This document shows positions 1 to 64,000 of a stretch of 64,000 bases of DNA, one piece after another. Source of the stretch: Naegleria gruberi (lineage: Eukaryota). The position numbers were made by a program, and so were the translations under genes. The stretch lies in the NCBI GenBank assembly GCA_000004985.1, contig GG738885.1; one strand, 5' to 3'. Under the pieces are notes generated by a model. The model saw only the letters and a list, made by a program, of their open reading frames with translations, had not been told where the DNA came from and ran no database searches. How positions within the stretch are numbered: the first letter of the stretch is position 1; each line of letters opens with the position of its first letter.

Positions 1-487
1 TCCCAAACCCAAACCCAAACCCAAACCCAAACGAAACCCAAACCCAAACCCAAACCCAAACCCAAACCCAAACCCAAACCCAAAACCCAAACCCAAACCC
101 AAACCCAAACCCAAACCCAAACCCAAACCCAAACCCAAACCCAAACCCAAACCCAAACCCAAACCCAAACCCAAACCCAAACCCAAACCCAAACCCAAAC
201 CCAAACCCAAACCCAAACCCAAACCCAAACCCAAACCCAAACCCAAACCCAAACCCAAACCCAAAACCCAAACCCAAACCCAAACCCAAACCCAAACCCA
301 ACCCAAACCCAAACCCAAACCCAAACCCAAACCCAAACCCAAACCCAAACCCAAACCCAAACCCAAACCCAAACCCAAACCCAAACCCAAACCCAAACCC
401 AAACCCAAACCCAAACCTAAAAACCCAAACCTAAAAACCCAAACCTAAAAACCCAAACCTAAAAACCCAAACCTAAAAACCTAAAAA
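1..487. repeat. Terminal telomeric repeat array (CCCAAA)n on the + strand, i.e. G-strand (TTTGGG)n running toward the left end. It becomes degenerate (CCCAAACCTAAAAA units) at the inner edge, ~420-487.
   Basis: Directly visible perfect hexamer CCCAAA repeated ~70 times from position 1, with occasional CCCAAAA/CCCAACC variants. The C-rich strand reads 5'->3' at the left edge, which is the correct polarity for a chromosome end. Confidence 0.85.
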
Positions 488-499
488 ATATTTAAGTCC

Positions 500-938
500 A
501 GACCCAATGTTTCAAAGTTCAAACCCTAGGCCAATTTATTGATTGTTATATCATTCGATTGTAAATGATGAGTAGAACAATGTATTATATTTAGTTTTTC
601 AATTTATAAAATATTAACTTTGTAAATAATGTAAGATTAAAAATTTGTAAAATGAAACCATAGGAAGAATGATAATTTCATAATCCTTTAATGAGATTAT
701 ATAGTCTATATCATCATTAACAATATTCATAATCAGTTTCATATAAAATTTCAAAAGTTCAAGTCTGTAGATATAAAAGTATTGAGTGAAAAGGGAAGTT
801 GTGAGGTACAATAGGTCAACTATAACTTTTGAGTTTCTCATCAAATCATATTAAATCCTGAGATGAAAATGTTCCATTTGATTAGTAAACATCGAATATC
901 AAATTTATTTTGACTTTCATATTTAGAGATTTCTTCCC
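500..938. repeat. Telomere-associated subtelomeric element, copy A (~440 bp)
   Basis: ~90% identical to 1420-1860 (copy B). A shared 3' part (atgaaaatgttccatttgat..agtaaacatcgaatatcaaatttatttt..atttagagatttcttccc) recurs at ~4241-4310. Confidence 0.7.
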
Positions 939-988
939 NNNNNNNNNNNNNNNNNNNNNNNNNNNNNNNNNNNNNNNNNNNNNNNNNN
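939..988. other. Assembly gap (50 N)
   Basis: Run of n. Confidence 0.99.
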
Positions 989-1415
989 AAACCCAAACCC
1001 AAACCCAAACCCAAACCCAAACCCAAACCCAAACCCAAACCCAAACCCAAACCCAAACCCAAACCCAAACCCAAACCCAAACCCAAACCCAAACCCAAAC
1101 CCAAACCCAAACCCAAACCCAAACCCAAACCCAAACCCAAACCCAAACCCAAACCCAAACCCAAACCCAAACCCAAACCCAAACCCAAACCCAAACCCAA
1201 ACCCAAACCCAAACCCAAACCCAAACCCAAACCCAAACCCAAACCCAAACCCAAACCCAAACCCAAACCCAAACCCAAACCCAAACCCAAACCCAAACCC
1301 AAACCCAAACCCAACCCAAACCCAAACCCAAACCCAAACCCAAACCCAAACCCAAACCCAAACCCAGAACTAAAAATAGAATTCTTCTAAACCCAACGTT
1401 CAAACCCAAACCAAA
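989..1415. repeat. Second (interstitial) telomere-type (CCCAAA)n tract, degenerate at the inner end
   Basis: Perfect CCCAAA hexamers 989-1366, then degenerate cccagaactaaaaataga..cccaaaccaaaatt. Confidence 0.85.
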
Positions 1416-1419
1416 ATTA

Positions 1420-1901
1420 TAAACTTATTCAAATATCATTAAATTTTATATCATTCGATAGCTAATGATGAGTAGAACAACATGTTATATTTAGTTTATC
1501 AATTTATAAAATATTAACTTTGTAAATAATGTCAGATTAAAATTTGTAAAATGAAACCATAGGAAGAATGATAATTTCAAAATCATTTAATGAGGTTATA
1601 TAGCCAATATCATCATTAACAACATTTATAATCACTTTCATATCAAATACAAAAGTTCAAGTCTGTAGATATAAAAGTATCAAGTGAAAAGGGAAGATGT
1701 GAGGTAAAAGAGGTCAACTATAACTTTTGAGTTTCTCATCAAAACATATTGAAACCTGATATGAAAATGTTCCATTTGATGAGTAAACATCGAATATCAA
1801 ATTTATTTTAACTTTCATATTTAGAGATTTCTTCCCTCAATCACCCATGGTCAATTGTATGAAAAGGTGGAAATCTTGAAAAAGGACCACCTATTGAAAC
1901 T
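1420..1901. repeat. Telomere-associated subtelomeric element, copy B. It extends further than copy A and runs into a gap.
   Basis: Alignable base-for-base with 500-938. Its tail ..aaaaaggaccacctattgaaact recurs at 4052-4072. Confidence 0.7.
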
Positions 1902-3491
1902 NNNNNNNNNNNNNNNNNNNNNNNNNNNNNNNNNNNNNNNNNNNNNNNNNNNNNNNNNNNNNNNNNNNNNNNNNNNNNNNNNNNNNNNNNNNNNNNNNNN
2001 NNNNNNNNNNNNNNNNNNNNNNNNNNNNNNNNNNNNNNNNNNNNNNNNNNNNNNNNNNNNNNNNNNNNNNNNNNNNNNNNNNNNNNNNNNNNNNNNNNNN
2101 NNNNNNNNNNNNNNNNNNNNNNNNNNNNNNNNNNNNNNNNNNNNNNNNNNNNNNNNNNNNNNNNNNNNNNNNNNNNNNNNNNNNNNNNNNNNNNNNNNNN
2201 NNNNNNNNNNNNNNNNNNNNNNNNNNNNNNNNNNNNNNNNNNNNNNNNNNNNNNNNNNNNNNNNNNNNNNNNNNNNNNNNNNNNNNNNNNNNNNNNNNNN
2301 NNNNNNNNNNNNNNNNNNNNNNNNNNNNNNNNNNNNNNNNNNNNNNNNNNNNNNNNNNNNNNNNNNNNNNNNNNNNNNNNNNNNNNNNNNNNNNNNNNNN
2401 NNNNNNNNNNNNNNNNNNNNNNNNNNNNNNNNNNNNNNNNNNNNNNNNNNNNNNNNNNNNNNNNNNNNNNNNNNNNNNNNNNNNNNNNNNNNNNNNNNNN
2501 NNNNNNNNNNNNNNNNNNNNNNNNNNNNNNNNNNNNNNNNNNNNNNNNNNNNNNNNNNNNNNNNNNNNNNNNNNNNNNNNNNNNNNNNNNNNNNNNNNNN
2601 NNNNNNNNNNNNNNNNNNNNNNNNNNNNNNNNNNNNNNNNNNNNNNNNNNNNNNNNNNNNNNNNNNNNNNNNNNNNNNNNNNNNNNNNNNNNNNNNNNNN
2701 NNNNNNNNNNNNNNNNNNNNNNNNNNNNNNNNNNNNNNNNNNNNNNNNNNNNNNNNNNNNNNNNNNNNNNNNNNNNNNNNNNNNNNNNNNNNNNNNNNNN
2801 NNNNNNNNNNNNNNNNNNNNNNNNNNNNNNNNNNNNNNNNNNNNNNNNNNNNNNNNNNNNNNNNNNNNNNNNNNNNNNNNNNNNNNNNNNNNNNNNNNNN
2901 NNNNNNNNNNNNNNNNNNNNNNNNNNNNNNNNNNNNNNNNNNNNNNNNNNNNNNNNNNNNNNNNNNNNNNNNNNNNNNNNNNNNNNNNNNNNNNNNNNNN
3001 NNNNNNNNNNNNNNNNNNNNNNNNNNNNNNNNNNNNNNNNNNNNNNNNNNNNNNNNNNNNNNNNNNNNNNNNNNNNNNNNNNNNNNNNNNNNNNNNNNNN
3101 NNNNNNNNNNNNNNNNNNNNNNNNNNNNNNNNNNNNNNNNNNNNNNNNNNNNNNNNNNNNNNNNNNNNNNNNNNNNNNNNNNNNNNNNNNNNNNNNNNNN
3201 NNNNNNNNNNNNNNNNNNNNNNNNNNNNNNNNNNNNNNNNNNNNNNNNNNNNNNNNNNNNNNNNNNNNNNNNNNNNNNNNNNNNNNNNNNNNNNNNNNNN
3301 NNNNNNNNNNNNNNNNNNNNNNNNNNNNNNNNNNNNNNNNNNNNNNNNNNNNNNNNNNNNNNNNNNNNNNNNNNNNNNNNNNNNNNNNNNNNNNNNNNNN
3401 NNNNNNNNNNNNNNNNNNNNNNNNNNNNNNNNNNNNNNNNNNNNNNNNNNNNNNNNNNNNNNNNNNNNNNNNNNNNNNNNNNNNNNNNNNN
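1902..3491. other. Assembly gap (1,590 N)
   Basis: Run of n. The flanking ORFs made of X are artefacts. Confidence 0.99.
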
Positions 3492-4051
3492 GCTGAACAA
3501 TACTAGATTGAAAGTTTCCAAATTACCATATGAATCTGGCAGTGATGATGATTTTAGTGAAAATATTGAATTTCACTAAAATATTACTATTATCAGATTT
3601 ATTTCCACAAATATTACTATTATAATGATGATAAATAACAATGATGATGGTTGGAAGTTGTTCCGATGATGGTTTACCAACTTGAATTTTTCCCAAGTGA
3701 AAATTAAATTCCAAATTTATAATCACAATCCAATAATAAAAACTACTACCAGTAATACTATTAGGATGATGTTGAGATGATGATGTGAAAGTTTGGTGGA
3801 TTCATGGGGTGAAATCACTCTGAAAATCACCAAAGTGTTCCCAATGTGTGTTTGGGCTGAAATATTTTTTCTTAATGGTGGAAAATAATGGAACGTGTAT
3901 TTGTTAGGTGTTATTAATACATACAAGGCAACACCAAGAACTTTTGTCCATCAAATAAGCACCCTACTATTTTCGCCTAGACATTTTAGGCTATTTTTTT
4001 TGGCCTAAATATTTTTTGCCTGTTTTTCAGGCGAAAAAAGTAGCCTAGAAC

Positions 4052-4395
4052 AGGACCACCTATTGAAACTTTACCAAAATGATATACATGATATATAATG
4101 ATATAGAATTCAATTTCATGTCCAAATAATCAGAAATGGTACCATGGGAAGGTAAATGTTGATATATTATGGATGACTTTAAGGATTGATAGGTCAGATC
4201 ATATCTATCAAATACTTCACTTTAACCAATAAAATAAACATGAAAATGTTCCATTTGATGAGTAGAGATAGAATATCAAGTTTATTTTAACTTTTATATT
4301 CACGATTTCAACTCTAACATGCCATCTGATAAACTATGGACACGGATGAATTTCTGGAAAATGACCACTTTATGAAACATTACCATCATGTTCCA
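4052..4395. repeat. Partial third copy / variant of the subtelomeric element
   Basis: Shares caggaccacctattgaaact, catgaaaatgttccatttgatgagta..atatcaa.tttattttaactt and a gaccac.ttatgaaac variant with copies A/B. Confidence 0.5.
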
Positions 4396-4598
4396 CATCT
4401 CAAATAATGTATATAATTCAGTTTTTAGACGTTTTGGTGAACATTCCATCTTTCAGTAAGGTAAAGAGTGATTTATCAAGGTTGACTTTGGAGGATCAGG
4501 AGGAAATCTTGAATATAGAGAACCAAATCCTCAATCAACAAAATACATATCAATCGATTGGAAATCATTAGTACATCTCGAAAATATAATTTATTTTA

Positions 4599-5417
4599 NN
4601 NNNNNNNNNNNNNNNNNNNNNNNNNNNNNNNNNNNNNNNNNNNNNNNNNNNNNNNNNNNNNNNNNNNNNNNNNNNNNNNNNNNNNNNNNNNNNNNNNNNN
4701 NNNNNNNNNNNNNNNNNNNNNNNNNNNNNNNNNNNNNNNNNNNNNNNNNNNNNNNNNNNNNNNNNNNNNNNNNNNNNNNNNNNNNNNNNNNNNNNNNNNN
4801 NNNNNNNNNNNNNNNNNNNNNNNNNNNNNNNNNNNNNNNNNNNNNNNNNNNNNNNNNNNNNNNNNNNNNNNNNNNNNNNNNNNNNNNNNNNNNNNNNNNN
4901 NNNNNNNNNNNNNNNNNNNNNNNNNNNNNNNNNNNNNNNNNNNNNNNNNNNNNNNNNNNNNNNNNNNNNNNNNNNNNNNNNNNNNNNNNNNNNNNNNNNN
5001 NNNNNNNNNNNNNNNNNNNNNNNNNNNNNNNNNNNNNNNNNNNNNNNNNNNNNNNNNNNNNNNNNNNNNNNNNNNNNNNNNNNNNNNNNNNNNNNNNNNN
5101 NNNNNNNNNNNNNNNNNNNNNNNNNNNNNNNNNNNNNNNNNNNNNNNNNNNNNNNNNNNNNNNNNNNNNNNNNNNNNNNNNNNNNNNNNNNNNNNNNNNN
5201 NNNNNNNNNNNNNNNNNNNNNNNNNNNNNNNNNNNNNNNNNNNNNNNNNNNNNNNNNNNNNNNNNNNNNNNNNNNNNNNNNNNNNNNNNNNNNNNNNNNN
5301 NNNNNNNNNNNNNNNNNNNNNNNNNNNNNNNNNNNNNNNNNNNNNNNNNNNNNNNNNNNNNNNNNNNNNNNNNNNNNNNNNNNNNNNNNNNNNNNNNNNN
5401 NNNNNNNNNNNNNNNNN
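4599..5417. other. Assembly gap (819 N)
   Basis: Run of n. Confidence 0.99.
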
Positions 5418-6855
5418 AAGAATATATATCAATTGTTCTTCTCATGTCAGTAATCAGTGAAGGTGACACTTCATCAACCTTAGTTTTCACATCTCAATAT
5501 CTAGACTGTCAATTCGACTGAAACTTGAAATATTACCTATCTAGATGATATAATGATGACTCTCCATAGTAACATGCATGTGAAATTGAATGTTGACACT
5601 TTTCATCTTGTTATATTTATAGAGATGGTATCCAACAGAGTCAGTTCATAATATTAAATATTGAAACTCATTCTATATGACATGTTTGATGTATAGAACG
5701 GTTTTTTATTGAATGTAATCAATTTGAAATAATTTGATGAAATTGACACTGTCAGGTCACCATTACAAGACAAATAGACCATAGTTTACATTCCATCTCA
5801 GTCATTTCAAAGAGTTATTGATTAACTCCACCACCATTATGTTTCTCACACGCTCTAGTACAATTAATATTTCAAGAGTGAGTTCTGTGGAAGACTCTGT
5901 AAGAAATAATACCATATATATAGTAATATCAATAAACTGAATTGAAGAGTTAATTCTTCTCATTTTCAAATAGATTATTCAATATAGAACAAATCTAGAT
6001 AGTTTCCAGATCATAAAAGTCAAGCTACTATATATGGTCTTTGATTAAATTTAAAAATAGACTGCCGTTGATTACTGGAATATTAATTCAAAGCTTGATG
6101 ATCAAGCTATTGATTGAAAATCAAACCGATTATTGAATATTGATCATTGAATTGGTGAATAATCACTCTTGATAATGATACATATTGAAGATTGATGCAA
6201 ATCAACGTGATTCAATCTACAAAGGTTGGTAGTTGCACCACTACGTGGCGAAACTACCCATTCCACGATGAATCAACATGTGATTCACTTCCATGCAACT
6301 CAATTTGACCGTTATAATCAATAAATCAATGAAATGTTACTTTATTAGCAATACCTATTCAATCTAATGAGTAGATTCACGTCCCAAACATTTGACTTCT
6401 CAAAGTCCATATTTCAAAAGTTAGTACTGACCTGACCTTTATATATCTATCAATATAAGAAATGAAACCATCAAATTTACATCATTAATAGATGATAAGA
6501 AATATAATCAATGATATGAATCTTCACTAAGTAATCTCTTAAATAACCCAAATAAATCAACTCTGAATCCTAACCAAACCCTTATTCAACATTCATTAGA
6601 AGAAGATAGATTCCCAGTGATATATTCTCTCTCTTTACAATTTATTATTTCAATATCTGACAAATTAATTGAGATAGAAGGTATTTCATCAGCTCATATC
6701 AAAATAGCTGGAGTTGAACTACCTTGAAAAAGAAGTCTGGAAATTTGGAAGAGTTGAAAGAAAATCCAGAGAAAAACTTCACGCTCTTGTTCATTCAACT
6801 CCAAAGTCTTATATTCAACAAGCACCAACTTTTCTCTTCAACTTACAACAATTTA

Positions 6856-9800
6856 TTAAACCAACATCCTCACAGAAATACTACCTTGACTTTGTGTAGA
6901 AGTTGTATTGGCTGATTCCTGATATGAATTCTTTGATGGTAGAGAAATCATTTGAGCACGAACAGTCATTTCTACATCATCTGAAGAATTATCCTTCTCC
7001 TCCTGTGGTCTAGTTTTTCTTCTTCTTCCACAACAGCAACAAACACACGAACCCCTACGATAAATAACACCAGCAACTAGTGCAATGAAGAAGCAAGTAA
7101 TCGAAATAAAACAGGTTCCACCAATGACTGTTGAAATAATAATGATATCCTGAGTGGTGAGATAGGTCGTATTGGCAGCTTGGAATGTTCTAAGGGAAGT
7201 ATTTTTCACAACAATCACATTAGAAATGAATAAATCTGAGAATACACAATTACAATCAGTAGTTGAAGTAGCATTATTATAACCAGAAATTGAACATGAG
7301 GAGTAATCATTTCCTAGATCAGATTGAACTCTAACACATGAATAGGAAGAAATATCAAAGATGCCATAATCATCTTTAGAAACACGAATGTGGAATGTAA
7401 CATTTTGTCTCAAACCAACAGCTGTTGTGTTGGATTGAATAGAGAAACTTGTACTAACTGGAGAAACAACTACTATTGTGGAATTTTCATCCTGTTGATT
7501 AATTAACTTTTGTACAATAATTGGAATGTTTTCCTTAACCACAACTGAATAAGTTGCAGAACCAAATGGATTACTATCACTAACAAGAATATCTGGCATG
7601 GTGATATTAACAATGTTTGCTTGGTATTTTCCGTCTGTTGAGGATGGTGAGCCAATCACTGATTGAGAAAGATATTTAACATATTCCTTATCTGCCTTTA
7701 CAATGGAAACACCACTGTTTAATACTACAGCACTTGCACTTACTGGTTCTCCTTTTACAATTGTGAGAGCAAGTTTTTCAGTGAGAGCAGAAATTTCTTC
7801 GTCTCTTGCAAATTGATCTTTCAGGTTTGTAATATTTTCAGAGGCATAGACTAGATTTTCAACAACTGACATGAAAGTTTGAGTTGTCTGAGGTGGAACA
7901 CCAACATTAGTTCTGAAATTTTGTTCCACAATATTCTCAAGAGCATTCACTGATTTTTCAATGACAACTTGCCCAATATTTTGCTCATTCTTTAACATGG
8001 TGTGAATAGCATAGACAATCATTGATGAGGTTGACTCTGAGATTGTTTCTTCTGAAGTAGTTTCAGTTGCATTGGCCAATATATCTAATAAAGTTGTTTG
8101 AATATTAGTAATGGTAGTGGCACTCTTCTCAGATTCAGGTAAAGTTTGTAACATTTGATTAGTTGAAACTATGGTATTAATTGTTTGTGAAATACTTTGA
8201 CTCGAATCACCATCTTTAACAAAGGATGACATGATTGTATTGGTTTGGGTTGTAACTTGCTGAACAATCTGTGTAATTGAAGTCACCACAACACGCATCA
8301 CAGTAACATGGTAATACATAATTCTGAATTCACCTGTTTGAGTATCAGTTAATTCAACGAATATTTTGACAGTTGTTGAATTACTGGTAGAGGAACTAGA
8401 TGATGGCAGTTTCATTGTTTTTTCTTGAGTGAGAGGAATATAAATCATGATGCCTGTATCAACATCAATATAACCTTGTTTGATTTGAATGGTATTTTGT
8501 TGATTTTGACAATTTTGACATGTGAGTGTGAAATCTGTTTGCATGGAAATACCTTCAGAAGGTGAAACAGTACATGGACATTTTTGTGGTTGAGCTGCCT
8601 TTGTGAAACTGTTAGAACTTTCAGTGGAGGCAATTTCAATTTCAGAGCTTTCACTCTTTTGGACATAGGAAGCCTTAAATTGAATGGCATGTGCAACTCC
8701 TTCTTCTAATTGTTTGGAGTTTACAATAATTGCACTTTGTTCATTCTTATTTACAACTTGAATGTTTTCTGAAGTTGGTGAAATAGTAGTAATTGTGGTT
8801 AAAGAATTTGAAGCATAGGATTTGCTTGTGAAACTTTCTGAAACAACACCATTGTCAATCTTCCATTGAGACTTGACAGAAACTGAAGAATCAGTTAAAT
8901 CTTGGTTTGAATGTTGAACTTCAATAGAAATTCGACCATTGCTATTGATAATTGAGTTGGAAGTTGGTTCGACTGCAATGTAAGTTACCATTGGAGGTGA
9001 ATGAACAATATTCAAAGTAATTGAGCTTGATGTTTGTCTTTCACCTTTTGTAATTGTCAAAGTCAGCTTTGGTTTTGTAAGAGTTAGTGTTGAAAAGTCT
9101 TCTTGATTGAAAATTACAATAGAGGAGTGATTCTTTGAGTATAGAGACATCTTATCAAGAATTCCATCACCACAATACCCATTAGTTTCAGAGTTAATAC
9201 ACGTCCATTTCCAAACTTCCTTTTCGTCTACATTATTTTCAGGGTCTTCACTAGAGACTTGAATAACGTTTCTCATAGATGAAGTTTCTTTTAAAGAGAG
9301 AGAAAGTGAAAGATCTGGTTGATAGGTATTAATTATAGCAAAGTCACTAATTGTAGAAGTTTGATTGGCCACAATAATGGTTACCTTAAAGACATATTTC
9401 ACTTTTCCAGAAGCAAACTTTTCAATAATCAAATTTTGATAAGAATCTTTGTGATACCTGATGGATGGTCCTTCAATTTGCTCCCAATCAACATTGATTG
9501 CTTGATCTTTCAAATAGGTTGGCAAATAGGTAACCTTCTTAATAGAAACCAACTTATCAGTTGACTTGAAAGTATTTTGCTTTTCACCAGAAATTAGCAC
9601 AGAGGCCATTTCAACATCTTGAACTTGGAATGCAATTGTTTCAATAGAACTGTATTGGGCTGATATTTGACTCTTTACCTTCAAAATCAATGTATAAACT
9701 CCCTTAATTAATGAACCTTTTTGAATCGTAATGGTTGACAGCTTATTTGATCTAATATTGTTCAAAACTGTAGATGAAATTGAGTCACCTTGAATATCCC

Positions 9801-12800
9801 AAATATATTCCAATTCCTTCTTATCTCCAGAATAACTGTTCGAACCACTAAATATTATATCTTCATAATAACTAAATAATTTCTTTGAGGATGTAACTTG
9901 GGCAACTGGTGGCTTGACTGTTTGTGAAATGATAAAGTAAATTCTAATGTAAATTTCAATAATGGTGGTAGTAATCTTTGAGAATGCATATTTGTTAACT
10001 CTAATATTACTTGATGCTGTTAAACTAAAATCATAATCGAATTGAATCTTAAAATTACCATTTGCCTTATCAGTCCAGAAACATTTTGGCTCTGTACCAA
10101 GCAATTGCAAATCATCAGCGTGAATCAATTTGGAGCATGGAACTGTATTTGCCGTGTATGAAGGTGGAGCAAATAATTTGAGGGTAACTCCATCAAATAG
10201 TTCATTAATTTGAGCGTAAATTTCATTAATATAGGTAGAGTTGAATGATCCAAAGTATGTTGCACAATCACTTCCAAAGTAGCCATTCATACAATCATTA
10301 CAAGAAATTCCATTCCAGTAGCCATTATCTCTATCTTGATAGCAAGAGCATTTACCAGTAATATCACAATTACCATGACCATTACAAGTTGTTTGACCAT
10401 TACAATATATATCACAATTTGGCCCATAGTAATTAGTCTTACACTTTTCACAAATAAATCCATCAAAATTACCTGTACAAACACAAGTATTGTTGCTTCC
10501 ACAAGATCCACCATTCAAACAAGTTGAGACGGTACAAGATCTCTCAGTACATGTTGGACCAGTGTAGGCAGGATGACATGTATTACAATCAGATCCATAA
10601 TAATGACCATTTACATCATCATTAACACATGAACAAGTATTGACATCTACACATTGACCATGTCCTGAACAAACATTAGAGCTACTCTTTGAAATAGAAT
10701 TACAATCAAATTGATCACACTTTTCACCATAGTATCCTGAATTACATATGCATCCTGCTACGCCACTTGTAGAATTGATAAAACATTTACCATGATTTGA
10801 ACAAACTCTAAAATCAGTACTTGAGTAATAATCTTCAACGCCATTATAAATACCTCTACAGAGTAAGTTTTCACAAGAATCGCCTGTAATCTTGACTCCA
10901 GAAATTGACAAGCAGGAACACTTATCAATATCTAAACAAGTACCTCTTCCTGAACAAACCTTTGCATCTGTAGAAGAAATGCCATAACAAGTTTTATCTT
11001 GACAGGCTTGACCTCCGTATCCGAACTGACATGTGCATTTTCCATCACTGGAACATTTACCCTTTCCACTGCAAACAGTTGGATCATCTTGTCTCTTTCC
11101 ATTGCAACTTGTAATATTGCATTTATATCCAAAGAATCCATTTGAGCATTTACATAAATCATTTCCAATACATTCACCATTTCCTGAACAAACTACCTTA
11201 GTTTCCAAACTGGAAATACCAAAACAGTCGAAACTCAAAGTGGTTGTAATTTCTTGCACTGTGGTGATATTTCTAATGACAAGCAAATTATCAATAGCGA
11301 GCTCAGTAAATTGGCAATTACATTTCACAGTAGAAGTTTGCTCATCATAACTTGCAGTACATTGCTTACCATTCAACGACATATCAGATTCTACACCAAC
11401 ACAAGAATATGTGTAAGTAATATTGGTTTGTGGTGGTAATAATGGTAGTTCTTCTACTGACATTTCAACGGTAACATTCTTTGAACTCAATTCATCCAAA
11501 ATTTGACTTGTAACGGTTGTCACATTTTCAACAATGGAGAAGCTTGTACTCACAGAGGACACAACTTCAACAGTGGTGGTAGTGGTAAGTGAGGTTTTAA
11601 TATTTTGAACAATTGTTGTTACAGAGCTGGAAATTGTGGAATCGACAAGCATTGCAGTATTTTCCTCTATTGTCACAGAATAGGTCATTGATGTGAAGTG
11701 ATTATCTTTAGACATAGATTCAATAGCTGGAATGCTGATATTTACAGAAACATCATTTCCAGAAGTGGAAATTGTAGAGTTTGAAAAGTCTGTCAAGTAA
11801 ACCTTGTCAACTACGACAGTTAAGGTTGATGTCTGTAAAATAACAGGATCTGCACTCACAGGTTGTTCAATTACAATGGAGGTAGCAAGATTTTTTGTAA
11901 GAGATGAAACCTTCTCCAAGCTATTGAACTGGGTATTAGTGTTTGTAATATTTTCAATGTTTGTGTAGAGAGTTTCAATAACAGTCAGGAAAGTTTTAGT
12001 CGTTTCTGTTGTTATTTCTACTTGACTCTTTGTAGCTTGTTCAATTGTATTATCCAAAATGGAAATTGATTTATCAATCACGACTGGGTCAAGATTTACT
12101 TCATTCTTTACGATTGATTGAGCAGCATAGACAACCAATGATGTAGTAGTTGCTGTGATAGTTTCAGATATTGTTTCTGTTACAGTTTCCAAAGTATTTA
12201 AAAGATTAGTTTGAATATTTGTAACTAAAGTTGAGCGCTTAGCAGCTTCAGGTAAAGTTTGCAACATTTGATTGATTGAAACTATGGTATTAACAGTTTG
12301 TGAAATACCTTGACTAGAATCACCATCTCTATTGAAATTAGAAATAATTTCACTTGTTTGATTTCTGACTTGTTGAATAACATCAGTCATTGAAGTGGCT
12401 TCAACAGTAGCAACAGTAACATTAGTGTACATCATCCTAGATTCTCCTGTCTTTGTATCAGTTAATTCAATAAACAAGGTCATGGTTTCATTTCTTTGAG
12501 TAGTCAATTGAGAATCTGTAGAAACCAATGCAGGAATTCTCATCACATTGTCTTCATTGAGTGGAACTGGAATTTTAGTATTTGTTTCCTTATCAATATA
12601 ACCTTGTGTAATTTCAATACTGTTTTGTTCGTTTTGACAATTTTGACATGTGAGTGTGAAATCAGTTTGCATGGAAACACCATTCGAAGGTGAAACAAAA
12701 CATGGACATTTTTGTGGTTGAGTTGCCTTTGCGAAATTTGTTGAACTTTCAGTTGACGCAATTTCAATTACTTCTGGAGAGCCATCAATCAAGTTGGATT

Positions 12801-15800
12801 CATTCTTTTGGATATACGAAACTTTCAATTGAATGGAGTGGTCAACTAATTCTTCTAAACCTGCTGCATTAATGATAATTGCACTTTGCTCATTCTTATT
12901 CACAACTTGAATGCTGCTGGACGCTGAGGTCACGGTAGTGGTTGTGGTAATTTGAGAAGTTGTGGTCGATTGCAATGTTGAGGTTTCACTTTGTGAAATT
13001 CCAGTTTCGTCAACTTTCCATTCAGTTTTTACAGAAATGGTAGTATCTGTCAAATCTTGTGAAGATTTTTGAACTTCAATTGAAATCTTATCATTACTAT
13101 TGACAACTTTTGTTGCTACTGGCGAAATTCCAATAATACTAAGAATTGGAGGAGGATGAACAATATTCAAAGTAATGGAACATGAAGCCTTTCTTTCTCC
13201 TTTTGTAATTGTTAAAGTCAACTTTGGTTTTGTAAGAGTTAGAATTGAAAAGTCAGTATAGTTTGCATTTACTACAGCAGCACGATTCTTAGAGTAGAGA
13301 GCTAACTTATCTGTAATACCATCACCACAATAACCATCTGTTTCAGAATTAATACACGACCATTGCCATAACTCAGTTTCGTCTGTGTTGTTTTCTGGAT
13401 CTTGATAATTGACTTGAATTGTTGATGAATAATTAGTCACACTCTTCAATGAAAGATAAAGTGAGAGTTCAGGTTGTTCAGTGTTAATTATCACATAATC
13501 ACTTGATGATAAACTTGAATTTTGTGCAGCTGTAATAGTAATCTTGAAAACGAATTTCCACTTTCCCTTTATGAAACTGTCAATGATCAAATTATTGTAA
13601 GCGTCCTTCTTGAAAGAAAGGGATGGACCTTCAAGTTGTTCCCACTCAATGCTCACAGATGAACCACTTATATAATCTGGAATGGTTGTTGTCTTTTTCA
13701 CAAGTACCAACTTTTCAGTTGACTTGTAAGTTGTTTCCTTATTTCCTGATACAGACACTGAAGGAACGGCATATCCCTGAATTTGGAAACTGAAACTTTC
13801 TTTTGAACTCACTTCATTAGTAACCTTACTTCTCACAATTAATAAAACCTTATAAACTCCAGGAAGTAAATAACCCTTATCAATCTTAATAGATGGTAAC
13901 TTGTTTGCTTGAACCTTGTTTTTAACAATTGCTGGAATGTTATTTCCTTGAATATCCCAAGTATAATCCAATTCCTTCTTATCTCCAGAATAACTGTTAG
14001 TACCACTAAATGCCAAATCCTCGGTTGTGGAATAAACTTTCTTTGTGGATTTAACTTTGGCTACTGGAGGTATTACAGTCTTGGAAAGAATAAAGAAAAC
14101 GGATATGTAATATTCATTGAGAATGGTTGTAGTCGTTGAGAAAATGTAACTATTCAATCTGAAACTGTTACTGCCAGATGACAAATCAAAATCATTATCG
14201 AAATCAAATTGAATGGTAAAGATACCATTTGCCTTATCGGTCCAGAAACATTTAGGTTCTGATCCAAATAATGAAAAATCATCTGGATGAATAAGTTTCG
14301 AACATGTGACCGTATTTGCAGTATAAGTAGACGGAGCAATCAACTTGAATGTAATTGCGTCATAGTAATCAGAAACCTGAGCATAAATATTATCAACTAG
14401 AGTTGAATTGTAAGAACCAACATAGGTCAAACACTTAGTTCCATAATAATTATTTCTACAATAGGCGCATGAAGTTCCATTCCAGTAACCATTGGAGGTA
14501 TCTACATAACATGAACACTTGCCAGCACTTGTGCAACTCCCATGACTATTACAAAATGTTTTAGGATTACAATAAATATCACAATTAGATCCGTATTGAT
14601 AGGTTTTACAACTTTCACAAAGTAGTCCAGTAAAGTTTCCAACACAATTACAAATATTATTGACACATGTTCCTCCATGTAAACAGGTGGAATTGTTGCA
14701 ATATCTTGTCAAACAATTTGCACCAGAGTATGCAGGATGACATGAGCTACATGTTGATCCAGAATAGAAACCTTTAGTGCTATTACTATAACATGAACAA
14801 CTGTTAATTCCAGTGCAAGAACCATGTCCAGAACAAACATTTGTATCATTGTTGGCTAATCCATAACAATTGAATGCTCCACAGTATGTTCCGTAATATC
14901 CTGAATTACATTGACATTTACCTTCAAGAGTTGTTGCATTAATTACACACTTTCCGTGATTTGAACAAGCTCTATAATCAGTGGTAGCGAAATAATCTTC
15001 AACACCATTGTAAACTCCTCTGCAAAGTAAGTTTTCACATGTACTTCCTGTAATCTTGACATTGGTGTTATTAAATACATAACATTGACATTTGTCAACA
15101 TCAACACAAACACCTCTTCCTGAGCAAACATTTGGATCCAAAGATGTTTTACCAAAGCATGTTTTAACTTGACAATCTTTACCTCCATATCCATAAGAGC
15201 ATTGACAATGACCATCTTCAAAACATTTTCCTTTTCCACTGCAAACAGTTGGATTATCTTGTCTCTTTCCATTGCAACTTGTAACATTACATTTAGATCC
15301 AAAGAATCCATTTGAGCATTTACATAAATCATTTCCAATACATTCACCTTTTCCTGAACAAACAACTGTATCCTCAAGGCTTGAAATACCAAAACATGTG
15401 TATTCTTCCATTTCTACTACTTCTTCAATTATGGTTGTTACATTTCTAACAACTACAAGATTTGAAATTTGGAGTTGATTAAAAATACAATTACACTTGA
15501 CACTTGAAGTTGATTCATCATATTCTGCAGTACAATTGTGTGATTCGAGTGACATATTTCCTGTGTTTACACCCATACATGAATAAGAAGAAGAGAATTC
15601 AATGAAATCTCCAGAGTCAACCAACATTTCAATTGACACATTTTGAGAACTCATCAATTGGTTTGCTACTGAACTTTCTGATGTTTCCATGATTGAGAAT
15701 GATGTAATGACAGGAGAAGCAATTTGTAATGTGGTGGTGTTTGTAATATTTGTAAGAATTTGTTGCAAAATAGTTGAAGAATATTCCTCAACAACCATAG

Positions 15801-18800
15801 AGTAAGTTATTTCAACATATTCCGTTTCCATAGTTATAAATGATGGAAGGCTGATATTCACAAGAATAGTTTTGTTTACACTTTCCATTTCTGTGGTTAT
15901 GGATGAAATGACAGAGTCTGAGAGATCGGTAAAATAAATCTTGTCAACTTGGATAGATAAAGAAGAAGTTTGTAAAACAATTGGATCAGCACTCACTGTT
16001 TGCTCCTTAACAATTGAATAAGCTAGGTTTTCAGTCACATTAACCAATTGATCATAAATATTGAGTTGTTCAAGGGTTGATGTAATATTTTCAACACTAC
16101 TTTGCAAATTCTCAACAATTGACATTACAGTTTGACTTGTTTCAGTTGAAATTTGAAGATTACTCTTCACTGCTTGATCAACTACTTCATTCAAAATAGA
16201 AATTGATTTATCAGTAACTACTGGAACAATAATTTCATCGCTCTTAATCACAGAATAAACAGCATAAACAACCATTGATGAAGTTGACTCAATTGAGGTT
16301 TCCACTCTTGTAGTTTCCACAGCACTTGCAAGTGTACTAAGAAGTTGAGTTTGAATTTTAGTAATTGTTTCAGAATCTTGATGTTGAACTTGTGGTAAAC
16401 TTTGCAACAATTGACTTGTTGAAACGATTGTATTAACAGTTTGTGAAATACTTTCAATTGGATTACCATCTTGAATGATAGCTGAAATGATTTCGGTTGT
16501 TTGATTGGAGACCTGTTGCCAAATCTCTTCGGTTGTGTTTACCACAACTGTTGTCACTGTTATATTTGTATACATGGTTCTTGATTCTCCAGATTCTGTA
16601 TCAGTCAATTCAACAAACCATTTAACAGGTGCAGCTTGTGGAGTATTTGAACTAGAGGATACCACAGCAGGGATTTTAACAGTATCCTCCTCTGAGATTG
16701 GTACTTGAATTTTGATTCCAGTTTCACTATCCACATATCCTTGGGTGATTTCGATGGTATTTTGTTCATTTTGACAATTGACACATGAAACTTTGAATTC
16801 TGTTTCCATAGAAACACCATTAGAAGGTGTAATGCTACATGGACATTTTTGTGGTTGAGTTGCCTTTGTAATTGTTGTTGAACTTTCGGTAGAAGCAATT
16901 TCAATTTCTTCTGGAATACCATTAACAATATTAGATTCATTAGTTTGAACATACGAAACTTTCAATGCAATAGTTTTTTCAGTTCCTTCATCAAACTCCC
17001 TGGCATCAATAATAATAGCGCTTTGTGTATTCTTACTAACAACTTGAACATAACTTGAAGTTGATAACATTGTTGTGGTTGTTGAAAAAGAATCTGTTGA
17101 TTCTATTCTTGTAGTTTCACTCTCAGAAACAATGGAAGTGTCAATCTTCCATTCAGTTTTAATAGAAAGTGATGAATCTGATAAATCCTGTTTTGAGTGA
17201 GAGACTTCAATGGAAAACTTCTCATCACTATTGACAACAGATTTAAAGTCTGGAGAAATGTCAATAATATTGAGAATTGGAGGTAAATGAACAATATTCA
17301 AAGTAATGGAACATGAAGCCTTTCTTTCTCCTTTTCTAATGCTTAGAGTAAAAGTTGGTTTCTGTAAAGTTGATAAGGAAAAGTCAGATTTGTCAACTAT
17401 GAAGAGAGTTGAATGGTTCTTGGAATGGAAAGACATTTTGTCTACAACACCATCTCCACAATAACCATCTGTTTCAGAATTAATACACGACCATTGCCAT
17501 AATTCAGTTTCGTCTGTGTTGTTTTCTGGATCTTGATAATTGACTTGAATTGTTGATGAATAATTAGTCACACTCTTCAATGAAAGATAAAGTGAGAGTT
17601 CAGGTTGTTCAGTGTTAATTATCACATAATCACTTGATGATAAACTTGAATTTTTTTCTGGAGTAATTGAAATTTTGAAAACATATTTAAAAGCTCCCTT
17701 AGTGAAACTTTCAATAATCAAATTATTGTAAATATCCTTCTTAAAATCAACATTCGGACCTTCAATTTGTTGCCATTCAATATTCATAGTTTCATTCTTC
17801 AAATAATCTGGAATTGTAGTTGTCTTTTTGATATGAACCGGCTTTTCAGTTGACTTTTGCCTAATTTTCTTACTTCCGTAAATACTAACTGAAGGAACTT
17901 GATATTCTAGAATTTGTAATGTGAAAATATTAATCAAACTCACTTCACTAGTTACTGTACTTCTCACAACTAGTGTCAACTTATAAATTCCCAATTTTAG
18001 CAAACCCTTATCAATCTTAATGGTTGCTTGCTTGTTGGATTTTATGAAATTTTCAACAGTAGAATTGATAGAGTTTCCCTCAATGCTCCAAGTATAATCC
18101 AGTTCTTTCCTATCTCCAGAGAAGGAGTCTGATCCACTAAATATCATATCTTCTGTTTCACTATAAATTCTTTTTGATGACTTCACATCAGCAACTGGAC
18201 TTTTTACAGTATTTGGAGGCATTAAATAAATAATAGTGTCATCTACGATGGTTCTTGTAGAAAAAGCTCCAAGTTTGTTCAATCTTCTTGTAAGTGTAGT
18301 AAATAGATTTCTGTTCACTCTAAAATGGTTTCCTATGACTGACGAAGAGTTTAGAGTAAAATCATAATCGAATTGAATCTTGAAATCACCATTTTCCTTA
18401 TCAATCCAGAAACATTTAGGTTCTGTGCCGAATAATGGTTGATCATCGATGTAAATGAGTTTTGAACATGGAACAGTGTTTGGTAAATAGGAAGGTGGAG
18501 CAAATAGCTTAAATATCACACCATCAAAGAAATCAGTAACTTGAGAATAAATTTCATTGACATAGGTAGAGTTGAATGATTCAAAATGGGCAAAACAATC
18601 GCTTCCAAAGTAACCATTTTGGCATGAGCTGCATGAGCTACCATTCCAGTAACCATTCTTGGTATCTGAGAAACAAATACATTGGCCATCGGATCCACAT
18701 TGGCCATGTCCATTACATGTTGATTGACTATTACAATAGACATTACATTGTGATCCATAACTATTGGATTTACAAGTTTCACAAATCAATCCAGTAAAGT

Positions 18801-21800
18801 TTCCAATACAATCACAACTATTATCAGTTCCACAAGACCCACCATTCATACAAGTTGAACCAGTACATGTTTTAACATTACAATTTGCACCAGTATATGC
18901 AGGATGGCAAGTGTTACAATCAGATCCAGAATAGAAACCATTAGTACTATCACTATAACATGAGCAGGTGTTAATTCCAACACAATCACCATGTCCTGAG
19001 CAAACATGTGAGTTATTCTTGGCAATTGAGTTGCAATTAAACATTTCACACTTGTCTCCGTAATATCCCGCAGCACAGGAACATCCTCCTGTTGAACAGT
19101 TACCGTGCTTTGAGCAAACTCTAAAATCATTGCTTGAATAAAAATCTTCAACGCCATTGTAAACTCCTTTGCAAAGTAAGTTTTCACATTCATCACCAGT
19201 AATCTTTACACTGATGCCATTTGATGAAAAACATTGACACGTGTCAATATCAACACAAACACCTCTTCCTGAGCAAACATTTGGATCCAAAGATGTTTTA
19301 CCAAAGCATGTTTTAACTTGACAATCTTGACCTCCATATCCATAAGAGCATTGACAATGTCCATCTTCAAAACATTTTCCCTTTCCACTGCAAACAGTTG
19401 GATTATCTTGTCTCTTTCCATTGCAACTTGTAACATTACATTTAGATCCAAAGAATCCATTTGAGCATTTACATAAATCATTTCCAATACATTCACCTTT
19501 TCCTGAACAAACTACTGTATCCTCAAGGCTTGAAATTCCAAAGCATTCATAAGTTTGGACTATAACAGCAGTATTCAATGAACAGTCTGCTCCAAAGTAT
19601 CCAGCTGTACAATTACAATTATTTAATGAAGGACAATCACCATGTCCACTACAGACCTGTGATGAATTATATTGAACTCCAGCACATGTGTGGAATTCAC
19701 ATTCAATTCCAAAATATCCGGCATTACATGTACATTTATCCACTTGAGAGCAATTACCACGATTTAAACAAGCGCCATTTAGACCTTTTCCAAAACAAAT
19801 TGGTGATGAACAATCTGCACCTGCCCAATTTTGATTACATGTACAATTGTTTGGAGAGTTACATTGACCATGTGAGGAACAAACTAGTGATGAGTTTGAA
19901 AGAATATTGAAACATTTAGGGAGAGCACACCAATCTCCTCCATACATAGCGTTGCATTGGCAAATACCACCCACACAAGTACCATTAGATGAACATACTG
20001 ATGGGTCATCCTTTGAAATGCCATTACATTTGAGTAGTTGACATTGGTTTCCTTCATAATTAGGAGAACAGGAACATGTATCAACACCAGAACATACCCC
20101 CCAGAACAAACTGATGTTTCGTTTGACAAAATTCCAAAACAGTTTGGATATTGACATTGTGAGCCTCCAAAGTTTGAGTTACATTGACATGAATCCAATC
20201 CAACACATGAACCATGGGAATTGCAAACAGATGAATTGTTTTGTAAAGTTCCATAACAAGTTGTAATTGAACAATTAGATCCATAATAATTTGAAGAGCA
20301 AGTACAAGAGTTGTAATCAACACATGAACCATGCTCAGAACAAACTGATGTTTCGTTTGACAAAATTCCAAAACAATATGGATATTGACATTGTGAGCCT
20401 CCATAGTTTGAGTTACATTGACAGGAGTCCAATCCAACACATGAACCATGGGAATTGCAAACAGATGAATAGTTTTGTAAAGTTCCATAACAAGTTGTAA
20501 TTGAACAATTAGATCCATAATAATTTGAAGAGCATGAGCACGAATTATAATCCATACAAGTACCATGTCCTGAACAAACACTAGAATTGGTTTTTGCTAC
20601 ATAGTAACAATCAAAAATTTCACAGTTAAATCCATAGTAATTTAAGGAGCATGAACAAGTATTAAATGTTGAACATGCACCATGTCCTGAACAAACCTGA
20701 CTTGAATTAGAATAGACTCCATTACATGTTGTTACTGAGCAATTGGCTCCATAATAATTCGATGAGCAGCTACAGGAATTATATGCTGTGCAAGTGCCCT
20801 GATTAGAACAACCAGTAGTAACAGAGTTTGAATATCCATTACATGTCCAAGAAGAACAATTTGAATTAGAATAACCAGTTGCACAGGTGCATGTGTTAAT
20901 GGCTGTGCAGGTACCATGGGAATTGCAAACTGAAATGTCATCAGATCTTTTGGAGTAACAATAGGGTAGATTACAATAACTTCCACCATAATTTGCATCA
21001 CACGTCATGTAAATTTTTCTGAGTTCATCACTTTCTGCAATTAACATCAAGTTGTTATCGCTGGCAAAAGTCAAACCTACAAGTGTATTGAACTTGGTAT
21101 TAGCCAGAGTTTCTCCATCATTATATGTTCCAGCACTATTACCAGCATATGACGTTATTGTACCAGTGTTAGCATTGGCAGTTGCAGGTGTGAAAAGTTT
21201 AAGAGCACCACTCTCAGTGTAGTATACATTACCGTTGTCGTTTACATAAAAGTCTTTGATGGTTACAGAAGAGGTCTTAATTAAGTTAGTTTAACTAGTT
21301 CAATAAAACTTACAGTAAAACGTGTTGCGACTGTTGAAGCAGTGAAAACTTTGAGATAAAACGTTGAACCGATTTGTTGAAAGTAATATATCTTTCCATC
21401 TGACGGTCTTATTGTAAAAGAAACTAAAAGAATTAAATGAAAAGAGAATATCAGATAACTTACATAGTGTTGCAATATTTGCTGATGATGATGCACCATC
21501 AGAAGTGGAGGCACCCCCTCCCAAAACAACTACAATCTTTCCAGTTGATGAGCTGATTTTGTAAATATAGTTGTCTGATGCAAAATAGATCTCACCATTG
21601 TAATATTGTAAATTTTTGGCATTCTAGAATAAAATTGGATATTCATTTCAAAGCAATAGAGAAAAAATACTTACAGTAATAGTACAAGCAGTTGGAGTGT
21701 TTCCATTAACACAATCTGATCCAGAAGCTGCGCCAGCTACTATTGTAACTAAACCCGTGCTCTTTGACAGTAATTTGAGAAAAAATCCAGGTGAATAATT

Positions 21801-23304
21801 ATCGACTATTATCAATTAATTTTGCATGAAAATTCGTATAATACTTACTCATATAGATATCTCCTGTTGGAGTGCATGTCATAGATAGAATGTTAGAATA
21901 TCTAGCAGTCACGTAAGAACCTCCAATATTGTCAGATCCACTTGGGGCTTTGTTGTTATATGGAAGATAAAAATATCCTGCATAATGCTTAATTGTTGAA
22001 CTTGTTAAATTGTAAAACTTAATACTGTTTGTGTCAGCCAAATAAAATCCATCACTGTATAAAGCAATTGCGCTTGGAACCAATTGAAGAGTTTTGGCAT
22101 TTCTTTCATTTAATACATTTCTATAATGTAAAAATGATGACAACGTAGTTCCAACAAGTTTCCTAATGTTGTAATTATTTTCAGCAAAGTAAAGATCACC
22201 ATTAGTCGGATTAATAGTAAAGTATTCAATGTAACCAATTATTGAGGATGATGTAACGGTTCCATCTGCTGACTCACCTCTATATCCGTTACCCAAAACC
22301 TGCTGCACAATTCCACCAGTTGTTAGCTTTCTAATGCTATAATCATATGCATTCCAATAAAGCTCATTATTATAACAATCCATCTTGGTCACAAAGTTGG
22401 TTCCATCCATTAGATAGGAAGTTCCAGAAATACCTGTACTTTTTGAAGAACCACCTCCAACCGCAGTGTTAGCATAAACTGTTCCACCACTTTCCGTCAA
22501 TTTTTGAATATAGAAATTAACGTTATCATTTACATAAGCATATAGGCCTCCATTACAATATTTAATTTGATTTGTATAACCCAATAAACCAGATTTGTAA
22601 ACACTAGCTACATTGGTATTTCCATCAATTTTTCTAATAAGCCAATTGGCTTTTCCAATGTCAAGTAACTCAAAGAATTAACACTTACAATAATCTGCAA
22701 AATAAATATTATCTGAAGGATCTACAGTTATTGATAAAGAAGAACCACTTTGAACCAAGAGAGGATTTGTAACAGTATTGTCAGAGTTTCCATATCCTGC
22801 ACTAAAAATTACCGAAACTTGATTAGTGGATGAATCCAATTTTCTAATTCTCATATTTGCATCAATCCAAATTAAGTGTGTTTTCCATCGTGTTAAGCTT
22901 TTTGGAGTATGGGTTTGAGTGGTTGTGGGATCAGTTGTGTATGTTGTTCCAGGTGTTCCACTTCCAACCTTTACATAAAATTAACCATTAAAAACTTCTA
23001 GAAAACCTACAACTGTTGAAATAATACCCGATGAAAGAGTAATCTTTCTAATTTTTGCTGTCTCGGTCGTGTACAATACTCCAGCCGTAGCATCTAAATA
23101 AATATTTCCAGGATTTATGTAAATACTTGAGATTGCTACATTGTTCAAATCACTTGACATTCCTCCAATTACCATAGATTTGTAGGTTCCTGTACATTCC
23201 ACATACGCATTATTACTAATATTCAAAATAATTATCAAAACACTAAGCAATAAGGCTATGCATGTGATTTCATTCTTTGGTGCTGTTGAATAAAAGCACC
23301 ACAT
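6856..23304 (-). CDS. Giant (~5,400 aa) secreted, single-pass membrane protein. Architecture: signal peptide; beta-propeller-like blades (LYFA[DE]..IRK[LI] motif); long arrays of tenascin-type EGF repeats (CSGHG.C...C.C..GY.G..C); three tandem ~1,385-aa super-repeats each ending in a GPS-like C.C..L motif; Ser/Thr-rich mucin-like segments; TM helix at ~7060-7140; short Cys/Arg-rich cytoplasmic tail.
   Basis: The 13.3-kb uninterrupted ORF 6856..20157 continues upstream as ORF 19884..21074 after a 1-nt frame change in a C6 run at ~20097-20102. Further upstream are six GTAAGT..AG introns of 38-51 nt, at 21276-21313, 21424-21463, 21624-21674, 21806-21848, 22650-22688 and 22969-23009. The start ATG is at 23304-23302, followed by a hydrophobic signal peptide (MWCFYSTAPKNEITCIALLLSVLIIILNIS). 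The stop is at 6856. Removing the 22650-22688 intron regenerates the blade consensus IYFADYSNWLIRKIDG. Confidence 0.75.
7100..19570. repeat. Three tandem ~4,155-bp intragenic repeat units (roughly 19570-15411, 15410-11256 and 11255-7100)
   Basis: The protein motif CFGISSLE[DT].VVCSG.GECIGNDLCKCSNGFFG.KCN.TSCNGKRQD.PTVCSGKGKC recurs at aa ~196, ~1583 and ~2968. Antisense pseudo-ORFs (MVNVLEMIYVNAQMDSLD..) recur at 11180, ~15330 and 19496, about 4.15 kb apart. Units 2 and 3 are more similar to each other than to unit 1. Confidence 0.8.
21276..23009 (-). other. Cluster of six very short spliceosomal introns in the 5' part of the giant gene
   Basis: Each starts GTAAGT (one GTAGGT) and ends in an A/T-rich AG on the minus strand; lengths are 38, 40, 51, 43, 39 and 41 nt. 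Splicing restores continuous propeller-blade reading frames. Confidence 0.65.
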
Positions 23305-24752
23305 GTTGTGTTATTTTTTTGTTAGAGAGGAACCTCACTGGTATTATGTTTGGTTGATCTGTAAACTGACCGAACAATTGTTGTTGACATTCTTGCTAAC
23401 AAGCTCCTTTTAAAAAGTTTTTTCCTCTTCAAATCATTCCGTAGTGATTGTAACACAACTATTTTACAGAACAGTGTTGATACCGTAAACAAGGACCTAC
23501 TACCAAAAAGTAAGCGAGAAAATGAATAAGGTAATAAATAAGGGTCAATGTTCTTTCAAGCAAACAGTTTTCAGGTTTTGGAATAGTTCTGCTGATGATA
23601 TGTACAGTCCAATTCCTCAATTCCGCTACTAAAAAGAAGCCACTATTGCTGCACGCGGCGAAATGTAAACCCTCTGTGTGGGTGCGATACATCTCAAATT
23701 ATTGTGGGGTTGGCTTCTAGACTCGGAGATGAATCCACTTTTTGTTGCGTTCTTTGTTGTTGTGGTCTATTAATGAATTAAATATTCCCACACAAGAAAA
23801 TCAACTTGTGTGATCCTTTACATGATGAGTTCAACTTGGAATATTTTTTAAAATTATGCTGTTTGTACCTTTTCATGAATCACTCAAAACAACATGCATG
23901 AAAAAATATTCAACATTCTTCAACTCTGTGGACATGATGATTTTCAGAGTGGTTTCACATGATGAAACTCCAACAATTTTACCATGTCATCTCAACATTA
24001 TCTATATAGTAGTAATAGTAGTAATTTTTATTGGTGGATTATCATCATGAAATTGGAAGTTATTTTTCATCAATGGAAAATCACAAGTTGGTGCTCCTTC
24101 ATCCGATCATTCATCAACCATCAGCAGTATTGTTTTCTATCAATACAATAATAGTATTTGTGGAAATTAATTTTTAGTAATTTAAATTTGGTGAAAGCTC
24201 AGAATTTTCACTAAATTCATCATCACTGCGGAATCTACTGGACAAGTTGGAAAACTGTCAATGTAGTATTGTTCGGAATGGTCAATAGTAGGTAGGAGAA
24301 CTTTCTCTTATCAATTTTGGTCAAGTTATGATAGGGATAGGTACATGTGAATTTTTAAAAGTACATGGACCATAACTCAACATGTACTTCACCAACTTGA
24401 ATCATGTCTTTAGTACTACTATTTAAATAGATGATACACATCATATTTATTATCAGATTTTCATCATGTTGTCAATTTACCAAGTTCCGATATTTGATGC
24501 TACCATAGTTGATTCATGGCCCGATTACAAATCAAACGACAATAACACAACAATTCATATTGTCTATCATATTATTAAATGTATAATTTCTAGTCTTGTA
24601 TCATAATTTGTGAAAATCATGGATATCTGATATTTTAGTGATGTGATGGAAATTGTTGACTCTAAAACATTACGAGAACATATCATTCTCGCTACACTGT
24701 TTCAACATTGATTCCTTCCATAATTTTCACTATTGGATATTTTACTTTTCTA

Positions 24753-25898
24753 TTAATCATTCTTTTGATACATGACAGCATATTCATTTTGTTTGACAGC
24801 TTCCCCAACAACCTCAGAATCATTTTCCAATGTTTTAGAGGCAAACCGAATTGCAAGACCTTGCTGTCTAACAGCACAAAGTACAACTTCTCTATCATTG
24901 GTCAAATTATAACTGGCATACTGGAGTGAAAGTCCATTTTGATTAACAGCAGTCAGCACAACCTCTCTATCTTCTAGAAATCTAATTCCAGCTCCATAAA
25001 GCGATTTTCCATTCACCTTAACAGCTTCTATCACAAAATCTCTATCGAGTCTTAGCTGTTGAGCAAACGATAATGCTGTACCATAGTTTCTGATTGCCTC
25101 TAACACAATCTCTCTATCATTTTTCAACTCGTTACTAGCCAGGCCCAGATAAGCTCCATTAATTTGTACTATTTTCAGTATAAATTCTCTATTGTTCCTC
25201 AATGATTCAGTGGCATAATGCAATGCTGTTTCATTTCTAGATTTTTCGTGTTGGTTATTGTCAATTTGGCAGGCCATCAACACAAGCTCAGCATCTCCTC
25301 TTAGATTAGTTGATAAATATTCTAGTGCTCTTCCTCCCGTTTTTCGAATAGACAATTCTGCTATTTCTCTATCATTTCTCAATTCTTCACTAGCAAACTT
25401 CAATGCCTCACTGTTGCCATAAGTGAGAGCACATTTTAATATTTCTTTATCATTTTTCAATTCATCCGAAATGTTTGCATATGTATCAGGATAATATTCC
25501 ATTAATTTCTTTACAAAATATCTATCATTCCACAATCCTAACAAATCGGCATAAACTGATGGATTTTTAGCTTCTTCCAATATAGAATCTAATATAAATC
25601 TCTTATCTTTCACAATGTCTGGCATTGAAACTGCAAAGAAATAATCAAAATTAACTCCATGCTCATTTTCAAATATTTCCATAACTTGTTTTCCTTCAGA
25701 GATAATTTCTTCATCATCATATTCCTCATCAAAATCTTCATCTTCCGAATCATCATCCTCCTGAGCCAAATATAATTTTACAAGATTTTCCAAAGTTTCC
25801 CAAATGTAGAGTTGTTTATCTTTAATGTCTCTCATCTTGTTCATGAGAAAATGTGAAAGTTGGTGATTGTACTGATCTAGAACAATGATTGTTGCCAT
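24753..25898 (-). CDS. DUF4116-repeat protein with an acidic N-terminal region
   Basis: Intronless 381-aa ORF with tandem ~30-aa repeats (..L.NDREVVL.AV.QNG.AL.YAS..L..D.E.V..AV..N) typical of DUF4116. Confidence 0.6.
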   Translation of the reverse strand: MATIIVLDQYNHQLSHFLMNKMRDIKDKQLYIWETLENLVKLYLAQEDDDSEDEDFDEEYDDEEIISEGKQVMEIFENEHGVNFDYFFAVSMPDIVKDKRFILDSILEEAKNPSVYADLLGLWNDRYFVKKLMEYYPDTYANISDELKNDKEILKCALTYGNSEALKFASEELRNDREIAELSIRKTGGRALEYLSTNLRGDAELVLMACQIDNNQHEKSRNETALHYATESLRNNREFILKIVQINGAYLGLASNELKNDREIVLEAIRNYGTALSFAQQLRLDRDFVIEAVKVNGKSLYGAGIRFLEDREVVLTAVNQNGLSLQYASYNLTNDREVVLCAVRQQGLAIRFASKTLENDSEVVGEAVKQNEYAVMYQKND

Positions 25899-25948
25899 TT
25901 TTTTTAATTTTCGTATTTAATTTTCGAATGTTGTACAATCTTGAAGAA

Positions 25949-27123
25949 TCAATGTTGGGTGATTTTAAAAACTTCAATTTCAGCAACCTGAAATGTGCTA
26001 CTTCCAGCCAAATAACTTTTAGCTTCCTCACTTCCATATTGTAATCCAATTGGTAGCTCAAAAGTATTTCCAAAATCAGAACTTGACAATACAGTTGAAA
26101 TGTCAAGGTCAACATCTCCAAATCTAGGTAAATAATTCTTACAAAGACAAATGGCATATTGTTTCTGATTTTGCTTAAAATTGAACTTTTCTAAATGATA
26201 TTTTCCACTAAAATCTTTTACAATTTTAAAAATAAATGCAGATTCATCTGAAACATATTCACCTAATAAGGAATGTGGGGATTTCCAGGATCGAGAGGTA
26301 AAGGCACCAAATATTTGATTGTGTTTTGCTGATTTGATAATTGTCAATGTTGGTCCTTGTAAGTCACATTTCGAATGAAAATGTTTCGAATGGAATCCAT
26401 CTCTAGTTCCTCTATACAATAATTGAGGAATTGCAATGCTGCAAGTATGGGAACATAATTCACTTGACACTGAACAATCACATTCGTTAATAATTATGGA
26501 AGAAACTAATCCAAAATAAACATTTGTTTTGATATTAGTGAGCGAGCATTTGTCGAAAATAATTCCACTCAAATCTTGTGATTGCAGATCAATATTATCA
26601 AATTGAATATTTGCAATATGTTTGTTTGAAAGTCCATTAAAATCAAATAAACATCTGTCAAATTTCAATCCGTTAAAATTTGACAAATCTTTCAAATTTC
26701 GTAAATCTGAATTCTTGATTGTGCAATTATTAAATGAATTATTGGTTGAGTGAAGAATAATTTTAAAATCAATTTCCTCAAATATTGATCCATTGAAATC
26801 GCATTCAATGAATTTACAATTTTGTAAAACTTTTTCCTTTGTAAAGTGAATTTGAATTTTGCATTTTGTAAATTTTGCATTTTCAAATTTAGATTTCTTT
26901 GTAATTGTGTTTGTGAAATTAACATTTTCAAAATTGGAATTTGAGAAACAAGCACTTAAAAAGTTTGAATCTGAAAAGTTGCAACCATTTGAATTACAAT
27001 TAATGAAATATGACTTGGAAAAATCTAATTTTGACAGGTTACTGTTTTGTAATTGCACTTTCTCAAATGTTGTGGAAATAAACTTGGCTTCTTCAAATTT
27101 ACATTGTTCCAAACATGTTTCCA
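25949..27123 (-). CDS. C-terminal half of a pentapeptide-repeat + TLDc-domain protein. It is probably the same gene as 27124..28457, separated by a 1-nt frameshift.
   Basis: ~230 aa of pentapeptide repeats (NFS.SNF....F..) followed by a TLDc domain (LLYRGTRDGF..HFHSKCD..GPTLTIIKS....IFGAFTS..W). Its ATG shares one base with the upstream stop (TAATG), and the upstream ORF ends inside the same pentapeptide-repeat array. Confidence 0.6.
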
Positions 27124-28457
27124 TTAAAAATGCATTAGAAAGTCAGTATTCTTCAAATTGGCGTTTGACAAGTTGCATTCACTCAATTCACAATTTTGGA
27201 AATTAGCACCTGCCAAATCACAATTACTGAAATCACATCCTCTCATCGTGCTTCCTTTAAAATTACACCCTCTTATATTCATTCCACTAAAATTACAACA
27301 ACTCAATTTTGAATTTTCCAAATTTGTTTTCTGAAGAAGGAAATTCCTCATATTCACTCCATTCAAATTCAAACTCAAATCACCTCCAGCAAACACATTT
27401 GAAAGTCTAATCAAGTCAAGTTGTGAATTGAGTAATTGTTTTTCCAAATTTGTCAATTGAAATAATTGACAGGCATCAACGAGTCCATGTTTCATTTCTT
27501 TCAAATCAATAATTCCAAATCTTAACCAATCCAAAATGTGTTTGAATACGACTGGATCACAATTAATGAAATAAACATCATCTTTGAATGATGTACAAGG
27601 TGTTTGATATAGCGGATGTTGACCTGTCAACATTTTCTTGAATAAATTGTCAGGTTCTCTCTCGTTATGAAGTAAATCACCTAAGGAGACTGTCAAGATT
27701 GTTCCACCAACATTTAAAGGAATTGGTTTGTTGCTGGATTCGAATATTTCTCTTTGCAATTTTTCCTTTTCAAACTTTTCAATTAGTTTTTGTAAATCTT
27801 GATCTTTTGATTCAAATTCTTGAACTAGTTCAGCTCTTTTAACTTGAAATTCACTATTTGTCTGATTGATCATCTGTTCATGTTCTGTCTTGAATTTATT
27901 CATCAAATCTTGATATTTCCTTTCCAATCCAATTTTCCTTTTTTGAAATTCTTCTTCCAAATTAACTTTCAATTCCTCAACTTGTTTATAAGCATCCAAC
28001 AGTGGACAATACCTTTCCTGATGATCTTTCAATTGTCCTCTCTGCACTCCACCCTTACACATCGAACATTGCACTTTCAATTCATCCAACTTGTTCAAAA
28101 TATATTTGGGAACTGCCAATGAATTCTGTTTCAAATCATTTCCTCGACAAAGTGGACATTTATCAACTTTATCGATAATGCACTTGGAACAGAACATTTG
28201 ACCACATTCAGAATGCATGATTGGATCAATGAATGGATATTTACAGATGGAACATGTTAAATCTTGATCAATATTGTGTAAATCGAGATAAAGTCATGGT
28301 TTGGTTGATTAGTTTCGGAATATTCAATTCTTGAAAATTCATCGTAATTGATTTGTTTTTCAGGGTTGGTAGATGAAATGGTTGGATTGTTGTAGTTCGA
28401 ATCTTCATAAAACGTGCGAGAAAGTTTATCATTTGACAGTTGTGGTTGTTCAGACAT
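27124..28457 (-). CDS. RING/zinc-finger + coiled-coil + BTB/POZ (T1/KCTD-type) + pentapeptide repeats: the N-terminal part of a KCTD9-like/TLDc fusion protein
   Basis: ORF 27124..28218 contains the Cys/His cluster CSICKYPF..HSECGQMFCSKC..CPLCRG, a long coiled coil, the BTB T1 signature PIPLNVGGTILTVSLGDLL..DPVVFKHILDWLRFG, then pentapeptide repeats up to the stop. An upstream in-phase-shifted ORF 28257..28457 (MSEQPQLS..) probably supplies the true N-terminus via another 1-nt frameshift near 28230-28260. Confidence 0.55.
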
Positions 28458-28702
28458 TTTTTTTATTTGACAAGGAAAATAATTCTAGAACGTGACATGA
28501 TGAACAGGTGAATAGGTTGAACAGGTTCTAAAGCAAGCTCTAATTTTAATCCAAACGTGATTTACCAAAAGTGATTTATTTTGCATAACTTTCGAATAAG
28601 AAATTAATGATTAGGGCAAAATAATTTAATTCCGATCACATTCAAATTCCGATCACTGGTGCAGCAATAAATTGTTGATTTATTTGAAAAGTCATTGGGA
28701 AG

Positions 28703-28924
28703 TCATGGCTCTTTCTCTCCACAATCAATACATAAGATGTTGGTAATCTCTTTTCCATTGATTGTTTCTGTTGATGGCATTGTACATGTTTTGGAATGGC
28801 ATAATTTTTTACAAGTCGAACATGTCACCATACCATCATGATCGTCTTTAAATTTACATCCAGAGTAGCACCATATATTTTGTGATGATGATGCACTTGG
28901 AGAGGAGGTTGGATTTCTATCCAT
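28703..28924 (-). CDS. Small (73 aa) Cys-rich protein with a PHD-like C4HC3 spacing
   Basis: C.3C.11C.2C.4H.3C.18C.2C pattern. The ORF is intronless and lies in tandem downstream of the CobW gene. Confidence 0.35.
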   Translation of the reverse strand: MDRNPTSSPSASSSQNIWCYSGCKFKDDHDGMVTCSTCKKLCHSKTCTMPSTETINGKEITNILCIDCGEKEP

Positions 28925-29087
28925 AGTATATGCTCACTTTGCATGGCAAGTACAATACATAGTACACATTTTTCCCGCCAATTTGCATTTACATGTATGA
29001 TTATCCACAAGCATGATGACATGAACAAACCACACCATGTTGCTTCTGTTTCTTCAATAGGGTGTTTTGGGCACGAGTTTCGATTTA

Positions 29088-30625
29088 AGCTTTCTTCTTT
29101 GCTTCTCTAAGGGTCTTTCCTTCCTCTTTCTTTCTTTTCTGTTTTTCTTTTTCTGCTTTTTTTTCTAGTGCTGTTACCATATAGTCGTTGCGTGTTAGTA
29201 CAAAGTTAGTTTTCACTCTGGTTTTTTCTTTGGTTTGTTTTGGTGGTTCATGTAATAAATTTCCAAATTTGGAAGGTGGTTTTTCATCTTGATTACTATT
29301 TTTGGAATGTTGAATTTTGGCAAGTGCTGACTTCTTATCAAGTGGTATAATACAAGCTTCTTTGAATCCACTAACAATATTATGATGGGNNNNNNNNNNN
29401 NNNNNNNNNNNNNNNNNNNNNNNNNNNNNNNNNNNNNNNNNNNNNNNNNNNNNNNNNNNNNNNNNNNNNTCTTATAAATGTTTCTAATGATAATAGTTCA
29501 GTTTCGTTTACCAAATCTGTCTTGTTTAGAATGATAACATTAGCAAGTTCAATCTGATCAAGTAATAAATCAACTACTCTTCTCTCATCTGTTTCACTTG
29601 CTGCCATATTTCTGGATTTAAGACTTGCCTTATTTGACTCATTTTCAATTTGACAACCTGTCATGTAATCTTTCATGAAGCTGAATGAATCAACAACGGT
29701 GACAAGAGTATCTAATTTGGTATAATCTGAAAGCATCTTTCCATGCATATCTTGAAAGAAGAAAGTTTGAGCTATTGGAAGTGGTTCAGCAATTCCAGTT
29801 GACTCAATTAAGAGATAATCAAATTTTCTTTGGTAAGCAAGTTTACCAACCTCTTGAAGGAGGTCTTCTCTAAGATTACAACAAATACATCCATTCTAAT
29901 TTGAAAATTACATATTACCCATATTAGGAAATACTTACTGACATTTCAACCATTTTCTCATCTACACGTGACAGGGAGCTTTCTTGATTTACCAACTCTG
30001 CATCAATATTTATCTCACTCATATCATTAACAATCACAGCAACCTTCAATCCTTCCTTATTTCTCAAAATATGATTAAGGAGAGTTGTCTTTCCACTTCC
30101 AAGAAATCCACTCAATACAGTGACTGGTAATTTCTTTTCAAAAGTTTCCACAACTTGATCAGATGCCTTTCCCATAATACTGAACGAATCCTTTCCTTTC
30201 TTTTCAATGAAACTTGTCAAATCTTCTTTCATGTTCATTAAGGTTTTGTGTTGAGGTTGAATTTTCAATCCCTTATCACAATGTTCAATTGCCTTCTCCA
30301 AGTTTCCAGAAACAGAATAAGCAACTGCTAATCTAAAATAAGGTTGCACCCAATTAGGTTTTAATTCAATTGCTTTTAAGGAATCTTCAATCGCCTTTGC
30401 ATATTCCTTATTTAGTATATAAGATAATGCTCTTAAATCATAAACGAATGAACTGTTACCGAATGATTTCAATGCTTTGGTGAATTCTTGAATTGCTTTT
30501 TCGTATTCCTTTTCGTTTAGAAATTTACTTCCATTTTCAATGCACAATTGACCAAAATCATGTTCTTCTTGTGTGAGTTGAGAGGTGTTACAATTGTCAT
30601 CATTACCTTGATTCAATAAAGACAT
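29088..30625 (-). CDS. TPR-repeat + CobW/COG0523-family P-loop GTPase (CobW N- and C-terminal domains)
   Basis: Exon 1 (30625..~29939) carries TPR repeats, then Walker [20 protein letters not shown] 43-nt GTAAGT..TAG intron lies at ~29896-29938. Exon 2 carries GCICC..R.DL and [15 protein letters not shown]. An 80-N gap (29390-29469) interrupts the CDS. The CobW_C-like region plus a Lys-rich tail resumes at 29389 and runs to the stop at 29085-29087. Confidence 0.65.
29390..29469. other. Assembly gap (80 N) inside the CobW gene
   Basis: Run of n. Confidence 0.99.
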
Positions 30626-31159
30626 TTTGTTAATATAATTTAATATTATTCTTGAGAAATGTTGATTTCACATTTATACTAATTTGGAAAATTGAACCTG
30701 AATCAAACGAAATTCACAACACGTTCAATTTATGAAATTTTTATCAATATATTTAACAAACCAACCGATACAAGAAGATATACTTGATATCTTGGAAATT
30801 CTCTTGTTGCTTTCCAACAACTTTAACCTAATGATTTCAAATCAAGTCAAGATAAGTCAATTACTCCATTTCACTGAAATACATACAAGGTTAGTATTTG
30901 CATTTTGTAATTTTTCAATCTTTGATTTTAATTTAATATTATCATTTTCTAATCTTTAATACGTTGTTACAGAATTGTAATTCTTGAATATTACCAAAAC
31001 CGAAAAAGGGTTATCACCATAAATTAGAGGACTTCAACTAATGTCCCACCAAAATAGTTGGTTTCGTCAAGTTTCGAATATTTTTATCATATATTTCATG
31101 GTGTTTAGTAACATAATTGAAATTCATTGTCTCTCATATTCCAATTAATAAACAAAAAA

Positions 31160-31754
31160 ATGTCAGAAGCCAATATCATTCAGCAAGTAGCAGCCGAAGC
31201 ATTCAACGAATTGTTTTACAATTTCAATTTCGACATTCCTGATTGTGTTTCTAATGAACTTTCGAATAATGACTTGAACCCAGTCTCACCAAAAGAAGGA
31301 ACATCAGCAAATGTATCAACTCTAGATGAAAGTTATATCGATCAATTAATTGATTTAGAGTTAAGAAATGTGCCTTCTTCATTAGGATTAGTTTGGAGTA
31401 AACTCTCCAATGCTAATGAATTTCTATTCGAAACAAAAGCAAGCAATTCCAGTCAGCAAACTAATAGAAATGTATCATTCACCACTCCAGCACCTATTTC
31501 TTCCAACATTTGTCCAGTAAATGACACCAACAAACATCAATCACTTTCGAATATTTCAAATACGAATCCTAATTACATTTCTTTCCACATCCCAGAATCT
31601 TCTTCTTTCCATAAAAACAAAGATCCCAAAAAGAAGGAAAATATCAAAAGAAAATTACCTGCCAAATTATCGTGTCAGATTTTCCCACAACAAATTCGAA
31701 GAAATTGAATTTAAAAAATCAAATCCAAAAGGAAAATTTATAATTTTCAAATAA
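31160..31754 (+). CDS. Unknown-family protein, paralog 1. An apparent frameshift in an A-rich run at ~31625-31650 separates it from its conserved C-terminus.
   Basis: First ATG at 31160 (the ORF track start at 31127 is a TTG). It shares IDxLIDLELRNV.SSLGLVWSKLSN with 32151..32771. The conserved ending PNYRVRFSHNKFEEI.FKKSNPK.K.IIFK is found in the +1 frame (ORF 31521..31754). Confidence 0.5.
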
Positions 31755-32150
31755 CAAACAACTGAATTTTGTTTCTCTTCTGAAAATCTCGCACTTGGAA
31801 CCGAAATCTTTTGCTTCAAATAGCTGTCAAAAGTCTAAATAATAAAGTATGTTTCAAATCAGGAATGAGCAGAAACTTGGAATCTCAAACATTCTCCAAT
31901 AAAACGTTCATACAAATTTGACAATTTTTGACATTTATAATAATTGGATAATTGGCACAGTCGGTTACATTTCTCCTAACGTTCAAATCAAATTTGCGTA
32001 GTTATGGGATTTTTCACTGATATCTAGTAGACAAATGTTTGCTTGAACATAAATGACAAGTTTCCATCTATCTTGGCAATAGATAATAATCAGCACACTG
32101 CGATTTGTTGTAAGATAATCATTTGAGTCCCCACAACATTCGAAAAAAAC

Positions 32151-32771
32151 ATGTCACATGCCAACTTGACAACATGCAATGCAAATAAGAGTAGTTTGCA
32201 TGCGCAATATTCATCGTGGTTGTGCACACCAGAGTTGAACTACTTTCTGCAAACAATTCATGATTCGTCTATTCCAAACTATTCCAATAACTTGACACAT
32301 GCATGCTCGAATCGATCTTATTCAGAGGGTATCATTATGGATGAAGCATATATTGATACTCTCATTGATCTTGAGCTGAGGAATGTTCAATCTTCATTAG
32401 GATTGGTTTGGAGTAAACTTTCCAATACATCAAACGATTTCACATTCGAAACAACATGTAACTCTGAGAATCTAACAACAACCAATATCATGATCAACAA
32501 CAACTCCACATGCCACAAATATTCCAACAAGAACAATTCTAATACAAAGAAAGAAAAACAAGAGAAGAAACATCAACCACTTTCGAATAATTCCAAACTG
32601 ACAAATAACATGTCTTTCCATCAGCCAGAATCTATAACCTTACTTGATAACAATAAGAAAATCTCAAAACAAAGGACGCCAAATTATCGTGTCAGATTTT
32701 CACATAACAAATTTGAAGAAATTAGTTTTAAAAAATCAAATCCAAAAGCGAAATATATAATTTTCAAATAA
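32151..32771 (+). CDS. Unknown-family protein, paralog 2 (intact)
   Basis: 206-aa ORF with the same two conserved blocks as paralog 1, and N-rich low complexity in between. Confidence 0.55.
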   Translation: MSHANLTTCNANKSSLHAQYSSWLCTPELNYFLQTIHDSSIPNYSNNLTHACSNRSYSEGIIMDEAYIDTLIDLELRNVQSSLGLVWSKLSNTSNDFTFETTCNSENLTTTNIMINNNSTCHKYSNKNNSNTKKEKQEKKHQPLSNNSKLTNNMSFHQPESITLLDNNKKISKQRTPNYRVRFSHNKFEEISFKKSNPKAKYIIFK

Positions 32772-32901
32772 TTATTTGATGAATGTAAATTAATTTATAG
32801 AAATCCAATTGAGTAAATATGTAAATATTTAAAATTTTATCTAAATTGAGTAAAATTTTAAAGTAAAAAAGTTTAAAAAAGTAAAAATTAGAATTTCTAT
32901 T

Positions 32902-34407
32902 TTAAATGATTATTCTCTTCTTAATGGCTTCCTTCTTTGCCAACTTTTCGAATTGAATTGTTTGTTTGAAACGATGATGAGTGTCAAGCATCAAAATGCA
33001 AATTTCAGATTCGACATCATCAAATAATGAATCAATCAAATGTTCGTTTTGAGCAGTGGCAAATAAATCCAAGTGATTCTTGACCTTATCGGTCATGTAT
33101 TTTGGCAGGTTGACAGATTTTTCACCTCTGACATCTAAATAATCTGTGTAGATTTCGAACGAAATTTCGTACTTCTTCTTTTCCACATCAAGTAAATCCT
33201 TTTCACTAAATTTCTTCTTTTTCTTCTTGTGATCTGTTGAATCAGAACCTGCATCACTACTTATTTCAGATGAAAGCTCGAACAAATATTCTTGAATGTC
33301 AAAACTCCTTTCACACAAAATTTTGTAATCTGAAATCTTTTCCAAAATTTGGAAGTTCTCAATGCTCAACTCAATCTGACAATGTTTTCTAAATAATTCT
33401 CTAGTAATTGGATGTTCCATTGTATCCATTAATAGAAATGCTCTCACTTGATTGAGTTTTCTATTAGTAGATTCATCCTTCTTGACTGATGCCACAAATG
33501 AAGTGACAATGACAGGAACTACCAATATAAGTGAAATCAAAATGACTACTAGTGAAATAGTAACCATAATGACAGTTACACTCTGACTATCCTTCTTGGT
33601 ATTATCCACATAGGAGACCATGATTTGAAATTCATCCTTATATCCATCAAGATAGGTTTGATATTGTTGTGAATTTAACAAAATCATGGCAGTTGAATAG
33701 TTTCCATTCATTGCTAGTCTGATAGCTCTTTGTTCGAGAAAGATGGCTTTGGAGGTTTCTAATTCTGCATTAGGTTTTCCCTTTAGTGCCACATTTCTAA
33801 TAGATTCTGGAACGAGTGCTTTAAAGTAAGCAGTATTGTTACTGAACTTTGACAGATAGGTATTGTACTTGGTTTGATATAATTGAGTAAGTGTTAAATT
33901 GTAATTGGAAAAGACTGAAGATCTGGCAGCTGCAATAGTTGTTTCTCTATAATAGTTAGTGTCAGAATCCAAATTATCCCACACATTGTTATATTCGTAT
34001 TGTAACACGAACGCAGCAATGATTAGACCAGCCAAAATGAGGAATGAAGTTAAATTAATAACTAGAGAACTCAAACTGAAAATTCTCAATGTTGAAAGCT
34101 GTAAAGTTCCTAAGCAAGTATTACAAGTGAGAATGACATCTGAATCTTTGCTCTTAACTGAAGAAGAACGTGGTGTTCTTATTGATGTAGTAATGGACTT
34201 GGCAGGTCCTTCTTCAGCAATATGTGAATTGGTAGTGGATGAATCATATTTTACACTTGCAAACTTTTTAGGAGGTTGCATTGGACTTGAAATTGGTGGA
34301 CTAGTTGCCAAATCGCTCGGAGAAGAACACTCTGCAGGAGAATGAAGGTTGACTTGACTGGTGCTCAACTCTTTGAGTTCTTGCAGTGAGCCACTGTTGG
34401 TGGTCAT
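32902..34407 (-). CDS. Receptor-like RGS protein: N-terminal tail, TM1, ~200-aa extracellular sensor-like domain, TM2, then a cytoplasmic RGS domain
   Basis: Two strong hydrophobic helices (LVINLTSFLILAGLIIAAFVL and VTVIMVTISLVVILISLILVVPVIV). The RGS signatures are LLMDTMEHPITRELFRKHCQIELSIENFQILEKISDYK and EIYTDYLDVRGEKSVNL..ICILMLDTHHRFKQT. Paralog of 53181..54869. Confidence 0.65.
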   Translation of the reverse strand: MTTNSGSLQELKELSTSQVNLHSPAECSSPSDLATSPPISSPMQPPKKFASVKYDSSTTNSHIAEEGPAKSITTSIRTPRSSSVKSKDSDVILTCNTCLGTLQLSTLRIFSLSSLVINLTSFLILAGLIIAAFVLQYEYNNVWDNLDSDTNYYRETTIAAARSSVFSNYNLTLTQLYQTKYNTYLSKFSNNTAYFKALVPESIRNVALKGKPNAELETSKAIFLEQRAIRLAMNGNYSTAMILLNSQQYQTYLDGYKDEFQIMVSYVDNTKKDSQSVTVIMVTISLVVILISLILVVPVIVTSFVASVKKDESTNRKLNQVRAFLLMDTMEHPITRELFRKHCQIELSIENFQILEKISDYKILCERSFDIQEYLFELSSEISSDAGSDSTDHKKKKKKFSEKDLLDVEKKKYEISFEIYTDYLDVRGEKSVNLPKYMTDKVKNHLDLFATAQNEHLIDSLFDDVESEICILMLDTHHRFKQTIQFEKLAKKEAIKKRIII

Positions 34408-34753
34408 TTATGATTATTTTTTTGAGTTGTTAAATTGATTTCAATGAAGGTAACGCATTGGTTATAAAGGCAGTCAACTTGGGAAACGTTAAACATTGTA
34501 CAGTACAAATTAAAAATTGTGCTGTAGAAAATGGTGTCGTTGATTTGGTCCTTTGGTCAAGAAATTTTCATTTGGAAAGCATGTTTCTAAAAACGGACTA
34601 TGCATTGTGCATGAATTCTATTTTGATTTGTAATTAATTCAAATGTCTTTAACCATTCATTGGCTGGTTCAGTTGCTTGGTTTCCTTTCAAGATCATTTC
34701 TTTTCCAATATATTCAATAATTAAAGTAAAGGCAGGAGTAGGCTCTATTTGTT

Positions 34754-35296
34754 TTATTCCAACCTTTTTTTAACAATTGAATTAAATTCAGAAAAGTGAT
34801 TGCAGAAGCTACTTAATTTCAGATAGAGCATGAATAAATGTCCAAGCAAACCTCCAAACCTTTCCGAGTGAATTAATTTACATGATTTTTCACTTTCTTC
34901 AATGACTTCAAATGTGTGTTCACCAGTGAAGAGAGGGAAATATTTCCAACCCATGACTCCTTTCCATCCAAACACAAAGTGTCCCTTTTGTTGTGGACTA
35001 GATACTTGCCATTTCCATAACTTGGCATTCATTACATTATCTTCAGTGAGAATGGAAACTTTGAATGGCAACATTTGAAGATGAGAAGCATAGGCAAGAT
35101 TTGGATCGGAAACCAATCTCTTTGCAAATACTTGTTCCAATTCCAATCCTTCTCCTAGAGGTTCCCATTTAACAACCATTCCCATCGGATAATGTTCTCT
35201 CTTGGTAATATATTCAAATACATCGGAAGCAGGCTTATTGATGGTAATAGTACTGCTAACAAGTTTGTTCCAAAATTCAACCTTTGCACAATTCAT
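34754..35296 (-). CDS. Hypothetical protein, possibly SRPBCC/Bet v1-like (polyketide-cyclase/AHSA1-type fold). The C-terminus may involve an unrecognised intron.
   Basis: 180-aa ORF; the assignment rests only on weak pattern resemblance. Confidence 0.3.
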   Translation of the reverse strand: MNCAKVEFWNKLVSSTITINKPASDVFEYITKREHYPMGMVVKWEPLGEGLELEQVFAKRLVSDPNLAYASHLQMLPFKVSILTEDNVMNAKLWKWQVSSPQQKGHFVFGWKGVMGWKYFPLFTGEHTFEVIEESEKSCKLIHSERFGGLLGHLFMLYLKLSSFCNHFSEFNSIVKKRLE

Positions 35297-35725
35297 TTCT
35301 CTCTACAATTTCTATGATATACTAATCAATTCAACTGATATTATTCAGTTCAACTCAATAATTTACAGTTATTTTTTCTTGATGAAAACTGCAAAGCGAG
35401 ATTCCAAGCATCTATTTATGCATTTTTTTAAGGCGCACCTTTTTGTTTTTGGCGGTATGAAGGGCGACTTGGCTAAGAGTGCGTCTCAATGTTCATTAAC
35501 AAGTGTCCTTTGCTGTAAATAATTACAGTCATGTAGTGTTAATAATACTTCAGAGTGATTGCATAAATCTACCAACAACATCATGATGGTAGATTGTGCA
35601 TTATCTTGTTATTCCATGTTTTGTTTGGATATCAACTCTTTAAAATCAAAAAGCTCAAATAGGTTCATCCGAGAATCTTCTTGTTGTGGTGTGGTGATAA
35701 CATGTAATGTGCCAAGATGATGGTT

Positions 35726-36601
35726 TTATTGATTTGTTGTCTTTACACTGGTCATCCATGTCAGAATGTATTCCATCAACTGCTGTTCTGTTAGATTTTC
35801 CAATTGTTGTGGTGGTAACGGTACCATTTCATTGTTACTTGTTGCATTCTTAGTATTTGCATTCGTTGTTGCATGTTGGTTGGATTGAAATTGTATTGGA
35901 GAAATTTGCTGGTGATGTTGCATTATCAAACTACTTGTTGGAGAAGTAACAGGACTATTATGTACATTAGGATAAAGTGCATGTTGTTGTGAAACACCAT
36001 TAGGTGGAGTGGAAGGTTTCGAAGATGGAATAACATGTTGAATGTTATTACTCAGAATTGGAGCTTGTTGTTGATGTGCATTGCTCGTTTTACACACATC
36101 AACATTGGGATCTTCACCCAGAAAGACCTTCTTCAAGAAGATTTCTCTAAATTCCTCTGGTGGCATAGATTGAAAGTAGGACTGTGTTGTCGGAGACGTA
36201 TTGTTCACATTACTCCCAATATCAACATTGTTTTCAATAACATGTTGATGAGTTGGTGAAGTATTCTGAAAAGGTACATTCGTATTGCTATATTGAACAG
36301 ACATTTTTGGTTGAAGGAATTGAAAACAATGCTGCCTATTAATTACATGATTTCCAAACTGTTGTTCCTGTTGATATTGTTGCTGTTGTTGGTAAATTAA
36401 AACATTCTTCTCATTTCCAATAATCCCATTCGAAGGTGGTATCTGAAAATTTGTATTGACCAAAGAAATTGGTGACGTGTTATTCTTATTACTCCTAGTT
36501 GTTGAAGTCCTCCCATGCCTATTATTGTTATTATTAAAAAGGGAAGGATTCGTCGCCGAATTATTAACACCTTGTTGTTGTGATGGTTGTTGTTGTGGCA
36601 T
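35726..36601 (-). CDS. Low-complexity Q/N/S/T-rich protein of unknown function
   Basis: Intronless 291-aa ORF with poly-Q/N tracts and a conserved-looking C-terminal LENLTEQQLMEYILTWM. Confidence 0.45.
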   Translation of the reverse strand: MPQQQPSQQQGVNNSATNPSLFNNNNNRHGRTSTTRSNKNNTSPISLVNTNFQIPPSNGIIGNEKNVLIYQQQQQYQQEQQFGNHVINRQHCFQFLQPKMSVQYSNTNVPFQNTSPTHQHVIENNVDIGSNVNNTSPTTQSYFQSMPPEEFREIFLKKVFLGEDPNVDVCKTSNAHQQQAPILSNNIQHVIPSSKPSTPPNGVSQQHALYPNVHNSPVTSPTSSLIMQHHQQISPIQFQSNQHATTNANTKNATSNNEMVPLPPQQLENLTEQQLMEYILTWMTSVKTTNQ

Positions 36602-38566
36602 TTGTTTTAAAAGTTTAAATCTTGATGAGCAAGTAGCTACATTTTCATATCAATAACACAGTAAAGGAAGTGAAGGAAACATGCAATGATCCAAATTGCG
36701 AAATCGTTCAATGACTTCCAAACGAAGAATTATTCAAAAGAAGAAACTTGTCCAATTGACCATGTCCTTGCTGAATTCCCCAGATATCATTAATTCGTAA
36801 AATAGATTCTGACATGATAACGAGTTCGAATAATTGTGGTGCCAATAACCATGTTCATTGCGTTACTATTCCTCAAAAGTAATATTAAACGACCGAACTT
36901 GCCTAAACGAAACCTAAAGAATCCAACCATCTAAAGAACAATCATTACATTTGAACTGACCATCAAATAAAAAGGAATATCACATTATCTAGATAGTGTA
37001 TGCGAATTGTAAGCAAAATCATGTCAGGCGTTGTTATCACCACAATTAAATCCTACATTAAGTGCGAGTATTGTATACAACCAGCATGTTGTTGTTGTTA
37101 TTCATCATCATCGTTAAATATCATTATGTGAGAAATTTCCAAGTTGTTGTACTTGATATTGGCATGTTCATCAGAAGAGATCTTGTTGTTGAAGATTCCA
37201 AATAAAGGGTCTCTATAATGTAATGTCAGAAATTAACCGAAAATAATTTTGTTGTGGGTTAATGATCATGTAATTGCTGATGAAGTTATTGTTGATGAAG
37301 ATGTGCTCCAACACACACAAATTACATATAATCTCACCACATGGACAATCTAAATCAATGAATGTGATTTTAGCTAAAATACCAACACATAAACATGATG
37401 TAATTTCGCAATAATTATCTGACGCCATATGTGAAGGAACATGGGAGGAAACACCAACCACAAACAAATGTTATTTCCACCACAAAACCACATCTATTTC
37501 TCTTCGGAAGCAGGCACATCAAACAATTAAAGGAGTAAATAGTCTAACATCATAATATTATACTGAGTAAACAATTCTTTTCGCAAATGGCAACAAACTT
37601 GTTGGAGATGTATTTTTCTGCTCTCCAACAACAAAGTTAATATAAAGTTGTTTCAACCCAAGCATACAAAATCATACAAATATTACATATAATTTTCATC
37701 GTGCTTATCATCATCAACCATATTATTATTGTATATTATTATTTTTTGTATGTAAACAATAACGAATGATCACATAATACAACCACACATCCATCTACAC
37801 AAAAAAACCACATAGGAATTCATACAACATTGCAAAAACCATTACTTCAAGTATGGTCATATCATCATTATCATCACTGTGGTTAACTCTCTCATGGGTA
37901 TCCACTACTCATCTCTCCAGAAGAACAAAAAAGATAACTTGCTATCATTGATGACGTAATTTTTTGTTATTTACTCAGCAAATTGAATTTCCGTTGCTAG
38001 AGAGATCCTCTTCCTGTGAGAAAACAGTGGTGAAGTTCAAATTTGGGTACGTGACCGGTTTGGGAAATTTTATTAATGTGAGATTTTGAAAGAGGGTTTG
38101 AATTTCCAAGGTATTATTCGTGGTGGGTAAAGTGGAATGTGAACCTGATTTCATCTGTTGATGAACTACAGTTGTTGTAGTTGTGATGTAAATATTGAAA
38201 ATGTCAGTGCTCAAGTTTATTTTACAGAGCTCTTGTCAATGGTTGTAAAGGAATGTCCAAAACTTGAACATCTCCAAATCATAACTTGTGTTTTCATTCC
38301 TCCTAACTGCAGATTTTAATCATAAAAACTCTAATTTTTTAATTAAATGTCTTTTGACAGCATCAACTTAAAAAGGGCAATTAATGTTCCAAATTTGTCT
38401 ATCTTTACAGCTTGTTATTGATTGGGACATATAGAAGTCTGTTTTCGTTATATAACATTTATAGGAGAGATCTCTTGGTATACGAATATTGAATATTCAG
38501 TTTCTCTTTTTCTTGAAGAACTGCTTTCAAAAGAATATTAAGAAGAAAAAAATAGAAAAAAACAAG

Positions 38567-39013
38567 ATGAGCATTCAGTGTAGACTTCAGAAAGGTCAAC
38601 AAGATTCGAATATTATTCAAGATGACACATTAATGCAAATTTTTAACCAAACTAAACATAACAAAAAGAAGATTATCAAACAGAACGAACAACAATTCGT
38701 ATGGAAACGATTCAATACATTATTCATTGATTATTTTCAAGAACCAAAAACAAAACGAAAGACATCTGACATTAGCAAACAAGAAATTTTAAAAGTATTA
38801 CATCTTACTCAAAGACAGGCATGTAAACAACTTGGATGTACATTATCCACAATGAAAAGAAGATTTTACGAATTGAAATCTGATCTTGGTTTGAAATGTT
38901 GGCCACAGAATTATAATGAAATTTGTAACTTGCCAATATTTCCAAAAATTTATCCATTGAGTTTGAGTTTTATCTTGAATGCTTCAAATGACGAAACGAG
39001 TAAATCTGAATGA
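38567..39013 (+). CDS. Minimal RWP-RK domain protein (RKD/MID-like), paralog 1
   Basis: ISKQEILKVLHLTQRQACKQLGCTLSTMKRRFYELKSDLGLKCWPQ matches the RWP-RK consensus (L..yF.....AAK.LGV..T.LKR.CR..GI.RWP.RK), with a divergent K[CS]WPQ core. First ATG at 38567 (track start 38489 is TTG). Confidence 0.6.
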   Translation: MSIQCRLQKGQQDSNIIQDDTLMQIFNQTKHNKKKIIKQNEQQFVWKRFNTLFIDYFQEPKTKRKTSDISKQEILKVLHLTQRQACKQLGCTLSTMKRRFYELKSDLGLKCWPQNYNEICNLPIFPKIYPLSLSFILNASNDETSKSE

Positions 39014-39825
39014 ATGATTCAGGATTATCAACTTGACCAAAAATCAGTCACATGCCAATCCATCAAAAAAAACCAACTTGCTAACAATAATCATCAATAA
39101 AATGTAAATAAACACAATCTTAACTCTTTCCAAAATATAAAAATTTAATTTTTTTCATTAATAAATCCAAAAAACAACAATTAAGCACACAACCAATCTC
39201 ATAGACAAAAATACAGAACTATTTGACTCACTATTTAAAATTGGACATGCAAGTTTGGTTGTTCCACTAAAACTATATAAAATTAAAGAACCTCTTTCTG
39301 ATTCACCAACAAATTTCAAAGTTGGTTTTTCAGGACAGTAAAAGAAGGAGTGTCAACTGTATGTGTATTGATCTTGCTAATAATTCATCCACTAATAATT
39401 GGAAGAATTGGAGAAACTCATACCCTGGACTCTTCATTATTTCCAATAAGAAACTCTTCGAGTATCATCAGACGTAAAATTGACTTGTTTTTTTAGTTTG
39501 AAATCTGTTGATTAAGTGAGCGATATTTGGCCCTAGTTCCAACTTAGTACGAAATCAAATCACTATCATTTCGAATAGGGTAATTTCGAATAACCTATAG
39601 GAAATGTGATTCATTGCATCTATGACTATCATGTAAATCTCTCTATTACTTAAAAATACAACAAAATTAGCATAATAGATTTTGTATTGTGGTTGATGGC
39701 ATTTCAAAGCACATCAGTTTGACATTTGGATGTAATTGTTACCTCTCTGTAGATGTCATTGCACCTAGTTGCAATAACTGTTCTGAATATTCTGAATATT
39801 TTTATGAATAATAAAAACAAACAAA

Positions 39826-40236
39826 ATGAGCTCTGTAAATAATTCCACCATGATTAGAGACACTTTGACAATGCAAATATTTGGCTCAGCAAAATCCACG
39901 AAAAAGGGCAAAATTCAATCAGCTTCTGACTGTCAATTTGTTTGGAAGAGAGTTGACACAAACTTTGGTGTATTTTTCTTGGAGAAAGATCTCGAATTTA
40001 GGTCAAAAAGAAAGACAACTGACATTAGCAAACAAGAGCTCATTAAAGTTTTACATCTTTCTCAAAGACAAGCTGCCAAATCATTGAATTGTACATTATC
40101 AACATTGAAGAGAAGATTTTATAATTTGAAAGAAGAATTTGGAATGTCAACATGGCCAAAGACATTTAAGGAAATAAGTCACCTGCCAATTTATCAGAAA
40201 ATGTATCCAATGTCTTTGAATTTCATCCTCAATTAA
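39826..40236 (+). CDS. Minimal RWP-RK domain protein, paralog 2
   Basis: ISKQELIKVLHLSQRQAAKSLNCTLSTLKRRFYNLKEEFGMSTWPK..HLPIYQKMYPMSLNFILN. Confidence 0.6.
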   Translation: MSSVNNSTMIRDTLTMQIFGSAKSTKKGKIQSASDCQFVWKRVDTNFGVFFLEKDLEFRSKRKTTDISKQELIKVLHLSQRQAAKSLNCTLSTLKRRFYNLKEEFGMSTWPKTFKEISHLPIYQKMYPMSLNFILN

Positions 40237-41069
40237 CTGAAAATATTCCAACATACATGCTTGCAGTAACTTATCATGTGCAAGAGATGAAAATTATCAA
40301 CCTACGTTGACAAGTAGACGAAACTTTATTTGCCAGAAATTGGACAAACTTTAGATTTAAAATTCCATGAAATGTAATTAAATGTAATTAATGAATAAAT
40401 TGTTGGACGAACGAAACAAATGTATTGAACACATGCCCTTGTTAGTTGTTTTCTCACTAACTATTCGAAAAGCGTCAACCAAGATATATTGAGCTCCATA
40501 AATTTCACCTCTTTGATACATCAATACTAATACAGAGATTATATTTACTATTAGTGGATCTATCCTCCTCAATGTCTAGTTCATGTAGTATTGTTGAATA
40601 TTCATTAGCACAGATAGTTGTCCTGTTCTTCACTACTGAGTAGAATGCAAGATTAAAGTGTTTGTACATGTACTAATGGTATTTCGTCTATCGTTATTGG
40701 AAACATGAAGTTTAAACATAAATCATGAAATAGGCAAGAGGAATTACATACCTCCCTTTCCAATCTCCTTTTACATCATGAGAGGCTTTTATAAAAACCT
40801 CCTTTCTAATTCGATTTTGATTCGAACAACTTGTTAGAAACTGATTTGGAGTAAACTTGCAATTTTGTATGAAATTTGGCAAAGGCCGAGGATTGAGCCA
40901 ACAAAGCTACTGGAATATTGTTGTTCCTGCTGTTCTCAAAATGTCAACATCTTTACCTAGTTGACATTTAAGGAAAAACGACAAGAGACATATTTTTAAT
41001 AAGGAAACTATTATGACCAGAAGAAAGAATGGAAAGTTATCATTCTGTTCATTTAACAACCATTAAAAA

Positions 41070-41546
41070 ATGAACAGACAAGCTACCGGCATTACCAAAC
41101 AATCCAAACGAAACAATAGTTCACTTTCGAATAACCGATTCCATACAACGCATGTTTCGTCATCCACTTTTCCCAACACCCAAACAACCTCTCCACTCTC
41201 CAACACCATTTCCTCCTCCCAAATCATCTGGAAACAAGTCAACTCTCCCTCTGGAAAATACTTTAAAGAAAGCGCGCCAAAAGATTACCGAAAGTCCAAA
41301 ACCATTTCACAAGACGAAATGATTCGTGTATTGCATTTATCCCAAATTCACGCCTCAAAAATCCTGAATTGCAGTTTATCGACATTGAAGAGAAGATTCT
41401 ACGAATTGAAAAACAATTTTGGGCTCAAGTCGTGGCCTCAATATTTTAGAGAGGTGAGACATTTGCCGATTTTTAAGCAAATGTATCCGATGAGTTTGAC
41501 ATTTATTTTGAATGTTGATGAGGAAAAGGTGGTGAATGAGGAATAG
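41070..41546 (+). CDS. Minimal RWP-RK domain protein, paralog 3
   Basis: ISQDEMIRVLHLSQIHASKILNCSLSTLKRRFYELKNNFGLKSWPQYFREVRHLPIFKQMYPMSLTFILN. Confidence 0.6.
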   Translation: MNRQATGITKQSKRNNSSLSNNRFHTTHVSSSTFPNTQTTSPLSNTISSSQIIWKQVNSPSGKYFKESAPKDYRKSKTISQDEMIRVLHLSQIHASKILNCSLSTLKRRFYELKNNFGLKSWPQYFREVRHLPIFKQMYPMSLTFILNVDEEKVVNEE

Positions 41547-41972
41547 TTGAGATTAGGTTTAGAATAGAGATAGTTCTGTAATTTTTGAAGAATATGGAAG
41601 ATAGATGAGAGAATATTTGTAAAATAATTTATTAATAAATCAATTGAAAACTGTAGATTTACAATTGTTGTGTTGCCAAATAATTCAAATAAAGCAATGA
41701 AGGTTTCGGAAAGTCAACCGAAACTATGTGAGAAAGTCCATCAATTAAGAAAACTCTTTACAAAACAAATATTGAGATGGAATGCATTCCCTACCCATTC
41801 TGCAAATCAAGGTTACGAAAACACAATATTCTGCAATCAACATCCATTCAAAGATCTGAGAATTTCTTAAAAGGAAAGATTCTCTGATTGACGGCTGCCA
41901 ACAGTCACAGAAATCAATAAAAGCAATTAAATTGGGTCCATCTCTCGCTTTTTAAAATCCAACCATCAGTTT

Positions 41973-43486
41973 TTGATATCTCATTCAATAACATTAAAAA
42001 AAATGGTCAACCATCTCATAATCTTGTCACTTGCCATTCTACTATTCATTTCCTCAATTTCCTGCCACATGGAAATGAAACTTCCCTCCCCACGTAAAAC
42101 ACTTCCAACAGGTGGCACCGATTACGATATGAGTTCTCCCCTAGGAGCTCAGAAACCATTTCCATGTGGTGGCAAAACCTCACTCTCCTCAATTACCACC
42201 TGGAATGCAGGTGAAACTGTTACAATCAATATCGAAGGTGGTGCCCCTCATGGTGGTGGACATTGTCAGTTTGCAATCTCTCCTCGAAGTGATCAGAAGA
42301 GGTGGATTGTTTTGGCTGATAATTTGGGAAGATGTCCATTGGATAAGAATTATTCATTCAAATTGCCAGGTGAGGTTCCAAGTGGAGATTATGTGTTTGC
42401 TTGGACTTGGATTAATGCTGTTGGAAATAGAGAGTAAGTAGTAATGGAATAGTTTGGTTTCTAATATTTTTAAGATATTACATGAATTGTGCTGATGTGA
42501 GAATTAACAATGGAGGAACTAAATTTGAAGGTAAACAACTCCTAGTAGCCAACATTCCAGATCCAAATCTTTCAGGATCATCCGTTTATTTCATTGGAGA
42601 AATTGGTGAATTCCCAAATAATCCAACTTTTGCAACTGACAAATTTCCACAAAGACCTGCTCTGACATTGACAGCAAGTGGAATTCAAGGAGGTGGAGGC
42701 GGAGGAGGCACAAATCCAACCAACCCAACCAATCCTACAAATCCTGGAATGAACAGCACTTGTAATTATTTCCTTGTTTCAGGAGATACCTTAAATGCAA
42801 TTGCTTCCAGATTTGGAACTACCTTATCTGTTATATATTCATTGAATCCAACAATTACTGATCCTACCAAGTTGCAAGTTGGTGATAAAGTTGTGTATCC
42901 ATGTTCTGGTCAATCTAGCGGTGGTTCTGGAAATACAGGTGGTGGCAGTTCAGGAAATGGAAATGGCTCTGGAACTACCAATACTTTTGGCTGTGTCTAC
43001 TCATGGACAATCATCTCAAAATTCAATGATACTAAATTAGGATTCATTGGAAAATTAAATGTCCAAACAAGTCTCGCACAGACAAACTGGAATATTGCAT
43101 GGACATTCCAAAAAGGAGGAATTTCTGCATTCAAATTGAGTAGCCAAACTTTGACATCTTCTGCACTTTCTCAGGTTGCTATTAAGGGAGAAACTCAAAT
43201 TGAAGCAAATAAGGTCATGTCCATTACGGTTTTCGGGGTTGGCGGAGTTTCAGATTCAGAAGCATTGTTTGTGAATAATGAGAGATGTACCAAGTCATCG
43301 AGTGCTGATTTTGAACAAACTAGTAATTCAGCTCCGGTGTTGGATTGCAAGTCAACTCCGACAAATTGTAAAGATTCATGTTTGGAACAGTATAATCAAT
43401 ATTGTGCTAGCTCTGGAATTGTAATTTGGAGGGGAATGAGTGCAATTATGACTGGATTGTTGATGATTTATTTGTTTGTATTGTAA
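41973..43486 (+). CDS. Secreted, probably GPI-anchored AA11-type lytic polysaccharide monooxygenase, followed by a LysM domain and a CBM2-like module
   Basis: Signal peptide ..SSISC, then mature N-terminal His (HMEMKLPSPR). HGGGHCQF and WTWINAVGNRE|YYMNCADV are spliced across a 41-nt GTAAGT..AG intron at 42434-42474, matching the AA11 hallmarks HGGG.CQ and WFNRIGNREMYMNCA. A Gly/TNP linker follows, then a LysM-like segment (CNYFLVSGDTLNAIASRFGTTLSVIYSLNPTI..LQVGDKVVYPC), a G/S linker, a W-rich ~100-aa module, and a hydrophobic C-terminus after ASSG. Confidence 0.7.
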
Positions 43487-43774
43487 ATATAAAGATTCTT
43501 ATTGGAATAGTTTAGAATAGTCATGTTTCTTTTATGAAATGGAGATTTTTAGGTGAAGAGATGGCATGGAAAAGGAAATAGTTGAAATTTAACCAAAGTG
43601 TCATATTAATACTGAAATTGTTTAATTATGAATAATAGTTGACAGATTGACATTTAAGGATGCATCAAGGAATGTCATGAATTTTAAAAAAGGTATTTAA
43701 AATATTATACGAAACCTTACCTCACTTTTTAATGTTAGACAGAACACATTTCAAAGAAACCTAAACGAAAAACA

Positions 43775-44230
43775 ATGAACAGAAACCAAGCCACTTCAAC
43801 ACTTCCAAATACAACTTATCAGAAAGCAGACGAAACTTTAGATTCCCAAGTTATGATGAATGTCTTTAAAAAGAACAATAAACAAAATACACCCACCATG
43901 CAACAATACAACCAAATAATTTGGAAACGAATTGATACTCCAGTTGGTTCCTTTTTCAAAGAAGCTCCACTTTCGAATAGATCCAAACGAAAGACACAAC
44001 AAATCAGCAAAAAAGAAATGCTACAAGTGTTGCATCTTCCTCAAAATCAAGCAAGTAAATTACTCGATTGCAGTTTATCCACATTGAAGAGAAGATTCTA
44101 CGAATTGAAAGACGATTTTGGACTAAAGTCTTGGCCTCAATGTTTTGCAGAAGTGAGGCATTTGCCAATATTTCGTCAAATTTATCCAATGAGTTTAGAT
44201 TTCATATTGAATACCCATGAAAAAATGTAG
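43775..44230 (+). CDS. Minimal RWP-RK domain protein, paralog 4
   Basis: ISKKEMLQVLHLPQNQASKLLDCSLSTLKRRFYELKDDFGLKSWPQCFAEVRHLPIFRQIYPMSLDFILN. Confidence 0.6.
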   Translation: MNRNQATSTLPNTTYQKADETLDSQVMMNVFKKNNKQNTPTMQQYNQIIWKRIDTPVGSFFKEAPLSNRSKRKTQQISKKEMLQVLHLPQNQASKLLDCSLSTLKRRFYELKDDFGLKSWPQCFAEVRHLPIFRQIYPMSLDFILNTHEKM

Positions 44231-44426
44231 AATTATTGTGGAAATTACCAAAATTAAATCTTTCCTTTTCTAGCTTTTAAAGTCATACTATTTGCACCTC
44301 AAAAGTTGGAATGTCTATCAAAATCATAACATTACCTATACCATGTTTGAAGCCAAATACAAACTTTTATTTAACACTTTTGGTTTCAAATGTACATGGA
44401 GTTTGAGCTCAAACTATACGAAATAA

Positions 44427-44763
44427 TTACAAATTATTACGGTGACAATGTTGCAAACATGAAATCTTGTAATCCCCAGTACTTCCAGCACAATACTTTG
44501 AACAATCAGATCCTTGTGAATCACTCAATGAAGAAATCAAATCAAGCAACTTTTTACTTGCCTTCTTCTTCAACTTTCTAATACTTGGGAACAATTTCTT
44601 GACGATTTGACTATCAGAGGAATTAGGATACATTCTACGAATAATATCTCTCAAAAGAGAAACAGAGTTGGATGATTTTTCTTGTTGTTGTTGTTGAGCA
44701 CTAACAGCACAGGCAAGCAAGAAAACCAAAGCAAGGACAATACAGAAAGAAATCTTATTCATA
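44427..44763 (-). CDS. Small secreted protein (~112 aa) with a signal peptide and a C-terminal Cys motif
   Basis: First ATG at 44763 gives MNKISFCIVLALVFLLACAVSAQQQQQ.. (the track start further upstream is a non-ATG codon). C-terminal CSKYCAGSTGDYKISCLQHC. Confidence 0.4.
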
Positions 44764-45108
44764 TTGTTTAATTTTTTCAGAATGTTTAGAATAGAAATGA
44801 AATAGTTGTTGAAATTTAAAGGAAAATCACTATTCAACGTGCAAATTGGAAAAGAAATGTGTGTTTCAAGAGTGTACCGGTATTCTCTCATGTTCTGTTG
44901 TATTCTGGTAATATTGTCTTGATAATTGGTAAGATTACAATCAACATTGTAAATGAGTTTAATTAAACTGGTATGGATCTATCTTGTGTAGACGAAACTT
45001 TCCAATTGAGGGACAATGTTGGACCCAGTAACAGAAAGCTTATCACACAAATTATCACTCTCTAATTATCATGATAATACTTGAGTAAAAATAATTTGAT
45101 TTGAACAT

Positions 45109-46278
45109 TTATTGCTCAAAATCTGTCAGAACCTTAAAGTGAAGTAGGAAACTATCAACCTTTCCCTCCAACTCATCATAATAGTATTGATATGATAGGA
45201 ATGGGCATGGTGAATTCTTTTCACCACTCGAATAAATCTTCTTCAATGTTTTGATAAATAGATCAGATTCATATTTGATGTGTTTTCTGAATTGATTATC
45301 TTCATTAATTAAAGGAGTTTGATGTATTTTGAATTTGAATGCATCTTCATGAATTCTTTCGTCTAATAATTTACAAATACTCGTCAGTAATTTCTCACTA
45401 GTAATAAATCGATGACAATCCACAAAATTAATGGATTTTACATTATATTTCAATAATCCGACACATCTTTCCATCTCCTCTCGATTCAAATTACGTTGTC
45501 CCTCCTTTTTCAATGTAATTTTGTAACATGGAAGTACTAACTTATTTGGCTTTTCATCCCAATGTAAATAATCTTCAGATTCATTTAAATGATTTACATT
45601 CTTTGCCAAGCAATTGGCACAATTTGCAGTTTCACTTAAAATACTATTCAAAGCAACACATCCTTTCGAAAAGGCAACTAAATTCAGTTGAACATGTTGC
45701 TGATTTTCCCCAACATTTCTGCCAAATCCTTCATTCGGAAATAAATTATCCAAAATCTCGAATAGAACAGCATTTGCATTTCCCTTCACATAGAAATTCT
45801 CATATTCATAAATAAAACTCGATAAATCCAAAGTATTTGGTTGAATAATCACTAATCCACTCGTTTCTGGATACTTTCTATACAATATATCTAATACATG
45901 TTCATAATAAACCTCCATCACTCTTCCATTTTCATCATCATCAAAGCTTGACTCGAATGGATAATCCACCTGCAAATATTTCATAAAATCATTCAATCTC
46001 AATTGAATATCCCCAGGAAAAAAGATTGTATACTCCTTCTTTCCATTATTTCCATCATTCTTTTCATGATCAACAACAATATTAGTACTAATATTATTTA
46101 ATATTGAAATTTCTTCTATCCGATCATCACTACTAATCAATTTTAAATTATTGGCGGGAATCCATGAGGGAGAAAAGTAATGAACAATTTGTTGTCGATT
46201 TTCAGAGAGTTTTAATATTTTGGTTCGTATGAAGGAACCTGCTTTGCCAAAGAGAAACGTTGCAGGTGCTTTAGACAT
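45109..46278 (-). CDS. C2orf69/UPF0565-family protein homolog
   Basis: 389-aa intronless ORF with the FFPGDIQ and LVAFSKGCVALNSIL blocks that characterise UPF0565. Confidence 0.55.
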   Translation of the reverse strand: MSKAPATFLFGKAGSFIRTKILKLSENRQQIVHYFSPSWIPANNLKLISSDDRIEEISILNNISTNIVVDHEKNDGNNGKKEYTIFFPGDIQLRLNDFMKYLQVDYPFESSFDDDENGRVMEVYYEHVLDILYRKYPETSGLVIIQPNTLDLSSFIYEYENFYVKGNANAVLFEILDNLFPNEGFGRNVGENQQHVQLNLVAFSKGCVALNSILSETANCANCLAKNVNHLNESEDYLHWDEKPNKLVLPCYKITLKKEGQRNLNREEMERCVGLLKYNVKSINFVDCHRFITSEKLLTSICKLLDERIHEDAFKFKIHQTPLINEDNQFRKHIKYESDLFIKTLKKIYSSGEKNSPCPFLSYQYYYDELEGKVDSFLLHFKVLTDFEQ

Positions 46279-46446
46279 TTTTTTATATTAATATTTAAAT
46301 TCAATATTTAAATTCAATATTATTAATATTCCCGAACAAGAGAAATTAATAGAAAATATTCATGGAGTCCAACTCCCAGACAAAACTCCTTCAAAATTCT
46401 TGTTCCGAATATTTAATATATTTAAAATATTATTAAAAAAATTACA

Positions 46447-48159
46447 ATGAGCAAACGAGATTTAAAACCATTATCAAAATCATTGTTTAGTTTTCTTAAG
46501 AATCAAGATAGTGATGAGGAAGAAACGGATACTTTTTCTAGAATACAACCCTATGTAAATAATCATCAATATGAAACTGTTGATTTTACGGATAGGAGGA
46601 ATGAATTCTATAGATTGATGAGGAAGGGAATTATTGCTAGAATGGAGGAAAATTATGTTGAAGCTTGTAAATATTTAGATTTGGCTTTGGAGTTGGAACC
46701 CGATAATTATGAAGTTTATTTGGAGAAGAGTATTTGCCTGAGTTTATTTCATAGGTTTGTTATTTGTTTTACTCCAACAATTCTCATGTACATTATTGTT
46801 GAATTATTCAATAATATTACATCATCAAATTTATTATCATAATGATCGGAACATTTGCTTTTTGAACATCAAACAAATAATAATATTATTATAAATATAT
46901 TCAATGATTGATTCCATCATGCACATATTAAACTCATCATCATTTTCTAATTGTCTAATAATAATAATAACATTATTAGAACACTTTCATCAATAAGAGT
47001 ATTAGTACATGGTCTCAATCACTCAAAAAGAAGTTATTGGTTCAATGACAATGAAAGGGAATTGGAACGTGAATATTTCGGATGTCTTTTCAGAGGATTA
47101 ATAGAGGAAGTGAATGATCAACAGGAGGCTAGCTTGAAACTCTACGATCAAGCTTGCAAGCTTTATCCGACTGGATTTTATGCCTTGTTTTCATATGCTT
47201 ATGCTCTGGGTTCTATCTCTCTCAATCCGAGCACAACATTGGCACCAAATGTCAGAGAAAATTACATGAATCAAGCTTGTGAATATTTCAAAAAGGCTCT
47301 CACCTCTATTAGAAATTCTCCACTCCACTCTAAATTTCATACCTATTATATATGCATTCTGTATACAAATATTGCTTGGGTCATTAGAGAGAATAATCAA
47401 ATTGATGATGAGGCACTTGATTACTATTCTGAGGCCATTAAATTGAATGGCAAACATTTGAGATCCTATCTCTCTAGAGCCAGTTTATACTCTAAAAAGA
47501 GAGAAAATGGAAAATCTATTTCTGATTTTACAGCATGTATTGAAATTAAGGAAAAACAAACACCAAGATGGATTGGAATTGTGGACAAGATGAAAGTCTT
47601 CTTCAAAGATATGGAACAAGATTCACATATTATTTTCACAACCATCTATTTGTTCATGTCTAGACACTTGGTTGAGATTTTCACCATGAAATATATTGAT
47701 AATTTTCAAGTTGACACTCCAGAAACTACCATTACAACAAGTGGCACGTTGCTAAATAAGCAACAAACAAAGGATTATGAGAAGAGGTTGAGTGATCTCT
47801 ATGAAGAACGAGGAATTCAATTTTTAGATGATAACAAGATTGAGGAAGCACTACTTGATTTCACTGCAGCCAAAATCATTTGTCCATTCAGAGCTCACCC
47901 GTACATTTTCACGTACTTTATTGGAATTAATGTTATTGACAGATCAAAATGCTTTTCAATTTTGGAGAATTATTTGGAATTCATGGAATGTGAATCAAAT
48001 ATAAGAGGAGTGATTAGTGAAGAATCATTAAGCCAATTCGACATGTCTACTCTATACAAACACATTTCTCAACTCTACGAAGAACAAAACCAATCAAAAC
48101 AAGCCAAATCATCTCGCCTCAAGGAAAAACAATTACTTAATTATTCTAGAATTTGCTAA
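46447..48159 (+). CDS. TPR-like repeat protein (two exons: 46447..46754 and 46980..48159)
   Basis: Exon 1 ends ..SLFH-AG|GTTTGT. A 225-nt AT-rich intron ends ..cattattag. The junction AG+A restores the frame into ORF 46951..48159 (RTLSSIRVLVHG..). TPR-like helical repeats run throughout. Confidence 0.5.
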
Positions 48160-48386
48160 CAATCCTAATGGATCCATAATGATATAATAGATAGCAGTAG
48201 TGTGAAATATTGGTATTAGATTGAAACGAGTTAAAATCTCTTCCAAAAACAATAATGGTATATGCAGAAGAACCTCACCAAGAACTCAACAGTCTAAATA
48301 AGGCAAATAGACATGATCTCTGTAATGTATGAAAAGGCACCATTATACACAACAAACTCGCACAAGAACATAAAAAAATAGCCACA

Positions 48387-49496
48387 ATGTGTATAGTGCC
48401 AACAACCTCATTCAGCGAATTTAAAAGTATTGGAGAGGAAGAAGTAACGTCCAACAATGTATTAAGGATGAAAAGCTCTTCTTTAAAGTGCGAGCACTCC
48501 TTAATACGCAATCAGAGCTTACCAACAATAAGCATTCGACCAATCAAGCCACGACAAGTCCTCAACAACATGTTCCACCTCTTTATTGAGATGATTGTTT
48601 ACTTGATGAATGCAATGTACATGGCCACAGTATTTGATGTTGATGAATTGTTCCTCCCGATACAAAAGCAAATAGAAAGCAATCACTTTACCTCATCGTC
48701 ATTATCAATGGATAAGAAACATGCTAAGGAAAATTCTGAAATACCAACAACGAGAGAACTTCCCTTTGAAAGATTAACACAATCAGTTTCTTCTCTCCTT
48801 TCTCCGCCACGATCTCCAGTCAATAAGCAACATGATGCAAAATTATCTCCCAATAAGAGAAATTCTTCCTTCACCGACTTGTTTGCTCAATCTTCTCCTA
48901 GTCCATATTCCAATTTGATTGTCCTGAATGCACACTATGAGCAAATGATTATGGACATTAAGCAGACAAGCAATGTTCCCACCAATAACATGCCAACAAC
49001 AATTTCCACACCAATGAATTATGTACATAATAATGGGAAAGAAACAACAAGGAAAGAAAAGATTAAACAAACACCACTCACAACATGTGATTTCTTGATT
49101 CCAACCATTCAAATTGATTGTCCACCTGTTGAAGAACAGGAAATTTCGAATGTTACTCCACCAGAAACCATTTCTCTATTTGAATCTCCACAAGAACTCA
49201 ACCAAGCAAGAAGGAGGTCCAATTCGTTTTTTCCAGTTCAACCACCAGAGAAAACATTAACTCTAAATGGAACTAATGTAGATCAGCATGAAAATCCCAT
49301 TTTCATTGTAATTCCACCTGTTGAAGCTAGTAGTAATAACAATTCGAATGATTGCTTTGTTTCGAATAATGTGAATAGTGCATTATCAACATTCACAAAA
49401 CCAACCATTACGAGAAAGAAAAATTCCTTTACAAACTTGCTAAAACCAAACTTTCCTCAACCAACAATCTGTAAATTAGCTACACTGCACAACTAA
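48387..49496 (+). CDS. S/T/N/P-rich low-complexity protein of unknown function
   Basis: 369-aa intronless ORF with start ATG at 48387. I did not recognise any domain. Confidence 0.4.
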   Translation: MCIVPTTSFSEFKSIGEEEVTSNNVLRMKSSSLKCEHSLIRNQSLPTISIRPIKPRQVLNNMFHLFIEMIVYLMNAMYMATVFDVDELFLPIQKQIESNHFTSSSLSMDKKHAKENSEIPTTRELPFERLTQSVSSLLSPPRSPVNKQHDAKLSPNKRNSSFTDLFAQSSPSPYSNLIVLNAHYEQMIMDIKQTSNVPTNNMPTTISTPMNYVHNNGKETTRKEKIKQTPLTTCDFLIPTIQIDCPPVEEQEISNVTPPETISLFESPQELNQARRRSNSFFPVQPPEKTLTLNGTNVDQHENPIFIVIPPVEASSNNNSNDCFVSNNVNSALSTFTKPTITRKKNSFTNLLKPNFPQPTICKLATLHN

Positions 49497-49791
49497 TAAA
49501 CTAATTTGCCAAGGTTTAGGATATTCACACGAGCATGATTCCAATATTATTCAAAAGAAAGTGATTTCCAAAACAATTTGTTGGACATTACATGTTGCTT
49601 GTATCAGTTTTGTTTGGCAATCGCTCTGTGTCGGTCAGTTTACCACCATGCGCCACATCAATGTCAATTGTCAACACTGACGACACTTAACAATTCCACA
49701 AGCTGAAAAAAAACAACTTCCAACACTCCTTTTCAAAACACATTGTTGAACTAAAACTTACAAAACCAATTGATAGCCACCAACACCCATC

Positions 49792-51666
49792 ATGGTTTCA
49801 ACTAGCAAGAAGAAGAACTCTTCTTCAAACACTTCCCTACCAAATAGTCCAGCCATTTCCATCACTTCAGTTGAAAGCAATGACATGAACAATTCACCAT
49901 CTTCTCTTCCTTCCTCTCCTTCGAATTCTTCCAATTTTTTCTCTTCTTCACCGAACAGCAAATCACCTGGTAGAAGACTTCACTTTTTTCCCGCCAAATC
50001 TCCTAAAAAAAAATCTACAACTTCCATCTCTACTGATTCACTTCATGCTGCAAGTAATACTAATCATGGTTGTGATGCGATAGGTGATTATACCTTTTCG
50101 TATGAGGCTGTGCTAGATGATGAGGAGACGAGACAGTGTTTATTGGAATATATGAGGACGATTAGATGTGAGGAAAGTTTGTTGTTTTTAGATCAGGTGA
50201 ATTCATTTCATAGAAAAAGATCAACTGCGAATAGGTGGAGTATGATACAGTCAATATTTGAACAATTCTTTTGTGAGCACTCGAAATATGAATTGAATTT
50301 ACCACAGAGAGTTAAGGATATGATGATTCACACCTATTCGGACGTTGTTGAGGAAATTGCTCATAGGAAGAGAATGAATCTTGATGAGGATACTAATAGT
50401 AGTAGTAATTCCAGATCATCATTGGAACAAGCAAATCAGCCACCACCACAACAACAAGTAAAACAAAACAAGAACAAGAATAATAATGAAAAGAGTAATA
50501 ATAATAATAGAAATTCTAAGGATGATTTGGATGTTTCACTAGGTTCTTTGGATTACATAGATTTGAGTGATTGTGAGGAGGCCCTAAAGAAGGCAGAGAG
50601 TTACATCCTCATCAACTTGAAAGAATATGTCTTTCCAAAGTTTGTCGGCTCTGATCACTTTCAAGGATTCATCTCAACAAAGAGCAAGACCTTTATTAAT
50701 ACTATTGGTACGGTGAAGGCCTTATCTCATTCGTGCTTTGTTGAATCATTGATGGACATGAGGAGGTGTGAAATTAATGTAGATCAAGTGAGAATGATCA
50801 AGAAACATGTCTTTGATACCAGATATTGGGATTGTATCTATCAGAAGGAAACAAGCTATGGTTTTATTTCTTCAAAAAAGTACATTCTTGGTGAGGACGA
50901 TCACGCTAAGGGTGTTTACTTTGCCAAGTGTGAAGTGATCTTTCCTTACTCTGCTGACCAAATTATGAATATCATGACCAATACAAAGAATAGAATTGAA
51001 CACGACAAGAATTTGGAAGATATCAAGAGAATTGGTTATAGAAACAAGTCTGGAACTACAAATTTTAATCCAAATCTGGTACATTCCAGTGATGAAGATG
51101 AGGATACACTCTCTTCCACTAGCTCTGCAATGTCTGACCTTCACGATACTGCATCTTCCAGATCTCATACATCAAATCATTCACATCAACAAACAAATCA
51201 TCATTCGCCAATATCAGGAAAAACCAAATTGGCCACCACATTAACACATGAACGATACAAGCTTGGTTGGCCAATCAAGTCTAGATATTATTTGCTCGCT
51301 CAGAGTATGGTACATGATACAACAGATAACATGTACATTATTGCAAAAAAGTCTTGCAGAATTCCAAATTATGATCCAGATGAAGGAACAAATATTGAAG
51401 CCATCAATATTGGTTGTTGGATGTTTCAACCTTTACTAGATGAAAATCAAAAGCCATGTTGTAAATACATTCAATTTGTTGGAACAGATTTGAGAGGAAA
51501 CATTCCAACATTTATCATTGAAAAGATTGTTAGAAAGAGAACTAGTAACTTTTACAAATCCACCATGAAAATGATCAAAGCTTGCGAAGAAGAGTCCACA
51601 ACAAGACCATTCGATTCAAGTGGTTATTTCGATACTCTAGATGAGAATGGCAGCATGGCTCTCTAA
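49792..51666 (+). CDS. RGS-domain + START (StAR-related lipid-transfer) domain protein
   Basis: An N-terminal S-rich region precedes an RGS-like segment (FSYEAVLDDEETRQCLLEYMRTIRCEESLLFLDQVNSF..MIQSIFEQFF). The C-terminal ~220 aa carry a START pattern (..GVYFAKCEVIFPYSADQIMNIMTNTKNRIEHD..RYKLGWPIKSRYYLLAQSMVHDTTDNMYIIAKKS..KYIQFVGTDLRGNIPTFIIEKIV). Confidence 0.55.
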   Translation: MVSTSKKKNSSSNTSLPNSPAISITSVESNDMNNSPSSLPSSPSNSSNFFSSSPNSKSPGRRLHFFPAKSPKKKSTTSISTDSLHAASNTNHGCDAIGDYTFSYEAVLDDEETRQCLLEYMRTIRCEESLLFLDQVNSFHRKRSTANRWSMIQSIFEQFFCEHSKYELNLPQRVKDMMIHTYSDVVEEIAHRKRMNLDEDTNSSSNSRSSLEQANQPPPQQQVKQNKNKNNNEKSNNNNRNSKDDLDVSLGSLDYIDLSDCEEALKKAESYILINLKEYVFPKFVGSDHFQGFISTKSKTFINTIGTVKALSHSCFVESLMDMRRCEINVDQVRMIKKHVFDTRYWDCIYQKETSYGFISSKKYILGEDDHAKGVYFAKCEVIFPYSADQIMNIMTNTKNRIEHDKNLEDIKRIGYRNKSGTTNFNPNLVHSSDEDEDTLSSTSSAMSDLHDTASSRSHTSNHSHQQTNHHSPISGKTKLATTLTHERYKLGWPIKSRYYLLAQSMVHDTTDNMYIIAKKSCRIPNYDPDEGTNIEAINIGCWMFQPLLDENQKPCCKYIQFVGTDLRGNIPTFIIEKIVRKRTSNFYKSTMKMIKACEEESTTRPFDSSGYFDTLDENGSMAL

Positions 51667-51858
51667 TTACAAATTACAATATAATAATATTTGAAGTAAA
51701 TCAAATAATAATAATTTGTCAGTTGCATTCCTGAAACTTATTCAACGAAATTTAATCTTTTGCAAATGGTAACTTGGTTTTATAATTGATGAAAACTGAC
51801 AAGGCCCATTTTAGAACATTTTCCATCACAATTTCATCAAACAATAATAATTTAAAAA

Positions 51859-52725
51859 ATGAAACAAGGCAGTCAAGCCGACAAATCATCACAACTCTTG
51901 TCAAAAACAAAGGATTATATCGACAAGACATTTGACACAAATTATTCACGTGATTGGAATGCCAATCAAGTGGTTTCCTGGATTAAATTAATAGGATTGG
52001 ACTCGTTCGCCAAATCCTTCTCCAAAATTAAAAATCTAAACGGTGATTATCTCTACAAGAATATTCTACAATCGGAAGAAGCCAATTTGGCATTAAATTT
52101 TAAATTTATTACCAAGTTTGGAAGTATTAGAAAATTATTTTTAAATTCTCAACAATTGAAGAATAATTTGTATCATTTGAATGCGGAAATGGTCATGAGC
52201 GAGGTGATTAAGAATCCAAATGTGCTTTCTCCCAAGAGTTTGAGTATTTTCTCTAAAAAAGAAGAAAGTTCTCTAAGTTCAGGTGGAAGTTTCGATTCAC
52301 TCTTCAAGAGTATGAGTGAAAGTAGTTTATTTGAAGACGATACCATGGATTTGATAACTACTAGTTATGGAAAAACAAGTGGGAGGAGTGAAAATTGTTT
52401 ACAAAATGTAACCAGTGATTCGTATATTGATTTTAAGGCCTTACCTTCAATTGATATTGCTTATTATTTAAAGAGGAAACGAATTTTAACATCAAAGGAA
52501 CATTTATCAATTGTTTTGCAACATGCCATTGATGGACAAGTTTTCCTCTCAATGAAAACTCGATTGGATTGGATTCAATTGTTTGTTTTTCATTATAAGG
52601 AATATTATCTGAGCCCTGAGGAGGTTGATATTGAGGCATATTATGTGAAAAATTGTAAATCAAATCTTGCTTGGCCAAATTCAGAACAAATTGAAGCTCT
52701 GAAAAATATTGTCACTTCACAGTGA
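51859..52725 (+). CDS. SAM (sterile alpha motif) domain protein
   Basis: WNANQVVSWIKLIGLDSFAKSFSKIKNLNGDYLYKNIL fits the SAM consensus; the rest is unassigned. Confidence 0.5.
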   Translation: MKQGSQADKSSQLLSKTKDYIDKTFDTNYSRDWNANQVVSWIKLIGLDSFAKSFSKIKNLNGDYLYKNILQSEEANLALNFKFITKFGSIRKLFLNSQQLKNNLYHLNAEMVMSEVIKNPNVLSPKSLSIFSKKEESSLSSGGSFDSLFKSMSESSLFEDDTMDLITTSYGKTSGRSENCLQNVTSDSYIDFKALPSIDIAYYLKRKRILTSKEHLSIVLQHAIDGQVFLSMKTRLDWIQLFVFHYKEYYLSPEEVDIEAYYVKNCKSNLAWPNSEQIEALKNIVTSQ

Positions 52726-52870
52726 GCTAGATGTCAATAATTTTGTTAAATTGATATCAAATGAAATCAAATGAAATGTAAATAATATATAAGAATTTAA
52801 ATATCTTTCAATATTATCATGGCTGATTAGTTTGTCCCAGCGGAAAGTGAACGAATCAAAGTGGAAAAAA

Positions 52871-53167
52871 ATGACTTCGGAAAAACCTTTCAGACTTCAC
52901 ATCTGTACCACGATTTTCATTGTCTTTCTCATCTTTTTCTTCCCACCTCTAGCAGTCTTCTACATGCTAATTATTTTCCCCATGTTTCATTCAGAGTTTC
53001 GTCAAAAATTACGAAACTTGGGAACTTTTTGGTCGGAGCAAGATCCAAGTCATCCATGCGTGCATGTCATGATTTGTCTGTTGGGAACTTGTTTGTGTTA
53101 TGTTCCTGGATTATTATACTGTTTTTATATTACTTTTGCATTCTTGATTCACACAGAAGGAAAATAA
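52871..53167 (+). CDS. Pmp3/UPF0057-family small proteolipid with an unusually long inter-helix loop
   Basis: FFFPPLAVF and ICLLGTCLCYVPGLLYCFYI match the Pmp3/RCI2 consensus (LPP.AVF ... ICLLLT.LGYIPG.IYA.Y). First ATG at 52871 (track start 52832 is TTG). Confidence 0.45.
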   Translation: MTSEKPFRLHICTTIFIVFLIFFFPPLAVFYMLIIFPMFHSEFRQKLRNLGTFWSEQDPSHPCVHVMICLLGTCLCYVPGLLYCFYITFAFLIHTEGK

Positions 53168-53180
53168 ATGTTTCGAATAT

Positions 53181-54869
53181 TTATTTATTGGAAGGAACTT
53201 TGAGAGAATCAAGATTAAGACCTGATTTACTGTCTTGAGCCTTCTTACTCTTTCTCACAGTTGGAAGTTTAATCTTGAGTGATTCCTTCTTTGTCTTTTT
53301 CTGGAATTCAACTGTTTGCTTGAATCGGTGATGGGTGTCAAGCATCAAAATACAAACTTCTCCTTCCACTGGATCGAAAATCATATCACTAAGATGTTCA
53401 TTCTCTCCTGATGCAAACAAATCTAATTGAGTTTTGACCTTGTCAGCTGCATGTTTGTTGATGTTGACAGATTTGTCACCATTGACATCTAGGAAATCAG
53501 TAAAGATTTCAAAAGCAACTTCGTACTTTTTCTTTTCAATTTCAATTAAATCTCTTTCAGTATAACCCTTTTTCTTCTTCTTTTTACCTTGGCTGTCACT
53601 ACTCATTGAAGTTGATGTTGAACCAGTGTCAGAAATGGCATCTGAAAAGGCGACAGTTAGCTCTTGATCATCATACAAGAATACTTGAATTTCAAATGAT
53701 TTCTCACATAAAATCTTGTAATCTGTAATCTTGTCAAGTAACAAGTAATTTTCCAAGCTCATTTCTTGTTTACAATATTCTTTGAATAATTTTCTAAGTT
53801 TGTTATCTCTCATGGTGTCCATAAGCATGTAGGCGTTTGCTTTCTTCAATCTCTTATTGTTGGCATTGTCAGAATTCATGGAAAAGGCAAGTGACATGAT
53901 GACTACTGGAATAACAATGACAATTGACACACAGACAATAATTAATTGCAAAGTGGTCATGGTAGTTGAGAAATCTCTATAGCTAACCTCCAAAGCCTTA
54001 AAATAATCAACAGAAGGCTTGAATTCCACTTCATACCAAGGTAAATAATCTTGATAGGTGTCAGAGCCAATTAAATTCATGGCAGCTGTAAAGTTTCCAG
54101 CTTTGACCATACTAATAGCTTGTCTCTCAACACTCATAGCCTTCACTGTCTTCATATCATAAATTGTTATATTATGTTTGACAGAATATCTCAATTCATT
54201 TGGCATGTATGCCAACATGTTATTAATTTCAGTATTGAACTTGGTTGAGTAATTTCCATAGAGATTGGCATAGCCAAGAGCAACTGTCTTGTTGTTATTG
54301 GCATAGACTGCTGAACGACATGTGTAAACCATCATGTCTCTATAATAGGAAGTGTCAAGATCCATATTTGAAATTGATGTCAATAAATTATTGCTGCCAA
54401 CGTAGCCAACAATAATGACAGTGAGTAATGCGATGAAACCAAGTAGATTAGCAGTTAAACTAGTCAAATTGACAAGCTTGAAGGATGACAGCTTGAGGGT
54501 AGTTCCACAACACATTCTGATGGCAAATAAAGAATTTGACGAGTGACTTGTCCTAGATCCAGTTCCAGATTTCTTATGGGAAGCAACAGAACTCTTCTTT
54601 TTAGACTCTTTAATGATGGTAGAAGCTGCTGGCTCTGTTGCAAAATTTGCTTTTGGTTTTGGACTGGTTGGAGTTGTTGGCGTTTGACATTTTTCCTTGA
54701 CAAGATGATCCATAGAATGACTCGAGCTAGAAAAGGATGAAGAAGCATCACCTGCTGTAAAATTTGTTGGAGTCAAGTAATAATCACAATTATGAACGTC
54801 TATTCCATTCAATTCTTCGATTGCTTTTTGCATGGAACTGTCAGCTGACACTGAAGTTGATTCTTGCAT
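53181..54869 (-). CDS. Receptor-like RGS protein, paralog 2 (TM1, sensor-like ectodomain, TM2, RGS)
   Basis: Same architecture as 32902..34407: TM helices LLGFIALLTVIIVGYV and LQLIIVCVSIVIVIPVVIMSLAF, and RGS blocks YMLMDTMRDNKLRKLFKEYCKQEMSLENYLLLDKITDYK..EIFTDFLDVNGDKSVNI..VCILMLDTHHRFKQT. Confidence 0.65.
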   Translation of the reverse strand: MQESTSVSADSSMQKAIEELNGIDVHNCDYYLTPTNFTAGDASSSFSSSSHSMDHLVKEKCQTPTTPTSPKPKANFATEPAASTIIKESKKKSSVASHKKSGTGSRTSHSSNSLFAIRMCCGTTLKLSSFKLVNLTSLTANLLGFIALLTVIIVGYVGSNNLLTSISNMDLDTSYYRDMMVYTCRSAVYANNNKTVALGYANLYGNYSTKFNTEINNMLAYMPNELRYSVKHNITIYDMKTVKAMSVERQAISMVKAGNFTAAMNLIGSDTYQDYLPWYEVEFKPSVDYFKALEVSYRDFSTTMTTLQLIIVCVSIVIVIPVVIMSLAFSMNSDNANNKRLKKANAYMLMDTMRDNKLRKLFKEYCKQEMSLENYLLLDKITDYKILCEKSFEIQVFLYDDQELTVAFSDAISDTGSTSTSMSSDSQGKKKKKKGYTERDLIEIEKKKYEVAFEIFTDFLDVNGDKSVNINKHAADKVKTQLDLFASGENEHLSDMIFDPVEGEVCILMLDTHHRFKQTVEFQKKTKKESLKIKLPTVRKSKKAQDSKSGLNLDSLKVPSNK

Positions 54870-55880
54870 GATTGAGTTGTAGATTTGTTTTTTTTGTATG
54901 AGTTAGAGTTAAAAGACTGTATAGATGATGTATATTTAATGTTATTTAATTGTGATCTGTGACTGATGTCAAGATGTTCAATTAGTCGAATAATGAAGTA
55001 AAATGGTCATTGTAAGTTTAATCTGGATATCTTTGTAATGTCCGTTGAATAGGTTGATGTTCAATAATGGATCGTATGATCAGAAATGAAATCTTTATTT
55101 CTATTTTTGGTTTTAGACACTTTCGAATAATGAAATTGTTGCTCCGCTTTTTCATGGAGAAGGAATATTCGAAAGAGTGTTTGTACTCAAGTCTCTTTTT
55201 ATTGTATTTTGGATTTATTTGAGGTATTTTTTATTGTAAAGTGATATCTAGGGTTTCGAATATTTCAGTTGTGTTGAACACTATCGAATAGTTTAGTGAG
55301 GACAACGACCCATTTCGTCTGAATGCTTCATTTGTATTTAAGTGGCAAAATCAAAGTGCATCAAAACAATTGACAGCTGTAGAGGTATTTCTGTAAAGTA
55401 TTTGATTAGTGGCATATTTCTATTTTGTATGAACCAACAGCAATGCGAATAATCCACCAAATTCCAAAAATTGAATAGAAAATTACTGATTTTAATGTAG
55501 TGAGCAAATAAAATCAGTAGATTCTTCATTAAAATACAAATATTAATGTGAACTTGCGCTTTACGAAACTAGAAGAATGTCAGAAAGGCAAAGAGATGTT
55601 GTAAATAATTTTCAGGAAATTAACAATGAAGAATGAAAATATATTGAGAATTGTTACCCAAACTCGACAGTTTGTTACAACTTTTTAGAATAATCTCTAC
55701 TAAATTTCTAAATATGGAATTTTAATTATTAAAATTGGTGCAAGAGTCCAAAATCTCTTTGAAAAAATTCAATATTGAAAGAAATGGAAATTATAGAGTT
55801 AAGAATTATCAATTTTTCGATTAGATTTTAACCTTGTATGTCAGATTTTTGGCAGGTGACTTTGAAAAAAAACAACTGAC

Positions 55881-56129
55881 ATGCCACTTCGTGAAATCCT
55901 CAAAATTTTGATGGAAGATTTCATCCACTCGATGCTGATTTCCACCATTGTTGTGGACATCTTTGGTTCGAGTAACCAAAGCGAATCCTTTCAAATGCCA
56001 AACCATTACTCAATTCCAAATTGTGACATTTCCCATATTGAGAAATGTATTAATCCGTCCATTGTTATCGTTAATTTACATTTTCATCAGACGATCTTTG
56101 ATATCAAGTACTATAAACTTAAAAGTTAG
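55881..56129 (+). CDS. Small (82 aa) ORF, member of a two-copy local family
   Basis: Its protein-level paralog is at 63084..63338. The two share ST.I.D.F ... [IL]PN.DI..IEK...PS.VIVNLHFHQTIFDIKY, and nucleotide divergence is mostly synonymous-like. Confidence 0.35.
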   Translation: MPLREILKILMEDFIHSMLISTIVVDIFGSSNQSESFQMPNHYSIPNCDISHIEKCINPSIVIVNLHFHQTIFDIKYYKLKS

Positions 56130-56445
56130 GAAAGATTCTCAAAGAGTTTCGAAAACATTTGGTGAGTTTCCATTAGAGTTCAACAGTAAGGTAAATGATC
56201 AATTGCCATATATGAAGGAGAGACTTTGGAATTATAAAAACTCCAGGCTGTTGTAATTTTTTCTTCCAGATTGCAAATCTTATCTTTGGTAATGTTCTTG
56301 TTTCGTCCAATCAACAAGAAAATAACCCTAAGAGTGGATGTAGTTGGTGGTGTAGCCGGTAGCCGGTTACAGCCGGATGGTAGTGCGGGTAGTCGGAAGC
56401 TGTTGAATACACCTTCAAAGCCAAAAATTAATAAAAGTTCTATTT

Positions 56446-59013
56446 TTAAAATTTAACTTTATGGAAATTCATGAAAAACGAGTATTGGTTGAACATTTCT
56501 TTGCCAGCAATATTATGAATCAAACATTTACCAATTATTTGATTTAGTGCAACATAGCCTGTTGTTACATGAATGTTTGAATCAATTAATCTATATCCAA
56601 TAATTGGATGAACCGAAGAGAGACACTTTTTGATGTTGGTGAAATATACTCTTTGCTCTTTAACCTCAACAAATTGACCAACAAGTAAGGAACCATCCTT
56701 TGCCTTAAATAAAATAAATTCTTTGTTTTGTACAATTGGAATCCATTTCTTGTTTTCAGATTGATTTCTTACCCAAGGATAATTGATGTTAATTTGTTTT
56801 TGAAGTTTTTCAAAATTCGCTCCTCGTTGTTCTAAATTTTTGTGATTGGAAGAGTCATTAAATTGTTTGAAAACTTTGTGTTTCAATTCAAAAAGCAATG
56901 CCCAGAAGAACCTGGCATTTCCCCACTTCAAACAATCTTCAAAAATATGAGAATTCCAATGAAAATTAGGATTTGTAAAATTACCATTACCATATAGGGA
57001 AATGACTTGTTTCCTGAAATTGAAATGTTTCAATTTTGCAATTTCAATATTTGAAGGTGAAACCAAATCTTGAATCAAAGAAAGTACGTATTCTACGTGA
57101 TTTGACCAACATATTATATGTTTCTTCTTCAAACTGAATGAAACATCACAGTGATTCTTATTATTAATAAGAAAATCATACATAATTGGGCAACTAAAAA
57201 CCACGAATTCCAAAAAATGATCTGCTGAACAATCATTGTAATCTTTTGCAATCATTTTCAAAGGTTTACCATGATTGTTTGTATACTTGTCCATAACAGA
57301 CTGAAAATCACTTAAAATGTTGGTGTAATTGAAATATTTGAAAAATTTTTTAAGGTGTCTCCTTAAATCACCTTGAATAGAACCATGCATTAATTCAACA
57401 GTTGAATTTTCAAAAATATCACAATCCTTAATTTGTAAAAACGGACACTTCATTTGAGTATTGTTACTTTGTCGAACTTTTTCTTTTACCTGTTTGGATT
57501 TTTTGGACTTGGAATCAATCTGCATATCTTTGATTTGAATATCAGCGACTGTAATAAACTTGTAGCCATTACATGAGGTACCAATTGATAATTTTTGTTG
57601 CATTTCAATTGCTTCAGTAACAGTTCTTAAAGGATAGACTAAAGGTGTTGAAATGTCATTAGGACATTTACAATAATCTCCTTTTGGGCATTTACATTTA
57701 GAACATGTATAGCTTTCAAGAAATAATGATAGCCATCTTTGTACAGAATCCCAAATCCAAGGACCTATTAGAATTCGAATCTTTTCAATTGAATCAGTGT
57801 AAGAGTTATAAACATCAATTGATTTTCCATTAATTTCATTCAACTCTTCAACTAGTTTTGTTGCTAATTTGAATTGGGAAATATTTGTTTTTGAATTTCC
57901 TAGTAATGAAATTGATTCCATATTCGAAGTAAGAAAGCTTCGATTAAAATTCAATAAGGTGAAATATAATCCTGCTGTTTTGTCTGTACCTGTTCTATGT
58001 TTTCTAAATTCATCAATATAATACATAATGACAATTGGTGTTTCGTCTGATGAACATTTCTTTTTCAATTCTTGAAATCCTTTTGATGCGTATGGTTCAT
58101 AATCGAATAATGGTTCTTTTGTTAAATCCTCTGGCTTATTACCATTATGTATCTTTTTTGCAATAAAAGGATCTGCATATAAATATTTGATACAATTTAC
58201 AACACCATAGTATACATATTGGTCCTGTTCAGTATCATTTTCATCAATTATTGGTTGTTGAGTTTTGAAATATTTACATCTGGTTTGAATTTGATCGTAT
58301 GAAAGACATTCTTGACCACATAATTTCAGTATTTCAGTTGTATAATTGTATTGTTCTTTTGTAAACTGTTTGGATTTCAACATCATGAAACTATGCCATT
58401 CTAATTCATTAGCGAATGGAGCAAACTTATTTGAAGGATCAGTTACTTTGTATGGGTTGTTGACAGAAAAATTTTCTAAAACTAAATCTTCAATATCTTC
58501 ATAAGGATTGACATCTTTCAAATTGATATCAGTATCATTTTGAATTTGTGAGATTTTCCACTTAATATCTGTTAGCTCTGTATTTTTATCAATTGGTGTC
58601 CATGTTGATTCAAAACCTCCACACTCCAATGTATGATGTTTAAAATTGATATGATCAACATATTCCTCCATTGTGGTGTAATGTTTATCACAACACACTT
58701 TTGGAAACTTGATGGAATGTTCTTTTGTAATATGTTTCAACAACGTTTCAGATTTGACACAACTATAATCACATAAACAACATCCAAGTTTTTCCTTAGT
58801 AAAATTTTTACACTCAGAGTTTTCACAGTTACATTTAATTTGAATCTTGAATTTTGCACTTGAAATTGGTTGGTAAAATACTGTGTGTAAAGATTTCTTG
58901 CAAGAATCACAGCGTCTTTCAAAATAGATACCTTGTTCCTTGTTATTTTGTAAAGACATTTTTTTTCGTCTAAAAACTGGCTTTCGACTGAAAATTCGAA
59001 TCAAAAAAAACAC
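56446..59013 (-). CDS. Transposase, CACTA/En-Spm Tnp2-like (Transposase_21/KDZ-type), 855 aa
   Basis: N-terminal Cys-rich region with C.C...C (CLCDYSC) resembles the transposase-associated domain. Central VELMHGSIQGDLRRHL resembles the D.MH.EKN block of Tnp2. The downstream AKDYNDCSADHFLEFVVFSCP resembles the ..SHDCHV.. block. The ORF is intronless. Confidence 0.5.
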   Translation of the reverse strand: MFFLIRIFSRKPVFRRKKMSLQNNKEQGIYFERRCDSCKKSLHTVFYQPISSAKFKIQIKCNCENSECKNFTKEKLGCCLCDYSCVKSETLLKHITKEHSIKFPKVCCDKHYTTMEEYVDHINFKHHTLECGGFESTWTPIDKNTELTDIKWKISQIQNDTDINLKDVNPYEDIEDLVLENFSVNNPYKVTDPSNKFAPFANELEWHSFMMLKSKQFTKEQYNYTTEILKLCGQECLSYDQIQTRCKYFKTQQPIIDENDTEQDQYVYYGVVNCIKYLYADPFIAKKIHNGNKPEDLTKEPLFDYEPYASKGFQELKKKCSSDETPIVIMYYIDEFRKHRTGTDKTAGLYFTLLNFNRSFLTSNMESISLLGNSKTNISQFKLATKLVEELNEINGKSIDVYNSYTDSIEKIRILIGPWIWDSVQRWLSLFLESYTCSKCKCPKGDYCKCPNDISTPLVYPLRTVTEAIEMQQKLSIGTSCNGYKFITVADIQIKDMQIDSKSKKSKQVKEKVRQSNNTQMKCPFLQIKDCDIFENSTVELMHGSIQGDLRRHLKKFFKYFNYTNILSDFQSVMDKYTNNHGKPLKMIAKDYNDCSADHFLEFVVFSCPIMYDFLINNKNHCDVSFSLKKKHIICWSNHVEYVLSLIQDLVSPSNIEIAKLKHFNFRKQVISLYGNGNFTNPNFHWNSHIFEDCLKWGNARFFWALLFELKHKVFKQFNDSSNHKNLEQRGANFEKLQKQININYPWVRNQSENKKWIPIVQNKEFILFKAKDGSLLVGQFVEVKEQRVYFTNIKKCLSSVHPIIGYRLIDSNIHVTTGYVALNQIIGKCLIHNIAGKEMFNQYSFFMNFHKVKF

Positions 59014-59087
59014 AATAAATGCCAGGTAAGTACTTCCACATCAACCTTGTAACTTTTCCATCAACTGCCAATTTTACATCATTTCAG

Positions 59088-59599
59088 CATCATCACCATC
59101 AGTAAAAGTAAGTAGTTTAGCACCATTTATTCAACATAAATTATTCTAATAACAAAGAAGAAGACTAAATTAACCATAACATGTTTACCAGAAGCCACAT
59201 ATGAAAAGTTGGCTGACTGTTATCCCAAGGCTGCAGTGGGATGGAAGGATACTCAACGAGCGTAAGTAAGCAAATTGTTAGTTATTTATTTGATTTTATA
59301 TAGACTAAAAAGAGAAGTTATGCAATGTATTCGAATTTACTGTAAGCGAAAAGGGATTCCCCAAAATGATACTGCCATGAGTTCATGTAAAGATTGTCTG
59401 CAATTAACTTTTGGTGAAACATTGTTCAGAAAACATGTTAATGGATTGTCAACGGATACATATAAATACGTGCAAAGTATGTAAGTGAAGTTTATCCTTA
59501 AATTATTTATTAATTATTTTCCAACAATTAATTAGAGCTATTGTTATGTCAGTAAGATATTCAGCAATCTGTGGAGTTCTTTTAAAAGAAAGAGTCTAA
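59088..59599 (+). CDS. Small spliced gene of unknown function (at least 3 introns). Its 5' end is unresolved.
   Basis: Exons at ~59088-59107, 59192-59261, 59304-59480 and 59536-59599 are joined by GTAAGT..AG introns of 84, 42 and 55 nt. The encoded protein reads ..KATYEKLADCYPKAAVGWKDTQRALKREVMQCIRIYCKRKGIPQNDTAMSSCKDCLQLTFGETLFRKHVNGLSTDTYKYVQSIAIVMSV.. A putative first exon (ATG 59019 plus a 62-nt intron) does not fit the phase. Confidence 0.4.
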
Positions 59600-60938
59600 T
59601 AGAATTAAAGAAAAAAGAGAAGCCAAAAAGAAAGAAGAATTCCAATGTAGAAGTTTCTAATATAGAAGGGGTTCCATCCTCAATTCAAGCAACAGCTATT
59701 CAACCTTCTACCTCTTCACCAACAAGAGAACATGTCAGAGCCAACAATGGTCAATTCTCTTCATTGCAGAGCTATGTTGCAGAAGATGAACAAGTTGTTT
59801 TTTTAACACTTGTTAAAGATTGGATCAAAAAACCTGACACAAGAGCAACACAACCTTCAGCAGACGCAATTAATTTGCTTGATATGGAATCAGATGGTGC
59901 AGATCTTTATTCAGATAATGGTCAATCAGACTCAGAAGAAGCACAACAATTGTAAATAAATAAATCAGTTTTACTCAAATTATGAAAATTGTAATGGTCA
60001 ACAGAGTAAATTAAGGGAAACTTTCAGTCAAATACCAACACACTAAAAGCCGCATAGAAACTGAATGTTCACCGAATAGTCACTGAATGTTTACCATATA
60101 ATAACTGAATGGTTACTGAATATTTATTGAATAGTTACCCACCAATTTCATTCCTTTACCCAACAATCAACCGACTACCAACCAACTAACACTGAACTAA
60201 AACGGTCAGGAGAGTATGGGCTGATATTCGATTAATTTCTGGAAAATCGTTCAGTTGTTTTCGGAAACAAGTTGGGGAAAATTAGGGTTGTAGTCGGTGA
60301 TAGTAGGGTTGTGGATGGGGTTTAGACGGAACATAGCCAACTAAAAACCAACTATAACACTGTCTATTACCCAAGTACTCCACTCTTAGGACAAGGATAC
60401 GCCACAACAATGCATCCTTGAATAATAATAGTAGCATGCTCATTATTGGAATAACAGGTGTGGATTCGGAATAGTGGATTTTGCTTGAATTCTTCAGAGG
60501 TAAATTACAAGAAATTCTCTGGGGATGAATCGTTATAATTTAACCAATTCGTTGAATTGCTGATCTTAACATTAAATAATCTGTATGGAATGGATCCACT
60601 AATCTCTTGTTGCATCACCATTTGAATCTCCATAGGAAATGGTTAAAATCTCTTCATCATTAAGAGAGTCGTTATATTTTTTTTAAGGCGCGAAATTCTT
60701 TTTCGCAAGTTGTATAATTCTGGAATGTTTCTAGTTGATGTACACAAATCATTGTACTATCCATGGAAGGAGACCTTGGAAATGACGAGTATAAGATAAG
60801 CTGTAGTGACACAATCAGGATGTGCTCAATACTCTCCATAGAATAACTAACAGCATGGTTTCATGAAATGGAATGTGGACTACACTTGCAATATGCTGGT
60901 CATCAACTGCATCACGTCTTGTGTTGGGGTGCTTCGCT

Positions 60939-61543
60939 TTAAGTGTTTATTAAGGTAAGGTTCATTTTACGACTTTGCCATTTAGAAGCGGTAATGCCAA
61001 GATCAACAGCATAGGACAAGATACGGAGTGCCATATTCTTTTGAATTGTTTTTAGAGTTCCACCTTCATCGACCTTAAACTTCTTCTCATTTTCATCACT
61101 GGTGCTGACCATTGGAAAAACAACTCCATTCTTGAATGTTGAGGTAATTAATTTCTGGATTTCTTCAAATTCTGGACTCTCTGAAAGCCCTGCTAACAAC
61201 TGACCTTCATCTTTAACTGTTTCGAAGGTGGATCCCTTCCAATTCAAGATAACTCCTTCAAAACCCAAATAACGACTGGAATAATTGTCAAATTTGGTTA
61301 TCACAAACATTATTCTAATTGAATGAAGTTCAACACATTGTCGATTTTTCCAGCCAAAATTTTCTTGAATTCTTCAATTGATTTGACATGGGCAACATCT
61401 ATTGTAAAGATAACCAACTGAATTCTATTCTCTTCATCGTGATTGTTTGGAATAGTTTCACTTCCGAGAAATTGTTTTTTTGGATCAATAAGGCCCCTGA
61501 ATAAGTGTTCAAAATAATTCTTGGCAGGTTCTTTTTGAATCAC
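60939..61543 (-). CDS. Hypothetical protein encoded by two abutting ORFs (61543..61310 and 61310..60939) in different frames
   Basis: The upstream stop and the downstream ATG overlap as TAATG at 61310. The combined ~200-aa product has no family I recognise. Confidence 0.35.
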
Positions 61544-61790
61544 ACCATTTGTTTTTAAGGTGTTGATGAATCACGTTTCGGATTTCTTTGTAATGAATCA
61601 CGTTCAGAATTTTGGAATGGATCACGTTTCGAATCTAATTGAAAGTAACATGACAACAAGCTTGTTTCAAACAAGAAAACAAAAAATGGGATCAACAACA
61701 TCTACCCTCTATTACTATGCAGAAAACGATGATTTCGATCGTATTCAAAAGAAATCTCTAACAGTTATTATTATGATGCATCTGGTATTT

Positions 61791-61840
61791 NNNNNNNNNN
61801 NNNNNNNNNNNNNNNNNNNNNNNNNNNNNNNNNNNNNNNN
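61791..61840. other. Assembly gap (50 N)
   Basis: Run of n. Confidence 0.99.
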
Positions 61841-63083
61841 GGAATTAGGTATACGTGGAAAGAAGACATGTTAAAGGAATTCTTGAAAAAGGATGAAACT
61901 AGTTGATGTTTCTTCTTGCACTGATAGGATTCTTTGCTTTGGTGATTTCTTTATTGATTTCTGCAGAATCAAATGCTCCAAATCCAGAAACAAAAGTTGA
62001 CAATGAAATCCATAAGAATAACACAAGCCAGATTACAATCACGTTTGCCACTAAAGATATAGATTGGATAAACTGTCAATCATGAAACAAAGACTGAAAC
62101 CAGCCCTTCAAATAATAGCCCTTCCACAGATTTGAATCTTCCAAGTAATGGTAAAGAAGAATTAAATCAACAAGACAATTGCCCTGAAATCTCCAATGAA
62201 AGTAATCCTCCTTTAGATAATGGCCCTTCCACCAATTTGAACCAAATAAGCACTAACCAAGTTTCGAATCAACAAGAAATAATCGGTAATAGAGAAGGGA
62301 GAGAGATGGCCATAAAATTATTATAGAACAAATCTCTTGTCCAAATAAAAATTATGACATGGTGCTCAAGTTTTGAAAAATTGTCACTTTTACAATGTGA
62401 AATTAAAATCTCATAAAATTGAGCAAGTGACATGGCTCCACGAAATGAAGAGTATCATTATATCACCAAGAGAACATTTCAGGGAATTTTTTACAAATTT
62501 AAATAATTTGTAAGAAAGGTAAGATTCGAATTTGTTGAACAAACAAATAAATAATTAAATTATTATTGTTCGTGCCATGAATTGCACTTTCGCATACATC
62601 ACAGTGTTGGAACCATTCGTAAATGGCTCGTAATGGACATGTAGATACCTTTTTTGTTATCTGAAACATTGTTTTCGTATGGATAGCAAATATCTCATAG
62701 TTCATTTGCCATTTATATGCTAAGCGAGCTTTTTGGATAGTGCGAGGACTCTGGTGATTGCAAGGGAGATTTCAAGGATACAAACTTTCGAATAATACTA
62801 TTGGAAAGGATCATAATTAGAATGTTTTTTTGTTTCAATCAAAAATGATTAACTGACAAAGATTTGATATTAACATTCGAGGTTGACAACAAGAATGCAA
62901 TTCATTCAATATTTGATATAATTGTTAATAGTATTCGTTTGGGAGATTGTCGAATATTAATATTCGAAACTCCATGTTTAAGCAAGGTCCAAAAATGCTT
63001 GGTATTGAAATTAAATACAAACAACTTTACCCCATTTGTCCTATGCGAATCCTTCAATCAATTGAAAAAAAAGAAACCACATC

Positions 63084-63338
63084 ATGCTTCTCCACAATCT
63101 ATTCGAAACTCTTATAACTAATCTTCTACTCTCCATTTACATGTCAACCATAATAGACTTGGATTTTATAGAAGAAGCCCACGAGTATACAATATCAAAT
63201 TTTTCAAATATTGGTAATTACTCTTTACCTAATGGTGACATTTTCCAAATTGAGAAATTAAGTGATCCTTCCATGGTTATTGTAAACTTGCATTTCCATC
63301 AGACGATATTTGATATCAAATATTTTCAAATGCTGTGA
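63084..63338 (+). CDS. Small (84 aa) ORF, paralog of 55881..56129
   Basis: Shared C-terminal block VIVNLHFHQTIFDIKY; start ATG at 63084. Confidence 0.35.
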   Translation: MLLHNLFETLITNLLLSIYMSTIIDLDFIEEAHEYTISNFSNIGNYSLPNGDIFQIEKLSDPSMVIVNLHFHQTIFDIKYFQML

Positions 63339-63557
63339 GAACAAGTAGTGGATGCAACCAAGGATTTTTTGAATATTACAATGTAAATAACGAACGGTAT
63401 TTTTCAAGATGAGGAAAGTACAATAACAAACCTTCAAAATAAATCAAATTCTAACAAATGTCGAACAATAAGTTTTTATCCAAAATACATCAAGTTCTCT
63501 ACTTGAGATTAAGGAACGAGATCGTTCATTACGAAAATTCATATTCAGAACAATGTA

Positions 63558-63630
63558 GCCCGTCTAGCTCAGTCGGTAGAGCGCAAGGCTCTTAACCTTG
63601 TGGTCGTGGGTTCGACCCCCACGGTGGGCG
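63558..63630 (+). tRNA. tRNA-Lys (anticodon CUU), 73 nt, no intron
   Basis: Manual cloverleaf. Acceptor GCCCGTC/GGTGGGC with G-U pairs; D-arm GCTC-AGTCGGTA-GAGC; anticodon stem CAAGG/CCTTG with loop CTCTTAA (anticodon CTT); variable loop TGGTC; T-arm GTGGG-TTCGACC-CCCAC; discriminator G. Confidence 0.9.
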
Positions 63631-63766
63631 TTTCATATTTTAATATTTTTCGATTCATTTTCCTCCACCTTAATTCATATTTTAGGTCGACTCTCATTTT
63701 ATTATTTTAGTTTGTATCTCATTTGGCATTTAAGCAAACAGAAAGATTTATTGTTGATTTGATTTA

Positions 63767-64000
63767 CAATTTGTTGGAATTTTTTTCAACATATTCCTTA
63801 ACATGTTCTCTTGGTGTGAAATAAAGTGGATACTTTTCAGAATCAATATATAATAAGGATTGATCCAATGATGATGGTGGCATTTCATTTCCATTATCGT
63901 GAGATAATTTGAAATGTCTAATTGCATTGATAATTGCAAAATGAATTTCAGTAAGAGCAATTCTTGATCCTGGACATTTTCTAGCACCAACTCCAAATCT
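63767..64000 (-). CDS. Cytochrome P450, C-terminal fragment (the gene continues beyond the window end)
   Basis: The minus-strand frame reads RFGVGARKCPGSRIALTEIHFAIINAIRHF.., matching the heme-binding signature FG.G.R.C.G. Stop TAA at 63764-63766. The track ORF 63748..63996 is in a different, spurious frame. Confidence 0.6.

What the first reader, a model, noticed from the sequence alone, without database searches (positions are those of the whole stretch)
1..5460. Chromosome end with a TTTGGG-type telomere and a tandemly duplicated [telomere tract + ~440-bp element] module
The terminal array is a clean (CCCAAA)n, i.e. G-strand TTTGGG. That is not the common TTAGGG/TTTAGGG type; TTTGGG is otherwise best known as a Paramecium variant. 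The standard-code 13-kb ORF downstream argues against a ciliate with a reassigned code. About 440 bp further in there is a second (CCCAAA)n tract of ~430 bp, followed by a ~90%-identical second copy of the same 440-bp element. A third partial copy lies after the next gap. This looks like stepwise subtelomeric amplification or telomere healing at an internal site. Alternatively it is a mis-assembly of a telomere-associated-sequence (TAS) family: three gaps of 50, 1,590 and 819 N interrupt the region.
Basis: seen in the sequence. Interest (0 to 1): 0.5.

Follow-up and report, generated by a model that had tools for sequence, protein, structure and literature searches.

The report
Naegleria gruberi telomere and subtelomeric repeats
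This is an ordinary chromosome end of the amoeba Naegleria gruberi, carrying its already published TTTGGG telomere repeat, and the apparent "doubled telomere" rests only on two read-sized sequence pieces joined across an unsequenced gap, so it is more likely an assembly artefact than biology.

Summary
(CCCAAA)n runs from 2 to 477. A 461-bp AT-rich element follows, then a 50-N gap, then a second (AAACCC)n tract at 989-1366. After that comes a 91.5%-identical second copy of the element, and there are further gaps of 1590 and 819 N.

The organism is Naegleria gruberi, a heterolobosean that uses the standard genetic code. TTTGGG was already published in 2013 as its candidate telomere repeat, so the motif is not new.

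The two [telomere + element] modules are never joined by sequence. Each lies on its own contig of about 0.9 kb that begins in telomere repeats.

The two element copies are old paralogues. Each is closer to a third copy, found in a metagenome contig (L011), than to the other. Yet the "internal" telomere tract is cleaner than the terminal one. This rules out an old duplication at this site. It leaves two options:
- two alternative chromosome ends stacked in series by the scaffolder, which I favour at about 0.6;
- a recent capture of another chromosome end, at about 0.3.

The "third copy" is not a third module. It is a pair of degenerate ~309-bp units of the same non-coding subtelomeric repeat family. 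Interest is low.

The parts
2..477 (-). Terminal telomere tract. The G-strand (TTTGGG)n reads outwards on the minus strand. About 69 near-perfect units are followed, on the inner side, by five CCCAAACCTAAAAA variant units (~406-477).
478..938 (.). TAS1: copy 1 of the subtelomeric (telomere-associated sequence, TAS) element, non-coding. It is cut off by the end of the contig. Contig 1 is 1-938.
939..988 (.). 50-N scaffold gap. This is the only link between the two modules.
   Evidence: a second gap of exactly 50 N lies at 61791-61840
989..1366 (-). Second (TTTGGG)n tract, 63 units of which 61 are perfect. It starts exactly at the left edge of contig 2 (989-1901).
1367..1901 (.). TAS2: copy 2 of the subtelomeric element. 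1438-1836 is 91.5% identical to 538-938. The last 22 bp (1880-1901) are the start of the next ~309-bp unit.
1902..3491 (.). 1590-N scaffold gap.
3492..4048 (.). Segment X, unrelated to the TAS element. 3495-3832 is an inverted 74.5% copy of 23935-24274. X is absent from the equivalent position in L011.
4049..4598 (.). Two degenerate ~309-bp subtelomeric repeat units: A at 4049-4357 and B at 4358-4598. Together they are 91% identical to L011 1664-2213. Unit A is related to the inner part of the TAS element.
4599..5417 (.). 819-N scaffold gap.
5418..6855 (.). Unique AT-rich spacer between the subtelomeric repeats and the first gene. It has no ORF above 63 aa and no repeat match.
6856..20157 (-). 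First gene inward from the end: a 4433-aa ORF with teneurin-type EGF, REJ and PKD domains. It sets the genetic code and, together with its neighbours, the organism.

Best explanation
The window starts at the left end of a scaffold of the Naegleria gruberi reference assembly. From my own knowledge, that assembly is a JGI Sanger whole-genome shotgun.

Tract 1 is a genuine telomerase-type telomere, (TTTGGG)n on the outward 3' strand. It would be made by a telomerase whose RNA template encodes TTTGGG; that step is inferred. Next to it lies one member of a multi-copy, non-coding subtelomeric family. The family consists of a ~130-bp junction segment next to the telomere, followed by degenerate ~309-bp units.

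The 'second module' is most likely not physically in tandem. Contig 1 (938 bp) and contig 2 (913 bp) each look exactly like the sequence read inwards from a cloned chromosome terminus: telomere repeats from the first base, then the subtelomeric element. They represent two different ends, either paralogous chromosome ends or diverged haplotypes. Their mate pairs land in shared subtelomeric repeats. The scaffolder therefore placed them one after the other with a minimal placeholder gap.

Shown: the anatomy, the organism, the divergence pattern, the lack of sequence continuity, and the existence of further family members.
Inferred: the scaffolding mechanism and the telomerase template.
For: Telomere identity:
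- The arrays occur only at the window end and have the correct polarity.
- The organism is N. gruberi.
- The same motif was reported, from a search of genome assemblies for terminally placed repeats, as this species' candidate telomere.

Stacking artefact:
- (a) The two modules lie on separate contigs, 1-938 and 989-1901, joined only by 50 N. The next contig (3492-4598) is also only 1.1 kb. A second gap of exactly 50 N at 61791-61840 suggests that 50 is a floor or placeholder value.
- (b) Contig 2 begins in telomere repeats with nothing unique to its left. Contig 1 ends in the element with no telomere repeats after it.
- (c) The supposedly internal tract is as long as the terminal one and purer: 61 of 63 perfect units against 63 of 72 parsed units. 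The flanking elements differ by 8.5%. At that divergence, 16-32 changes would be expected in 378 bp, and the Poisson probability of <=2 changes (about what is seen: 2 imperfect units) is at most 1.5e-5.
- (d) TAS1 and TAS2 are the most distant pair at 91.5%. TAS1-L011 is 94.0% and TAS2-L011 is 92.8%. They share only 8 exclusive sites, against 18 and 13 for the other pairings. They are therefore old paralogues, not a local duplicate.
- (e) In the only contiguous external copy, L011, the element runs straight into units A and B. The scaffold instead puts a 1590-N gap plus the unrelated 557-bp segment X between them. So this terminal 5.4 kb is a patchwork of repeat-family contigs.
- (f) A truly internalised copy, L011, keeps only a 15-bp telomere relic.
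Against: - Contig 1 ends in ...TTCTTCCC and contig 2 begins AAACCC. With a zero gap the join would be a seamless, in-phase telomere repeat. Only 3 of 461 positions in TAS1 end a CCC, so this is about 0.7% by chance. However, the CCC is native to the element: TAS2 and L011 have the same CCC followed by TCAA. It also lies 4 nt before a stretch where the family members diverge strongly, which is a natural place for a contig to break.
- The scaffolder must have had some mate-pair support for the order and orientation.
- L011 shows that telomere-plus-element junctions do become buried in this lineage.
- Reads and mate pairs were not available to me, so the artefact is inferred, not demonstrated.
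Confidence: 0.6

Rival explanations
1. The structure is real: telomere - TAS1 - telomere - TAS2 on one chromosome. It was made recently when a shortened telomere at this end invaded another chromosome end at a GGG/CCC microhomology and copied it to its tip. This would be break-induced replication or 'telomere capture', as in yeast Y' amplification. It would bury a still-pristine telomere tract under a paralogous element and a new telomere.
For: - The CCC|AAACCC join across the 50-N gap is in phase, about 0.7% by chance.
- The scaffold places both modules in the same orientation.
- A recent capture explains both the purity of tract 2 and the old divergence of the two elements.
- L011 shows an element copy with a decayed telomere relic and 1.1 kb of other DNA outside it, so ends do become buried in this lineage.
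Against: - No read-level continuity exists.
- With a tract of only 378 bp, ordinary Sanger reads should have bridged TAS1 to TAS2 and merged the contigs.
- Contig 1 carries no telomere repeats after position 938, although reads starting in TAS1 would have run into tract 2 (inference about coverage).
- The CCC is native to the element.
- The terminal scaffold is demonstrably not collinear with the one contiguous copy.
Confidence: 0.3
2. The module was duplicated in tandem at this site, or a telomere was healed at an internal break, and the two copies then diverged to 91.5%.
For: Only the apparent tandem layout in the assembly.
Against: - The internal tract shows <=2 changes where 16-32 are expected at the elements' divergence.
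- Each copy is closer to L011, from another sample, than to its neighbour.
- Telomerase healing cannot create the join between the inner end of TAS1 and the outer end of tract 2 (established polarity of telomerase addition).
Confidence: 0.03
3. The element is the end of a telomere-targeting mobile element, like bdelloid Athena or Bombyx TRAS/SART. Repeated insertion into, or addition onto, telomere repeats would give alternating telomere and element.
For: - Telomere and element alternate.
- The family is multi-copy.
- L011 shows a copy with a telomere stub away from a contig end.
Against: - There is no ORF above 67 aa in 3492-4598 or 5418-6855, and no ORF of 40 aa or more lies wholly within either TAS copy.
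- The one conserved 54-aa ORF has dN/dS 0.93.
- There is no RNA family hit.
- The element decays into degenerate ~309-bp tandem units, which is typical of satellite-like subtelomeric DNA.
- However, 2.4 kb of the region is unsequenced gap.
Confidence: 0.03
4. The CCCAAA arrays are an internal satellite rather than telomeres.
For: I could not confirm that window position 1 is a physical chromosome end. No experimental proof (Bal31, TRAP) exists in the literature I could search.
Against: - The array begins at base 2 of the window, has telomere polarity, and is absent from the other 62.6 kb.
- A published survey that judged candidate repeats by their position and orientation in genome assemblies named TTTGGG as the N. 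gruberi candidate.
Confidence: 0.03

Closest known systems
Candidate TTTGGG telomere of Naegleria gruberi (Fulneckova et al. 2013, Genome Biol Evol, PMC3622300)
   Same: Same organism, same motif, and the same kind of evidence (terminal arrays in the public assembly). This window is almost certainly one of the scaffold ends on which that call was based.
   Different: That paper names only the motif. It does not describe the subtelomeric element, the 14-bp variant units, or the doubled layout. It also states that experimental confirmation of terminal position is still needed.
Paramecium TT(T/G)GGG telomeres
   Same: TTTGGG units occur there too (own knowledge).
   Different: Paramecium mixes TTGGGG and TTTGGG and uses a reassigned genetic code. 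Here the array is uniform TTTGGG in a heterolobosean with the standard code.
Saccharomyces cerevisiae Y' elements in tandem, separated by internal TG1-3 tracts
   Same: The layout telomere - element - telomere - element is what the scaffold suggests. Recombination or BIR-based capture would be the mechanism if it is real.
   Different: Y' is 5-7 kb and encodes a helicase, and its internal tracts are short at about 50-130 bp (own knowledge). Here the element is non-coding and about 0.5 kb, the internal tract is at least 378 bp and pristine, and continuity is not shown.
Stacking of alternative haplotype or paralogue contigs in series by mate-pair scaffolders in Sanger-era assemblies
   Same: Two similar read-length contigs compete for the same position. 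They are placed head to tail in the same orientation with a minimal N gap.
   Different: Not demonstrated here at read level; it is inferred from the anatomy only.
Interstitial telomeric sequences (ITS)
   Same: L011 shows a decayed 15-bp relic at the element junction, which is typical of an old ITS.
   Different: Tract 2 of the window is long, 99% pure, and has no sequenced left flank. It does not behave like a typical old ITS.

Membership tests
Telomerase-type telomere repeat array | Tandem array of a short T/G-rich unit | tested here: met
   TRF finds period 6, with 78 and 63 copies at 92% and 99% matches.
Telomerase-type telomere repeat array | Lies at the end of the sequence, with the G-rich strand running 5'->3' outwards | tested here: met
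   The array starts at base 2 of the window with the C-rich strand on top. No further 12-mer of the repeat occurs in 1401-64000 on either strand. Caveat: I cannot verify that the window start is the scaffold or chromosome end.
Telomerase-type telomere repeat array | Same repeat at the other chromosome ends of the organism | not testable with these tools
The literature reports TTTGGG as the candidate repeat from a search of the assembly that weighed position and orientation.
Telomerase-type telomere repeat array | Physical terminal position (Bal31 sensitivity), telomerase activity, and a TER template matching TTTGGG | not testable with these tools
   I found no experimental report. No telomerase RNA hit in the window.
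Subtelomeric / telomere-associated repeat family (TAS) | Several diverged copies, each directly abutting telomere repeats | tested here: met
   TAS1 and TAS2 in the window each abut a tract. L011 abuts a 15-bp relic. Pairwise identities are 91.5-94.0%.
Subtelomeric / telomere-associated repeat family (TAS) | Non-coding, often built of degenerate tandem units | tested here: met
   Among ORFs free of gap codons, none of 40 aa or more lies within either TAS copy and none in 3492-6855 exceeds 67 aa. The conserved 54-aa ORF has dN/dS 0.93. Degenerate ~309-bp units score z = 12-12.6 against shuffles. No Rfam hit.
Tandem subtelomeric modules with internal telomere tracts (yeast Y'-like) | Element - internal telomere tract - element on one continuous molecule | tested here: inconclusive
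   The left side of tract 2 is a 50-N gap and no sequence bridges it. The in-phase CCC|AAACCC join is suggestive.
Interstitial telomeric sequence (for tract 2) | Non-telomeric sequence on both sides within contiguous sequence | tested here: not met
   Contig 2 starts inside the tract at 989.
Telomere-specific retroelements (Athena/PLE, TRAS/SART, HeT-A-like) | Reverse-transcriptase or gag-type ORF in the element | tested here: not met
   Only short ORFs in the sequenced parts, with neutral substitution pattern. 2.4 kb of gaps remain unseen.

The most novel reading that the evidence does not exclude
Naegleria gruberi chromosome ends really do carry stacked [long pristine telomere tract + paralogous subtelomeric element] modules. 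These would be made by recombination or break-induced-replication capture of other ends at GGG microhomologies. Old telomeres would later decay to relics such as the 15-bp stub in L011. That would be a Y'-like, ALT-type pathway of end dynamics in a heterolobosean, alongside telomerase.
Probability: 0.25. Interest if true: 0.35.

Novelty: already known. Interest (0 to 1): 0.12.

Why it matters
It matters little beyond housekeeping. It confirms that this scaffold end of the N. gruberi reference carries the published TTTGGG candidate telomere. It also gives a first description of the adjoining non-coding subtelomeric repeat family: a junction segment plus ~309-bp units. That description is useful for anyone finishing Naegleria chromosome ends or designing terminal probes.

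It also flags the terminal 5.4 kb of this scaffold as an unreliable patchwork. It should not be used as evidence for internal telomere tracts.

If the stacked structure turned out to be real, it would be a modest first example of recombination-based end capture in Heterolobosea.

Tried and rejected
- Finding this locus in other assemblies by exact-protein look-up. I tried the 4433-aa ORF, P0001 and the 381-aa DUF4116 ORF. None is on record, so N. gruberi is not in that index.
- Supplementary table S5 of Fulneckova 2013 is not held. The N. gruberi genome paper and the N. lovaniensis paper are not held either.
- The N. fowleri Nanopore paper does not mention telomeres. The 2025 Nat Genet paper made a Nanopore N. 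gruberi assembly but says nothing about its ends.
- The metagenome scan with a 20-mer gave 17 hits. Sixteen are chance matches of 20-25 nt; only L011 is a homologue.
- Scans of GTDB genomes and IMG/VR for a 25-mer of the element found nothing.
- I could not find out what sample VFQN01031297.1 comes from.
- Rfam gave nothing in 1-7000. In L011 it gave one sub-threshold miRNA-model hit, which I take as chance. There is no tRNA in L011.
- Rejected: a ciliate origin; an old duplication at this site; telomerase 'healing' as the origin of the outer join; a protein-coding or mobile-element nature for the element.
Full report
**1. What is in the sequence**

The first 6.9 kb of the window read as follows.
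- (CCCAAA)n runs from base 2 to about 477.
- A 461-bp AT-rich element (TAS1, for telomere-associated sequence) lies at 478-938.
- 50 N follow at 939-988.
- (AAACCC)n lies at 989-1366.
- A second copy of the element (TAS2) lies at 1367-1901.
- 1590 N follow at 1902-3491.
- A 1107-bp contig lies at 3492-4598.
- 819 N follow at 4599-5417.
- Unique sequence then runs on to the first gene.

Tandem Repeats Finder gives 78 copies at 92% matches (score 806) for the first array and 63 copies at 99% (score 749) for the second. The 12-mer CCCAAACCCAAA occurs 121 times before position 1400 and never afterwards, and its reverse complement never occurs. The arrays are therefore confined to the window end. 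Their polarity is that of a telomere at a left end: the G-rich strand runs 5'->3' outwards.

Tract 1 ends on its inner side in five 14-bp variant units, CCCAAACCTAAAAA. Tract 2 does not. The two elements are 91.5% identical over 401 bp. They differ at the telomere junction, where TAS2 lacks a 37-bp stretch.

**2. Whose genome is it**

Neighbouring ORFs carry DUF4116, BTB + pentapeptide + TLDc, and RGS domains. The TLDc ORF hits 'hypothetical protein NAEGRDRAFT_80657 [Naegleria gruberi]' at 90% identity and 99% coverage, on a 362,555-bp contig. The next hits are also from N. gruberi.

The 4433-aa ORF at 6856-20157(-) has teneurin-type EGF, REJ and PKD domains under the standard code.

So this is the heterolobosean amoeboflagellate N. 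gruberi, not a ciliate. The N-gap structure fits the JGI Sanger shotgun assembly (own knowledge).

**3. Is the motif new?**

No. Fulneckova et al. 2013 (PMC3622300) searched 143 genome assemblies for arrays of telomere-type repeats, weighing their position and orientation. [quoted passage not shown] They note that experimental proof of terminal position is still needed.

No other paper in the library links Naegleria with TTTGGG. I found no description of Naegleria subtelomeres.

**4. Anatomy of the subtelomere**

The 'third partial copy' shares only a 71-bp core (86-89%) and a 22-bp motif with the element. Gapped alignment shows more.
- 4049-4357 (unit A) and 4358-4598 (unit B) are degenerate tandem units with 309-bp spacing, z = 12.6 against shuffles.
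- The inner part of TAS2 (1552-1831) aligns with unit A (4064-4309), z = 12.
- TAS2 ends at the gap in the same 22-mer that starts unit A.

So the element is a ~130-bp junction segment plus the first unit of a degenerate ~309-bp repeat.

It is non-coding.
- Among ORFs free of gap codons, none of 40 aa or more lies within either TAS copy, and none in 3492-6855 exceeds 67 aa.
- The one 54-aa ORF conserved in a homologue has dN/dS 0.93.
- There is no Rfam hit.

**5. An outside copy**

A scan of metagenome contigs with a 20-mer conserved in all three window copies gave 16 chance hits and one true homologue, L011 (VFQN01031297.1, 2627 bp). Its matches to the window are:
- L011 1149-1620 matches window 463-938 (TAS1 plus the last 15 bp of tract 1) at 92.2%.
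- L011 1218-1685 matches TAS2 at 91.7%.
- L011 1664-2213 matches units A and B (4049-4598) at 91.1%.

Three things follow.

(i) The family has more members than the two in the window.

(ii) In L011 the element runs straight into units A and B. The scaffold instead inserts a 1590-N gap and an unrelated 557-bp segment X (3492-4048) between them. X is itself an inverted 74.5% copy of 23935-24274. The terminal 5.4 kb of the scaffold is therefore not collinear with the only contiguous copy available.

(iii) In L011 the element is preceded by only a 15-bp relic (AACCAAACCCAAACC), and then by 1.1 kb of unrelated DNA. This is what a truly buried telomere junction looks like in this lineage.

**6. Are the two modules really in tandem?**

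No sequence joins them. The contigs are 1-938, 989-1901 and 3492-4598, each about 0.9-1.1 kb, which is about one Sanger read long. The first two begin in telomere repeats. A second gap of exactly 50 N at 61791-61840 suggests that 50 is a placeholder or floor value.

Over the common 404 alignment columns, the pairwise figures are:

| Pair | Identity | Sites shared only by this pair |
|---|---|---|
| TAS1-TAS2 | 91.5% | 8 |
| TAS1-L011 | 94.0% | 18 |
| TAS2-L011 | 92.8% | 13 |

The two window copies are the most distant pair. They are old paralogues, not a local duplicate.

Tract 2, however, has only 2 imperfect units in 63. It is cleaner than tract 1, which has 63 perfect units among 72 parsed. 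At the elements' divergence, 16-32 changes would be expected in 378 bp, and the probability of two or fewer is at most 1.5e-5.

An old duplication at this site followed by divergence is therefore excluded. Telomerase 'healing' cannot make the join between the inner end of TAS1 and the outer end of tract 2, because telomerase only adds repeats outwards (established knowledge).

**7. The two surviving readings**

(a) *Stacking artefact, which I favour at about 0.6.* Contigs 1 and 2 are two alternative chromosome ends, either paralogous ends or diverged haplotypes. Each was read inwards from cloned termini. Their mates fall in shared subtelomeric repeats, so the scaffolder put them in series.

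This fits several observations:
- the read-length contigs;
- the clean 'internal' tract;
- the absence of any telomere repeats after 938 in contig 1;
- the failure of reads to bridge a mere 378-bp tract;
- the non-collinearity with L011.

(b) *Real recent capture, at about 0.3.* A short telomere at the TAS2 end invaded another end and copied TAS1 plus its telomere, as in yeast Y' amplification by break-induced replication.

In its favour:
- Contig 1 ends in ...TTCTTCCC and contig 2 starts AAACCC, an in-phase join if the gap is zero. Only 3 of 461 positions in TAS1 end a CCC, so this is about 0.7% by chance.
- L011 shows that burial of telomere junctions happens.

Weakening this:
- The CCC is native to the element. 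TAS2 and L011 have CCC followed by TCAA.
- It lies 4 nt before a stretch where family members diverge sharply. That is a natural place for a contig to break.

A telomere-targeting mobile element and an internal satellite are each unlikely, at about 0.03.

**8. Comparison with what is known, and verdict**

The telomere is the published N. gruberi candidate motif. The element is an ordinary, previously undescribed subtelomeric (TAS-type) repeat family. The doubled layout resembles yeast Y' arrays only if it is real, and its defining feature, continuity on one molecule, could not be shown.

Existing Nanopore data for N. gruberi or the original traces would settle this in an afternoon.

Novelty: already known for the motif. 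The repeat family is a routine new member of a known kind. Interest is low (0.12).

The most novel reading that remains open is recombination-based stacking of chromosome ends in Naegleria. I put its probability at about 0.25, with modest interest if true.

Noticed in passing
window 6856-21074 (-): A giant surface-protein-like gene: a 4433-aa ORF with teneurin-type EGF, REJ and PKD domains and three internal repeats of about 1400 aa. An upstream EGF-repeat ORF (19884-21074) overlaps it in another frame next to a G6 run at about 20095-20100. This suggests an intron, a frameshift/pseudogene or a sequencing error. A 234-bp tandem repeat at 20100-20579 encodes the EGF units.
   Followed up: partly
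window 3495-3832 and 23935-24274: An inverted duplication, 74.5% identical over about 340 bp. One copy sits in the subtelomeric patchwork and the other is 20 kb inside. Both carry a short ORF with a hydrophobic stretch (IFRV.S..E....L..HLNII.IV). Its nature is unknown.
   Followed up: partly
L011 (VFQN01031297.1) 1-2627: A metagenome contig with a 92-94% copy of the Naegleria subtelomeric element. It is preceded by only a 15-bp telomere relic and by 1.1 kb of unrelated DNA, and followed directly by units A and B plus 414 bp not present in the window (possibly the content of the 819-N gap). The source sample could not be identified.
   Followed up: partly
window 406-477: Five tandem 14-bp variant units, CCCAAACCTAAAAA (G-strand TTTTTAGGTTTGGG), lie at the inner edge of tract 1 only. 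They are absent from the TAS2 junction and reduced to one partial unit in L011.
   Followed up: no
window 24753-28218, 32902-34407, 49792-51666, 53181-54869: Gene content typical of N. gruberi expansions: a DUF4116 repeat protein, a BTB + pentapeptide + TLDc gene apparently split into two ORFs by an intron (the database model is 685 aa), and three RGS-domain ORFs within 22 kb.
   Followed up: no
window 63558-63630 (+): A tRNA-Lys(CTT) gene, the only Rfam or ARAGORN hit in the 64 kb.
   Followed up: yes
window 29390-29469 and 61791-61840: Two further assembly gaps of 80 N and 50 N. The repeated value of exactly 50 N suggests a minimum placeholder gap size in this assembly.
   Followed up: partly
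window 4407-4571 (+) and L011 2022-2186 (+): A 54-aa ATG-to-stop ORF is preserved in both copies of unit B. It has 20 nucleotide and 14 amino-acid differences and dN/dS 0.93, so it is most likely preserved by chance and not a gene.
   Followed up: yes

What the first reader, a model, noticed from the sequence alone, without database searches (positions are those of the whole stretch)
6856..23304. A ~16.4-kb gene for a ~5,400-aa single-pass surface protein built from three tandem 1,385-aa super-repeats, each ending in a GPS-like motif
From N- to C-terminus it combines a signal peptide, NHL-like propeller blades (LYFA[DE]..IRK[LI]), about 40 tenascin-type EGF modules and Ser/Thr-rich mucin-like stretches. 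Each super-repeat ends with ..SYSC.GV......C.A.YDE.TS.VKCNC.F..L.I.N..V. This resembles the GPS/GAIN cleavage motif (C.C.HLT.FAVLM) that immediately precedes the membrane in adhesion GPCRs and polycystin/REJ proteins. Here the last copy sits about 40 aa before the only TM helix. The three 4,155-bp units are similar enough at the DNA level to create matching antisense pseudo-ORFs. The copy number is therefore assembly-sensitive and probably polymorphic. This is a teneurin/REJ-like adhesion or recognition molecule and a candidate self/non-self or cell-cell adhesion determinant.
Basis: partly seen in the sequence, partly recalled or inferred. Interest (0 to 1): 0.6.

Follow-up and report, generated by a model that had tools for sequence, protein, structure and literature searches.

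The report
Giant Naegleria surface protein, tripled REJ cassette
A subtelomeric gene of the amoeba Naegleria gruberi encodes a roughly 5,400-residue single-pass surface protein whose polycystin-type ectodomain cassette (EGF, PKD-like, REJ and a probable non-cleaving GAIN-like domain) was tripled long ago, but the assembled sequence carries a one-base frameshift that must be resolved before the gene can be called intact.

Summary
The gene is on the minus strand, from ATG 23304 to the stop at 6856. It has six short 5' introns, a signal peptide, an NHL propeller region, 36 EGF modules and one TM helix. It contains three tandem super-repeats of about 1,385 aa, and each ends in the same four-cysteine block.

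The window is the end of a Naegleria gruberi scaffold. The repeats are old and diverged: 54-60% aa identity, 66-72% nt identity, dS about 0.8-1.1, dN/dS 0.32-0.40. They are therefore neither an assembly artefact nor assembly-sensitive.

Each repeat passes Pfam's REJ threshold on its own. No GPS or GAIN HMM, PDB profile or profile-profile comparison matches the terminal region. A full HMMER scan of 1.84 billion proteins found only N. gruberi paralogs. However, two independent low-confidence AlphaFold models (mean pLDDT about 55) both return GAIN-domain crystal structures as their top Foldseek hits. The cysteine spacing also parallels the GPS motif. The catalytic His-Leu|Thr/Ser is absent, so self-cleavage is unlikely.

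It truncates the raw reading frame at aa 1036.

Verdict: a new architectural variant of the PKD1/REJ kind, of moderate interest.

The parts
6856..23304 (-). Whole gene: ATG at 23304, stop codon at 6856-6858. It gives 5,379 aa if one G is added at 20097-20102.
22969..23010 (-). Intron 1 (42 nt, GT..AG). It contains an in-frame stop.
22650..22688 (-). Intron 2 (39 nt, GTAAGT..AG)
21749..21848 (-). Intron 3 (100 nt, GTAAGT..TTTAG). Its boundaries are the least certain of the six.
21624..21674 (-). Intron 4 (51 nt)
21424..21463 (-). Intron 5 (40 nt)
21276..21313 (-). Intron 6 (38 nt)
20970..23304 (-). Signal peptide (aa 12-30 hydrophobic) plus an NHL-type beta-propeller region of about 640 aa, with about 11-12 blades carrying D..N.IRK[IL] motifs
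19546..20969 (-). Pre-repeat array of 12 EGF modules (72 Cys). It includes a 234-nt tandem duplication of an EGF pair at 20102-20569.
20097..20102 (-). G6 homopolymer where the reading frame breaks. G7 would restore a six-cysteine EGF module (CFGILSNETSVCSGGVCSGVDTCSC).
15397..19545 (-). Super-repeat 1: 8 EGF, a domain of about 110 aa with no family match, a PKD-like domain, REJ and a GAIN-like domain
11227..15396 (-). Super-repeat 2, with the same architecture
7192..11226 (-). Super-repeat 3, with the same architecture; this is the membrane-proximal copy
16450..17790 (-). REJ domain of repeat 1 (Pfam PF02010, profile positions 13-446 of 452, 80 bits)
12304..13554 (-). REJ domain of repeat 2 (39 bits)
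8191..9255 (-). REJ domain of repeat 3 (53 bits)
13825..14070 (-). PKD-like Ig domain of repeat 2. PKD_4 scores 43 bits in the whole ORF but is below the cut-off when each repeat is scored alone.
15405..16590 (-). GAIN-like region of repeat 1 (7-8 helices, then a beta subdomain). It is internal and is followed directly by the EGFs of repeat 2.
11235..12447 (-). GAIN-like region of repeat 2 (assigned by homology, 46-48% identical to the other two)
7152..8334 (-). GAIN-like region of repeat 3 (juxtamembrane)
15448..15579 (-). GPS-like four-Cys block of repeat 1 (C-x14-C-x12-CNC-IFNQLQISNLVVV)
11275..11403 (-). GPS-like block of repeat 2 (CNC-QFTELAIDNLLVI)
7207..7338 (-). GPS-like block of repeat 3 (C-x13-C-x13-CNC-VFSDLFISNVIVV), ending 34 aa before the TM helix
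7060..7146 (-). The single transmembrane helix (IIIISTVIGGTCFISITCFFIALVAGVIY)
6859..7059 (-). Cytoplasmic tail of 67 aa with a juxtamembrane CVCCCC cluster and RRRK. It has no domain match.
19249..19512 (-). Gene-conversion tract: 98.9% identical to 15100-15363 in repeat 2, against a background of about 70%

Best explanation
This is a gene of a small Naegleria gruberi family with at least five loci.

The family's basic architecture is: signal peptide, NHL beta-propeller head, EGF rod, [PKD-like, REJ, GAIN-like], one TM helix, and a short Cys-rich basic tail. In this gene the cassette of 8 EGF, PKD-like, REJ and GAIN-like domains was duplicated twice in tandem long ago. All three copies have since been kept under purifying selection, with occasional short gene conversion.

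Inferred from domain composition: the product is most likely a very long type I adhesion or recognition glycoprotein. The distal NHL propellers would bind a ligand on substrate, prey or another cell. The EGF, PKD and REJ beta-sandwich arrays would form an extended, mechanically compliant stalk.

Shown at fold level only, with low-confidence models: the domain after each REJ is the counterpart of the GAIN domain that follows REJ in polycystin-1-type proteins. It lacks the catalytic His-Leu|Thr/Ser and the conserved Trp residues. It therefore probably acts as a non-cleaving structural cap, not as an autoproteolytic tethered-agonist switch. With one TM helix and a 67-aa tail there is no 7TM or 11TM module to receive such an agonist.

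The frameshift at 20097-20102 is more likely a homopolymer or repeat-edge sequence error than a real lesion, but this is not shown.
For: - Organism: six neighbouring ORFs match N. gruberi proteins exactly.
- Architecture: REJ passes the Pfam cut-off in each repeat. EGF_TEN scores 151 bits. The NHL region is supported by homology. There is one TM helix.
- Family: single-unit paralogs P0004/P0005 and P0002, and an 86%-identical copy P0003.
- Age and constraint of the triplication: 54-60% aa and 66-72% nt identity, dS 0.76-1.10, dN/dS 0.32-0.40. Conversion tracts are seen.
- GAIN-like, R3 model: top Foldseek PDB hits are 4dlo BAI3 GAIN (E=8.5e-5, 309-312 columns), CELSR1 GAIN and CL1 GAIN.
- GAIN-like, independent R1 model: the top four hits are all GAIN (4dlo 8.3e-6, GPR110, CELSR1).
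- Secondary structure: 7-8 helices followed by a beta subdomain ending in five strands, with the CxC strand, a turn and a last strand. PKD1-type GAINs have up to eight subdomain-A helices (PMC11697300).
- Cysteine frame: C-x13/14-C-x12/13-C-x-C, against the canonical C-x18-C-x11/12-C-x-C.
- Position: it sits REJ, then this domain, then TM, as in polycystin-1 (PMC4810088).
- Frameshift repair: adding one G gives exactly 72 Cys = 12 EGF modules and a 13.3-kb downstream ORF with no stop.
Against: - No sequence method links the terminal region to GPS or GAIN: Pfam at E<=10, PDB profiles, hhalign probability 0.7%.
- A 1.84-billion-protein HMMER scan gives only three N. gruberi-type hits.
- The models are poor: mean pLDDT is 55-57 and the beta subdomain scores 25-60. 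TM-scores to GAIN are only 0.26-0.43.
- The alignment behind the models has only 4-5 related sequences.
- The function is inferred from domain composition alone. No expression or localisation data were available.
- As assembled, the gene is frameshifted, so it may be a pseudogene.
Confidence: 0.6

Rival explanations
1. The locus is a recently inactivated subtelomeric pseudogene. The G-run frameshift is real. Only a secreted NHL-EGF fragment of 1,036 aa, or nothing, is made. The three REJ cassettes are untranslated relics.
For: - The raw spliced frame stops at aa 1036, and no intron repairs it (sequence).
- The gene lies about 5 kb from telomere repeats and assembly gaps.
- I could not retrieve an N. 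gruberi protein model for this gene.
- An 86%-identical second copy exists that could carry the function.
Against: - The 4,433-codon ORF downstream has no stop in a 33% GC genome. Any inactivation would therefore have to be very recent.
- The break is a single-base change in a G6 homopolymer, exactly at the 3' edge of a 92%-identical 234-nt tandem duplication. That is a typical place for consensus errors.
- The scaffold end shows other assembly oddities.
Confidence: 0.3
2. The region after REJ is not GAIN-derived. It is a lineage-specific alpha-plus-beta domain whose four cysteines and terminal strands resemble GPS only by chance. The Foldseek hits reflect a generic helical bundle plus a poorly modelled sheet.
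For: - All sequence-level tests are negative.
- TM-scores are low and so is pLDDT.
- The Trp residues and the HL|T site that mark GPS are absent.
Against: - Two models built from different repeats (40% identical) each place GAIN structures first out of 350,542 PDB chains. The alignments cover 309-358 columns, that is both subdomains.
- The domain sits exactly where GAIN sits in every other REJ protein, and GAIN domains are known for low sequence conservation (PMC11697300, PMC4810088).
Confidence: 0.3
3. The GAIN-like domains are catalytically active with a non-canonical site (Phe|Thr in repeat 2, Phe|Ser in repeat 3). The protein is processed into non-covalently held fragments that can be shed under force.
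For: - Repeats 2 and 3, and P0003, carry Thr or Ser at the position directly after the invariant Phe, in the turn between the last two strands.
- Some GAIN domains cleave without a canonical triad. This rests on my own knowledge and was not checked here.
Against: - The nucleophile position is not conserved: Asn in repeat 1 and Glu in P0001.
- No His or other base sits at -2, and Leu at -1 is replaced by Phe.
- The Leu-pocket mechanism described for HL|T (PMC4810088) has no counterpart here.
Confidence: 0.1
4. The triplication is an assembly artefact, produced by collapse or expansion of a repeat.
For: The scaffold end contains gaps and duplicated telomere or subtelomere segments.
Against: - The units differ at about 30% of nucleotides and 40-46% of residues, and they carry their own indels.
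- Identical tracts are at most about 300 nt.
- An assembler cannot create such divergent copies.
Confidence: 0.03

Closest known systems
Polycystin-1 / PKD1-like proteins (PC1, PKDREJ, PKD1L1-3, Ciona s-Themis)
   Same: The ectodomain core has the same order: PKD-type Ig domain, REJ module, a GAIN-position domain, then the membrane. REJ matches the Pfam model nearly end to end (13-446 of 452). The subdomain-A helix count (7-8) fits the extended PKD1-type GAIN (PMC11697300).
   Different: There is one TM helix instead of 5 or 11. There is no PLAT/LH2 domain, no channel-like domain and no HL|T site. The cassette is present three times in tandem, with two copies far from the membrane. The N-terminal head is an NHL propeller plus EGFs, not LRR, C-type lectin or PKD repeats.
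Sea urchin receptor for egg jelly 1 (suREJ1)
   Same: A REJ-containing surface receptor that binds an extracellular polymer (PMC9265791). By my recollection it has an EGF module and a single TM segment, which makes it the nearest single-pass analogue.
   Different: suREJ1 has C-type lectin domains and one REJ module. It has no NHL propeller, no long EGF arrays and no tandem cassette. I could not verify its GPS status with the tools.
Adhesion GPCR GAIN domains (BAI3 4DLO, CELSR1 8VY2, GPR110 8HC0, latrophilin 4DLQ)
   Same: These are the best structural matches to the models of repeats 1 and 3. The region is two-subdomain alpha-then-beta, has a four-Cys frame before the last strand, and is juxtamembrane in repeat 3. 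BAI3 and CELSR1 are themselves non-cleaving or poorly cleaving.
   Different: No 7TM follows. There is no detectable sequence similarity. The Trp residues and catalytic triad are absent. Two of the three copies are internal.
Teneurins
   Same: The EGF modules are of the teneurin type (PF25024 at 151 bits, PF23106). There is a weak TEN_NHL match, and both proteins have an NHL propeller.
   Different: Teneurins are type II proteins with EGFs before the NHL region, a YD shell and a toxin-like C-terminus. None of these is present here, the domain order is reversed, and the topology is type I.

Membership tests
PKD1/REJ (polycystin-1-like) family | REJ module | tested here: met
   PF02010 scores E=1.4e-40 on the ORF. 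Each repeat alone scores 80, 39 and 53 bits against a cut-off of 25.
PKD1/REJ (polycystin-1-like) family | GAIN domain with GPS motif between REJ and the first TM helix | tested here: inconclusive
   At fold level, GAIN structures are the top Foldseek hits for two models, but pLDDT is about 55 and TM-scores are 0.26-0.43. No GPS or GAIN HMM hit. hhalign probability is 0.7%.
PKD1/REJ (polycystin-1-like) family | His-Leu|Thr/Ser autoproteolysis site | tested here: not met
   The sequence after CxC is x-F-[NTSE]-[QEDS]. There is no His and the nucleophile is not conserved.
PKD1/REJ (polycystin-1-like) family | Multi-pass (5 or 11 TM) membrane domain with PLAT/LH2 after TM1 | tested here: not met
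   There is one hydrophobic segment besides the signal peptide. The 67-aa tail has no Pfam match.
Adhesion GPCR | Seven-transmembrane class B2 domain directly after GAIN | tested here: not met
   There is a single TM helix and no 7tm_2 Pfam hit.
GAIN domain (as a fold) | About 320 aa, with a helical subdomain A followed by a beta-sandwich subdomain B whose last five strands form the GPS | tested here: inconclusive
   The models show 7-8 helices, then 10-11 strands ending in five strands. GAIN structures are the top hits. The beta part is modelled with low confidence.
GAIN domain (as a fold) | Two disulfides pinning the turn (C1-C3, C2-C4) and two conserved Trp residues | tested here: inconclusive
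   Four invariant Cys residues have GPS-like spacing. Disulfide pairing cannot be tested here. Both Trp positions are absent.
GAIN domain (as a fold) | Position immediately before the first TM helix | tested here: inconclusive
   Met for repeat 3, where the helix begins 34 aa after C4. Not met for repeats 1 and 2, which are followed by EGF modules.
Teneurin | Type II topology with N-terminal cytoplasmic domain, EGF then NHL then YD shell then Tox-GHH | tested here: not met
   The protein has an N-terminal signal peptide and a C-terminal TM helix. NHL precedes the EGFs. There are no YD or Tox Pfam hits.
NHL-repeat beta-propeller | Sequence homology to NHL repeat proteins across several blades | tested here: met
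   152 homologs down to E=1.7e-30, covering up to 96% of the 674-aa region, all carrying PF01436/PF25021. The direct Pfam hit is weak: TEN_NHL at 20.6 bits against a cut-off of 27.1.

The most novel reading that the evidence does not exclude
The REJ plus GAIN pair is an ancient, self-contained ectodomain cassette that exists in a discoban protist outside any multi-pass receptor. It can be duplicated in tandem, so that GAIN-type domains sit in the middle of an ectodomain, and it functions without autoproteolysis. If so, the ancestral role of the GAIN fold was structural or mechanical, and self-cleavage and tethered agonism were later additions. The current view that GAIN occurs only in adhesion GPCRs and PKD1-like multi-pass proteins (PMC11697300) would then be too narrow.
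Probability: 0.35. Interest if true: 0.65.

Novelty: new variant of a known kind. Interest (0 to 1): 0.45.

Why it matters
GAIN and REJ domains are studied almost entirely in animal adhesion GPCRs and polycystins, where they govern self-cleavage, mechanosensing and disease.

A free-living heterolobosean amoeba that carries the PKD-REJ-GAIN-like core on a single-pass protein would extend the known range of architectures for this cassette. Here the core is tripled in tandem and apparently lacks the catalytic site. It would also give a natural test case for what a GAIN-type fold does when it cannot cleave and has no receptor core to activate.

For Naegleria biology, the finding points to a lineage-restricted, subtelomeric, gene-converting family of giant surface proteins. 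These are candidates for adhesion or recognition. No relatives of the GAIN-like region were detectable among 1.84 billion representative proteins.

The practical caveat is that the reference sequence is frameshifted here and needs checking.

Tried and rejected
- Pfam scans of the three terminal regions, and of P0001, at E<=10 found no GPS or GAIN family.
- Profile searches of PDB sequences with the GAIN-like region, the GPS-like block and the whole PKD-REJ-GAIN-like alignment returned only noise.
- hhalign of the GPS-like block against canonical GPS motifs taken from PDB chains gave probability 0.7%, aligning 6 unrelated columns.
- A full HMMER scan of 1.84 billion representatives with the GAIN-like profile found only P0001, P0003 and P0002.
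- Word-indexed searches with a single sequence and with a 5-sequence profile found only P0001 and P0002. I therefore had no bridging sequences and no deeper alignment for structure prediction.
- JGI metagenome scans were empty, both for the exact DNA around the frameshift and for relatives of the cassette.
- Exact look-ups of the ORF, a neighbouring gene, P0002 and P0003 in the gene-position index gave nothing on record, so the paralog loci and the official gene model could not be read.
- I tried to rescue the frameshift with an intron. The candidate GT..AG pairs near 20100 either have the wrong length modulo 3 or create a stop (reasoned). Rejected.
- I considered the triplication as an assembly artefact. 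Rejected on divergence.
- I considered teneurin membership. Rejected on topology and missing domains.

Full report
**What the window is.**
Six ORFs downstream of the finding are identical to annotated Naegleria gruberi proteins (EFC41438-41440, EFC41528, EFC41532, EFC41533) on a 362,555-bp scaffold. The window begins with (CCCAAA)n telomere-type repeats, subtelomeric elements and N gaps. The gene therefore lies about 5 kb from a chromosome end. GC content is about 33% throughout.

**Checking the observation.**
- The gene is on the minus strand. One ORF of 4,433 codons runs from 20157 to the stop at 6856.
- Upstream, coding segments in changing frames reach an ATG at 23304. I joined them with six GT..AG introns of 42, 39, 100, 51, 40 and 38 nt, four of which start GTAAGT.
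- Direct-repeat analysis and protein alignment show three tandem units starting at 19545, 15396 and 11226, of 1,383, 1,390 and about 1,345 aa.
The invariant positions are Y-S-C ... C ... C-N-C-x-F ... I-x-N ... V.
- A hydropathy scan finds only two hydrophobic segments. One is an N-terminal signal-like segment (aa 12-30). The other is a single TM helix (full-length aa 5284-5312), 34 residues after the last CNC. A 67-aa tail follows, beginning RRGSCVCCCCGRRRK.
- Cysteine counts give 12 EGF modules before the repeats and 8 in each repeat, 36 in all.

The exon that carries the EGF array is out of register with the long ORF at a G6 run (20097-20102). The raw spliced sequence terminates at aa 1036. 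Adding one G gives 5,379 aa and turns the junction into a regular six-cysteine module, so that the pre-repeat array has exactly 72 Cys. The candidate introns I checked near the site either have the wrong length modulo 3 or create a stop (sequence).

The break lies exactly at the 3' edge of a 234-nt tandem duplication of an EGF pair whose copies are 92% identical (family D5). The 13.3-kb ORF downstream is completely open. I therefore think a consensus error is more likely than a real lesion, but I could not test this. The exact-DNA scan of metagenomes was empty, and the gene-position index does not hold this genome.

**Age of the triplication.**
- The units are 54-60% identical in protein and 66-72% in DNA.
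- Synonymous divergence is 0.76-1.10 and dN/dS is 0.32-0.40. The EGF part is the most constrained and the terminal region the least.
- Two short tracts between units 1 and 2 are nearly identical, for example 19249-19512 against 15100-15363 at 98.9%. These look like gene conversion.
- The triplication is therefore old, selected and not an assembly product.

**Domain content.**
- Pfam finds teneurin-type EGF (151 bits), REJ (E=1.4e-40, nearly full model length) and a PKD domain on the long ORF.
- Scored alone, each repeat passes the REJ cut-off (80, 39 and 53 bits against 25). PKD_4 is sub-threshold for each repeat alone.
- The N-terminal 674 aa has only a weak direct TEN_NHL hit. However, it has 152 homologs down to E=1.7e-30, mostly bacterial NHL-repeat proteins carrying PF01436/PF25021, that cover up to 96% of the region.
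- Seven clear D..N.IRK[IL]-type blade motifs, plus degenerate ones, are visible.
- The signal peptide, NHL, EGF and REJ parts of the interpretation therefore stand.

**The GPS/GAIN question, sequence level.**
Every test was negative.
- No GPS or GAIN Pfam family appeared at E<=10 on any of the three terminal regions or on paralog P0001.
- PDB profile searches returned nothing relevant.
- hhalign against canonical GPS motifs gave 0.7% probability.
- A full HMMER scan of 1.84 billion representative proteins with a profile of the region found only three proteins, all N. gruberi-type.
- The two conserved GPS tryptophans are absent.
- The His-Leu|Thr/Ser tripeptide is replaced by x-Phe-[N/T/S/E] followed by [Q/E/D/S].

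**The GPS/GAIN question, fold level.**
- I predicted the post-REJ region of repeat 3 and, independently, of the internal repeat 1, which are 40% identical. The alignments had five sequences.
- Both models are poor overall (mean pLDDT 56.7 and 55.0). The helical half is reasonable (pLDDT 70-89) and the beta half is weak (25-66).
- Even so, Foldseek against 350,542 PDB chains put GAIN domains first for both.
  - Repeat 3: BAI3 4DLO at E=8.5e-5 and 2.4e-4, then CELSR1 at 1.6e-3.
  - Repeat 1: BAI3 at 8.3e-6, GPR110 at 4.2e-4 and CELSR1 at 1.8e-3.
  - Alignments span 309-358 columns, but TM-scores are only 0.26-0.43.
- The predicted secondary structure is 7-8 helices followed by a beta subdomain. 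The subdomain's last five strands carry C1, C2 and the C3-x-C4 strand, then a five-residue turn and a final hydrophobic strand.
- That topology matches the description of GPS: five strands, with the cleavage turn between the last two, pinned by two disulfides (PMC3321182, PMC4810088).
- The cysteine spacing is C-x13/14-C-x12/13-C-x-C. Canonical motifs read from PDB chains are C-x18-C-x11/12-C-x-C.
- PKD1-type GAIN domains are reported to have up to eight subdomain-A helices and have no experimental structure yet (PMC11697300). That could explain the modest superposition on adhesion-GPCR GAINs.
- The region also sits where GAIN sits in other REJ proteins, between REJ and the membrane.
- Weighing these points, I put the probability that this is a diverged GAIN-type domain at about 0.6-0.65. 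I judge it very likely non-cleaving.

**The family.**
- N. gruberi has single-unit paralogs with the same layout. P0004 (NAEGRDRAFT_71165, 1,843 aa) has a signal peptide, propeller, about 6 EGFs, REJ, the same terminal block, a TM helix and a Cys-rich basic tail. P0005 is adjacent and nearly identical to the C-terminal 1,071 residues of P0004.
- P0002 (NAEGRDRAFT_48552) is a truncated model.
- P0003 (NAEGRDRAFT_76569) is 86% identical to the last 565 aa of the window protein and lies on a separate 9.8-kb scaffold. It is a second copy or a divergent allele.
- The C.C.F..[LW].I.N block is conserved in all of them.
- No relatives of the cassette were found in JGI metagenomes.
- N. fowleri has NHL proteins (P0083), but no protein matching the GAIN-like profile was found.

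**How it most likely works.**
- Shown: it is a type I, heavily cysteine-bridged protein with 89 N-glycosylation sequons. It has a distal NHL propeller region, 36 EGFs and three PKD-like, REJ and GAIN-like units.
- Inferred: it is a long-reach adhesion or recognition receptor. The propellers bind ligand. The EGF and beta-sandwich arrays form an extensible stalk. The GAIN-like domains act as rigid or mechanically yielding caps, not as cleavage switches. Non-cleavable BAI3 GAIN also unfolds partially under low force (PMC13197933).
- The tail offers only a palmitoylation-like Cys cluster and a basic patch.
- REJ proteins serve in gamete recognition in sea urchin and in self/non-self discrimination in Ciona (PMC9265791).

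**Comparison and novelty.**
- The protein shares the PKD-REJ-GAIN-position core with polycystin-1-type proteins. It fails their other defining features: multi-pass membrane domain, PLAT and HL|T.
- It is not an adhesion GPCR, because it has no 7TM.
- It is not a teneurin, because the topology and domain order are opposite and there is no YD shell.
- The closest analogue is a single-pass REJ receptor such as suREJ1. This comparison rests on my recollection and was only partly checked.
- I found no paper in the held library linking Naegleria with REJ or GAIN domains.
- I rate it a new architectural variant of a known kind. It is of moderate interest, and the claim is limited by weak structural models and an unresolved frameshift.

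Noticed in passing
window 1-1900: There are two (CCCAAA)n telomere-type arrays (1-480 and 988-1370). Each is followed by the same subtelomeric element of about 400 bp (538-938 against 1438-1836, 89-93% identical). An N gap separates them. This looks like two chromosome ends or haplotypes scaffolded in series. A partial third copy of the element lies at 4240-4300.
   Followed up: partly
window 1902-3491 and 4600-5417: Large N gaps lie between the telomeric end and the gene, so the distance to the telomere and the 3' flank of the gene are uncertain.
   Followed up: no
window 20102-20569: A tandem duplication of a 234-nt unit encoding a pair of EGF modules, with copies 92% identical. The frameshifting G6 run sits exactly at its 3' edge, which suggests a consensus or collapse problem there.
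   Followed up: partly
window 6859-7059: The cytoplasmic tail begins with a juxtamembrane cysteine cluster (CVCCCC) and RRRK. Paralog P0004 has a similar LLCCVYCVKKRK. This is a palmitoylation-like signature conserved in the family.
   Followed up: no
window 24753-28218 and 32902-54869: The neighbouring genes encode a DUF4116 repeat protein, two pentapeptide-repeat proteins (one with TLDc, one with BTB), three RGS-domain proteins, a LysM protein and a C2orf69-like protein.
   Followed up: partly
L001 (ENA metagenome contig ERZ929261, 5,299 nt): A contig labelled as metagenome encodes P0001, which falls in the same 90% cluster as N. gruberi NAEGRDRAFT_71165. Naegleria gruberi-like DNA is therefore present in that sample.
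   Followed up: no
window 17287-17654 vs 13156-13523: A second region of raised identity between repeats 1 and 2, inside the REJ part. It is 87% identical over 368 nt, with a core of about 150 nt near 99%. This points to recurrent short gene conversion.
   Followed up: partly

What the first reader, a model, noticed from the sequence alone, without database searches (positions are those of the whole stretch)
25949..28457. RING-coiled-coil-BTB(T1)-pentapeptide-repeat-TLDc fusion gene broken at an overlapping TAATG stop/start
ORF 27124..28218 ends in the middle of a pentapeptide-repeat array (..CNLSNANLKNTDFLMHF*). ORF 25949..27123 starts with more of the same repeats (METCLEQCKFEEAKFISTTFEKVQLQNSNLSKLDFSKSYF..) and ends in a TLDc domain. 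The stop and the start overlap by one base, TAATG at 27121-27125, inside a T5 run. One extra T gives the continuous reading ..DFLMHFLMETCLEQ... A second frame break near 28230-28260 separates a further N-terminal ORF (ATG 28457) from the RING-like Cys/His cluster. The reconstructed ~820-aa protein is a KCTD9-like protein (BTB plus pentapeptide repeats) extended by an N-terminal RING/TRAF-like zinc finger plus coiled coil and a C-terminal TLDc. I do not recognise this combination from any described protein.
Basis: partly seen in the sequence, partly recalled or inferred. Interest (0 to 1): 0.55.

Follow-up and report, generated by a model that had tools for sequence, protein, structure and literature searches.

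The report
Frame-broken Naegleria RING-BTB-pentapeptide-TLDc gene
The three ORFs are one Naegleria gruberi gene, already in databases as the mis-modelled NAEGRDRAFT_80657, from an amoeba-specific family of probable ubiquitin ligases; its frame is broken twice by a missing T, more likely a draft-assembly error than a real mutation.

Summary
On the minus strand, ORFs 28457-28257, 28218-27124 and 27124-25949 join into one 836-aa reading if one base is added at TTT 28292-28290 and one in the T5 run 27130-27126. Pentapeptide, TLDc and BTB_2 pass Pfam cut-offs. The RING misses every Pfam cut-off, but a family profile and an AlphaFold model both match LNX1/2 and TRAF6 RING-zinc-finger structures.

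The window is Naegleria gruberi. The public model NAEGRDRAFT_80657 (685 aa) is reproduced exactly by starting inside the RING and splicing out 212 nt. That "intron" encodes repeats homologous to paralog coding sequence, so it is an annotation workaround.

The architecture is not a one-off. Intact paralogs exist in N. gruberi, N. fowleri (one uninterrupted 3300-nt ORF) and N. lovaniensis. Willaertia has a RING-BTB-TLDc version. No paper describing the family was found.

Splicing cannot repair site 1, and programmed frameshifting is unsupported. A third one-base frame break, in a G6 run, hits a neighbouring giant gene in the same gap-bounded subtelomeric contig. I therefore favour consensus errors (about 55%) over recent inactivating deletions (about 35%). 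Reads are needed to decide.

Probable function: an oligomeric RING E3 ligase with a beta-helix/TLDc recognition end. Modest interest.

The parts
28290..28457 (-). N-terminal segment in frame A: ATG at 28457, 56 codons up to Phe TTT 28292-28290. Low-complexity leader before the RING.
   Evidence: ORF 28457..28257. It is the only ATG-started frame that runs into the RING frame. Similarity to the P0007 N-terminus is weak (E=0.08). All intact paralogs have 30-60 residues before the RING motif.
28290..28292 (-). Frame break 1: T3 run (gacTTTatc). One extra base gives ..NHDF|YLDLHNIDQDLTCSIC..
   Evidence: The RING frame is closed by TGA 28296-28294 and frame A stops at 28259-28257. No GT-AG intron can join the two frames while keeping the first RING Cys at 28254 (0 candidates).
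28144..28254 (-). RING-type zinc finger (repaired residues 69-105), C-x2-C-x9-H-x2-C-x4-C-x2-C-x7-C-x2-C. Gln sits where the canonical C-x-H histidine would be.
   Evidence: Pfam RING models score only 17-18 bits, below cut-offs. The family profile A2 hits LNX2 5din at 1e-18, LNX1 at 4e-17 and TRAF6 at 1.5e-12. Foldseek on the AF2 model gives the same top hits.
28006..28068 (-). TRAF/LNX-type C2HC zinc finger after the RING (C-x2-C-x11-H-x4-C).
   Evidence: C75, C78 and H90 are invariant and C95 nearly invariant in A2. The region aligns to the C-terminal zinc finger of LNX2/LNX1 and to TRAF6 ZnF1.
27736..28005 (-). About 90 residues forming a single long helix (coiled-coil segment).
   Evidence: AF2 model: helix at fragment residues 96-185, pLDDT about 95.
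27487..27720 (-). T1/KCTD-type BTB domain.
   Evidence: Pfam BTB_2 27.9 bits against a cut-off of 21.4. Family BTB profile A4 hits KCTD1 at 2e-7, KCTD15 at 6.5e-7 and KCTD9 at 5e-5. The AF2 confidence is low here.
26540..27345 (-). Pentapeptide-repeat (beta-helix) array running across frame break 2. Limits are approximate.
   Evidence: Pfam Pentapeptide E=9e-33 and Pentapeptide_4 E=3e-24. PDB hits to designed and natural pentapeptide-repeat proteins down to 7e-20. Register and length are kept across the break relative to P0002.
27122..27130 (-). Frame break 2: T5 run 27130-27126 followed by an overlapping stop/start, TAA 27126-27124 and ATG 27124-27122. One extra T gives ..DFLMHF|LMETCLEQ..
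   Evidence: Paralog tblastn alignments switch from frame -2 to frame -1 here.
26971..27182 (-). The 212-nt 'intron' of the public model NAEGRDRAFT_80657 (GTGAAT..TTTTCAG, length = 2 mod 3). Judged an annotation workaround.
   Evidence: Removing it and starting at ATG 28218 reproduces P0001 exactly. Its two reading frames encode pentapeptide repeats that align with coding sequence of P0002, P0005 and P0006. N. fowleri P0005 is an uninterrupted 3300-nt ORF.
25961..26503 (-). TLDc domain (repaired residues 653-833). Stop codon at 25951-25949.
   Evidence: Pfam TLD 79.1 bits against a cut-off of 24.5, E=5e-22. Conserved with paralogs.

Best explanation
Window 28457-25949 (minus strand) is a single intron-less gene of Naegleria gruberi, the locus annotated as NAEGRDRAFT_80657. 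It belongs to a family seen here only in Naegleria and Willaertia.

Domain order in the repaired 836-aa reading: short leader, LNX/TRAF6-type RING plus C2HC zinc finger, about 90 residues of coiled coil, KCTD/T1-type BTB, a pentapeptide-repeat beta-helix of variable length, and a C-terminal TLDc domain.

In this assembly the frame is interrupted twice. Each break is a one-base deficit in a T run (T3 at 28292-28290, T5 at 27130-27126). I think these are more likely base-calling or consensus errors of a draft Sanger contig than real mutations, at roughly 55:35. On that reading the organism makes the full 836-aa protein.

Inferred mechanism (not shown here):
- The RING-ZnF recruits an E2~ubiquitin.
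- The coiled coil and BTB make the protein an oligomer. The BTB may also dock Cullin-3, as KCTD proteins do.
- The beta-helix and TLDc end selects the partner or substrate. The V-ATPase is the one precedent for TLDc domains.

The TAATG stop/start overlap is a by-product of the frame slip. The ATG is an internal Met codon, not a coupled restart.
For: One gene, N. gruberi:
- P0001 (NAEGRDRAFT_80657) is reproduced exactly from the window.
- Paralog and ortholog alignments run continuously from frame -2 into frame -1.
- The N. fowleri homolog is one uninterrupted ORF.

Domains: Pfam, RING-ZnF profile against PDB, AF2 plus Foldseek, BTB profile against PDB.

Family.

Not an intron at site 1: 0 GT-AG solutions.

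Favouring artefact:
- A third one-base deficit, in a G6 run at 20102-20097, breaks the neighbouring EGF/REJ/PKD gene. It leaves 4,440 downstream codons open.
- All three breaks lie in the one contig bounded by N gaps (5418-29389), about 1.1 to 9.3 kb from its end, next to a telomere.
- A scan found none in the other 32-kb contig.
- There are no in-frame stops anywhere in the 836 codons.
- The N. gruberi reference is a single Sanger draft assembly (PMC9928731).

Mechanism precedents: KCTD9 is BTB plus a pentapeptide beta-solenoid and is predicted pentameric (PMC9658877). TLDc domains bind V-ATPase (PMC8608904, PMC9263379, PMC11066047).
Against: - No reads, traces or second assembly of this locus could be reached, so artefact versus real mutation is unresolved.
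- A T3 run is not a classic error hotspot, and Sanger consensus at good depth rarely has indels.
- The gene is subtelomeric and sits in a multi-copy family where several N. gruberi models are truncated (P0004, P0035, P0036, P0007). That fits birth-and-death evolution with pseudogenes.
- It departs from otherwise invariant family columns at 21 of 171 positions, against 7-20 of 109-162 for the other six. The changes include H154L and H247P.
- E3 activity, oligomer state and partners are all inferred. The RING lacks the canonical His and fails the Pfam cut-offs.
Confidence: 0.55

Rival explanations
1. The frame breaks are real. This is a very recent pseudogene, or one null allele of a heterozygous locus, in a subtelomeric and fast-turning-over gene family. 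It was inactivated by two single-base deletions in T runs.
For: - The breaks are in the deposited assembly, and the annotators had to work around them.
- The gene lies 26-28 kb from a telomere.
- Other family members in N. gruberi look truncated.
- A second N. fowleri copy next to P0005 also changes frame.
- This gene has 21 departures at 171 otherwise invariant positions, in the upper range for the family.
- Homopolymer slippage is the commonest spontaneous indel (established knowledge).
Against: - There is no in-frame stop or other lesion in 836 codons.
- It would need two independent deletions here plus a third in the neighbouring 4,900-codon gene, whose 4,440 downstream codons remain open. 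All three would have to be extremely recent.
- The departure count is not exceptional: P0007 has 20 of 113.
Confidence: 0.35
2. The public gene model is right. Translation starts at ATG 28218 and a real 212-nt intron (27182-26971) is spliced out. The product is a 685-aa BTB-pentapeptide-TLDc protein without a working RING.
For: GT..AG ends, and a length of 2 mod 3 that restores the frame. Repeat number varies among paralogs, so a shorter array is tolerable.
Against: - The start falls inside the RING, after its first Cys pair.
- The 'intron' is coding-like in two frames and homologous to paralog and ortholog CDS.
- The donor GTGAAT differs from the one genuine intron seen in the window, which has GTAAGT.
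- 125 frame-restoring GT-AG pairs exist by chance in this repeat DNA.
- The N. fowleri homolog is intron-less.
Confidence: 0.05
3. Programmed -1 ribosomal frameshifting at the two T runs produces the full-length protein from the sequence as given.
For: Both breaks need the same -1 shift and both sit on Phe TTT codons. At site 2 the next codon is a stop (T TTT TAA). There is weak downstream folding at site 2 (z=-2.0).
Against: - Neither site is an X XXY YYZ heptamer.
- Site 1 has no following stop codon and no structure (z=+1.3).
- None of the intact paralogs or orthologs has a shift at either place.
- A third break of the same kind sits in an unrelated gene at a G6 run.
Confidence: 0.02

Closest known systems
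NAEGRDRAFT_80657 (N. gruberi, 'TLDc domain-containing protein', 685 aa; P0001)
   Same: It is the same locus. The model's sequence is reproduced exactly from the window.
   Different: The model starts inside the RING at Met 28218, omits the 28457 leader and the first Cys pair, and removes 70 codons of repeats as an 'intron'. The repaired reading is 836 aa.
Intact Naegleria paralogs/orthologs P0002 (927 aa), P0003 (710 aa), P0005 (N. fowleri, 1099 aa), P0006 (N. lovaniensis, 929 aa)
   Same: Same domain order from RING to TLDc, 34-41% identity over more than 70-90% of the query. The RING-ZnF, BTB and TLDc blocks are conserved.
   Different: They have continuous frames and different numbers of pentapeptide repeats. 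Most have Asn where this gene has Gln at the canonical RING His position.
Human KCTD9
   Same: A T1/KCTD-type BTB directly followed by a pentapeptide-repeat beta-solenoid (PMC9658877). The family BTB profile hits KCTD9 5bxh at 5e-5.
   Different: KCTD9 has an N-terminal ubiquitin-like domain, no RING, no coiled coil and no TLDc. The BTB profile is closer to KCTD1 and KCTD15. The resemblance is one of architecture, not orthology.
LNX1/LNX2 and TRAF6 RING-zinc-finger modules
   Same: A RING followed by a C2HC zinc finger, with the linker motif ..P..v.N.L..L.V.C... These are the best PDB matches by profile (1e-18 to 1e-12) and by fold. As in TRAFs, a coiled coil follows.
   Different: There are no PDZ domains (LNX) and no MATH/TRAF-C domain (TRAF). 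The canonical C-x-H histidine is Asn or Gln, with a conserved His three residues before that Cys.
TLDc proteins (OXR1, NCOA7, TBC1D24, mEAK7/TLDC1, yeast Oxr1p/Rtc5p)
   Same: A C-terminal TLDc domain, well above the Pfam cut-off. In those proteins the domain binds V-ATPase (PMC8608904, PMC9263379, PMC11066047).
   Different: None of those carries RING, BTB or pentapeptide repeats. V-ATPase binding is untested here.

Membership tests
RING-type E3 ligase (LNX/TRAF6-type RING-ZnF) | Eight zinc ligands with cross-brace spacing C-x2-C..C-x-H-x2-C-x2-C..C-x2-C | tested here: inconclusive
   Seven canonical positions are present. The C-x-H histidine is Gln here and Asn in most paralogs. A conserved His lies 3 residues before ligand 3 and could substitute. 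Metal binding cannot be tested with these tools.
RING-type E3 ligase (LNX/TRAF6-type RING-ZnF) | Significant match to curated RING models | tested here: not met
   Pfam RING models reach 16.7-18.1 bits against cut-offs of 25-28 in this gene. They stay below cut-off in all seven relatives scanned.
RING-type E3 ligase (LNX/TRAF6-type RING-ZnF) | Profile and fold similarity to solved RING-ZnF modules | tested here: met
   Profile A2: LNX2 1e-18, LNX1 4e-17, TRIM21 1e-14, TRAF6 1.5e-12. Foldseek: LNX2 4.7e-7 and TRAF6 1.4e-6 as top hits.
RING-type E3 ligase (LNX/TRAF6-type RING-ZnF) | E2 binding and ubiquitin transfer | not testable with these tools
   Needs in vitro ubiquitination assays.
TRAF family | C-terminal MATH/TRAF-C domain after the coiled coil | tested here: not met
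   No MATH hit in Pfam. BTB_2, pentapeptide and TLD follow the coiled coil instead.
KCTD / T1-type BTB proteins | BTB_2 (T1) domain | tested here: met
   Pfam BTB_2 27.9 bits against 21.4. The profile hits only KCTD-type BTB structures, with KCTD1 at 2e-7.
KCTD / T1-type BTB proteins | Pentameric/tetrameric assembly and Cullin-3 binding | not testable with these tools
   The AF2 monomer model has pLDDT of 45-55 in the BTB. No complex was modelled.
KCTD9 orthologs | N-terminal ubiquitin-like (KHA) domain + BTB + pentapeptide repeats, with KCTD9 as the closest BTB | tested here: not met
   The N-terminus is RING-ZnF plus coiled coil. KCTD1 and KCTD15 score better than KCTD9. KCTD9 architecture taken from PMC9658877.
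Pentapeptide-repeat proteins | Tandem A(D/N)LXX repeats forming a right-handed quadrilateral beta-helix | tested here: met
   Pfam PF00805 E=9e-33. PDB matches down to 7e-20. The five-residue register is continuous across the repaired break.
TLDc domain proteins | TLDc domain (PF07534) | tested here: met
   79.1 bits against a cut-off of 24.5, covering profile positions 4-169 of 170.
TLDc domain proteins | Binding to V-ATPase | not testable with these tools
   Known for mammalian and yeast TLDc proteins only.
Programmed -1 ribosomal frameshift site | Slippery X XXY YYZ heptamer, downstream stimulatory structure, conservation of the shift in relatives | tested here: not met
   The sites are C TTT ATC and T TTT TAA. 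Fold z-scores are +1.3 and -2.0. Relatives have continuous frames.
Spliceosomal intron bridging the breaks | GT-AG boundaries restoring the frame without removing conserved coding sequence | tested here: not met
   Site 1 has 0 possible introns. Site 2 has 125 possible, but every one deletes at least 92 nt that align to paralog CDS.
Processed/unitary pseudogene | Frame-disrupting lesions plus signs of relaxed constraint (in-frame stops, loss of invariant residues) | tested here: inconclusive
   There are two frameshifts in the assembly but no in-frame stop. Departures at invariant columns number 21/171, against 7-20 of 109-162 in relatives. Reads are unavailable.

The most novel reading that the evidence does not exclude
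The Naegleria/Willaertia RING-ZnF / coiled-coil / BTB / pentapeptide / TLDc proteins form a clustered, rapidly diversifying family. Repeat number is variable, domains are swapped in some members (TLDc to RGS, or the repeats dropped), and some members are broken. On this reading the family acts as a TRIM/TRAF-like recognition system. The variable beta-helix reads a target such as a pathogen or prey factor, the RING ubiquitinates it, and the TLDc couples the response to V-ATPase, that is to phagosome or contractile-vacuole acidification.
Probability: 0.1. Interest if true: 0.55.

Novelty: new variant of a known kind. Interest (0 to 1): 0.3.

Why it matters
Practical value: the public model of NAEGRDRAFT_80657 is wrong, with a truncated RING and an invented intron. 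The same subtelomeric contig carries at least one more one-base frame break. Protein sets derived from this reference mis-state these genes.

Biological value: a lineage-specific family joins a TRAF/LNX-type RING module to a KCTD-type BTB, a pentapeptide beta-helix and a TLDc domain. It is a testable candidate for a ubiquitin ligase that acts on or with the V-ATPase in amoebae, a group that includes the pathogen N. fowleri. All parts are known domain types, and protists often shuffle them, so a specialist would be interested but not startled.

Tried and rejected
- Exact-product look-ups of the 391-aa ORF, P0001, P0002 and P0007 found no contigs. No independent sequence of the locus and no N. 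gruberi paralog DNA could be obtained.
- The search with the repaired protein found no ENA or Logan sequence of this locus.
- Literature searches for Naegleria+TLDc and for pentapeptide+TLDc+BTB returned nothing.
- Reading TAA as a sense codon (ciliate-type code) was rejected. Read-through gives non-repeat sequence, and long standard-code ORFs abound.
- Bacterial-style stop/start coupling was rejected because the organism is a eukaryote. The sigma-70 and terminator scan is at chance level.
- Programmed frameshifting was tested by folding and rejected.
- Intron rescue was tested by enumeration.
- Counting departures from invariant family columns, as a test for relaxed constraint, was inconclusive.
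- The AF2 model of the BTB part was too poor to use (pLDDT about 45-55).
- phmmer of the TLDc region against PDB gave only a chance-level hit.
- One call failed on a frame mistake of mine and was repeated correctly.
Full report
**What is in the sequence**

On the minus strand there are three abutting ORFs:
- 28457..28257, 66 aa.
- 28218..27124, 364 aa, ending ..NANLKNTDFLMHF*.
- 27124..25949, 391 aa, starting METCLEQCKFEE.. and ending in a TLDc domain.

The stop of the second ORF and the start of the third overlap as TAATG at 27126-27122. The T5 run is 27130-27126, and its last T is the first base of the TAA.

The RING frame is closed by TGA 28296-28294, and the leader ORF's frame stops at 28259-28257. 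The switch must therefore lie within 28293-28260. The conserved motif YLDLHNIDQDL is already in the RING frame, which places the switch at about 28293-28288, at the T3 run 28292-28290.

Both breaks need the same correction: one extra base, which is equivalent to a -1 slip. Applying it gives an 836-aa protein.

**Is it one gene?**

Yes, on four grounds:
- tblastn of seven relatives against the window gives alignments that run in frame -2 from 28290/28293 down to about 27139. They continue in frame -1 from about 27178-27106 to the stop. There is no second copy in the window.
- In the protein alignment the repaired junction ..TDFLM HFLME TCLEQ CKFEE AKF.. keeps the five-residue register. It has exactly the same length as the corresponding stretch of P0002, and it aligns to N. 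fowleri and N. lovaniensis sequence.
- In the RING frame the first ATG (28218) lies after the first Cys pair of the RING. The gene therefore needs the 28457 leader, as all intact relatives have 30-60 residues before the RING.
- Direct similarity of the leader to the P0007 N-terminus is only weak (E=0.08).

**Whose gene it is**

The best database hit, P0001, is 'hypothetical protein NAEGRDRAFT_80657 [Naegleria gruberi]', called 'TLDc domain-containing protein' in UniProt. Starting at ATG 28218 and removing 27182..26971 reproduces P0001 residue for residue. That removed stretch is 212 nt, has GTGAAT..TTTTCAG ends and a length of 2 mod 3. The window is therefore the N. gruberi reference, a single Sanger assembly of strain NEG-M (PMC9928731).

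The window begins in (CCCAAA)n telomere repeats, so the gene is subtelomeric, 26-28 kb from the chromosome end.

The public model works around the second break with an 'intron' and simply drops the N-terminus. I judge that intron spurious for these reasons:
- Its 212 nt read as pentapeptide repeats in the two frames on either side of the break.
- Those repeats align to coding sequence of relatives.
- The N. fowleri homolog P0005 is one uninterrupted 3300-nt ORF.
- The donor is unlike the one clear intron in this window, GTAAGT..AG at about 42435-42475.
- 125 frame-restoring GT-AG pairs occur by chance in this repeat DNA, and each removes at least 92 nt of conserved sequence.
- At site 1, no GT-AG intron at all can join the frames.

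**Domains**

| Region | Evidence | Result |
|---|---|---|
| Pentapeptide repeats | Pfam PF00805 | E=9e-33, above cut-off |
| TLDc | Pfam PF07534 | 79 bits vs 24.5, above cut-off |
| BTB | Pfam BTB_2 | 27.9 bits vs 21.4, above cut-off |
| RING | Pfam RING models | below every cut-off, here and in all seven relatives scanned |

The RING was settled by other means. A profile of 36 N-terminal modules (A2) hits solved structures of RING plus zinc-finger modules:
- LNX2 at 1e-18.
- LNX1 at 4e-17.
- TRAF6 at 1.5e-12.
- RAG1, RNF125 and SIAH1 as further hits.

An AlphaFold2 model of residues 57-346 (pLDDT 70-80 in the RING-ZnF) gives the same top Foldseek hits. It also shows a single 90-residue helix with pLDDT about 95, which is the coiled coil.

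The ligand pattern is unusual. The canonical C-x-H histidine is Gln here and Asn in most relatives, while a His three residues before that Cys is conserved.

A BTB profile hits only KCTD-type BTB structures: KCTD1 at 2e-7, KCTD15 at 6.5e-7 and KCTD9 at 5e-5.

**The family**

phmmer of the RING-to-BTB part against 1.84 billion representatives gives 999 hits with E<=0.001. Most hits cover only the RING-ZnF module. Hits covering RING through BTB, wherever a source name could be looked up, come from Naegleria and Willaertia magna.

The family is modular:

| Architecture | Examples |
|---|---|
| RING-CC-BTB-pentapeptide-TLDc | P0002, P0003, P0005, P0006 |
| RING-CC-BTB-TLDc | P0037, Willaertia P0069 |
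| RING-CC-BTB-pentapeptide-RGS | P0071 / NAEGRDRAFT_59210 |
| BTB-pentapeptide | P0143 |

In N. fowleri, several members carry nearby locus tags on one contig. A second copy lies 4 kb from P0005.

A TLDc-only search found no pentapeptide+TLDc protein outside Naegleria. No paper mentioning these combinations was found.

**Are the breaks real?**

This cannot be settled without reads, and none were reachable.

Programmed frameshifting is unlikely:
- Neither site is a slippery heptamer.
- Downstream folding is weak at site 2 (z=-2.0) and absent at site 1 (z=+1.3).
- Relatives have continuous frames.

A scan of the whole window was informative. It looked for long open stretches that overlap in different frames, and each candidate was then inspected. 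It found one more true frame break. The giant EGF/REJ/PKD gene (21290..6859) changes frame at a G6 run, 20102-20097. One added G restores the EGF periodicity ..ETSVCSGG|VCSGVDTCSCS... This is again a one-base deficit in a homopolymer.

Points favouring local consensus errors:
- All three breaks lie in the single contig bounded by N gaps (5418-29389).
- None was found in the neighbouring 32-kb contig.
- 4,440 codons remain open after the G6 break, and the 836 codons here have no in-frame stop.
- If the breaks are real, three deletions in two unrelated genes must all be extremely recent.

Points favouring real lesions:
- The location is subtelomeric.
- The family turns over quickly and has several truncated members.
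- A T3 run is a poor candidate for a base-calling error.
- This gene shows somewhat more unique substitutions at otherwise invariant columns: 21/171, against 7-20 of 109-162 in relatives.

I put the odds at about 55% artefact, 35% real pseudogene or null allele, and 10% for everything else.

**How the intact protein most likely works (inferred)**

- The LNX/TRAF6-type RING-ZnF recruits a ubiquitin-charged E2.
- The coiled coil and the KCTD-type BTB make an oligomer. KCTD BTBs are typically pentameric and many bind Cullin-3. KCTD9 pairs such a BTB with a pentapeptide beta-solenoid (PMC9658877).
- The variable beta-helix and the TLDc domain provide the recognition end.
- The only established TLDc partner is the V-ATPase (PMC8608904, PMC9263379, PMC11066047). 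A ligase acting on or at the V-ATPase is therefore the most concrete hypothesis.

None of these steps was tested here.

**Verdict**

However, this is an already deposited, mis-modelled member of a family so far seen only in Naegleria and Willaertia, not a unique fusion. The 'broken gene' aspect is probably an assembly artefact, or otherwise a young pseudogene. Interest is modest, at 0.3.

Noticed in passing
window 6859-21290 (-), break at 20102-20097: A giant EGF/teneurin-EGF + REJ + PKD gene of about 4,900 codons changes frame at a G6 run. One added G restores the EGF repeat pattern (..ETSVCSGG|VCSGVDTCSCS..). It is the same kind of one-base deficit as in the finding gene, and it lies in the same contig.
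   Followed up: partly
window 2-477 and 989-1366: (CCCAAA)n arrays of about 78 and 63 copies, separated by a 50-N gap region. The window starts at a chromosome end with a TTTGGG-type telomere. Large N gaps follow at 1902-3491 and 4599-5417.
   Followed up: partly
window 24753-25898 (-): A 381-aa protein made of nine DUF4116 repeats (Pfam E=8e-94). It starts only 50 nt after the finding gene's stop codon, so the genes are very tightly packed.
   Followed up: partly
window 29380-30625 (-), gap 29390-29469: A TPR + CobW/G3E GTPase gene is interrupted by an 80-N assembly gap. This marks the end of the contig that carries all three frame breaks.
   Followed up: partly
window ~42435-42475 (+): A genuine short intron (GTAAGTAG...TTTTTAAG, about 41 nt) joins ORFs 41931-42434 and 42431-43483. 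The gene contains a LysM-like stretch. It was used only as an example of a real N. gruberi splice site.
   Followed up: partly
L001 17370-18885 (N. fowleri VFQX01000027.1): A second family member lies 4 kb downstream of P0005. It changes frame (3 to 1) near 18269-18340, is annotated as two small genes, and has no TLDc match within the locus. It is either a broken copy or an assembly error.
   Followed up: partly
window 28144-28254 (-) and alignment A2: In this RING family the canonical C-x-H histidine is usually Asn (Gln in this gene). A His three residues upstream of that Cys is conserved. This may be a shifted zinc ligand.
   Followed up: partly
window 56446-59013 (-): An 855-aa ORF with Cys/His-rich stretches and no obvious identity. 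It was not examined.
   Followed up: no

What the first reader, a model, noticed from the sequence alone, without database searches (positions are those of the whole stretch)
38567..44230. Tandem array of four minimal RWP-RK (MID/RKD-like) transcription-factor genes, all on the + strand, in 5.7 kb
Each gene encodes only 136-158 aa: a short variable N-terminus and a single RWP-RK-type DNA-binding domain (..VLHL.Q..A.K.L.C[ST]LST[LM]KRRFY.LK..FG[LM]K[SC]WP[QK]..HLPI[FY].[KQ][IM]YP[ML]SL.FILN). The canonical RWP is replaced by K/S/T-WP-Q, but the upstream LKR and helix are intact. Domain-only RWP-RK proteins are the class that includes Chlamydomonas/Volvox MID, the mating-type minus-dominance factor, and plant RKDs, the egg-cell and gametophyte regulators. 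A subtelomeric, rapidly diversifying tandem cluster of such genes is therefore a plausible sex, mating-type or developmental-switch locus in this protist. The four copies differ mostly in the N-terminal ~70 aa, consistent with diversifying regulators sharing one DNA-binding module.
Basis: partly seen in the sequence, partly recalled or inferred. Interest (0 to 1): 0.7.

Follow-up and report, generated by a model that had tools for sequence, protein, structure and literature searches.

The report
Four small Naegleria RWP-RK regulator genes
Four neighbouring small genes in the reference genome of the amoeba Naegleria gruberi encode divergent RWP-RK-type DNA-binding proteins from a family already known to be greatly expanded in Naegleria, and nothing here marks them as a mating-type locus.

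Summary
Four intact + strand ORFs of 148, 136, 158 and 151 aa share a conserved 70-aa C-terminal domain and no fifth copy lies in the window. The array is not contiguous, because an AA11 LPMO-LysM gene sits between copies 3 and 4.

The window is the Naegleria gruberi NEG-M reference, a heterolobosean rather than an amoebozoan. Three of the four ORFs are deposited gene models: NAEGRDRAFT_70552, 70553 and 70555.

The RWP-RK call is supported, but for a divergent subfamily:
- All four hit Pfam PF02042 (E 1e-6 to 5e-4) but score just below the curated cut-off.
- A profile of the family reaches cut-off-passing RWP-RK proteins, including a plant NLP-type protein.
- The AlphaFold model is a helix-turn-helix closest to LuxR/GerE-type domains.
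- W and P are kept, R is C/T/S, and RK is lost.
- A 3-residue insertion and a C-terminal HLPIF..IYPMSL.FILN extension are shared with other heteroloboseans.

A published census lists RWP-RK as the third-largest Naegleria transcription-factor family, with 39 genes in N. gruberi.

The paralogs are old, with saturated dS and domain dN/dS of 0.15-0.34. A second strain carries near-identical alleles.

The MID/RKD and mating-type reading has no support beyond small size. Verdict: an ordinary old tandem cluster of a known lineage-specific expansion, of low interest.

The parts
38567..39013 (+). g1, a 148-aa RWP-RK-type protein. It is NAEGRDRAFT_70552 (EFC41433.1, D2VNM6). The conserved domain is at 38771-38980.
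   Evidence: ORF. Exact match to the N. gruberi record. Pfam RWP-RK E 2.8e-5, 24.4 bits.
39826..40236 (+). g2, a 136-aa RWP-RK-type protein. It is NAEGRDRAFT_70553 (EFC41434.1, D2VNM7). The conserved domain is at 40024-40233.
   Evidence: ORF. Exact match. Pfam RWP-RK E 9.8e-7, 29.0 bits against a cut-off of 29.3.
41070..41546 (+). g3, a 158-aa RWP-RK-type protein. This exact sequence is not in the protein collection, so the deposited model may differ or be missing. The conserved domain is at 41304-41513.
   Evidence: ORF. Pfam RWP-RK E 5.1e-4, 20.3 bits. Exact-sequence look-up negative.
43775..44230 (+). g4, a 151-aa RWP-RK-type protein. It is NAEGRDRAFT_70555 (EFC41436.1, D2VNM9). The conserved domain is at 44003-44212.
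   Evidence: ORF. Exact match. Pfam RWP-RK E 3.5e-6, 27.3 bits. AF2 model with beta-hairpin 50-63 and helices 79-85, 90-96 and 101-115.
39022..39069 (+). Possible relic of a degenerate copy just 3' of g1. It translates to GLST*PK..ISHMPIHQK, which resembles g2 residues 106-125, with a stop at the W codon.
   Evidence: tblastn E 0.077. This is marginal and could be chance.
40938..40970 (.). Perfect 10-nt inverted repeat AAATGTCAAC-N-GTTGACATTT, about 100-130 nt upstream of g3. Related TGACATT copies lie upstream of g2 (39720) and g4 (43648, 43671). It is a candidate shared cis-element.
   Evidence: Five TGACATT sites fall in the 4 x 300 nt upstream regions, against about 0.8 expected from the window-wide density. 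The motif was chosen post hoc and is not found upstream of the paralogs in L001 and L004.

Best explanation
The four genes are old tandem paralogs within the heterolobosean expansion of RWP-RK transcription factors, located in the Naegleria gruberi NEG-M reference genome.

Each protein has four parts:
- a fast-evolving, largely disordered N-terminus;
- a short conserved beta-hairpin (Q-[FI]-[VI]-W-K-..);
- a basic linker (..KRK..);
- an extended RWP-RK domain, made of a three-helix helix-turn-helix followed by a lineage-specific extension, HLPIF..IYPMSL.FILN.

The most likely mode of action is sequence-specific DNA binding through the third helix (S-T-L-K-R-R-F-Y). That helix is almost invariant across the subfamily, so the paralogs probably recognise similar core sites. 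They would then differ in regulation or partners through their N-termini.

The cluster arose by local duplication. The phylogeny groups g1 with g2 and g3 with g4. The AA11 LPMO-LysM gene was inserted or retained between g3 and g4.

Shown here: gene identity, family membership, fold, purifying selection, age of the duplicates and the organism. Inferred: DNA binding, nuclear function and shared binding specificity. Unknown: which cellular programme the genes control.
For: Identity: g1, g2 and g4 are exact matches to N. gruberi predicted proteins on a 362,555-bp scaffold.

Family membership:
- All four hit Pfam RWP-RK at E 1e-6 to 5e-4.
- A 12-sequence family profile searched against 1.84e9 proteins found 237 hits. 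These include cut-off-passing RWP-RK proteins (P0048, P0049, P0051, P0053, P0054, P0057, P0068) and a Vaccinium protein with three RWP-RK domains plus PB1, at E 3e-12.

Fold:
- In the AF2 model the helix-turn-helix region has pLDDT of about 90.
- The Foldseek top hits are the same class but not significant.

Selection:
- Domain dN/dS is 0.15-0.34 with dS of 0.8 to above 2.
- The g4 allele in another strain has 4 non-synonymous changes, all N-terminal, and none in the domain.

Expansion:
- Published counts are 39 RWP-RK genes in N. gruberi and 26-27 in N. fowleri, obtained with E<0.01 thresholds that these four pass.
- N. fowleri entries in that table carry the same VLHLSQ..AC..L.CS.STLKRRF..LK.ELGM.KWP motif.

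Local duplication:
- The NJ tree recovers g1-g4 as one clade, with g1+g2 at 80% bootstrap.
- Clusters of 2-3 copies also occur on distant relatives' contigs L008, L020 and L023.
Against: - All four score below Pfam's gathering cut-off (20.3-29.0 against 29.3 bits). The match stops at profile position 43 of 49, and the eponymous RK is absent.
- No solved RWP-RK structure was found by sequence.
- There are no expression, localisation or DNA-binding data for these genes. A literature search by locus tag found nothing.
- Monophyly of g1-g4 has only 28% bootstrap support.
Confidence: 0.85

Rival explanations
1. The cluster is a MID/RKD-like sex, mating-type or developmental-switch locus. On this reading, minimal RWP-RK proteins specify a gamete type or life-stage identity, as MID does in volvocine algae.
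For: - The proteins are small and single-domain like MID.
- N. gruberi's sexual cycle is unobserved, so a locus of this kind is not excluded.
Against: - N. gruberi has 39 RWP-RK genes. Small size is common in the subfamily and long members also exist.
- The closest relatives are all heterolobosean and share a lineage-specific insertion and extension. No specific link to MID or RKD was seen.
- A second strain carries g2 and g4 alleles at 98.5% and 97.4% aa identity and 97.8% nt identity including flanks, like the dispersed paralogs. There is no sign of presence/absence or deep haplotype divergence.
- MID works through an N-terminal dimerisation domain that binds VSR1 and is not conserved outside volvocines.
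Confidence: 0.05
2. The four short proteins are modulators rather than autonomous activators. Lacking long effector regions, they would pair with or compete against the longer RWP-RK paralogs at shared DNA sites. This would resemble dominant-negative or specificity-switching partners, as in the MID-VSR1 logic.
For: - The predicted recognition helix is nearly invariant across short and long subfamily members, so they should compete for similar sites.
- The N-termini are short and mostly disordered, with pLDDT below 50 for residues 12-43.
- A precedent exists in MID-VSR1 heterodimers.
Against: - There are no interaction data.
- The conserved beta-hairpin and C-terminal extension have no assigned role.
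- Short acidic or Q/N-rich tails could themselves act as activation regions.
- This reading refines the best explanation rather than excluding it.
Confidence: 0.15
3. The ORFs are decaying or untranscribed duplicates, that is, pseudogenes in a subtelomeric gene graveyard.
For: - The location is subtelomeric.
- A possible degenerate fragment lies just 3' of g1.
- No expression data were found.
Against: - All four ORFs are intact despite saturated synonymous divergence.
- Domain dN/dS is 0.15-0.34.
- The domain is identical in a second strain, while synonymous and N-terminal changes have accumulated.
Confidence: 0.03

Closest known systems
Naegleria/heterolobosean RWP-RK transcription-factor expansion (Herman et al. 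2021, BMC Biol 19:142, Table S3)
   Same: - The same organism group and the same Pfam family.
- The same signature, VLHL.Q..A...L.CS.STLKRRF..LK...G...WP.
- The four genes pass that study's detection thresholds (E<0.01).
- Neighbouring family members also occur in N. fowleri (g10375 and g10377).
   Different: - That census gives only counts for N. gruberi in the text held here.
- I could not confirm that these four locus tags are among the 39.
- The tandem cluster, the conserved beta-hairpin and the FILN extension are not described there.
Chlamydomonas/Volvox MID and plant RKD proteins (domain-only RWP-RK factors)
   Same: - Small proteins whose only recognisable domain is a C-terminal RWP-RK-type helix-turn-helix.
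- Presumed transcription regulators.
   Different: - No RK, and R replaced by C/T/S.
- A 3-residue insertion before WP and an extra conserved C-terminal extension.
- The nearest relatives are heterolobosean paralogs, not MID or RKD.
- No evidence of sex-limited inheritance or gamete-specific expression.
- MID's VSR1-binding N-terminal domain is not conserved outside volvocines.
Canonical RWP-RK/NLP proteins (NIN, NLP7, NIT2) and oomycete RWP-RK proteins
   Same: - Homologous helix-turn-helix core: the family profile hits a plant protein with three RWP-RK domains plus PB1 at E 3e-12.
- As in oomycetes, W and P are the conserved positions while R1 and K6 vary (PMC7399023).
   Different: - No PB1, GAF-like or other accessory domain.
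- The RK dipeptide is missing.
- Scores fall below Pfam's gathering cut-off.
Bacterial LuxR/GerE/NarL-type helix-turn-helix effector domains
   Different: - There is no sequence relationship above noise (13-23% identity).
- The resemblance is at fold level only and does not indicate family membership.

Membership tests
RWP-RK domain family (Pfam PF02042) | Match to the curated profile at or above its gathering score (29.3 bits) | tested here: not met
   g1 scores 24.4 bits, g2 29.0, g3 20.3 and g4 27.3, with E-values of 2.8e-5, 9.8e-7, 5.1e-4 and 3.5e-6. All four match profile positions 1/2-43 of 49. The hits are significant but sub-threshold.
RWP-RK domain family (Pfam PF02042) | Demonstrable homology to proteins that do pass the curated threshold | tested here: met
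   The family profile hits P0048, P0049, P0051, P0053, P0054, P0057 and P0068 at E 1e-15 to 5e-11, and these score 30.9-43.1 bits on PF02042. It also hits P0060, a Vaccinium darrowii protein with three RWP-RK domains plus PB1 (130 bits), at E 3e-12. Precomputed Pfam labels on close relatives P0001, P0003-P0006 and P0008 are PF02042.
RWP-RK domain family (Pfam PF02042) | Conserved RWPxRK motif | tested here: not met
   W and P are invariant. R is replaced by C, T, S and S in g1-g4, while several close paralogs keep R (DRWPQ, ERWPN). The x-R-K positions read QNY, KTF, QYF and QCF, so RK is absent from the whole subfamily. The literature notes that R1 and K6 are the less conserved positions outside plants.
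RWP-RK domain family (Pfam PF02042) | Helix-turn-helix fold of the domain | tested here: met
RWP-RK domain family (Pfam PF02042) | Sequence-specific DNA binding and transcriptional regulation | not testable with these tools
   No experimental data were found for these locus tags.
MID / RKD subgroup (domain-only RWP-RK regulators of gamete or gametophyte identity) | Short protein with RWP-RK as the only domain | tested here: met
   The proteins are 136-158 aa and have no other Pfam domain at E<0.01.
MID / RKD subgroup (domain-only RWP-RK regulators of gamete or gametophyte identity) | Phylogenetic placement with MID/RKD rather than with other RWP-RK clades | tested here: inconclusive
   - The roughly 47 closest representatives form a subfamily that shares a lineage-specific insertion and the FILN extension. 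Every member of it that could be named is heterolobosean.
- In the NJ tree of 44 of those representatives, g1-g4 cluster with N. gruberi paralog P0021.
- No MID or RKD sequence was available to include, so an explicit joint tree was not built. The evidence leans against placement with MID/RKD.
MID / RKD subgroup (domain-only RWP-RK regulators of gamete or gametophyte identity) | Residence in a mating-type-specific, hemizygous or highly diverged haplotype region | tested here: inconclusive
   Only one other strain, from a metagenome (sample ERR1078381), was available. It carries g2 and g4 alleles at 98.5% and 97.4% aa identity, with g4 at 97.8% nt identity including flanks. This is similar to the dispersed paralogs P0011, P0021 and P0005. 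Mating types are undefined in Naegleria.
MID / RKD subgroup (domain-only RWP-RK regulators of gamete or gametophyte identity) | Gametogenesis-, starvation- or stage-specific expression | not testable with these tools
   No transcriptome data are accessible here. The only Naegleria RWP-RK with reported regulation, N. fowleri g4821, is a canonical RWPYRR type from a different subfamily.

The most novel reading that the evidence does not exclude
The cluster could be part of a cryptic sexual or life-stage switch in Naegleria. Short RWP-RK proteins would re-programme longer RWP-RK paralogs by pairing or competing with them at shared sites, following MID-VSR1 logic. They might also autoregulate through the palindromic TGACATT elements found 100-130 nt upstream of g2-g4.
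Probability: 0.05. Interest if true: 0.8.

Novelty: already known. Interest (0 to 1): 0.2.

Why it matters
As it stands, the finding matters little. The genes are in the N. gruberi reference annotation, and the RWP-RK expansion in Naegleria has been published.

It would matter if any of these short factors proved to control a Naegleria life-cycle decision such as encystment, flagellate differentiation or the never-observed sexual cycle. That would extend the link between RWP-RK factors and cell identity far outside the green lineage.

Three modest by-products could help anyone who takes up functional work on this family:
- a clear definition of the extended heterolobosean domain (beta-hairpin, basic linker, helix-turn-helix and FILN extension);
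- the observation that family growth proceeds by local duplication;
- a candidate upstream palindrome.

Tried and rejected
- Exact-protein look-ups of window genes in the contig index and of P0007 found nothing. N. gruberi scaffolds are apparently not indexed there, so no synteny comparison with other Naegleria genomes was possible.
- The afdb50 fold library was unavailable. Foldseek against the PDB gave no hit below E 0.1. A sequence search of the PDB found nothing.
- I searched the Herman et al. supplements for the four locus tags, accessions and domain strings. Only N. fowleri genes are listed per gene in the held text.
- A literature search by locus tag returned 0 papers. The Acrasis genome paper does not mention RWP-RK.
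- A shared upstream motif as evidence of co-regulation or autoregulation did not hold up. TGACATT is enriched upstream of g2-g4 but absent upstream of g1 and of the paralogs in L001 and L004. I keep it only as a lead.
- The metagenome scan found only distant relatives at 33-68% identity. It gave no orthologous cluster.
- I considered and rejected positive diversifying selection. dS is saturated and dN/dS is below 1 everywhere it could be measured.
- I considered and rejected pseudogenes. The ORFs are intact and the domain is under constraint.


Full report
**Observation**

The four ORFs exist as described:
- g1: 38567-39013, 148 aa
- g2: 39826-40236, 136 aa
- g3: 41070-41546, 158 aa
- g4: 43775-44230, 151 aa

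All lie on the + strand and start at an ATG. They find each other by tblastn at E 1e-33 to 1e-44, and nothing else in the 64-kb window resembles them. The protein alignment has 47 invariant columns, nearly all in the C-terminal half. Pairwise identity is 60-77% over the 70-aa domain and 21-48% over the N-terminal part. At DNA level the domain is a four-copy repeat of 230 nt at 63-74% identity, with spacings of 1253, 1280 and 2699 nt. The intergenic DNA is not alignable.

The larger third spacing is due to an unrelated gene between g3 and g4. It runs from 42003 to 43486 and has one 41-nt GT..AG intron at 42434-42474. It encodes a signal peptide, an N-terminal-His AA11 lytic polysaccharide monooxygenase domain (PDB 7p3u at E 4e-32, 4mah at E 8e-18) and a LysM domain. 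The description 'tandem array' therefore needs the qualifier 'interrupted'.

**Organism and annotation status**

An exact-sequence look-up shows three matches to N. gruberi predicted proteins, all on one 362,555-bp scaffold:
- g1 is NAEGRDRAFT_70552 (EFC41433.1).
- g2 is NAEGRDRAFT_70553 (EFC41434.1).
- g4 is NAEGRDRAFT_70555 (EFC41436.1).

All three are labelled 'predicted protein'. The g3 sequence as read here is not in the collection.

The window is therefore the Naegleria gruberi NEG-M reference. The window starts with (CCCAAA)n telomeric arrays, so the cluster lies about 37-43 kb from a scaffold end. The first 6 kb contains N gaps and two roughly 90% identical telomere and subtelomere blocks.

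**Is it RWP-RK?**

All four proteins have Pfam PF02042 as their best hit, at E 9.8e-7 to 5.1e-4. Every score (20.3-29.0 bits) is below the gathering cut-off of 29.3, and the alignment ends at profile position 43 of 49, at the WP.

I tested homology independently. A profile of the four proteins plus eight relatives (A2) was searched against 1.84 billion representative proteins and returned 237 hits at E<=1e-3.
- About 47 hits cover the whole domain, including the C-terminal extension.
- The next tier (E 1e-15 to 1e-6) matches only the helix-turn-helix part.
- That second tier includes proteins that pass Pfam's cut-off: P0048, P0049, P0051, P0053, P0054, P0057 and P0068, at 30.9-43.1 bits.
- It also includes P0060, a Vaccinium darrowii protein with three RWP-RK domains and a PB1 domain, hit at E 3e-12.

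Membership of the RWP-RK superfamily is therefore well supported.

The literal motif is not conserved. W and P are invariant, but R is C, T, S and S in g1-g4, although several paralogs retain R. The RK dipeptide is absent from the whole subfamily. A published survey of oomycete RWP-RKs makes the same point: outside plants, W and P are the conserved positions and R1 and K6 vary (PMC7399023).

**Structure**

An AlphaFold2 model of g4 built on the 12-sequence alignment has a mean pLDDT of 69. Its features are:
- a disordered N-terminus (residues 12-43, pLDDT below 50);
- a confident beta-hairpin at 50-63, which is the conserved Q-I-I-W-K-R-..-F-F-K-E element;
- three helices at 79-85, 90-96 and 101-115, with pLDDT of about 90;
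- three short helices covering the HLPIF..IYPMSL.FILN extension, with pLDDT of 66-78.

**Family context**

Every relative that carries a name is heterolobosean:
- N. gruberi: P0005, P0007, P0011, P0021, P0155
- N. fowleri: P0012 and P0018, identified with Nfowleri986_g10377 and g10375 by sequence, and P0015
- N. lovaniensis
- Willaertia magna
- Acrasis kona
- Sawyeria marylandensis

The subfamily is marked by a 3-residue insertion between the third helix and WP (LK..FG...WP) and by the FILN extension. A sister heterolobosean subfamily (STLKRRFYELGIGRWP...SLSFILN) shares the FILN motif.

Subfamily members range from 69 to 742 aa with the domain at the C-terminal end, so 'minimal' architecture is not a distinguishing trait.

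The literature already records the expansion. Herman et al. 2021 (PMC8296547, Table S3) list RWP-RK as the third-largest DNA-binding-domain family in Naegleria, with 39 genes in N. gruberi and 26-27 in N. fowleri. They used HMMER E<0.01 thresholds, which all four proteins pass. They also report one RWP-RK gene up-regulated in mouse-passaged N. fowleri. That gene, g4821, is a canonical RWPYRR type from another subfamily. I could not confirm from the held text that these four locus tags are among the 39.

**Age and selection**

Nei-Gojobori estimates between the four copies give saturated synonymous divergence, with pS of 0.49-0.86 and dS from 0.8 to undefined. Domain dN/dS is 0.15-0.34. The N-terminal part gives about 0.4-0.5 where it can be computed. 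These are old duplicates under purifying selection with relaxed N-termini, not a rapidly diversifying array.

An NJ tree of 44 full-domain members recovers g1-g4 as one clade. Bootstrap support is 28% for the clade, 80% for g1+g2 and 37% for g3+g4. The sister is the dispersed N. gruberi paralog P0021. This fits local duplication but is weakly resolved on 114 columns.

Distant relatives on metagenome contigs also occur in local groups: L020 has three copies in 11 kb, L023 two in 5 kb and L008 two in 1.6 kb. Gene numbers g10375 and g10377 suggest the same in N. fowleri. Tandem duplication looks like the ordinary growth mode of this family.

**Strain comparison as a partial test of the mating-type idea**

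One metagenome sample (ERR1078381) contains a close N. gruberi relative:
- A 547-nt contig is 97.8% identical to window 43721-44264, including the flanks. It has 4 synonymous and 4 non-synonymous differences in g4, all of the non-synonymous ones N-terminal.
- The g2 counterpart, P0152, differs at 2 of 136 residues.
- Dispersed paralogs in the same sample differ to a similar degree (P0021/P0157 and P0011/P0158), or not at all (P0005).

There is thus no sign of presence/absence or exceptional divergence at this cluster. One strain of unknown mating behaviour cannot settle the question.

**Comparison with MID and RKD**

MID acts by forming heterodimers with the long RWP-RK factor VSR1. The interaction uses MID's N-terminal domain and a dimerisation domain in VSR1, neither of which is detectably conserved outside volvocines (PMC10629530).

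The Naegleria proteins share with MID only small size and the superfamily domain. The idea that they work like MID, as short partners or competitors of long paralogs at shared sites, is not excluded and is listed as a rival mechanism. Membership of a MID/RKD clade, or of a sex locus, is unsupported.

**Leads**

- Upstream of g2, g3 and g4, at -100 to -130, there are TGACATT elements, some forming inverted repeats. The clearest is the perfect AAATGTCAAC-N-GTTGACATTT at 40938-40970. A related arrangement, TTGACATTTAAGG...AAGGAATGTCA, lies at 43647-43677. Five sites fall in 1.2 kb of upstream sequence, against about 0.8 expected.
- The half-site loosely recalls the plant nitrate-responsive element bound by NLPs. 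That comparison is from my memory and was not tested.
- The motif was picked post hoc. It is missing upstream of g1 and of two paralogs on other contigs.
- A 48-nt stretch just 3' of g1 translates to a stop-containing remnant resembling g2 residues 106-125, at E 0.077.

**Verdict**

The biological interpretation as a sex or mating-type locus is unsupported. The genes and the family expansion are already in the public record, so novelty and interest are low.

Noticed in passing
window 42003-43486 (+), intron 42434-42474: Between g3 and g4 lies a secreted AA11-type lytic polysaccharide monooxygenase. After a signal peptide its mature N-terminus is His-Met-Glu-Met. It is fused to a LysM domain, a Gly/Ser/Thr/Pro-rich linker and a C-terminal hydrophobic tail. 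This is a chitin-active enzyme in an amoeba. Its best PDB relatives are fungal AA11s (7p3u at E 4e-32, 4mah at E 8e-18).
   Followed up: partly
window 1-1901: (CCCAAA)n telomeric arrays occur twice, at 1-480 and 989-1370. Each is followed by a subtelomeric block about 90% identical to the other, and the two are separated by a 50-N gap. Two chromosome ends or haplotypes appear to have been scaffolded head to tail. The repeat implies a TTTGGG-type telomere for N. gruberi.
   Followed up: partly
window 6856-20157 (-): A single 4433-aa ORF carries teneurin-type EGF repeats, REJ and PKD domains, making it a giant polycystin/REJ-like surface protein close to the chromosome end.
   Followed up: no
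window 24753-28218 (-): Three adjacent genes encode repeat proteins. One has eight DUF4116 repeats, one has pentapeptide repeats plus TLDc, and one has BTB plus pentapeptide repeats.
   Followed up: no
window 32902-34407 (-), 49792-51666 (+), 53181-54869 (-): Three RGS-domain proteins lie within 22 kb around the RWP-RK cluster. This is another locally multiplied signalling family.
   Followed up: no
window 39022-39069 (+): A short stop-containing stretch, GLST*PK..ISHMPIHQK, lies immediately 3' of g1 and resembles the WP...HLPIYQK part of g2. It may be a relic of an unequal crossover. The match is marginal, at E 0.077.
   Followed up: partly
window 39719-39727, 40938-40970, 43647-43677: TGACATT elements and inverted repeats occur 100-130 nt upstream of g2, g3 and g4, with 5 sites against about 0.8 expected. 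They are absent upstream of g1 and of paralogs on other contigs.
   Followed up: partly
L020 (JAESGV010001049.1), L023, L008: Distantly related RWP-RK-type genes on contigs of the JAESGV01 assembly also occur as 2-3 copies within 1.6-11 kb. Local clustering of this family is therefore not unique to N. gruberi.
   Followed up: partly

What the first reader, a model, noticed from the sequence alone, without database searches (positions are those of the whole stretch)
41973..43486. Secreted AA11-like lytic polysaccharide monooxygenase fused to LysM and a CBM2-like module with a GPI-anchor signal, embedded in the RWP-RK cluster
The mature protein starts with His directly after the predicted signal-peptidase site (SISC|HMEM..), the copper-binding His1 of LPMOs. 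It also carries HGGGHCQF and WTWINAVGNRE-YYMNCADV, which match the HGGG.CQ and WFNRIGNREMYMNCA hallmarks I associate with the chitin-active AA11 family. AA11 enzymes are overwhelmingly fungal. An AA11-LysM-CBM-GPI surface enzyme in a non-fungal AT-rich protist would point to chitin or cell-wall remodelling (cyst or spore wall), or to a horizontally acquired gene. The 41-nt intron falls between the R and the Y of the conserved NRE|YYMNC block, so the gene is host-adapted and not a recent contaminant.
Basis: partly seen in the sequence, partly recalled or inferred. Interest (0 to 1): 0.65.

Follow-up and report, generated by a model that had tools for sequence, protein, structure and literature searches.

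The report
Unannotated AA11 chitin monooxygenase gene in Naegleria
The amoeba Naegleria gruberi carries an intact, apparently unannotated gene for a secreted copper enzyme of family AA11, which cuts chitin oxidatively and is described as exclusive to fungi, so it was probably acquired from a fungus long ago.

Summary
A two-exon gene (ATG 42003, 41-nt GT..AG intron 42434-42474, stop 43486) encodes a 480-aa protein: signal peptide, AA11 LPMO domain, LysM domain, an orphan beta-rich module, a Cys-rich stalk and a GPI-signal-like hydrophobic C-terminus.

AA11 membership is strong. The best solved relative is the chitin-active AfAA11A (7P3U, E=3e-31). A family profile hits the three AA11 structures at 4.5e-75 to 1e-43, and other LPMO families only at E>=0.004. 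His22, His83, Glu144 and Tyr146 (the His brace and the AA11-specific Tyr-Glu pair) are present.

LysM is confirmed (E=1e-9). The "CBM2-like" label is not supported: no sequence match, and only a generic beta-sandwich fold from a low-confidence model. The GPI anchor is plausible but was checked only by inspection.

The window is the Naegleria gruberi NEG-M reference genome (two neighbouring ORFs are 100% identical to XP_ proteins). The gene lies in gap-free sequence between annotated Naegleria genes and has host-like GC3. Its intron is not shared with three fungal homologues. No model of it exists in a 15-billion-protein collection. All named homologues (<=47% identity) are fungal, mostly early-diverging lineages.

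Best reading: an old, domesticated fungus-to-amoeba transfer giving a surface chitin-oxidising enzyme. Expression and activity are untested.

The parts
42003..42433 (+). Exon 1 (codons 1-143 plus the first two bases of codon 144)
   Evidence: ATG at 42003; the translation matches the homologues up to ...AVGNR(E).
42003..42065 (+). Signal peptide, residues 1-21 (MVNHLIILSLAILLFISSISC), predicted cleavage before His22
   Evidence: One of only two hydrophobic segments in the protein. Homologues have the same SP|HME junction, several with C|HME. His22 aligns to residue 1 of the mature AfAA11A chain. No SignalP run.
42066..42688 (+). AA11 LPMO catalytic domain, residues 22-215, interrupted by the intron. 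His22 is 42066-42068, His83 is 42249-42251, Glu144 is 42432-42433 plus 42475, and Tyr146 is 42479-42481.
   Evidence: phmmer to 7P3U (AfAA11A) E=3e-31, and to 9EXJ and 4MAH about 1e-16. The profile of 102 homologues hits AA11 structures at 4.5e-75, 9e-45 and 1e-43, and other LPMO families at >=0.004. H83, E144, Y146, C55 and C149 are invariant.
42434..42474 (+). Intron, 41 nt, GTAAGT...AAG, phase 2 within the Glu144 codon
   Evidence: Removing it restores the frame and the NREYYMNC motif; retaining it gives an immediate TAA. The position is not shared by Calcarisporiella, Spizellomyces or Basidiobolus homologues, nor by environmental homologues.
42475..43486 (+). Exon 2, including the stop codon TAA at 43484-43486
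   Evidence: Open frame of 337 codons. Stop-free probability is about 2e-11 at this composition.
42689..42760 (+). Linker 1, residues 216-239 (GGGGGGG-TNPTNPTNPTNP)
   Evidence: Low-complexity Gly / Thr-Asn-Pro stretch, read directly from the translation.
42761..42904 (+). LysM domain bounded by Cys240 and Cys287 (Pfam match at residues 246-284)
   Evidence: PF01476 E=1.1e-9, 38.6 bits. The best PDB LysM matches are chitin-binding eukaryotic ones: Ecp6 at 1.5e-12 and fern chitinase LysM at 6.7e-8. Bacterial LysMs score >=1.5e-4.
42905..42991 (+). Linker 2, residues 288-316, Gly/Ser/Asn-rich
   Evidence: Read directly from the translation.
42992..43288 (+).
43289..43405 (+). Ser/Thr- and Cys-rich stalk, residues 416-454 (Cys435, 442, 446, 454)
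   Evidence: Cys positions. A helix is predicted at low confidence.
43406..43483 (+). GPI-attachment-signal-like C-terminus, residues 455-480: small residues A455-S456-S457-G458, spacer IVIWRG, then a 16-residue hydrophobic tail MSAIMTGLLMIYLFVL that ends the protein
   Evidence: Hydropathy and inspection. Similar hydrophobic C-termini occur in about 7 of 120 homologues. No GPI predictor was available.

Best explanation
This is a genuine nuclear gene of Naegleria gruberi NEG-M, and I found no public protein model of it. It lies about 42 kb from a chromosome end, inside a tandem array of small RWP-RK genes.

It encodes a secreted, modular, disulfide-bonded copper enzyme of LPMO family AA11. After signal-peptide cleavage, His22 becomes the N-terminus. 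Its amino group and side chain, together with His83, would hold one copper ion (the histidine brace). Tyr146 would sit axially and Glu144 in the second sphere, the arrangement specific to AA11.

By analogy with AfAA11A, the closest solved relative, the reduced Cu(I) enzyme would use H2O2 or O2 to hydroxylate C1 of a GlcNAc unit in chitin and so break the chain. That opens crystalline chitin to the GH18 and GH19 chitinases that N. gruberi also has. The eukaryote-type LysM domain would dock the enzyme on chitin or chito-oligomers. The following beta-rich module is probably a further binding or spacer module of unknown specificity. The C-terminal signal would tether the protein to the outer face of the plasma membrane by a GPI anchor, and hence also to the phagosome lumen.

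The most likely origin is an old horizontal transfer of an AA11 gene from a fungus of the early-diverging 'NREYYMNC' type. Domestication followed: codon amelioration, gain of a Naegleria-specific intron, and fusion to new C-terminal modules.

Shown here: gene structure, family membership, catalytic residues, the LysM domain, the host genome, physical linkage, and absence from public protein sets.

Inferred: copper binding, chitin as substrate, the GPI anchor, the biological role (digestion of chitinous prey, or remodelling of the amoeba's own cyst wall), and the direction and age of the transfer.
For: - Gene model and splice.
- AA11 membership: one search gives 7P3U at E=3e-31, with His22 aligned to residue 1 of the mature chain. 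One search gives the family profile against PDB at 4.5e-75, 9e-45 and 1e-43 for the three AA11 structures; the next LPMO families are at 0.004-0.34.
- Catalytic residues: one search shows H83, E144 and Y146 invariant in 102 sequences.
- Literature: PMC12186267 describes the Tyr-Glu pair as unique to AA11 and places AfAA11A in the chitin-active clade I. PMC8668981 identifies 7P3U as AfAA11A.
- LysM.
- Extracellular architecture: an even number of Cys in every module, and only two hydrophobic segments, at the two termini.
- Host identity: ORF 45109-46278 is 100% identical to XP_002674276, and ORF 43775-44230 is XP_002674180, both on the same 362,555-bp scaffold.
- Linkage: no N run between 29470 and 61790.
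- Codon composition: GC3 of 0.28 against 0.21-0.47 in neighbouring genes.
- Not annotated: the exact 480-aa and 334-aa products are absent from the 15-billion-protein collection, and the best homologue is only 45-47% identical.
- Relatives: all named homologues among the top 120 are fungal, apart from two LysM-only hits (P0076, a Firmicutes protein; P0117, a metagenomic 'LysM repeat protein'). Nearest by distance are Calcarisporiella, Basidiobolus, Spizellomyces, Paraphysoderma and an environmental clade.
- Other sources: no viral relatives. Metagenomic relatives are <=55% identical, cover the catalytic domain only, and lack this intron.
- Intron positions differ in the fungal homologues.
- N. 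gruberi has GH18 and GH19 chitinases (PMC13231604).
Against: - No expression or splicing evidence (EST or RNA-seq) could be consulted, so a silent gene cannot be excluded.
- No orthologue was seen in the annotated proteomes of N. fowleri or N. lovaniensis. Their loci around the C2orf69-like neighbour are not syntenic. The age of the gene within Naegleria is therefore unknown.
- The NJ tree gives no bootstrap support for any particular fungal sister group, so the donor and even the direction of transfer are unresolved.
- Pfam has no AA11 model; it gives only sub-threshold AA9 and LPMO_10 hits. dbCAN could not be run.
- The structure of the spliced catalytic domain could not be predicted, because the tool refuses spliced sequences.
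- The GPI and signal-peptide calls are by inspection only.
- Some AA11 enzymes (AfAA11B) prefer soluble oligomers over insoluble chitin (PMC8453653), so the substrate form is uncertain.
Confidence: 0.72

Rival explanations
1. Non-catalytic LPMO-like copper protein. As in the GPI-anchored fungal X325 proteins (Cryptococcus Bim1, Laccaria LbX325), the surface-anchored His-brace domain would serve copper acquisition or wall organisation and would not cleave polysaccharide.
For: A predicted GPI-type C-terminus combined with an LPMO fold. PMC8035642 summarises that GPI-anchored X325 proteins do not catalyse chitin cleavage.
Against: The sequence belongs to AA11 and not to X325: no X325 structure appears at E<=1 even with the family profile. 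The AA11 catalytic second sphere (Glu144, Tyr146) is intact and invariant. The closest solved relative is an active chitin LPMO (PMC8668981). A LysM module argues for glycan targeting.
Confidence: 0.08
2. The enzyme is active but is aimed at another GlcNAc-containing polymer, such as the peptidoglycan of bacterial prey in the phagosome. LysM would act as a peptidoglycan-binding module.
For: LysM domains bind both chitin and peptidoglycan. Naegleria is mainly a bacterivore (general knowledge). A membrane anchor would carry the enzyme into phagosomes (inference).
Against: Characterised AA11s act on chitin or chito-oligomers (PMC8668981, PMC8453653). This LysM matches chitin-binding eukaryotic LysMs (Ecp6 1.5e-12, fern chitinase 6.7e-8) far better than bacterial ones, which score >=1.5e-4.
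Confidence: 0.1
3. A transcriptionally silent or decaying relic of a horizontal transfer in a subtelomeric region, with no current function.
For: Not present in the public gene models. Subtelomeric position about 42 kb from (CCCAAA)n repeats. No orthologue seen in other annotated Naegleria proteomes.
Against: An uninterrupted 480-codon frame in AT-rich DNA (stop-free probability for exon 2 about 2e-11). A canonical intron. All invariant family residues are retained. Every module has paired Cys. Host-like GC3 implies long residence, during which an unselected ORF would have decayed.
Confidence: 0.08
4. Fungal contamination or a chimeric assembly, not a Naegleria gene.
For: All named homologues are fungal.
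Against: The gene lies in 32 kb of gap-free sequence (29470-61790) between ORFs 100% identical to annotated N. gruberi proteins. GC3 is host-like. The best fungal identity is only 45-47%. The intron position is unlike that of the fungal homologues.
Confidence: 0.02

Closest known systems
AfAA11A from Aspergillus fumigatus (PDB 7P3U), a clade I AA11 LPMO active on insoluble chitin
   Same: The best sequence match (E=3e-31), nearly gapless over residues 22-171. It has the same mature N-terminus (HMEM), the HGGG-CQ and NRE-YMNCADV blocks, and the His brace with axial Tyr and second-sphere Glu (PMC8668981, PMC12186267).
   Different: AfAA11A is fungal. The Naegleria protein comes from a heterolobosean amoeba and carries LysM, an orphan beta module and a GPI-like signal. 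Identity is moderate (the best homologues in the protein-collection search were 45-47% identical; identity to 7P3U was not computed). Activity was not tested here.
AoAA11 (4MAH/4OPB) and AfAA11B (9EXJ/9HDG), clade II AA11 LPMOs
   Same: The same family and the same active-site residues (E about 1e-16).
   Different: They carry extra surface loops that are absent here (large alignment gaps). AfAA11B prefers soluble chito-oligomers (PMC8453653). The Naegleria enzyme resembles clade I more closely.
AA11-like proteins of early-diverging fungi (Calcarisporiella, Spizellomyces, Paraphysoderma, Basidiobolus, Allomyces, Coemansia)
   Same: The closest homologues overall (45-47% identity). They share the 'NREYYMNC' variant and the HMEM-type N-terminus. 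They are modular, with chitin-binding domains (CBM19, CBM5/12, ChtBD1).
   Different: Their C-terminal modules differ, and none matches the Naegleria beta module. Their introns are at other positions or absent. All are hypothetical proteins without biochemical data.
X325 LPMO-like GPI-anchored copper proteins (LaX325 6IBH, Cryptococcus Bim1)
   Same: A secreted His-brace fold tethered to the cell surface by GPI (the GPI is only predicted here).
   Different: No detectable sequence relationship. X325 proteins are non-catalytic (PMC8035642), whereas this protein keeps the AA11 catalytic second sphere.
LysM chitin-binding modules of fungal effectors (Ecp6, 4B8V) and fern chitinase (5YZ6)
   Same: The LysM domain here matches them best and, like the fungal type, is flanked by Cys.
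   Different: Here there is a single LysM appended to an oxidative enzyme. One environmental AA11-LysM protein (P0088) has a comparable layout.

Membership tests
CAZy AA11 (lytic polysaccharide monooxygenase) | Significant sequence similarity to characterised AA11 catalytic domains, and better than to any other LPMO family | tested here: met
   Single sequence: 7P3U 3e-31, 9EXJ 1e-16, 4MAH 1.8e-16, against AA9 4B5Q at 0.12. Family profile: 4.5e-75, 9e-45 and 1e-43, against 0.004 or worse for AA10-like, AA9 and AA15.
CAZy AA11 (lytic polysaccharide monooxygenase) | N-terminal His of the mature protein (His1 of the histidine brace) directly after the signal peptide | tested here: met
   SISC|H22MEM. 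His22 aligns with residue 1 of the mature AfAA11A chain. His occupies this column in 87% of the 94 aligned catalytic domains. Cleavage itself is predicted, not shown.
CAZy AA11 (lytic polysaccharide monooxygenase) | Second brace histidine in the HGGG-CQ block | tested here: met
   His83 is invariant in 102 sequences and aligns to the H of HGGG in all three AA11 structures. It corresponds to His61 of AfAA11B (PMC12186267).
CAZy AA11 (lytic polysaccharide monooxygenase) | Axial Tyr combined with a second-sphere Glu (N-R-E-x-Y), a combination described as unique to AA11 | tested here: met
   Glu144 and Tyr146 are invariant. They correspond to E139 and Y141 of AfAA11B (PMC12186267). They are contiguous only after the intron is removed.
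CAZy AA11 (lytic polysaccharide monooxygenase) | Match to the dbCAN/CAZy AA11 HMM above threshold | not testable with these tools
   No dbCAN library is available. Pfam has no AA11 model and gives only sub-threshold AA9 (19.9 bits) and LPMO_10 (18.3 bits) hits.
CAZy AA11 (lytic polysaccharide monooxygenase) | Copper-dependent C1-oxidative cleavage of chitin or chito-oligosaccharides | not testable with these tools
   This needs recombinant enzyme assays.
LysM (PF01476 / CBM50) | Match to the LysM profile above the gathering threshold | tested here: met
   E=1.1e-9, 38.6 bits against a cutoff of 20.9, residues 246-284.
CBM2 (PF00553) | Sequence or fold match to CBM2 | tested here: not met
   No CBM_2 hit at E<=10. 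No CBM2 chain among PDB sequence hits. No relatives among 1.84e9 representatives apart from one weak DUF4397 hit. Fold searches with a low-confidence model return generic beta-sandwich CBMs (4, 6, 16, 22, 35, 61) and viral jelly rolls, not CBM2.
GPI-anchored surface protein | N-terminal signal peptide plus a C-terminal signal: a small-residue omega site, a short spacer, and a terminal hydrophobic stretch with no cytosolic tail | tested here: inconclusive
   The pattern A455-S-S-G458 / IVIWRG / 16 hydrophobic residues to the C-terminus fits by inspection. No PredGPI, NetGPI or big-PI run was possible. A C-terminal transmembrane anchor is not excluded.
X325 LPMO-like copper proteins | Sequence relationship to X325 members | tested here: not met
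   No X325 structure is recovered at E<=1 with the family profile.

The most novel reading that the evidence does not exclude
Naegleria uses a horizontally acquired, fungus-derived AA11 LPMO at its own cell surface. It would be tethered by GPI and targeted by LysM plus a previously undescribed beta-sandwich carbohydrate-binding module. Its job would be either to open chitin in its own cyst wall (for example at the excystment pores) or to attack fungal prey. That would make it the first functional AA11 outside Fungi, and its third module the founder of a new CBM family.
Probability: 0.2. Interest if true: 0.7.

Novelty: new member of a known kind. Interest (0 to 1): 0.48.

Why it matters
AA11 is described in the literature as an exclusively fungal LPMO family (PMC8035642, citing Hemsworth 2014). 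It is also described as the most widespread fungal LPMO family, possibly involved in cell development (PMC12186267).

An intact, host-adapted AA11 gene in a heterolobosean amoeba has three consequences:
- It extends the family beyond Fungi.
- It gives a clean candidate for fungus-to-protist gene transfer.
- It suggests that free-living amoebae use oxidative chitin cleavage alongside their GH18 and GH19 chitinases, either to feed on fungi or to remodel a cyst wall whose composition in Naegleria is poorly defined.

It also shows that the 2010 reference annotation of N. gruberi misses at least one secreted CAZyme, so CAZyme surveys based on predicted proteomes would not see it. The practical weight is moderate: this is one gene, with no expression or activity data yet.

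Tried and rejected
- Exact look-ups of the spliced protein and of nearby ORFs. Three window ORFs were not on record, and neither was P0140. The host was identified through homologue searches instead and an exact cluster look-up.
- Synteny in other Naegleria species. The N. fowleri and N. lovaniensis loci around the C2orf69-like orthologue have different neighbours. A tblastn of the N. fowleri locus found no LPMO; the N. lovaniensis locus file was not found by that script, so it was not searched. Whole genomes could not be searched.
- Sequence relatives of the C-terminal module. An exhaustive HMMER search over 1.84e9 representatives gave one weak bacterial DUF4397 hit, which I judged repeat-boosted and uninformative.
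- Structure of the full spliced protein with a 102-sequence alignment.
- NJ phylogeny with 100 bootstraps. The Naegleria sequence falls among early-diverging-fungal and environmental sequences, but no sister group has support. The donor lineage is left open.
- DNA self-comparison of 36.5-46.5 kb, to delimit an insertion within the RWP-RK array. Only the RWP-RK coding parts are similar (70-79%), so no insertion boundaries are recoverable.
- Viral contigs. No relative was found, so there is no support for a giant-virus vector.
- Literature. No paper combines Naegleria with AA11 or with LPMOs in any meaningful way. I found no open-access paper documenting chitin in the Naegleria cyst wall.
Full report
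**1. What is in the sequence**

Reading 41700-43800 and the ORF table shows two same-strand ORFs, 41973-42437 and 42482-43486. They join into one frame when a 41-nt intron is removed (42434-42474, GTAAGT...TTTTTAAG).

The stop is TAA at 43484-43486. The spliced CDS is 1443 nt and encodes 480 aa.

The intron lies in phase 2, inside the Glu144 codon. Read-through hits TAA at once. Splicing produces ...WTWINAVGNREYYMNCADV..., which is contiguous in solved homologues. At the base composition of exon 2, a stop-free run of 337 codons has probability about 2e-11. The quoted motifs SISC|HMEM and HGGGHCQF are present as described.

**2. Domain anatomy**

| Residues | Feature |
|---|---|
| 1-21 | Signal peptide |
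| 22-215 | LPMO domain (Cys55, 88, 111, 149) |
| 216-239 | Gly / Thr-Asn-Pro linker |
| 240-287 | LysM bounded by two Cys (Pfam PF01476, E=1.1e-9, 38.6 bits vs cutoff 20.9) |
| 288-316 | Gly/Ser linker |
| 317-415 | Beta-rich module bounded by two Cys |
| 416-454 | Ser/Thr-rich stretch with four Cys |
| 455-480 | A-S-S-G, then IVIWRG, then a 16-residue hydrophobic end |

Only the two termini are hydrophobic. Every module has an even number of Cys. There are five N-x-S/T sequons. This is the layout of a secreted, disulfide-bonded, surface-tethered modular protein.

**3. Family of the catalytic domain**

- phmmer against all PDB chains gives 7P3U at E=3e-31, 9EXJ/9HDG at 1e-16 and 4MAH/4MAI at 1.8e-16. 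The best non-AA11 LPMO is an AA9 at E=0.12.
- 7P3U is AfAA11A, the chitin-active clade I enzyme (PMC8668981, PMC12186267). 9EXJ is AfAA11B and 4MAH is AoAA11.
- In the 7P3U alignment, His22 pairs with residue 1 of the mature chain. Both mature proteins start HMEM.
- A profile built from the Naegleria protein plus 101 homologues (A1) hits the three AA11 structures at 4.5e-75, 9.2e-45 and 1.3e-43. Every other LPMO family scores 0.004 or worse, and no X325 structure appears.
- Invariant columns in A1 include His83 (HGGG block), Glu144, Tyr146, Cys55 and Cys149.
- PMC12186267 describes the axial-Tyr plus second-sphere-Glu pair (E139/Y141 in AfAA11B, the N-R-E-x-Y block) as unique to AA11. The pair is present here.
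- Pfam has no AA11 model and gives only sub-threshold AA9 and LPMO_10 hits. dbCAN was not available.

I therefore file the domain as AA11 on four tested criteria. HMM-threshold membership and enzymatic activity remain untested. Alignment to AfAA11A is nearly gapless, whereas clade II enzymes need large loop insertions, so the enzyme looks clade-I-like.

**4. The other modules**

*LysM.* The LysM domain matches chitin-binding eukaryotic LysMs best (Ecp6 at 1.5e-12; fern chitinase LysM at 6.7e-8). Bacterial peptidoglycan-binding LysMs score 1.5e-4 or worse.

*The 'CBM2-like' module.* This label did not survive testing.
- There is no CBM_2 hit at E<=10 and no PDB sequence hit in that region.
- An exhaustive HMMER search of 1.84 billion representatives with residues 299-480 found one protein. 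It is a bacterial DUF4397 repeat protein at E=1.5e-5, summed over four repeats. I regard this as uninformative.
- Single-sequence AlphaFold2 models are all-beta (seven strands) but of low confidence: pLDDT 42 for residues 306-458 and 59 for 312-418.
- The honest description is an orphan Cys-bounded beta module that is compatible with, but not shown to be, a carbohydrate-binding module.

*The GPI signal.* It fits the classical pattern by inspection. About 7 of 120 homologues also end in a hydrophobic tail. No predictor could be run.

**5. Whose genome**

Neighbouring ORFs carry DUF4116 repeats, BTB-pentapeptide, pentapeptide-TLDc and RGS domains.
- The TLDc ORF is 90% identical to N. gruberi NAEGRDRAFT_80657.
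- ORF 45109-46278(-) is 100% identical to XP_002674276 (NAEGRDRAFT_51038).
- ORF 43775-44230(+) is exactly XP_002674180 (NAEGRDRAFT_70555).
- Both lie on the same 362,555-bp scaffold.

The window is therefore the N. gruberi NEG-M reference assembly. It begins with (CCCAAA)n telomere-like repeats, so the gene is subtelomeric, about 42 kb in.

No N run lies between 29470 and 61790, so the LPMO gene is physically continuous with annotated Naegleria genes on both sides. It sits between the third and fourth members of a same-strand tandem array of small RWP-RK ORFs (38489-39013, about 39820-40240, 41070-41546 and 43775-44230).

**6. Not annotated, no close relatives**

- The homologue search over 5.8 billion clusters found nothing above 47% identity. 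A model from this locus would have been at or near 100%.
- The exact 480-aa protein and the 334-aa exon-2 ORF product are absent from the 15-billion-sequence collection.
- All named hits among the top 120 are fungal, apart from two LysM-only hits (P0076, Firmicutes; P0117, metagenomic 'LysM repeat protein'). They are dominated by early-diverging lineages: Calcarisporiella, Spizellomyces, Paraphysoderma, Basidiobolus, Allomyces, Blastocladiella, Coemansia and other Kickxellomycotina, Olpidium and Synchytrium. These share the NREYYMNC variant. The rest are unidentified metagenomic sequences.
- No Naegleria, other protist or viral sequence appears.
- A metagenome DNA scan found 13 relatives at <=55% identity. 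They match only the catalytic domain and lack the NRE|YY intron.
- No paper in the searchable library links Naegleria with AA11 or with LPMOs in substance. PMC8035642 states that AA11 is present exclusively in fungi.

**7. Origin**

- GC3 of the gene is 0.28, within the 0.21-0.47 range of neighbouring genes.
- Intron positions differ in the fungal homologues:
  - Calcarisporiella: one phase-0 intron 10 codons upstream (after K134, where Glu144 of Naegleria corresponds to E149).
  - Spizellomyces: a phase-1 intron just before the brace-His block (GAPHNGGHCQ, the counterpart of HGGGHCQ).
  - Basidiobolus: no intron.
- The Naegleria intron is therefore lineage-specific on this sample.
- An NJ tree of 94 catalytic domains places the Naegleria sequence among early-diverging-fungal and environmental sequences. 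Calcarisporiella is nearest by distance. No sister relationship has bootstrap support.
- The N. fowleri and N. lovaniensis loci around the C2orf69-like orthologue are not syntenic. A tblastn of the N. fowleri locus found no LPMO; the N. lovaniensis locus was not searched because the script did not find its file.
- The array spacers are too diverged to delimit an insertion.

The most economical reading is one old fungus-to-Naegleria transfer followed by amelioration, intron gain and module accretion. Vertical descent from a pre-fungal ancestor with massive loss is not excluded.

**8. Mechanism (inferred from the family)**

After signal-peptide cleavage, His22 and His83 would chelate one Cu. Once reduced, the enzyme would use H2O2 or O2 to oxidise C1 of GlcNAc in chitin and break the chain, as shown for AfAA11A (PMC8668981). 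LysM would dock it to chitin or chito-oligomers. The anchor would keep it on the plasma membrane, and hence on the phagosome membrane.

N. gruberi has GH18 and GH19 chitinases (PMC13231604) with which such an enzyme could cooperate. I could not decide whether the target is fungal prey or the amoeba's own cyst wall. No accessible paper documents the polysaccharide of the Naegleria cyst wall.

**9. Rivals**

- A non-catalytic copper-handling role like X325/Bim1. This is disfavoured by the intact AA11 second sphere and the absence of any X325 similarity.
- Peptidoglycan as target. This is disfavoured by the eukaryote-type LysM and by known AA11 specificities.
- A silent relic. This is disfavoured by the intact frame, intron and residues despite long residence.
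- Contamination. This is essentially excluded by linkage and composition.

**10. Verdict**

The CBM2 label is wrong or at least unsupported, and the GPI anchor and cyst-wall role remain hypotheses.

In kind, this is a new member of a known enzyme family. The host lineage is unexpected, the domain combination is unusual, and the gene is missing from the reference annotation. Interest is moderate.

Noticed in passing
window 1-1405 (gaps 939-988, 1902-3491, 4599-5417): Dense (CCCAAA)n telomere-like repeats at 1-~450 and ~990-1405, followed by N gaps. The window is a scaffold or chromosome end of N. gruberi NEG-M, so everything here is subtelomeric.
   Followed up: partly
window 38489-39013, ~39820-40240, 41070-41546, 43775-44230 (+): Tandem array of four small (about 150-175 aa) RWP-RK-domain ORFs. 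Pfam scores for the two flanking copies scanned (41070-41546 and 43775-44230) are below the gathering threshold (E=5e-4 and 3.5e-6). DNA similarity of 70-79% is confined to the domain-coding part. The product of 41070-41546 is not in the public protein collection as such.
   Followed up: partly
window 6856-20157 (-): A single uninterrupted ORF of 4433 aa with teneurin-type EGF repeats, REJ and PKD domains: a giant surface or receptor-like protein.
   Followed up: no
window 25949-28218 (-): Two abutting ORFs (BTB+pentapeptide, 27124-28218; pentapeptide+TLDc, 25949-27124) are fused into one 685-aa public model, NAEGRDRAFT_80657, that is only 88-96% identical over the two parts. The public model probably splices out part of the pentapeptide repeats.
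   Followed up: partly
window 32902-34407 (-), 49792-51666 (+), 53181-54869 (-): Three ORFs with RGS (regulator of G-protein signalling) domains within 22 kb. An 8-repeat DUF4116 ORF lies at 24753-25898 (-).
   Followed up: no
P0004, P0006, P0007, P0009-P0012, P0016, P0028, P0054, P0071; loci L007-L014: A coherent environmental clade of AA11-like proteins (C|HME(L/M)K(Y/F)PAPR..., with a C-terminal Cys-rich ...GGPYFQCR module) on short AT-rich contigs (GC 35-39% in the two checked, L007 and L009). They are 40-44% identical to the Naegleria enzyme. The source organisms are unknown and could be fungi or other protists.
   Followed up: partly
L015 3001-3558 (contig JACCDN010782618.1, 28.9 kb): An AA11-like gene (38% identity) on a contig whose fetched 6.6-kb stretch is very AT-rich (23% GC). 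The organism is not identified.
   Followed up: no
L001 and L002 (N. fowleri VFQX01000029.1, N. lovaniensis PYSW02000005.1): The C2orf69-like gene next to the LPMO in N. gruberi lies in a completely different but mutually conserved gene neighbourhood in N. fowleri and N. lovaniensis (ERG4/24, Kelch, Ssl1, aldehyde dehydrogenase...). The N. gruberi subtelomeric arrangement is therefore lineage-specific.
   Followed up: partly
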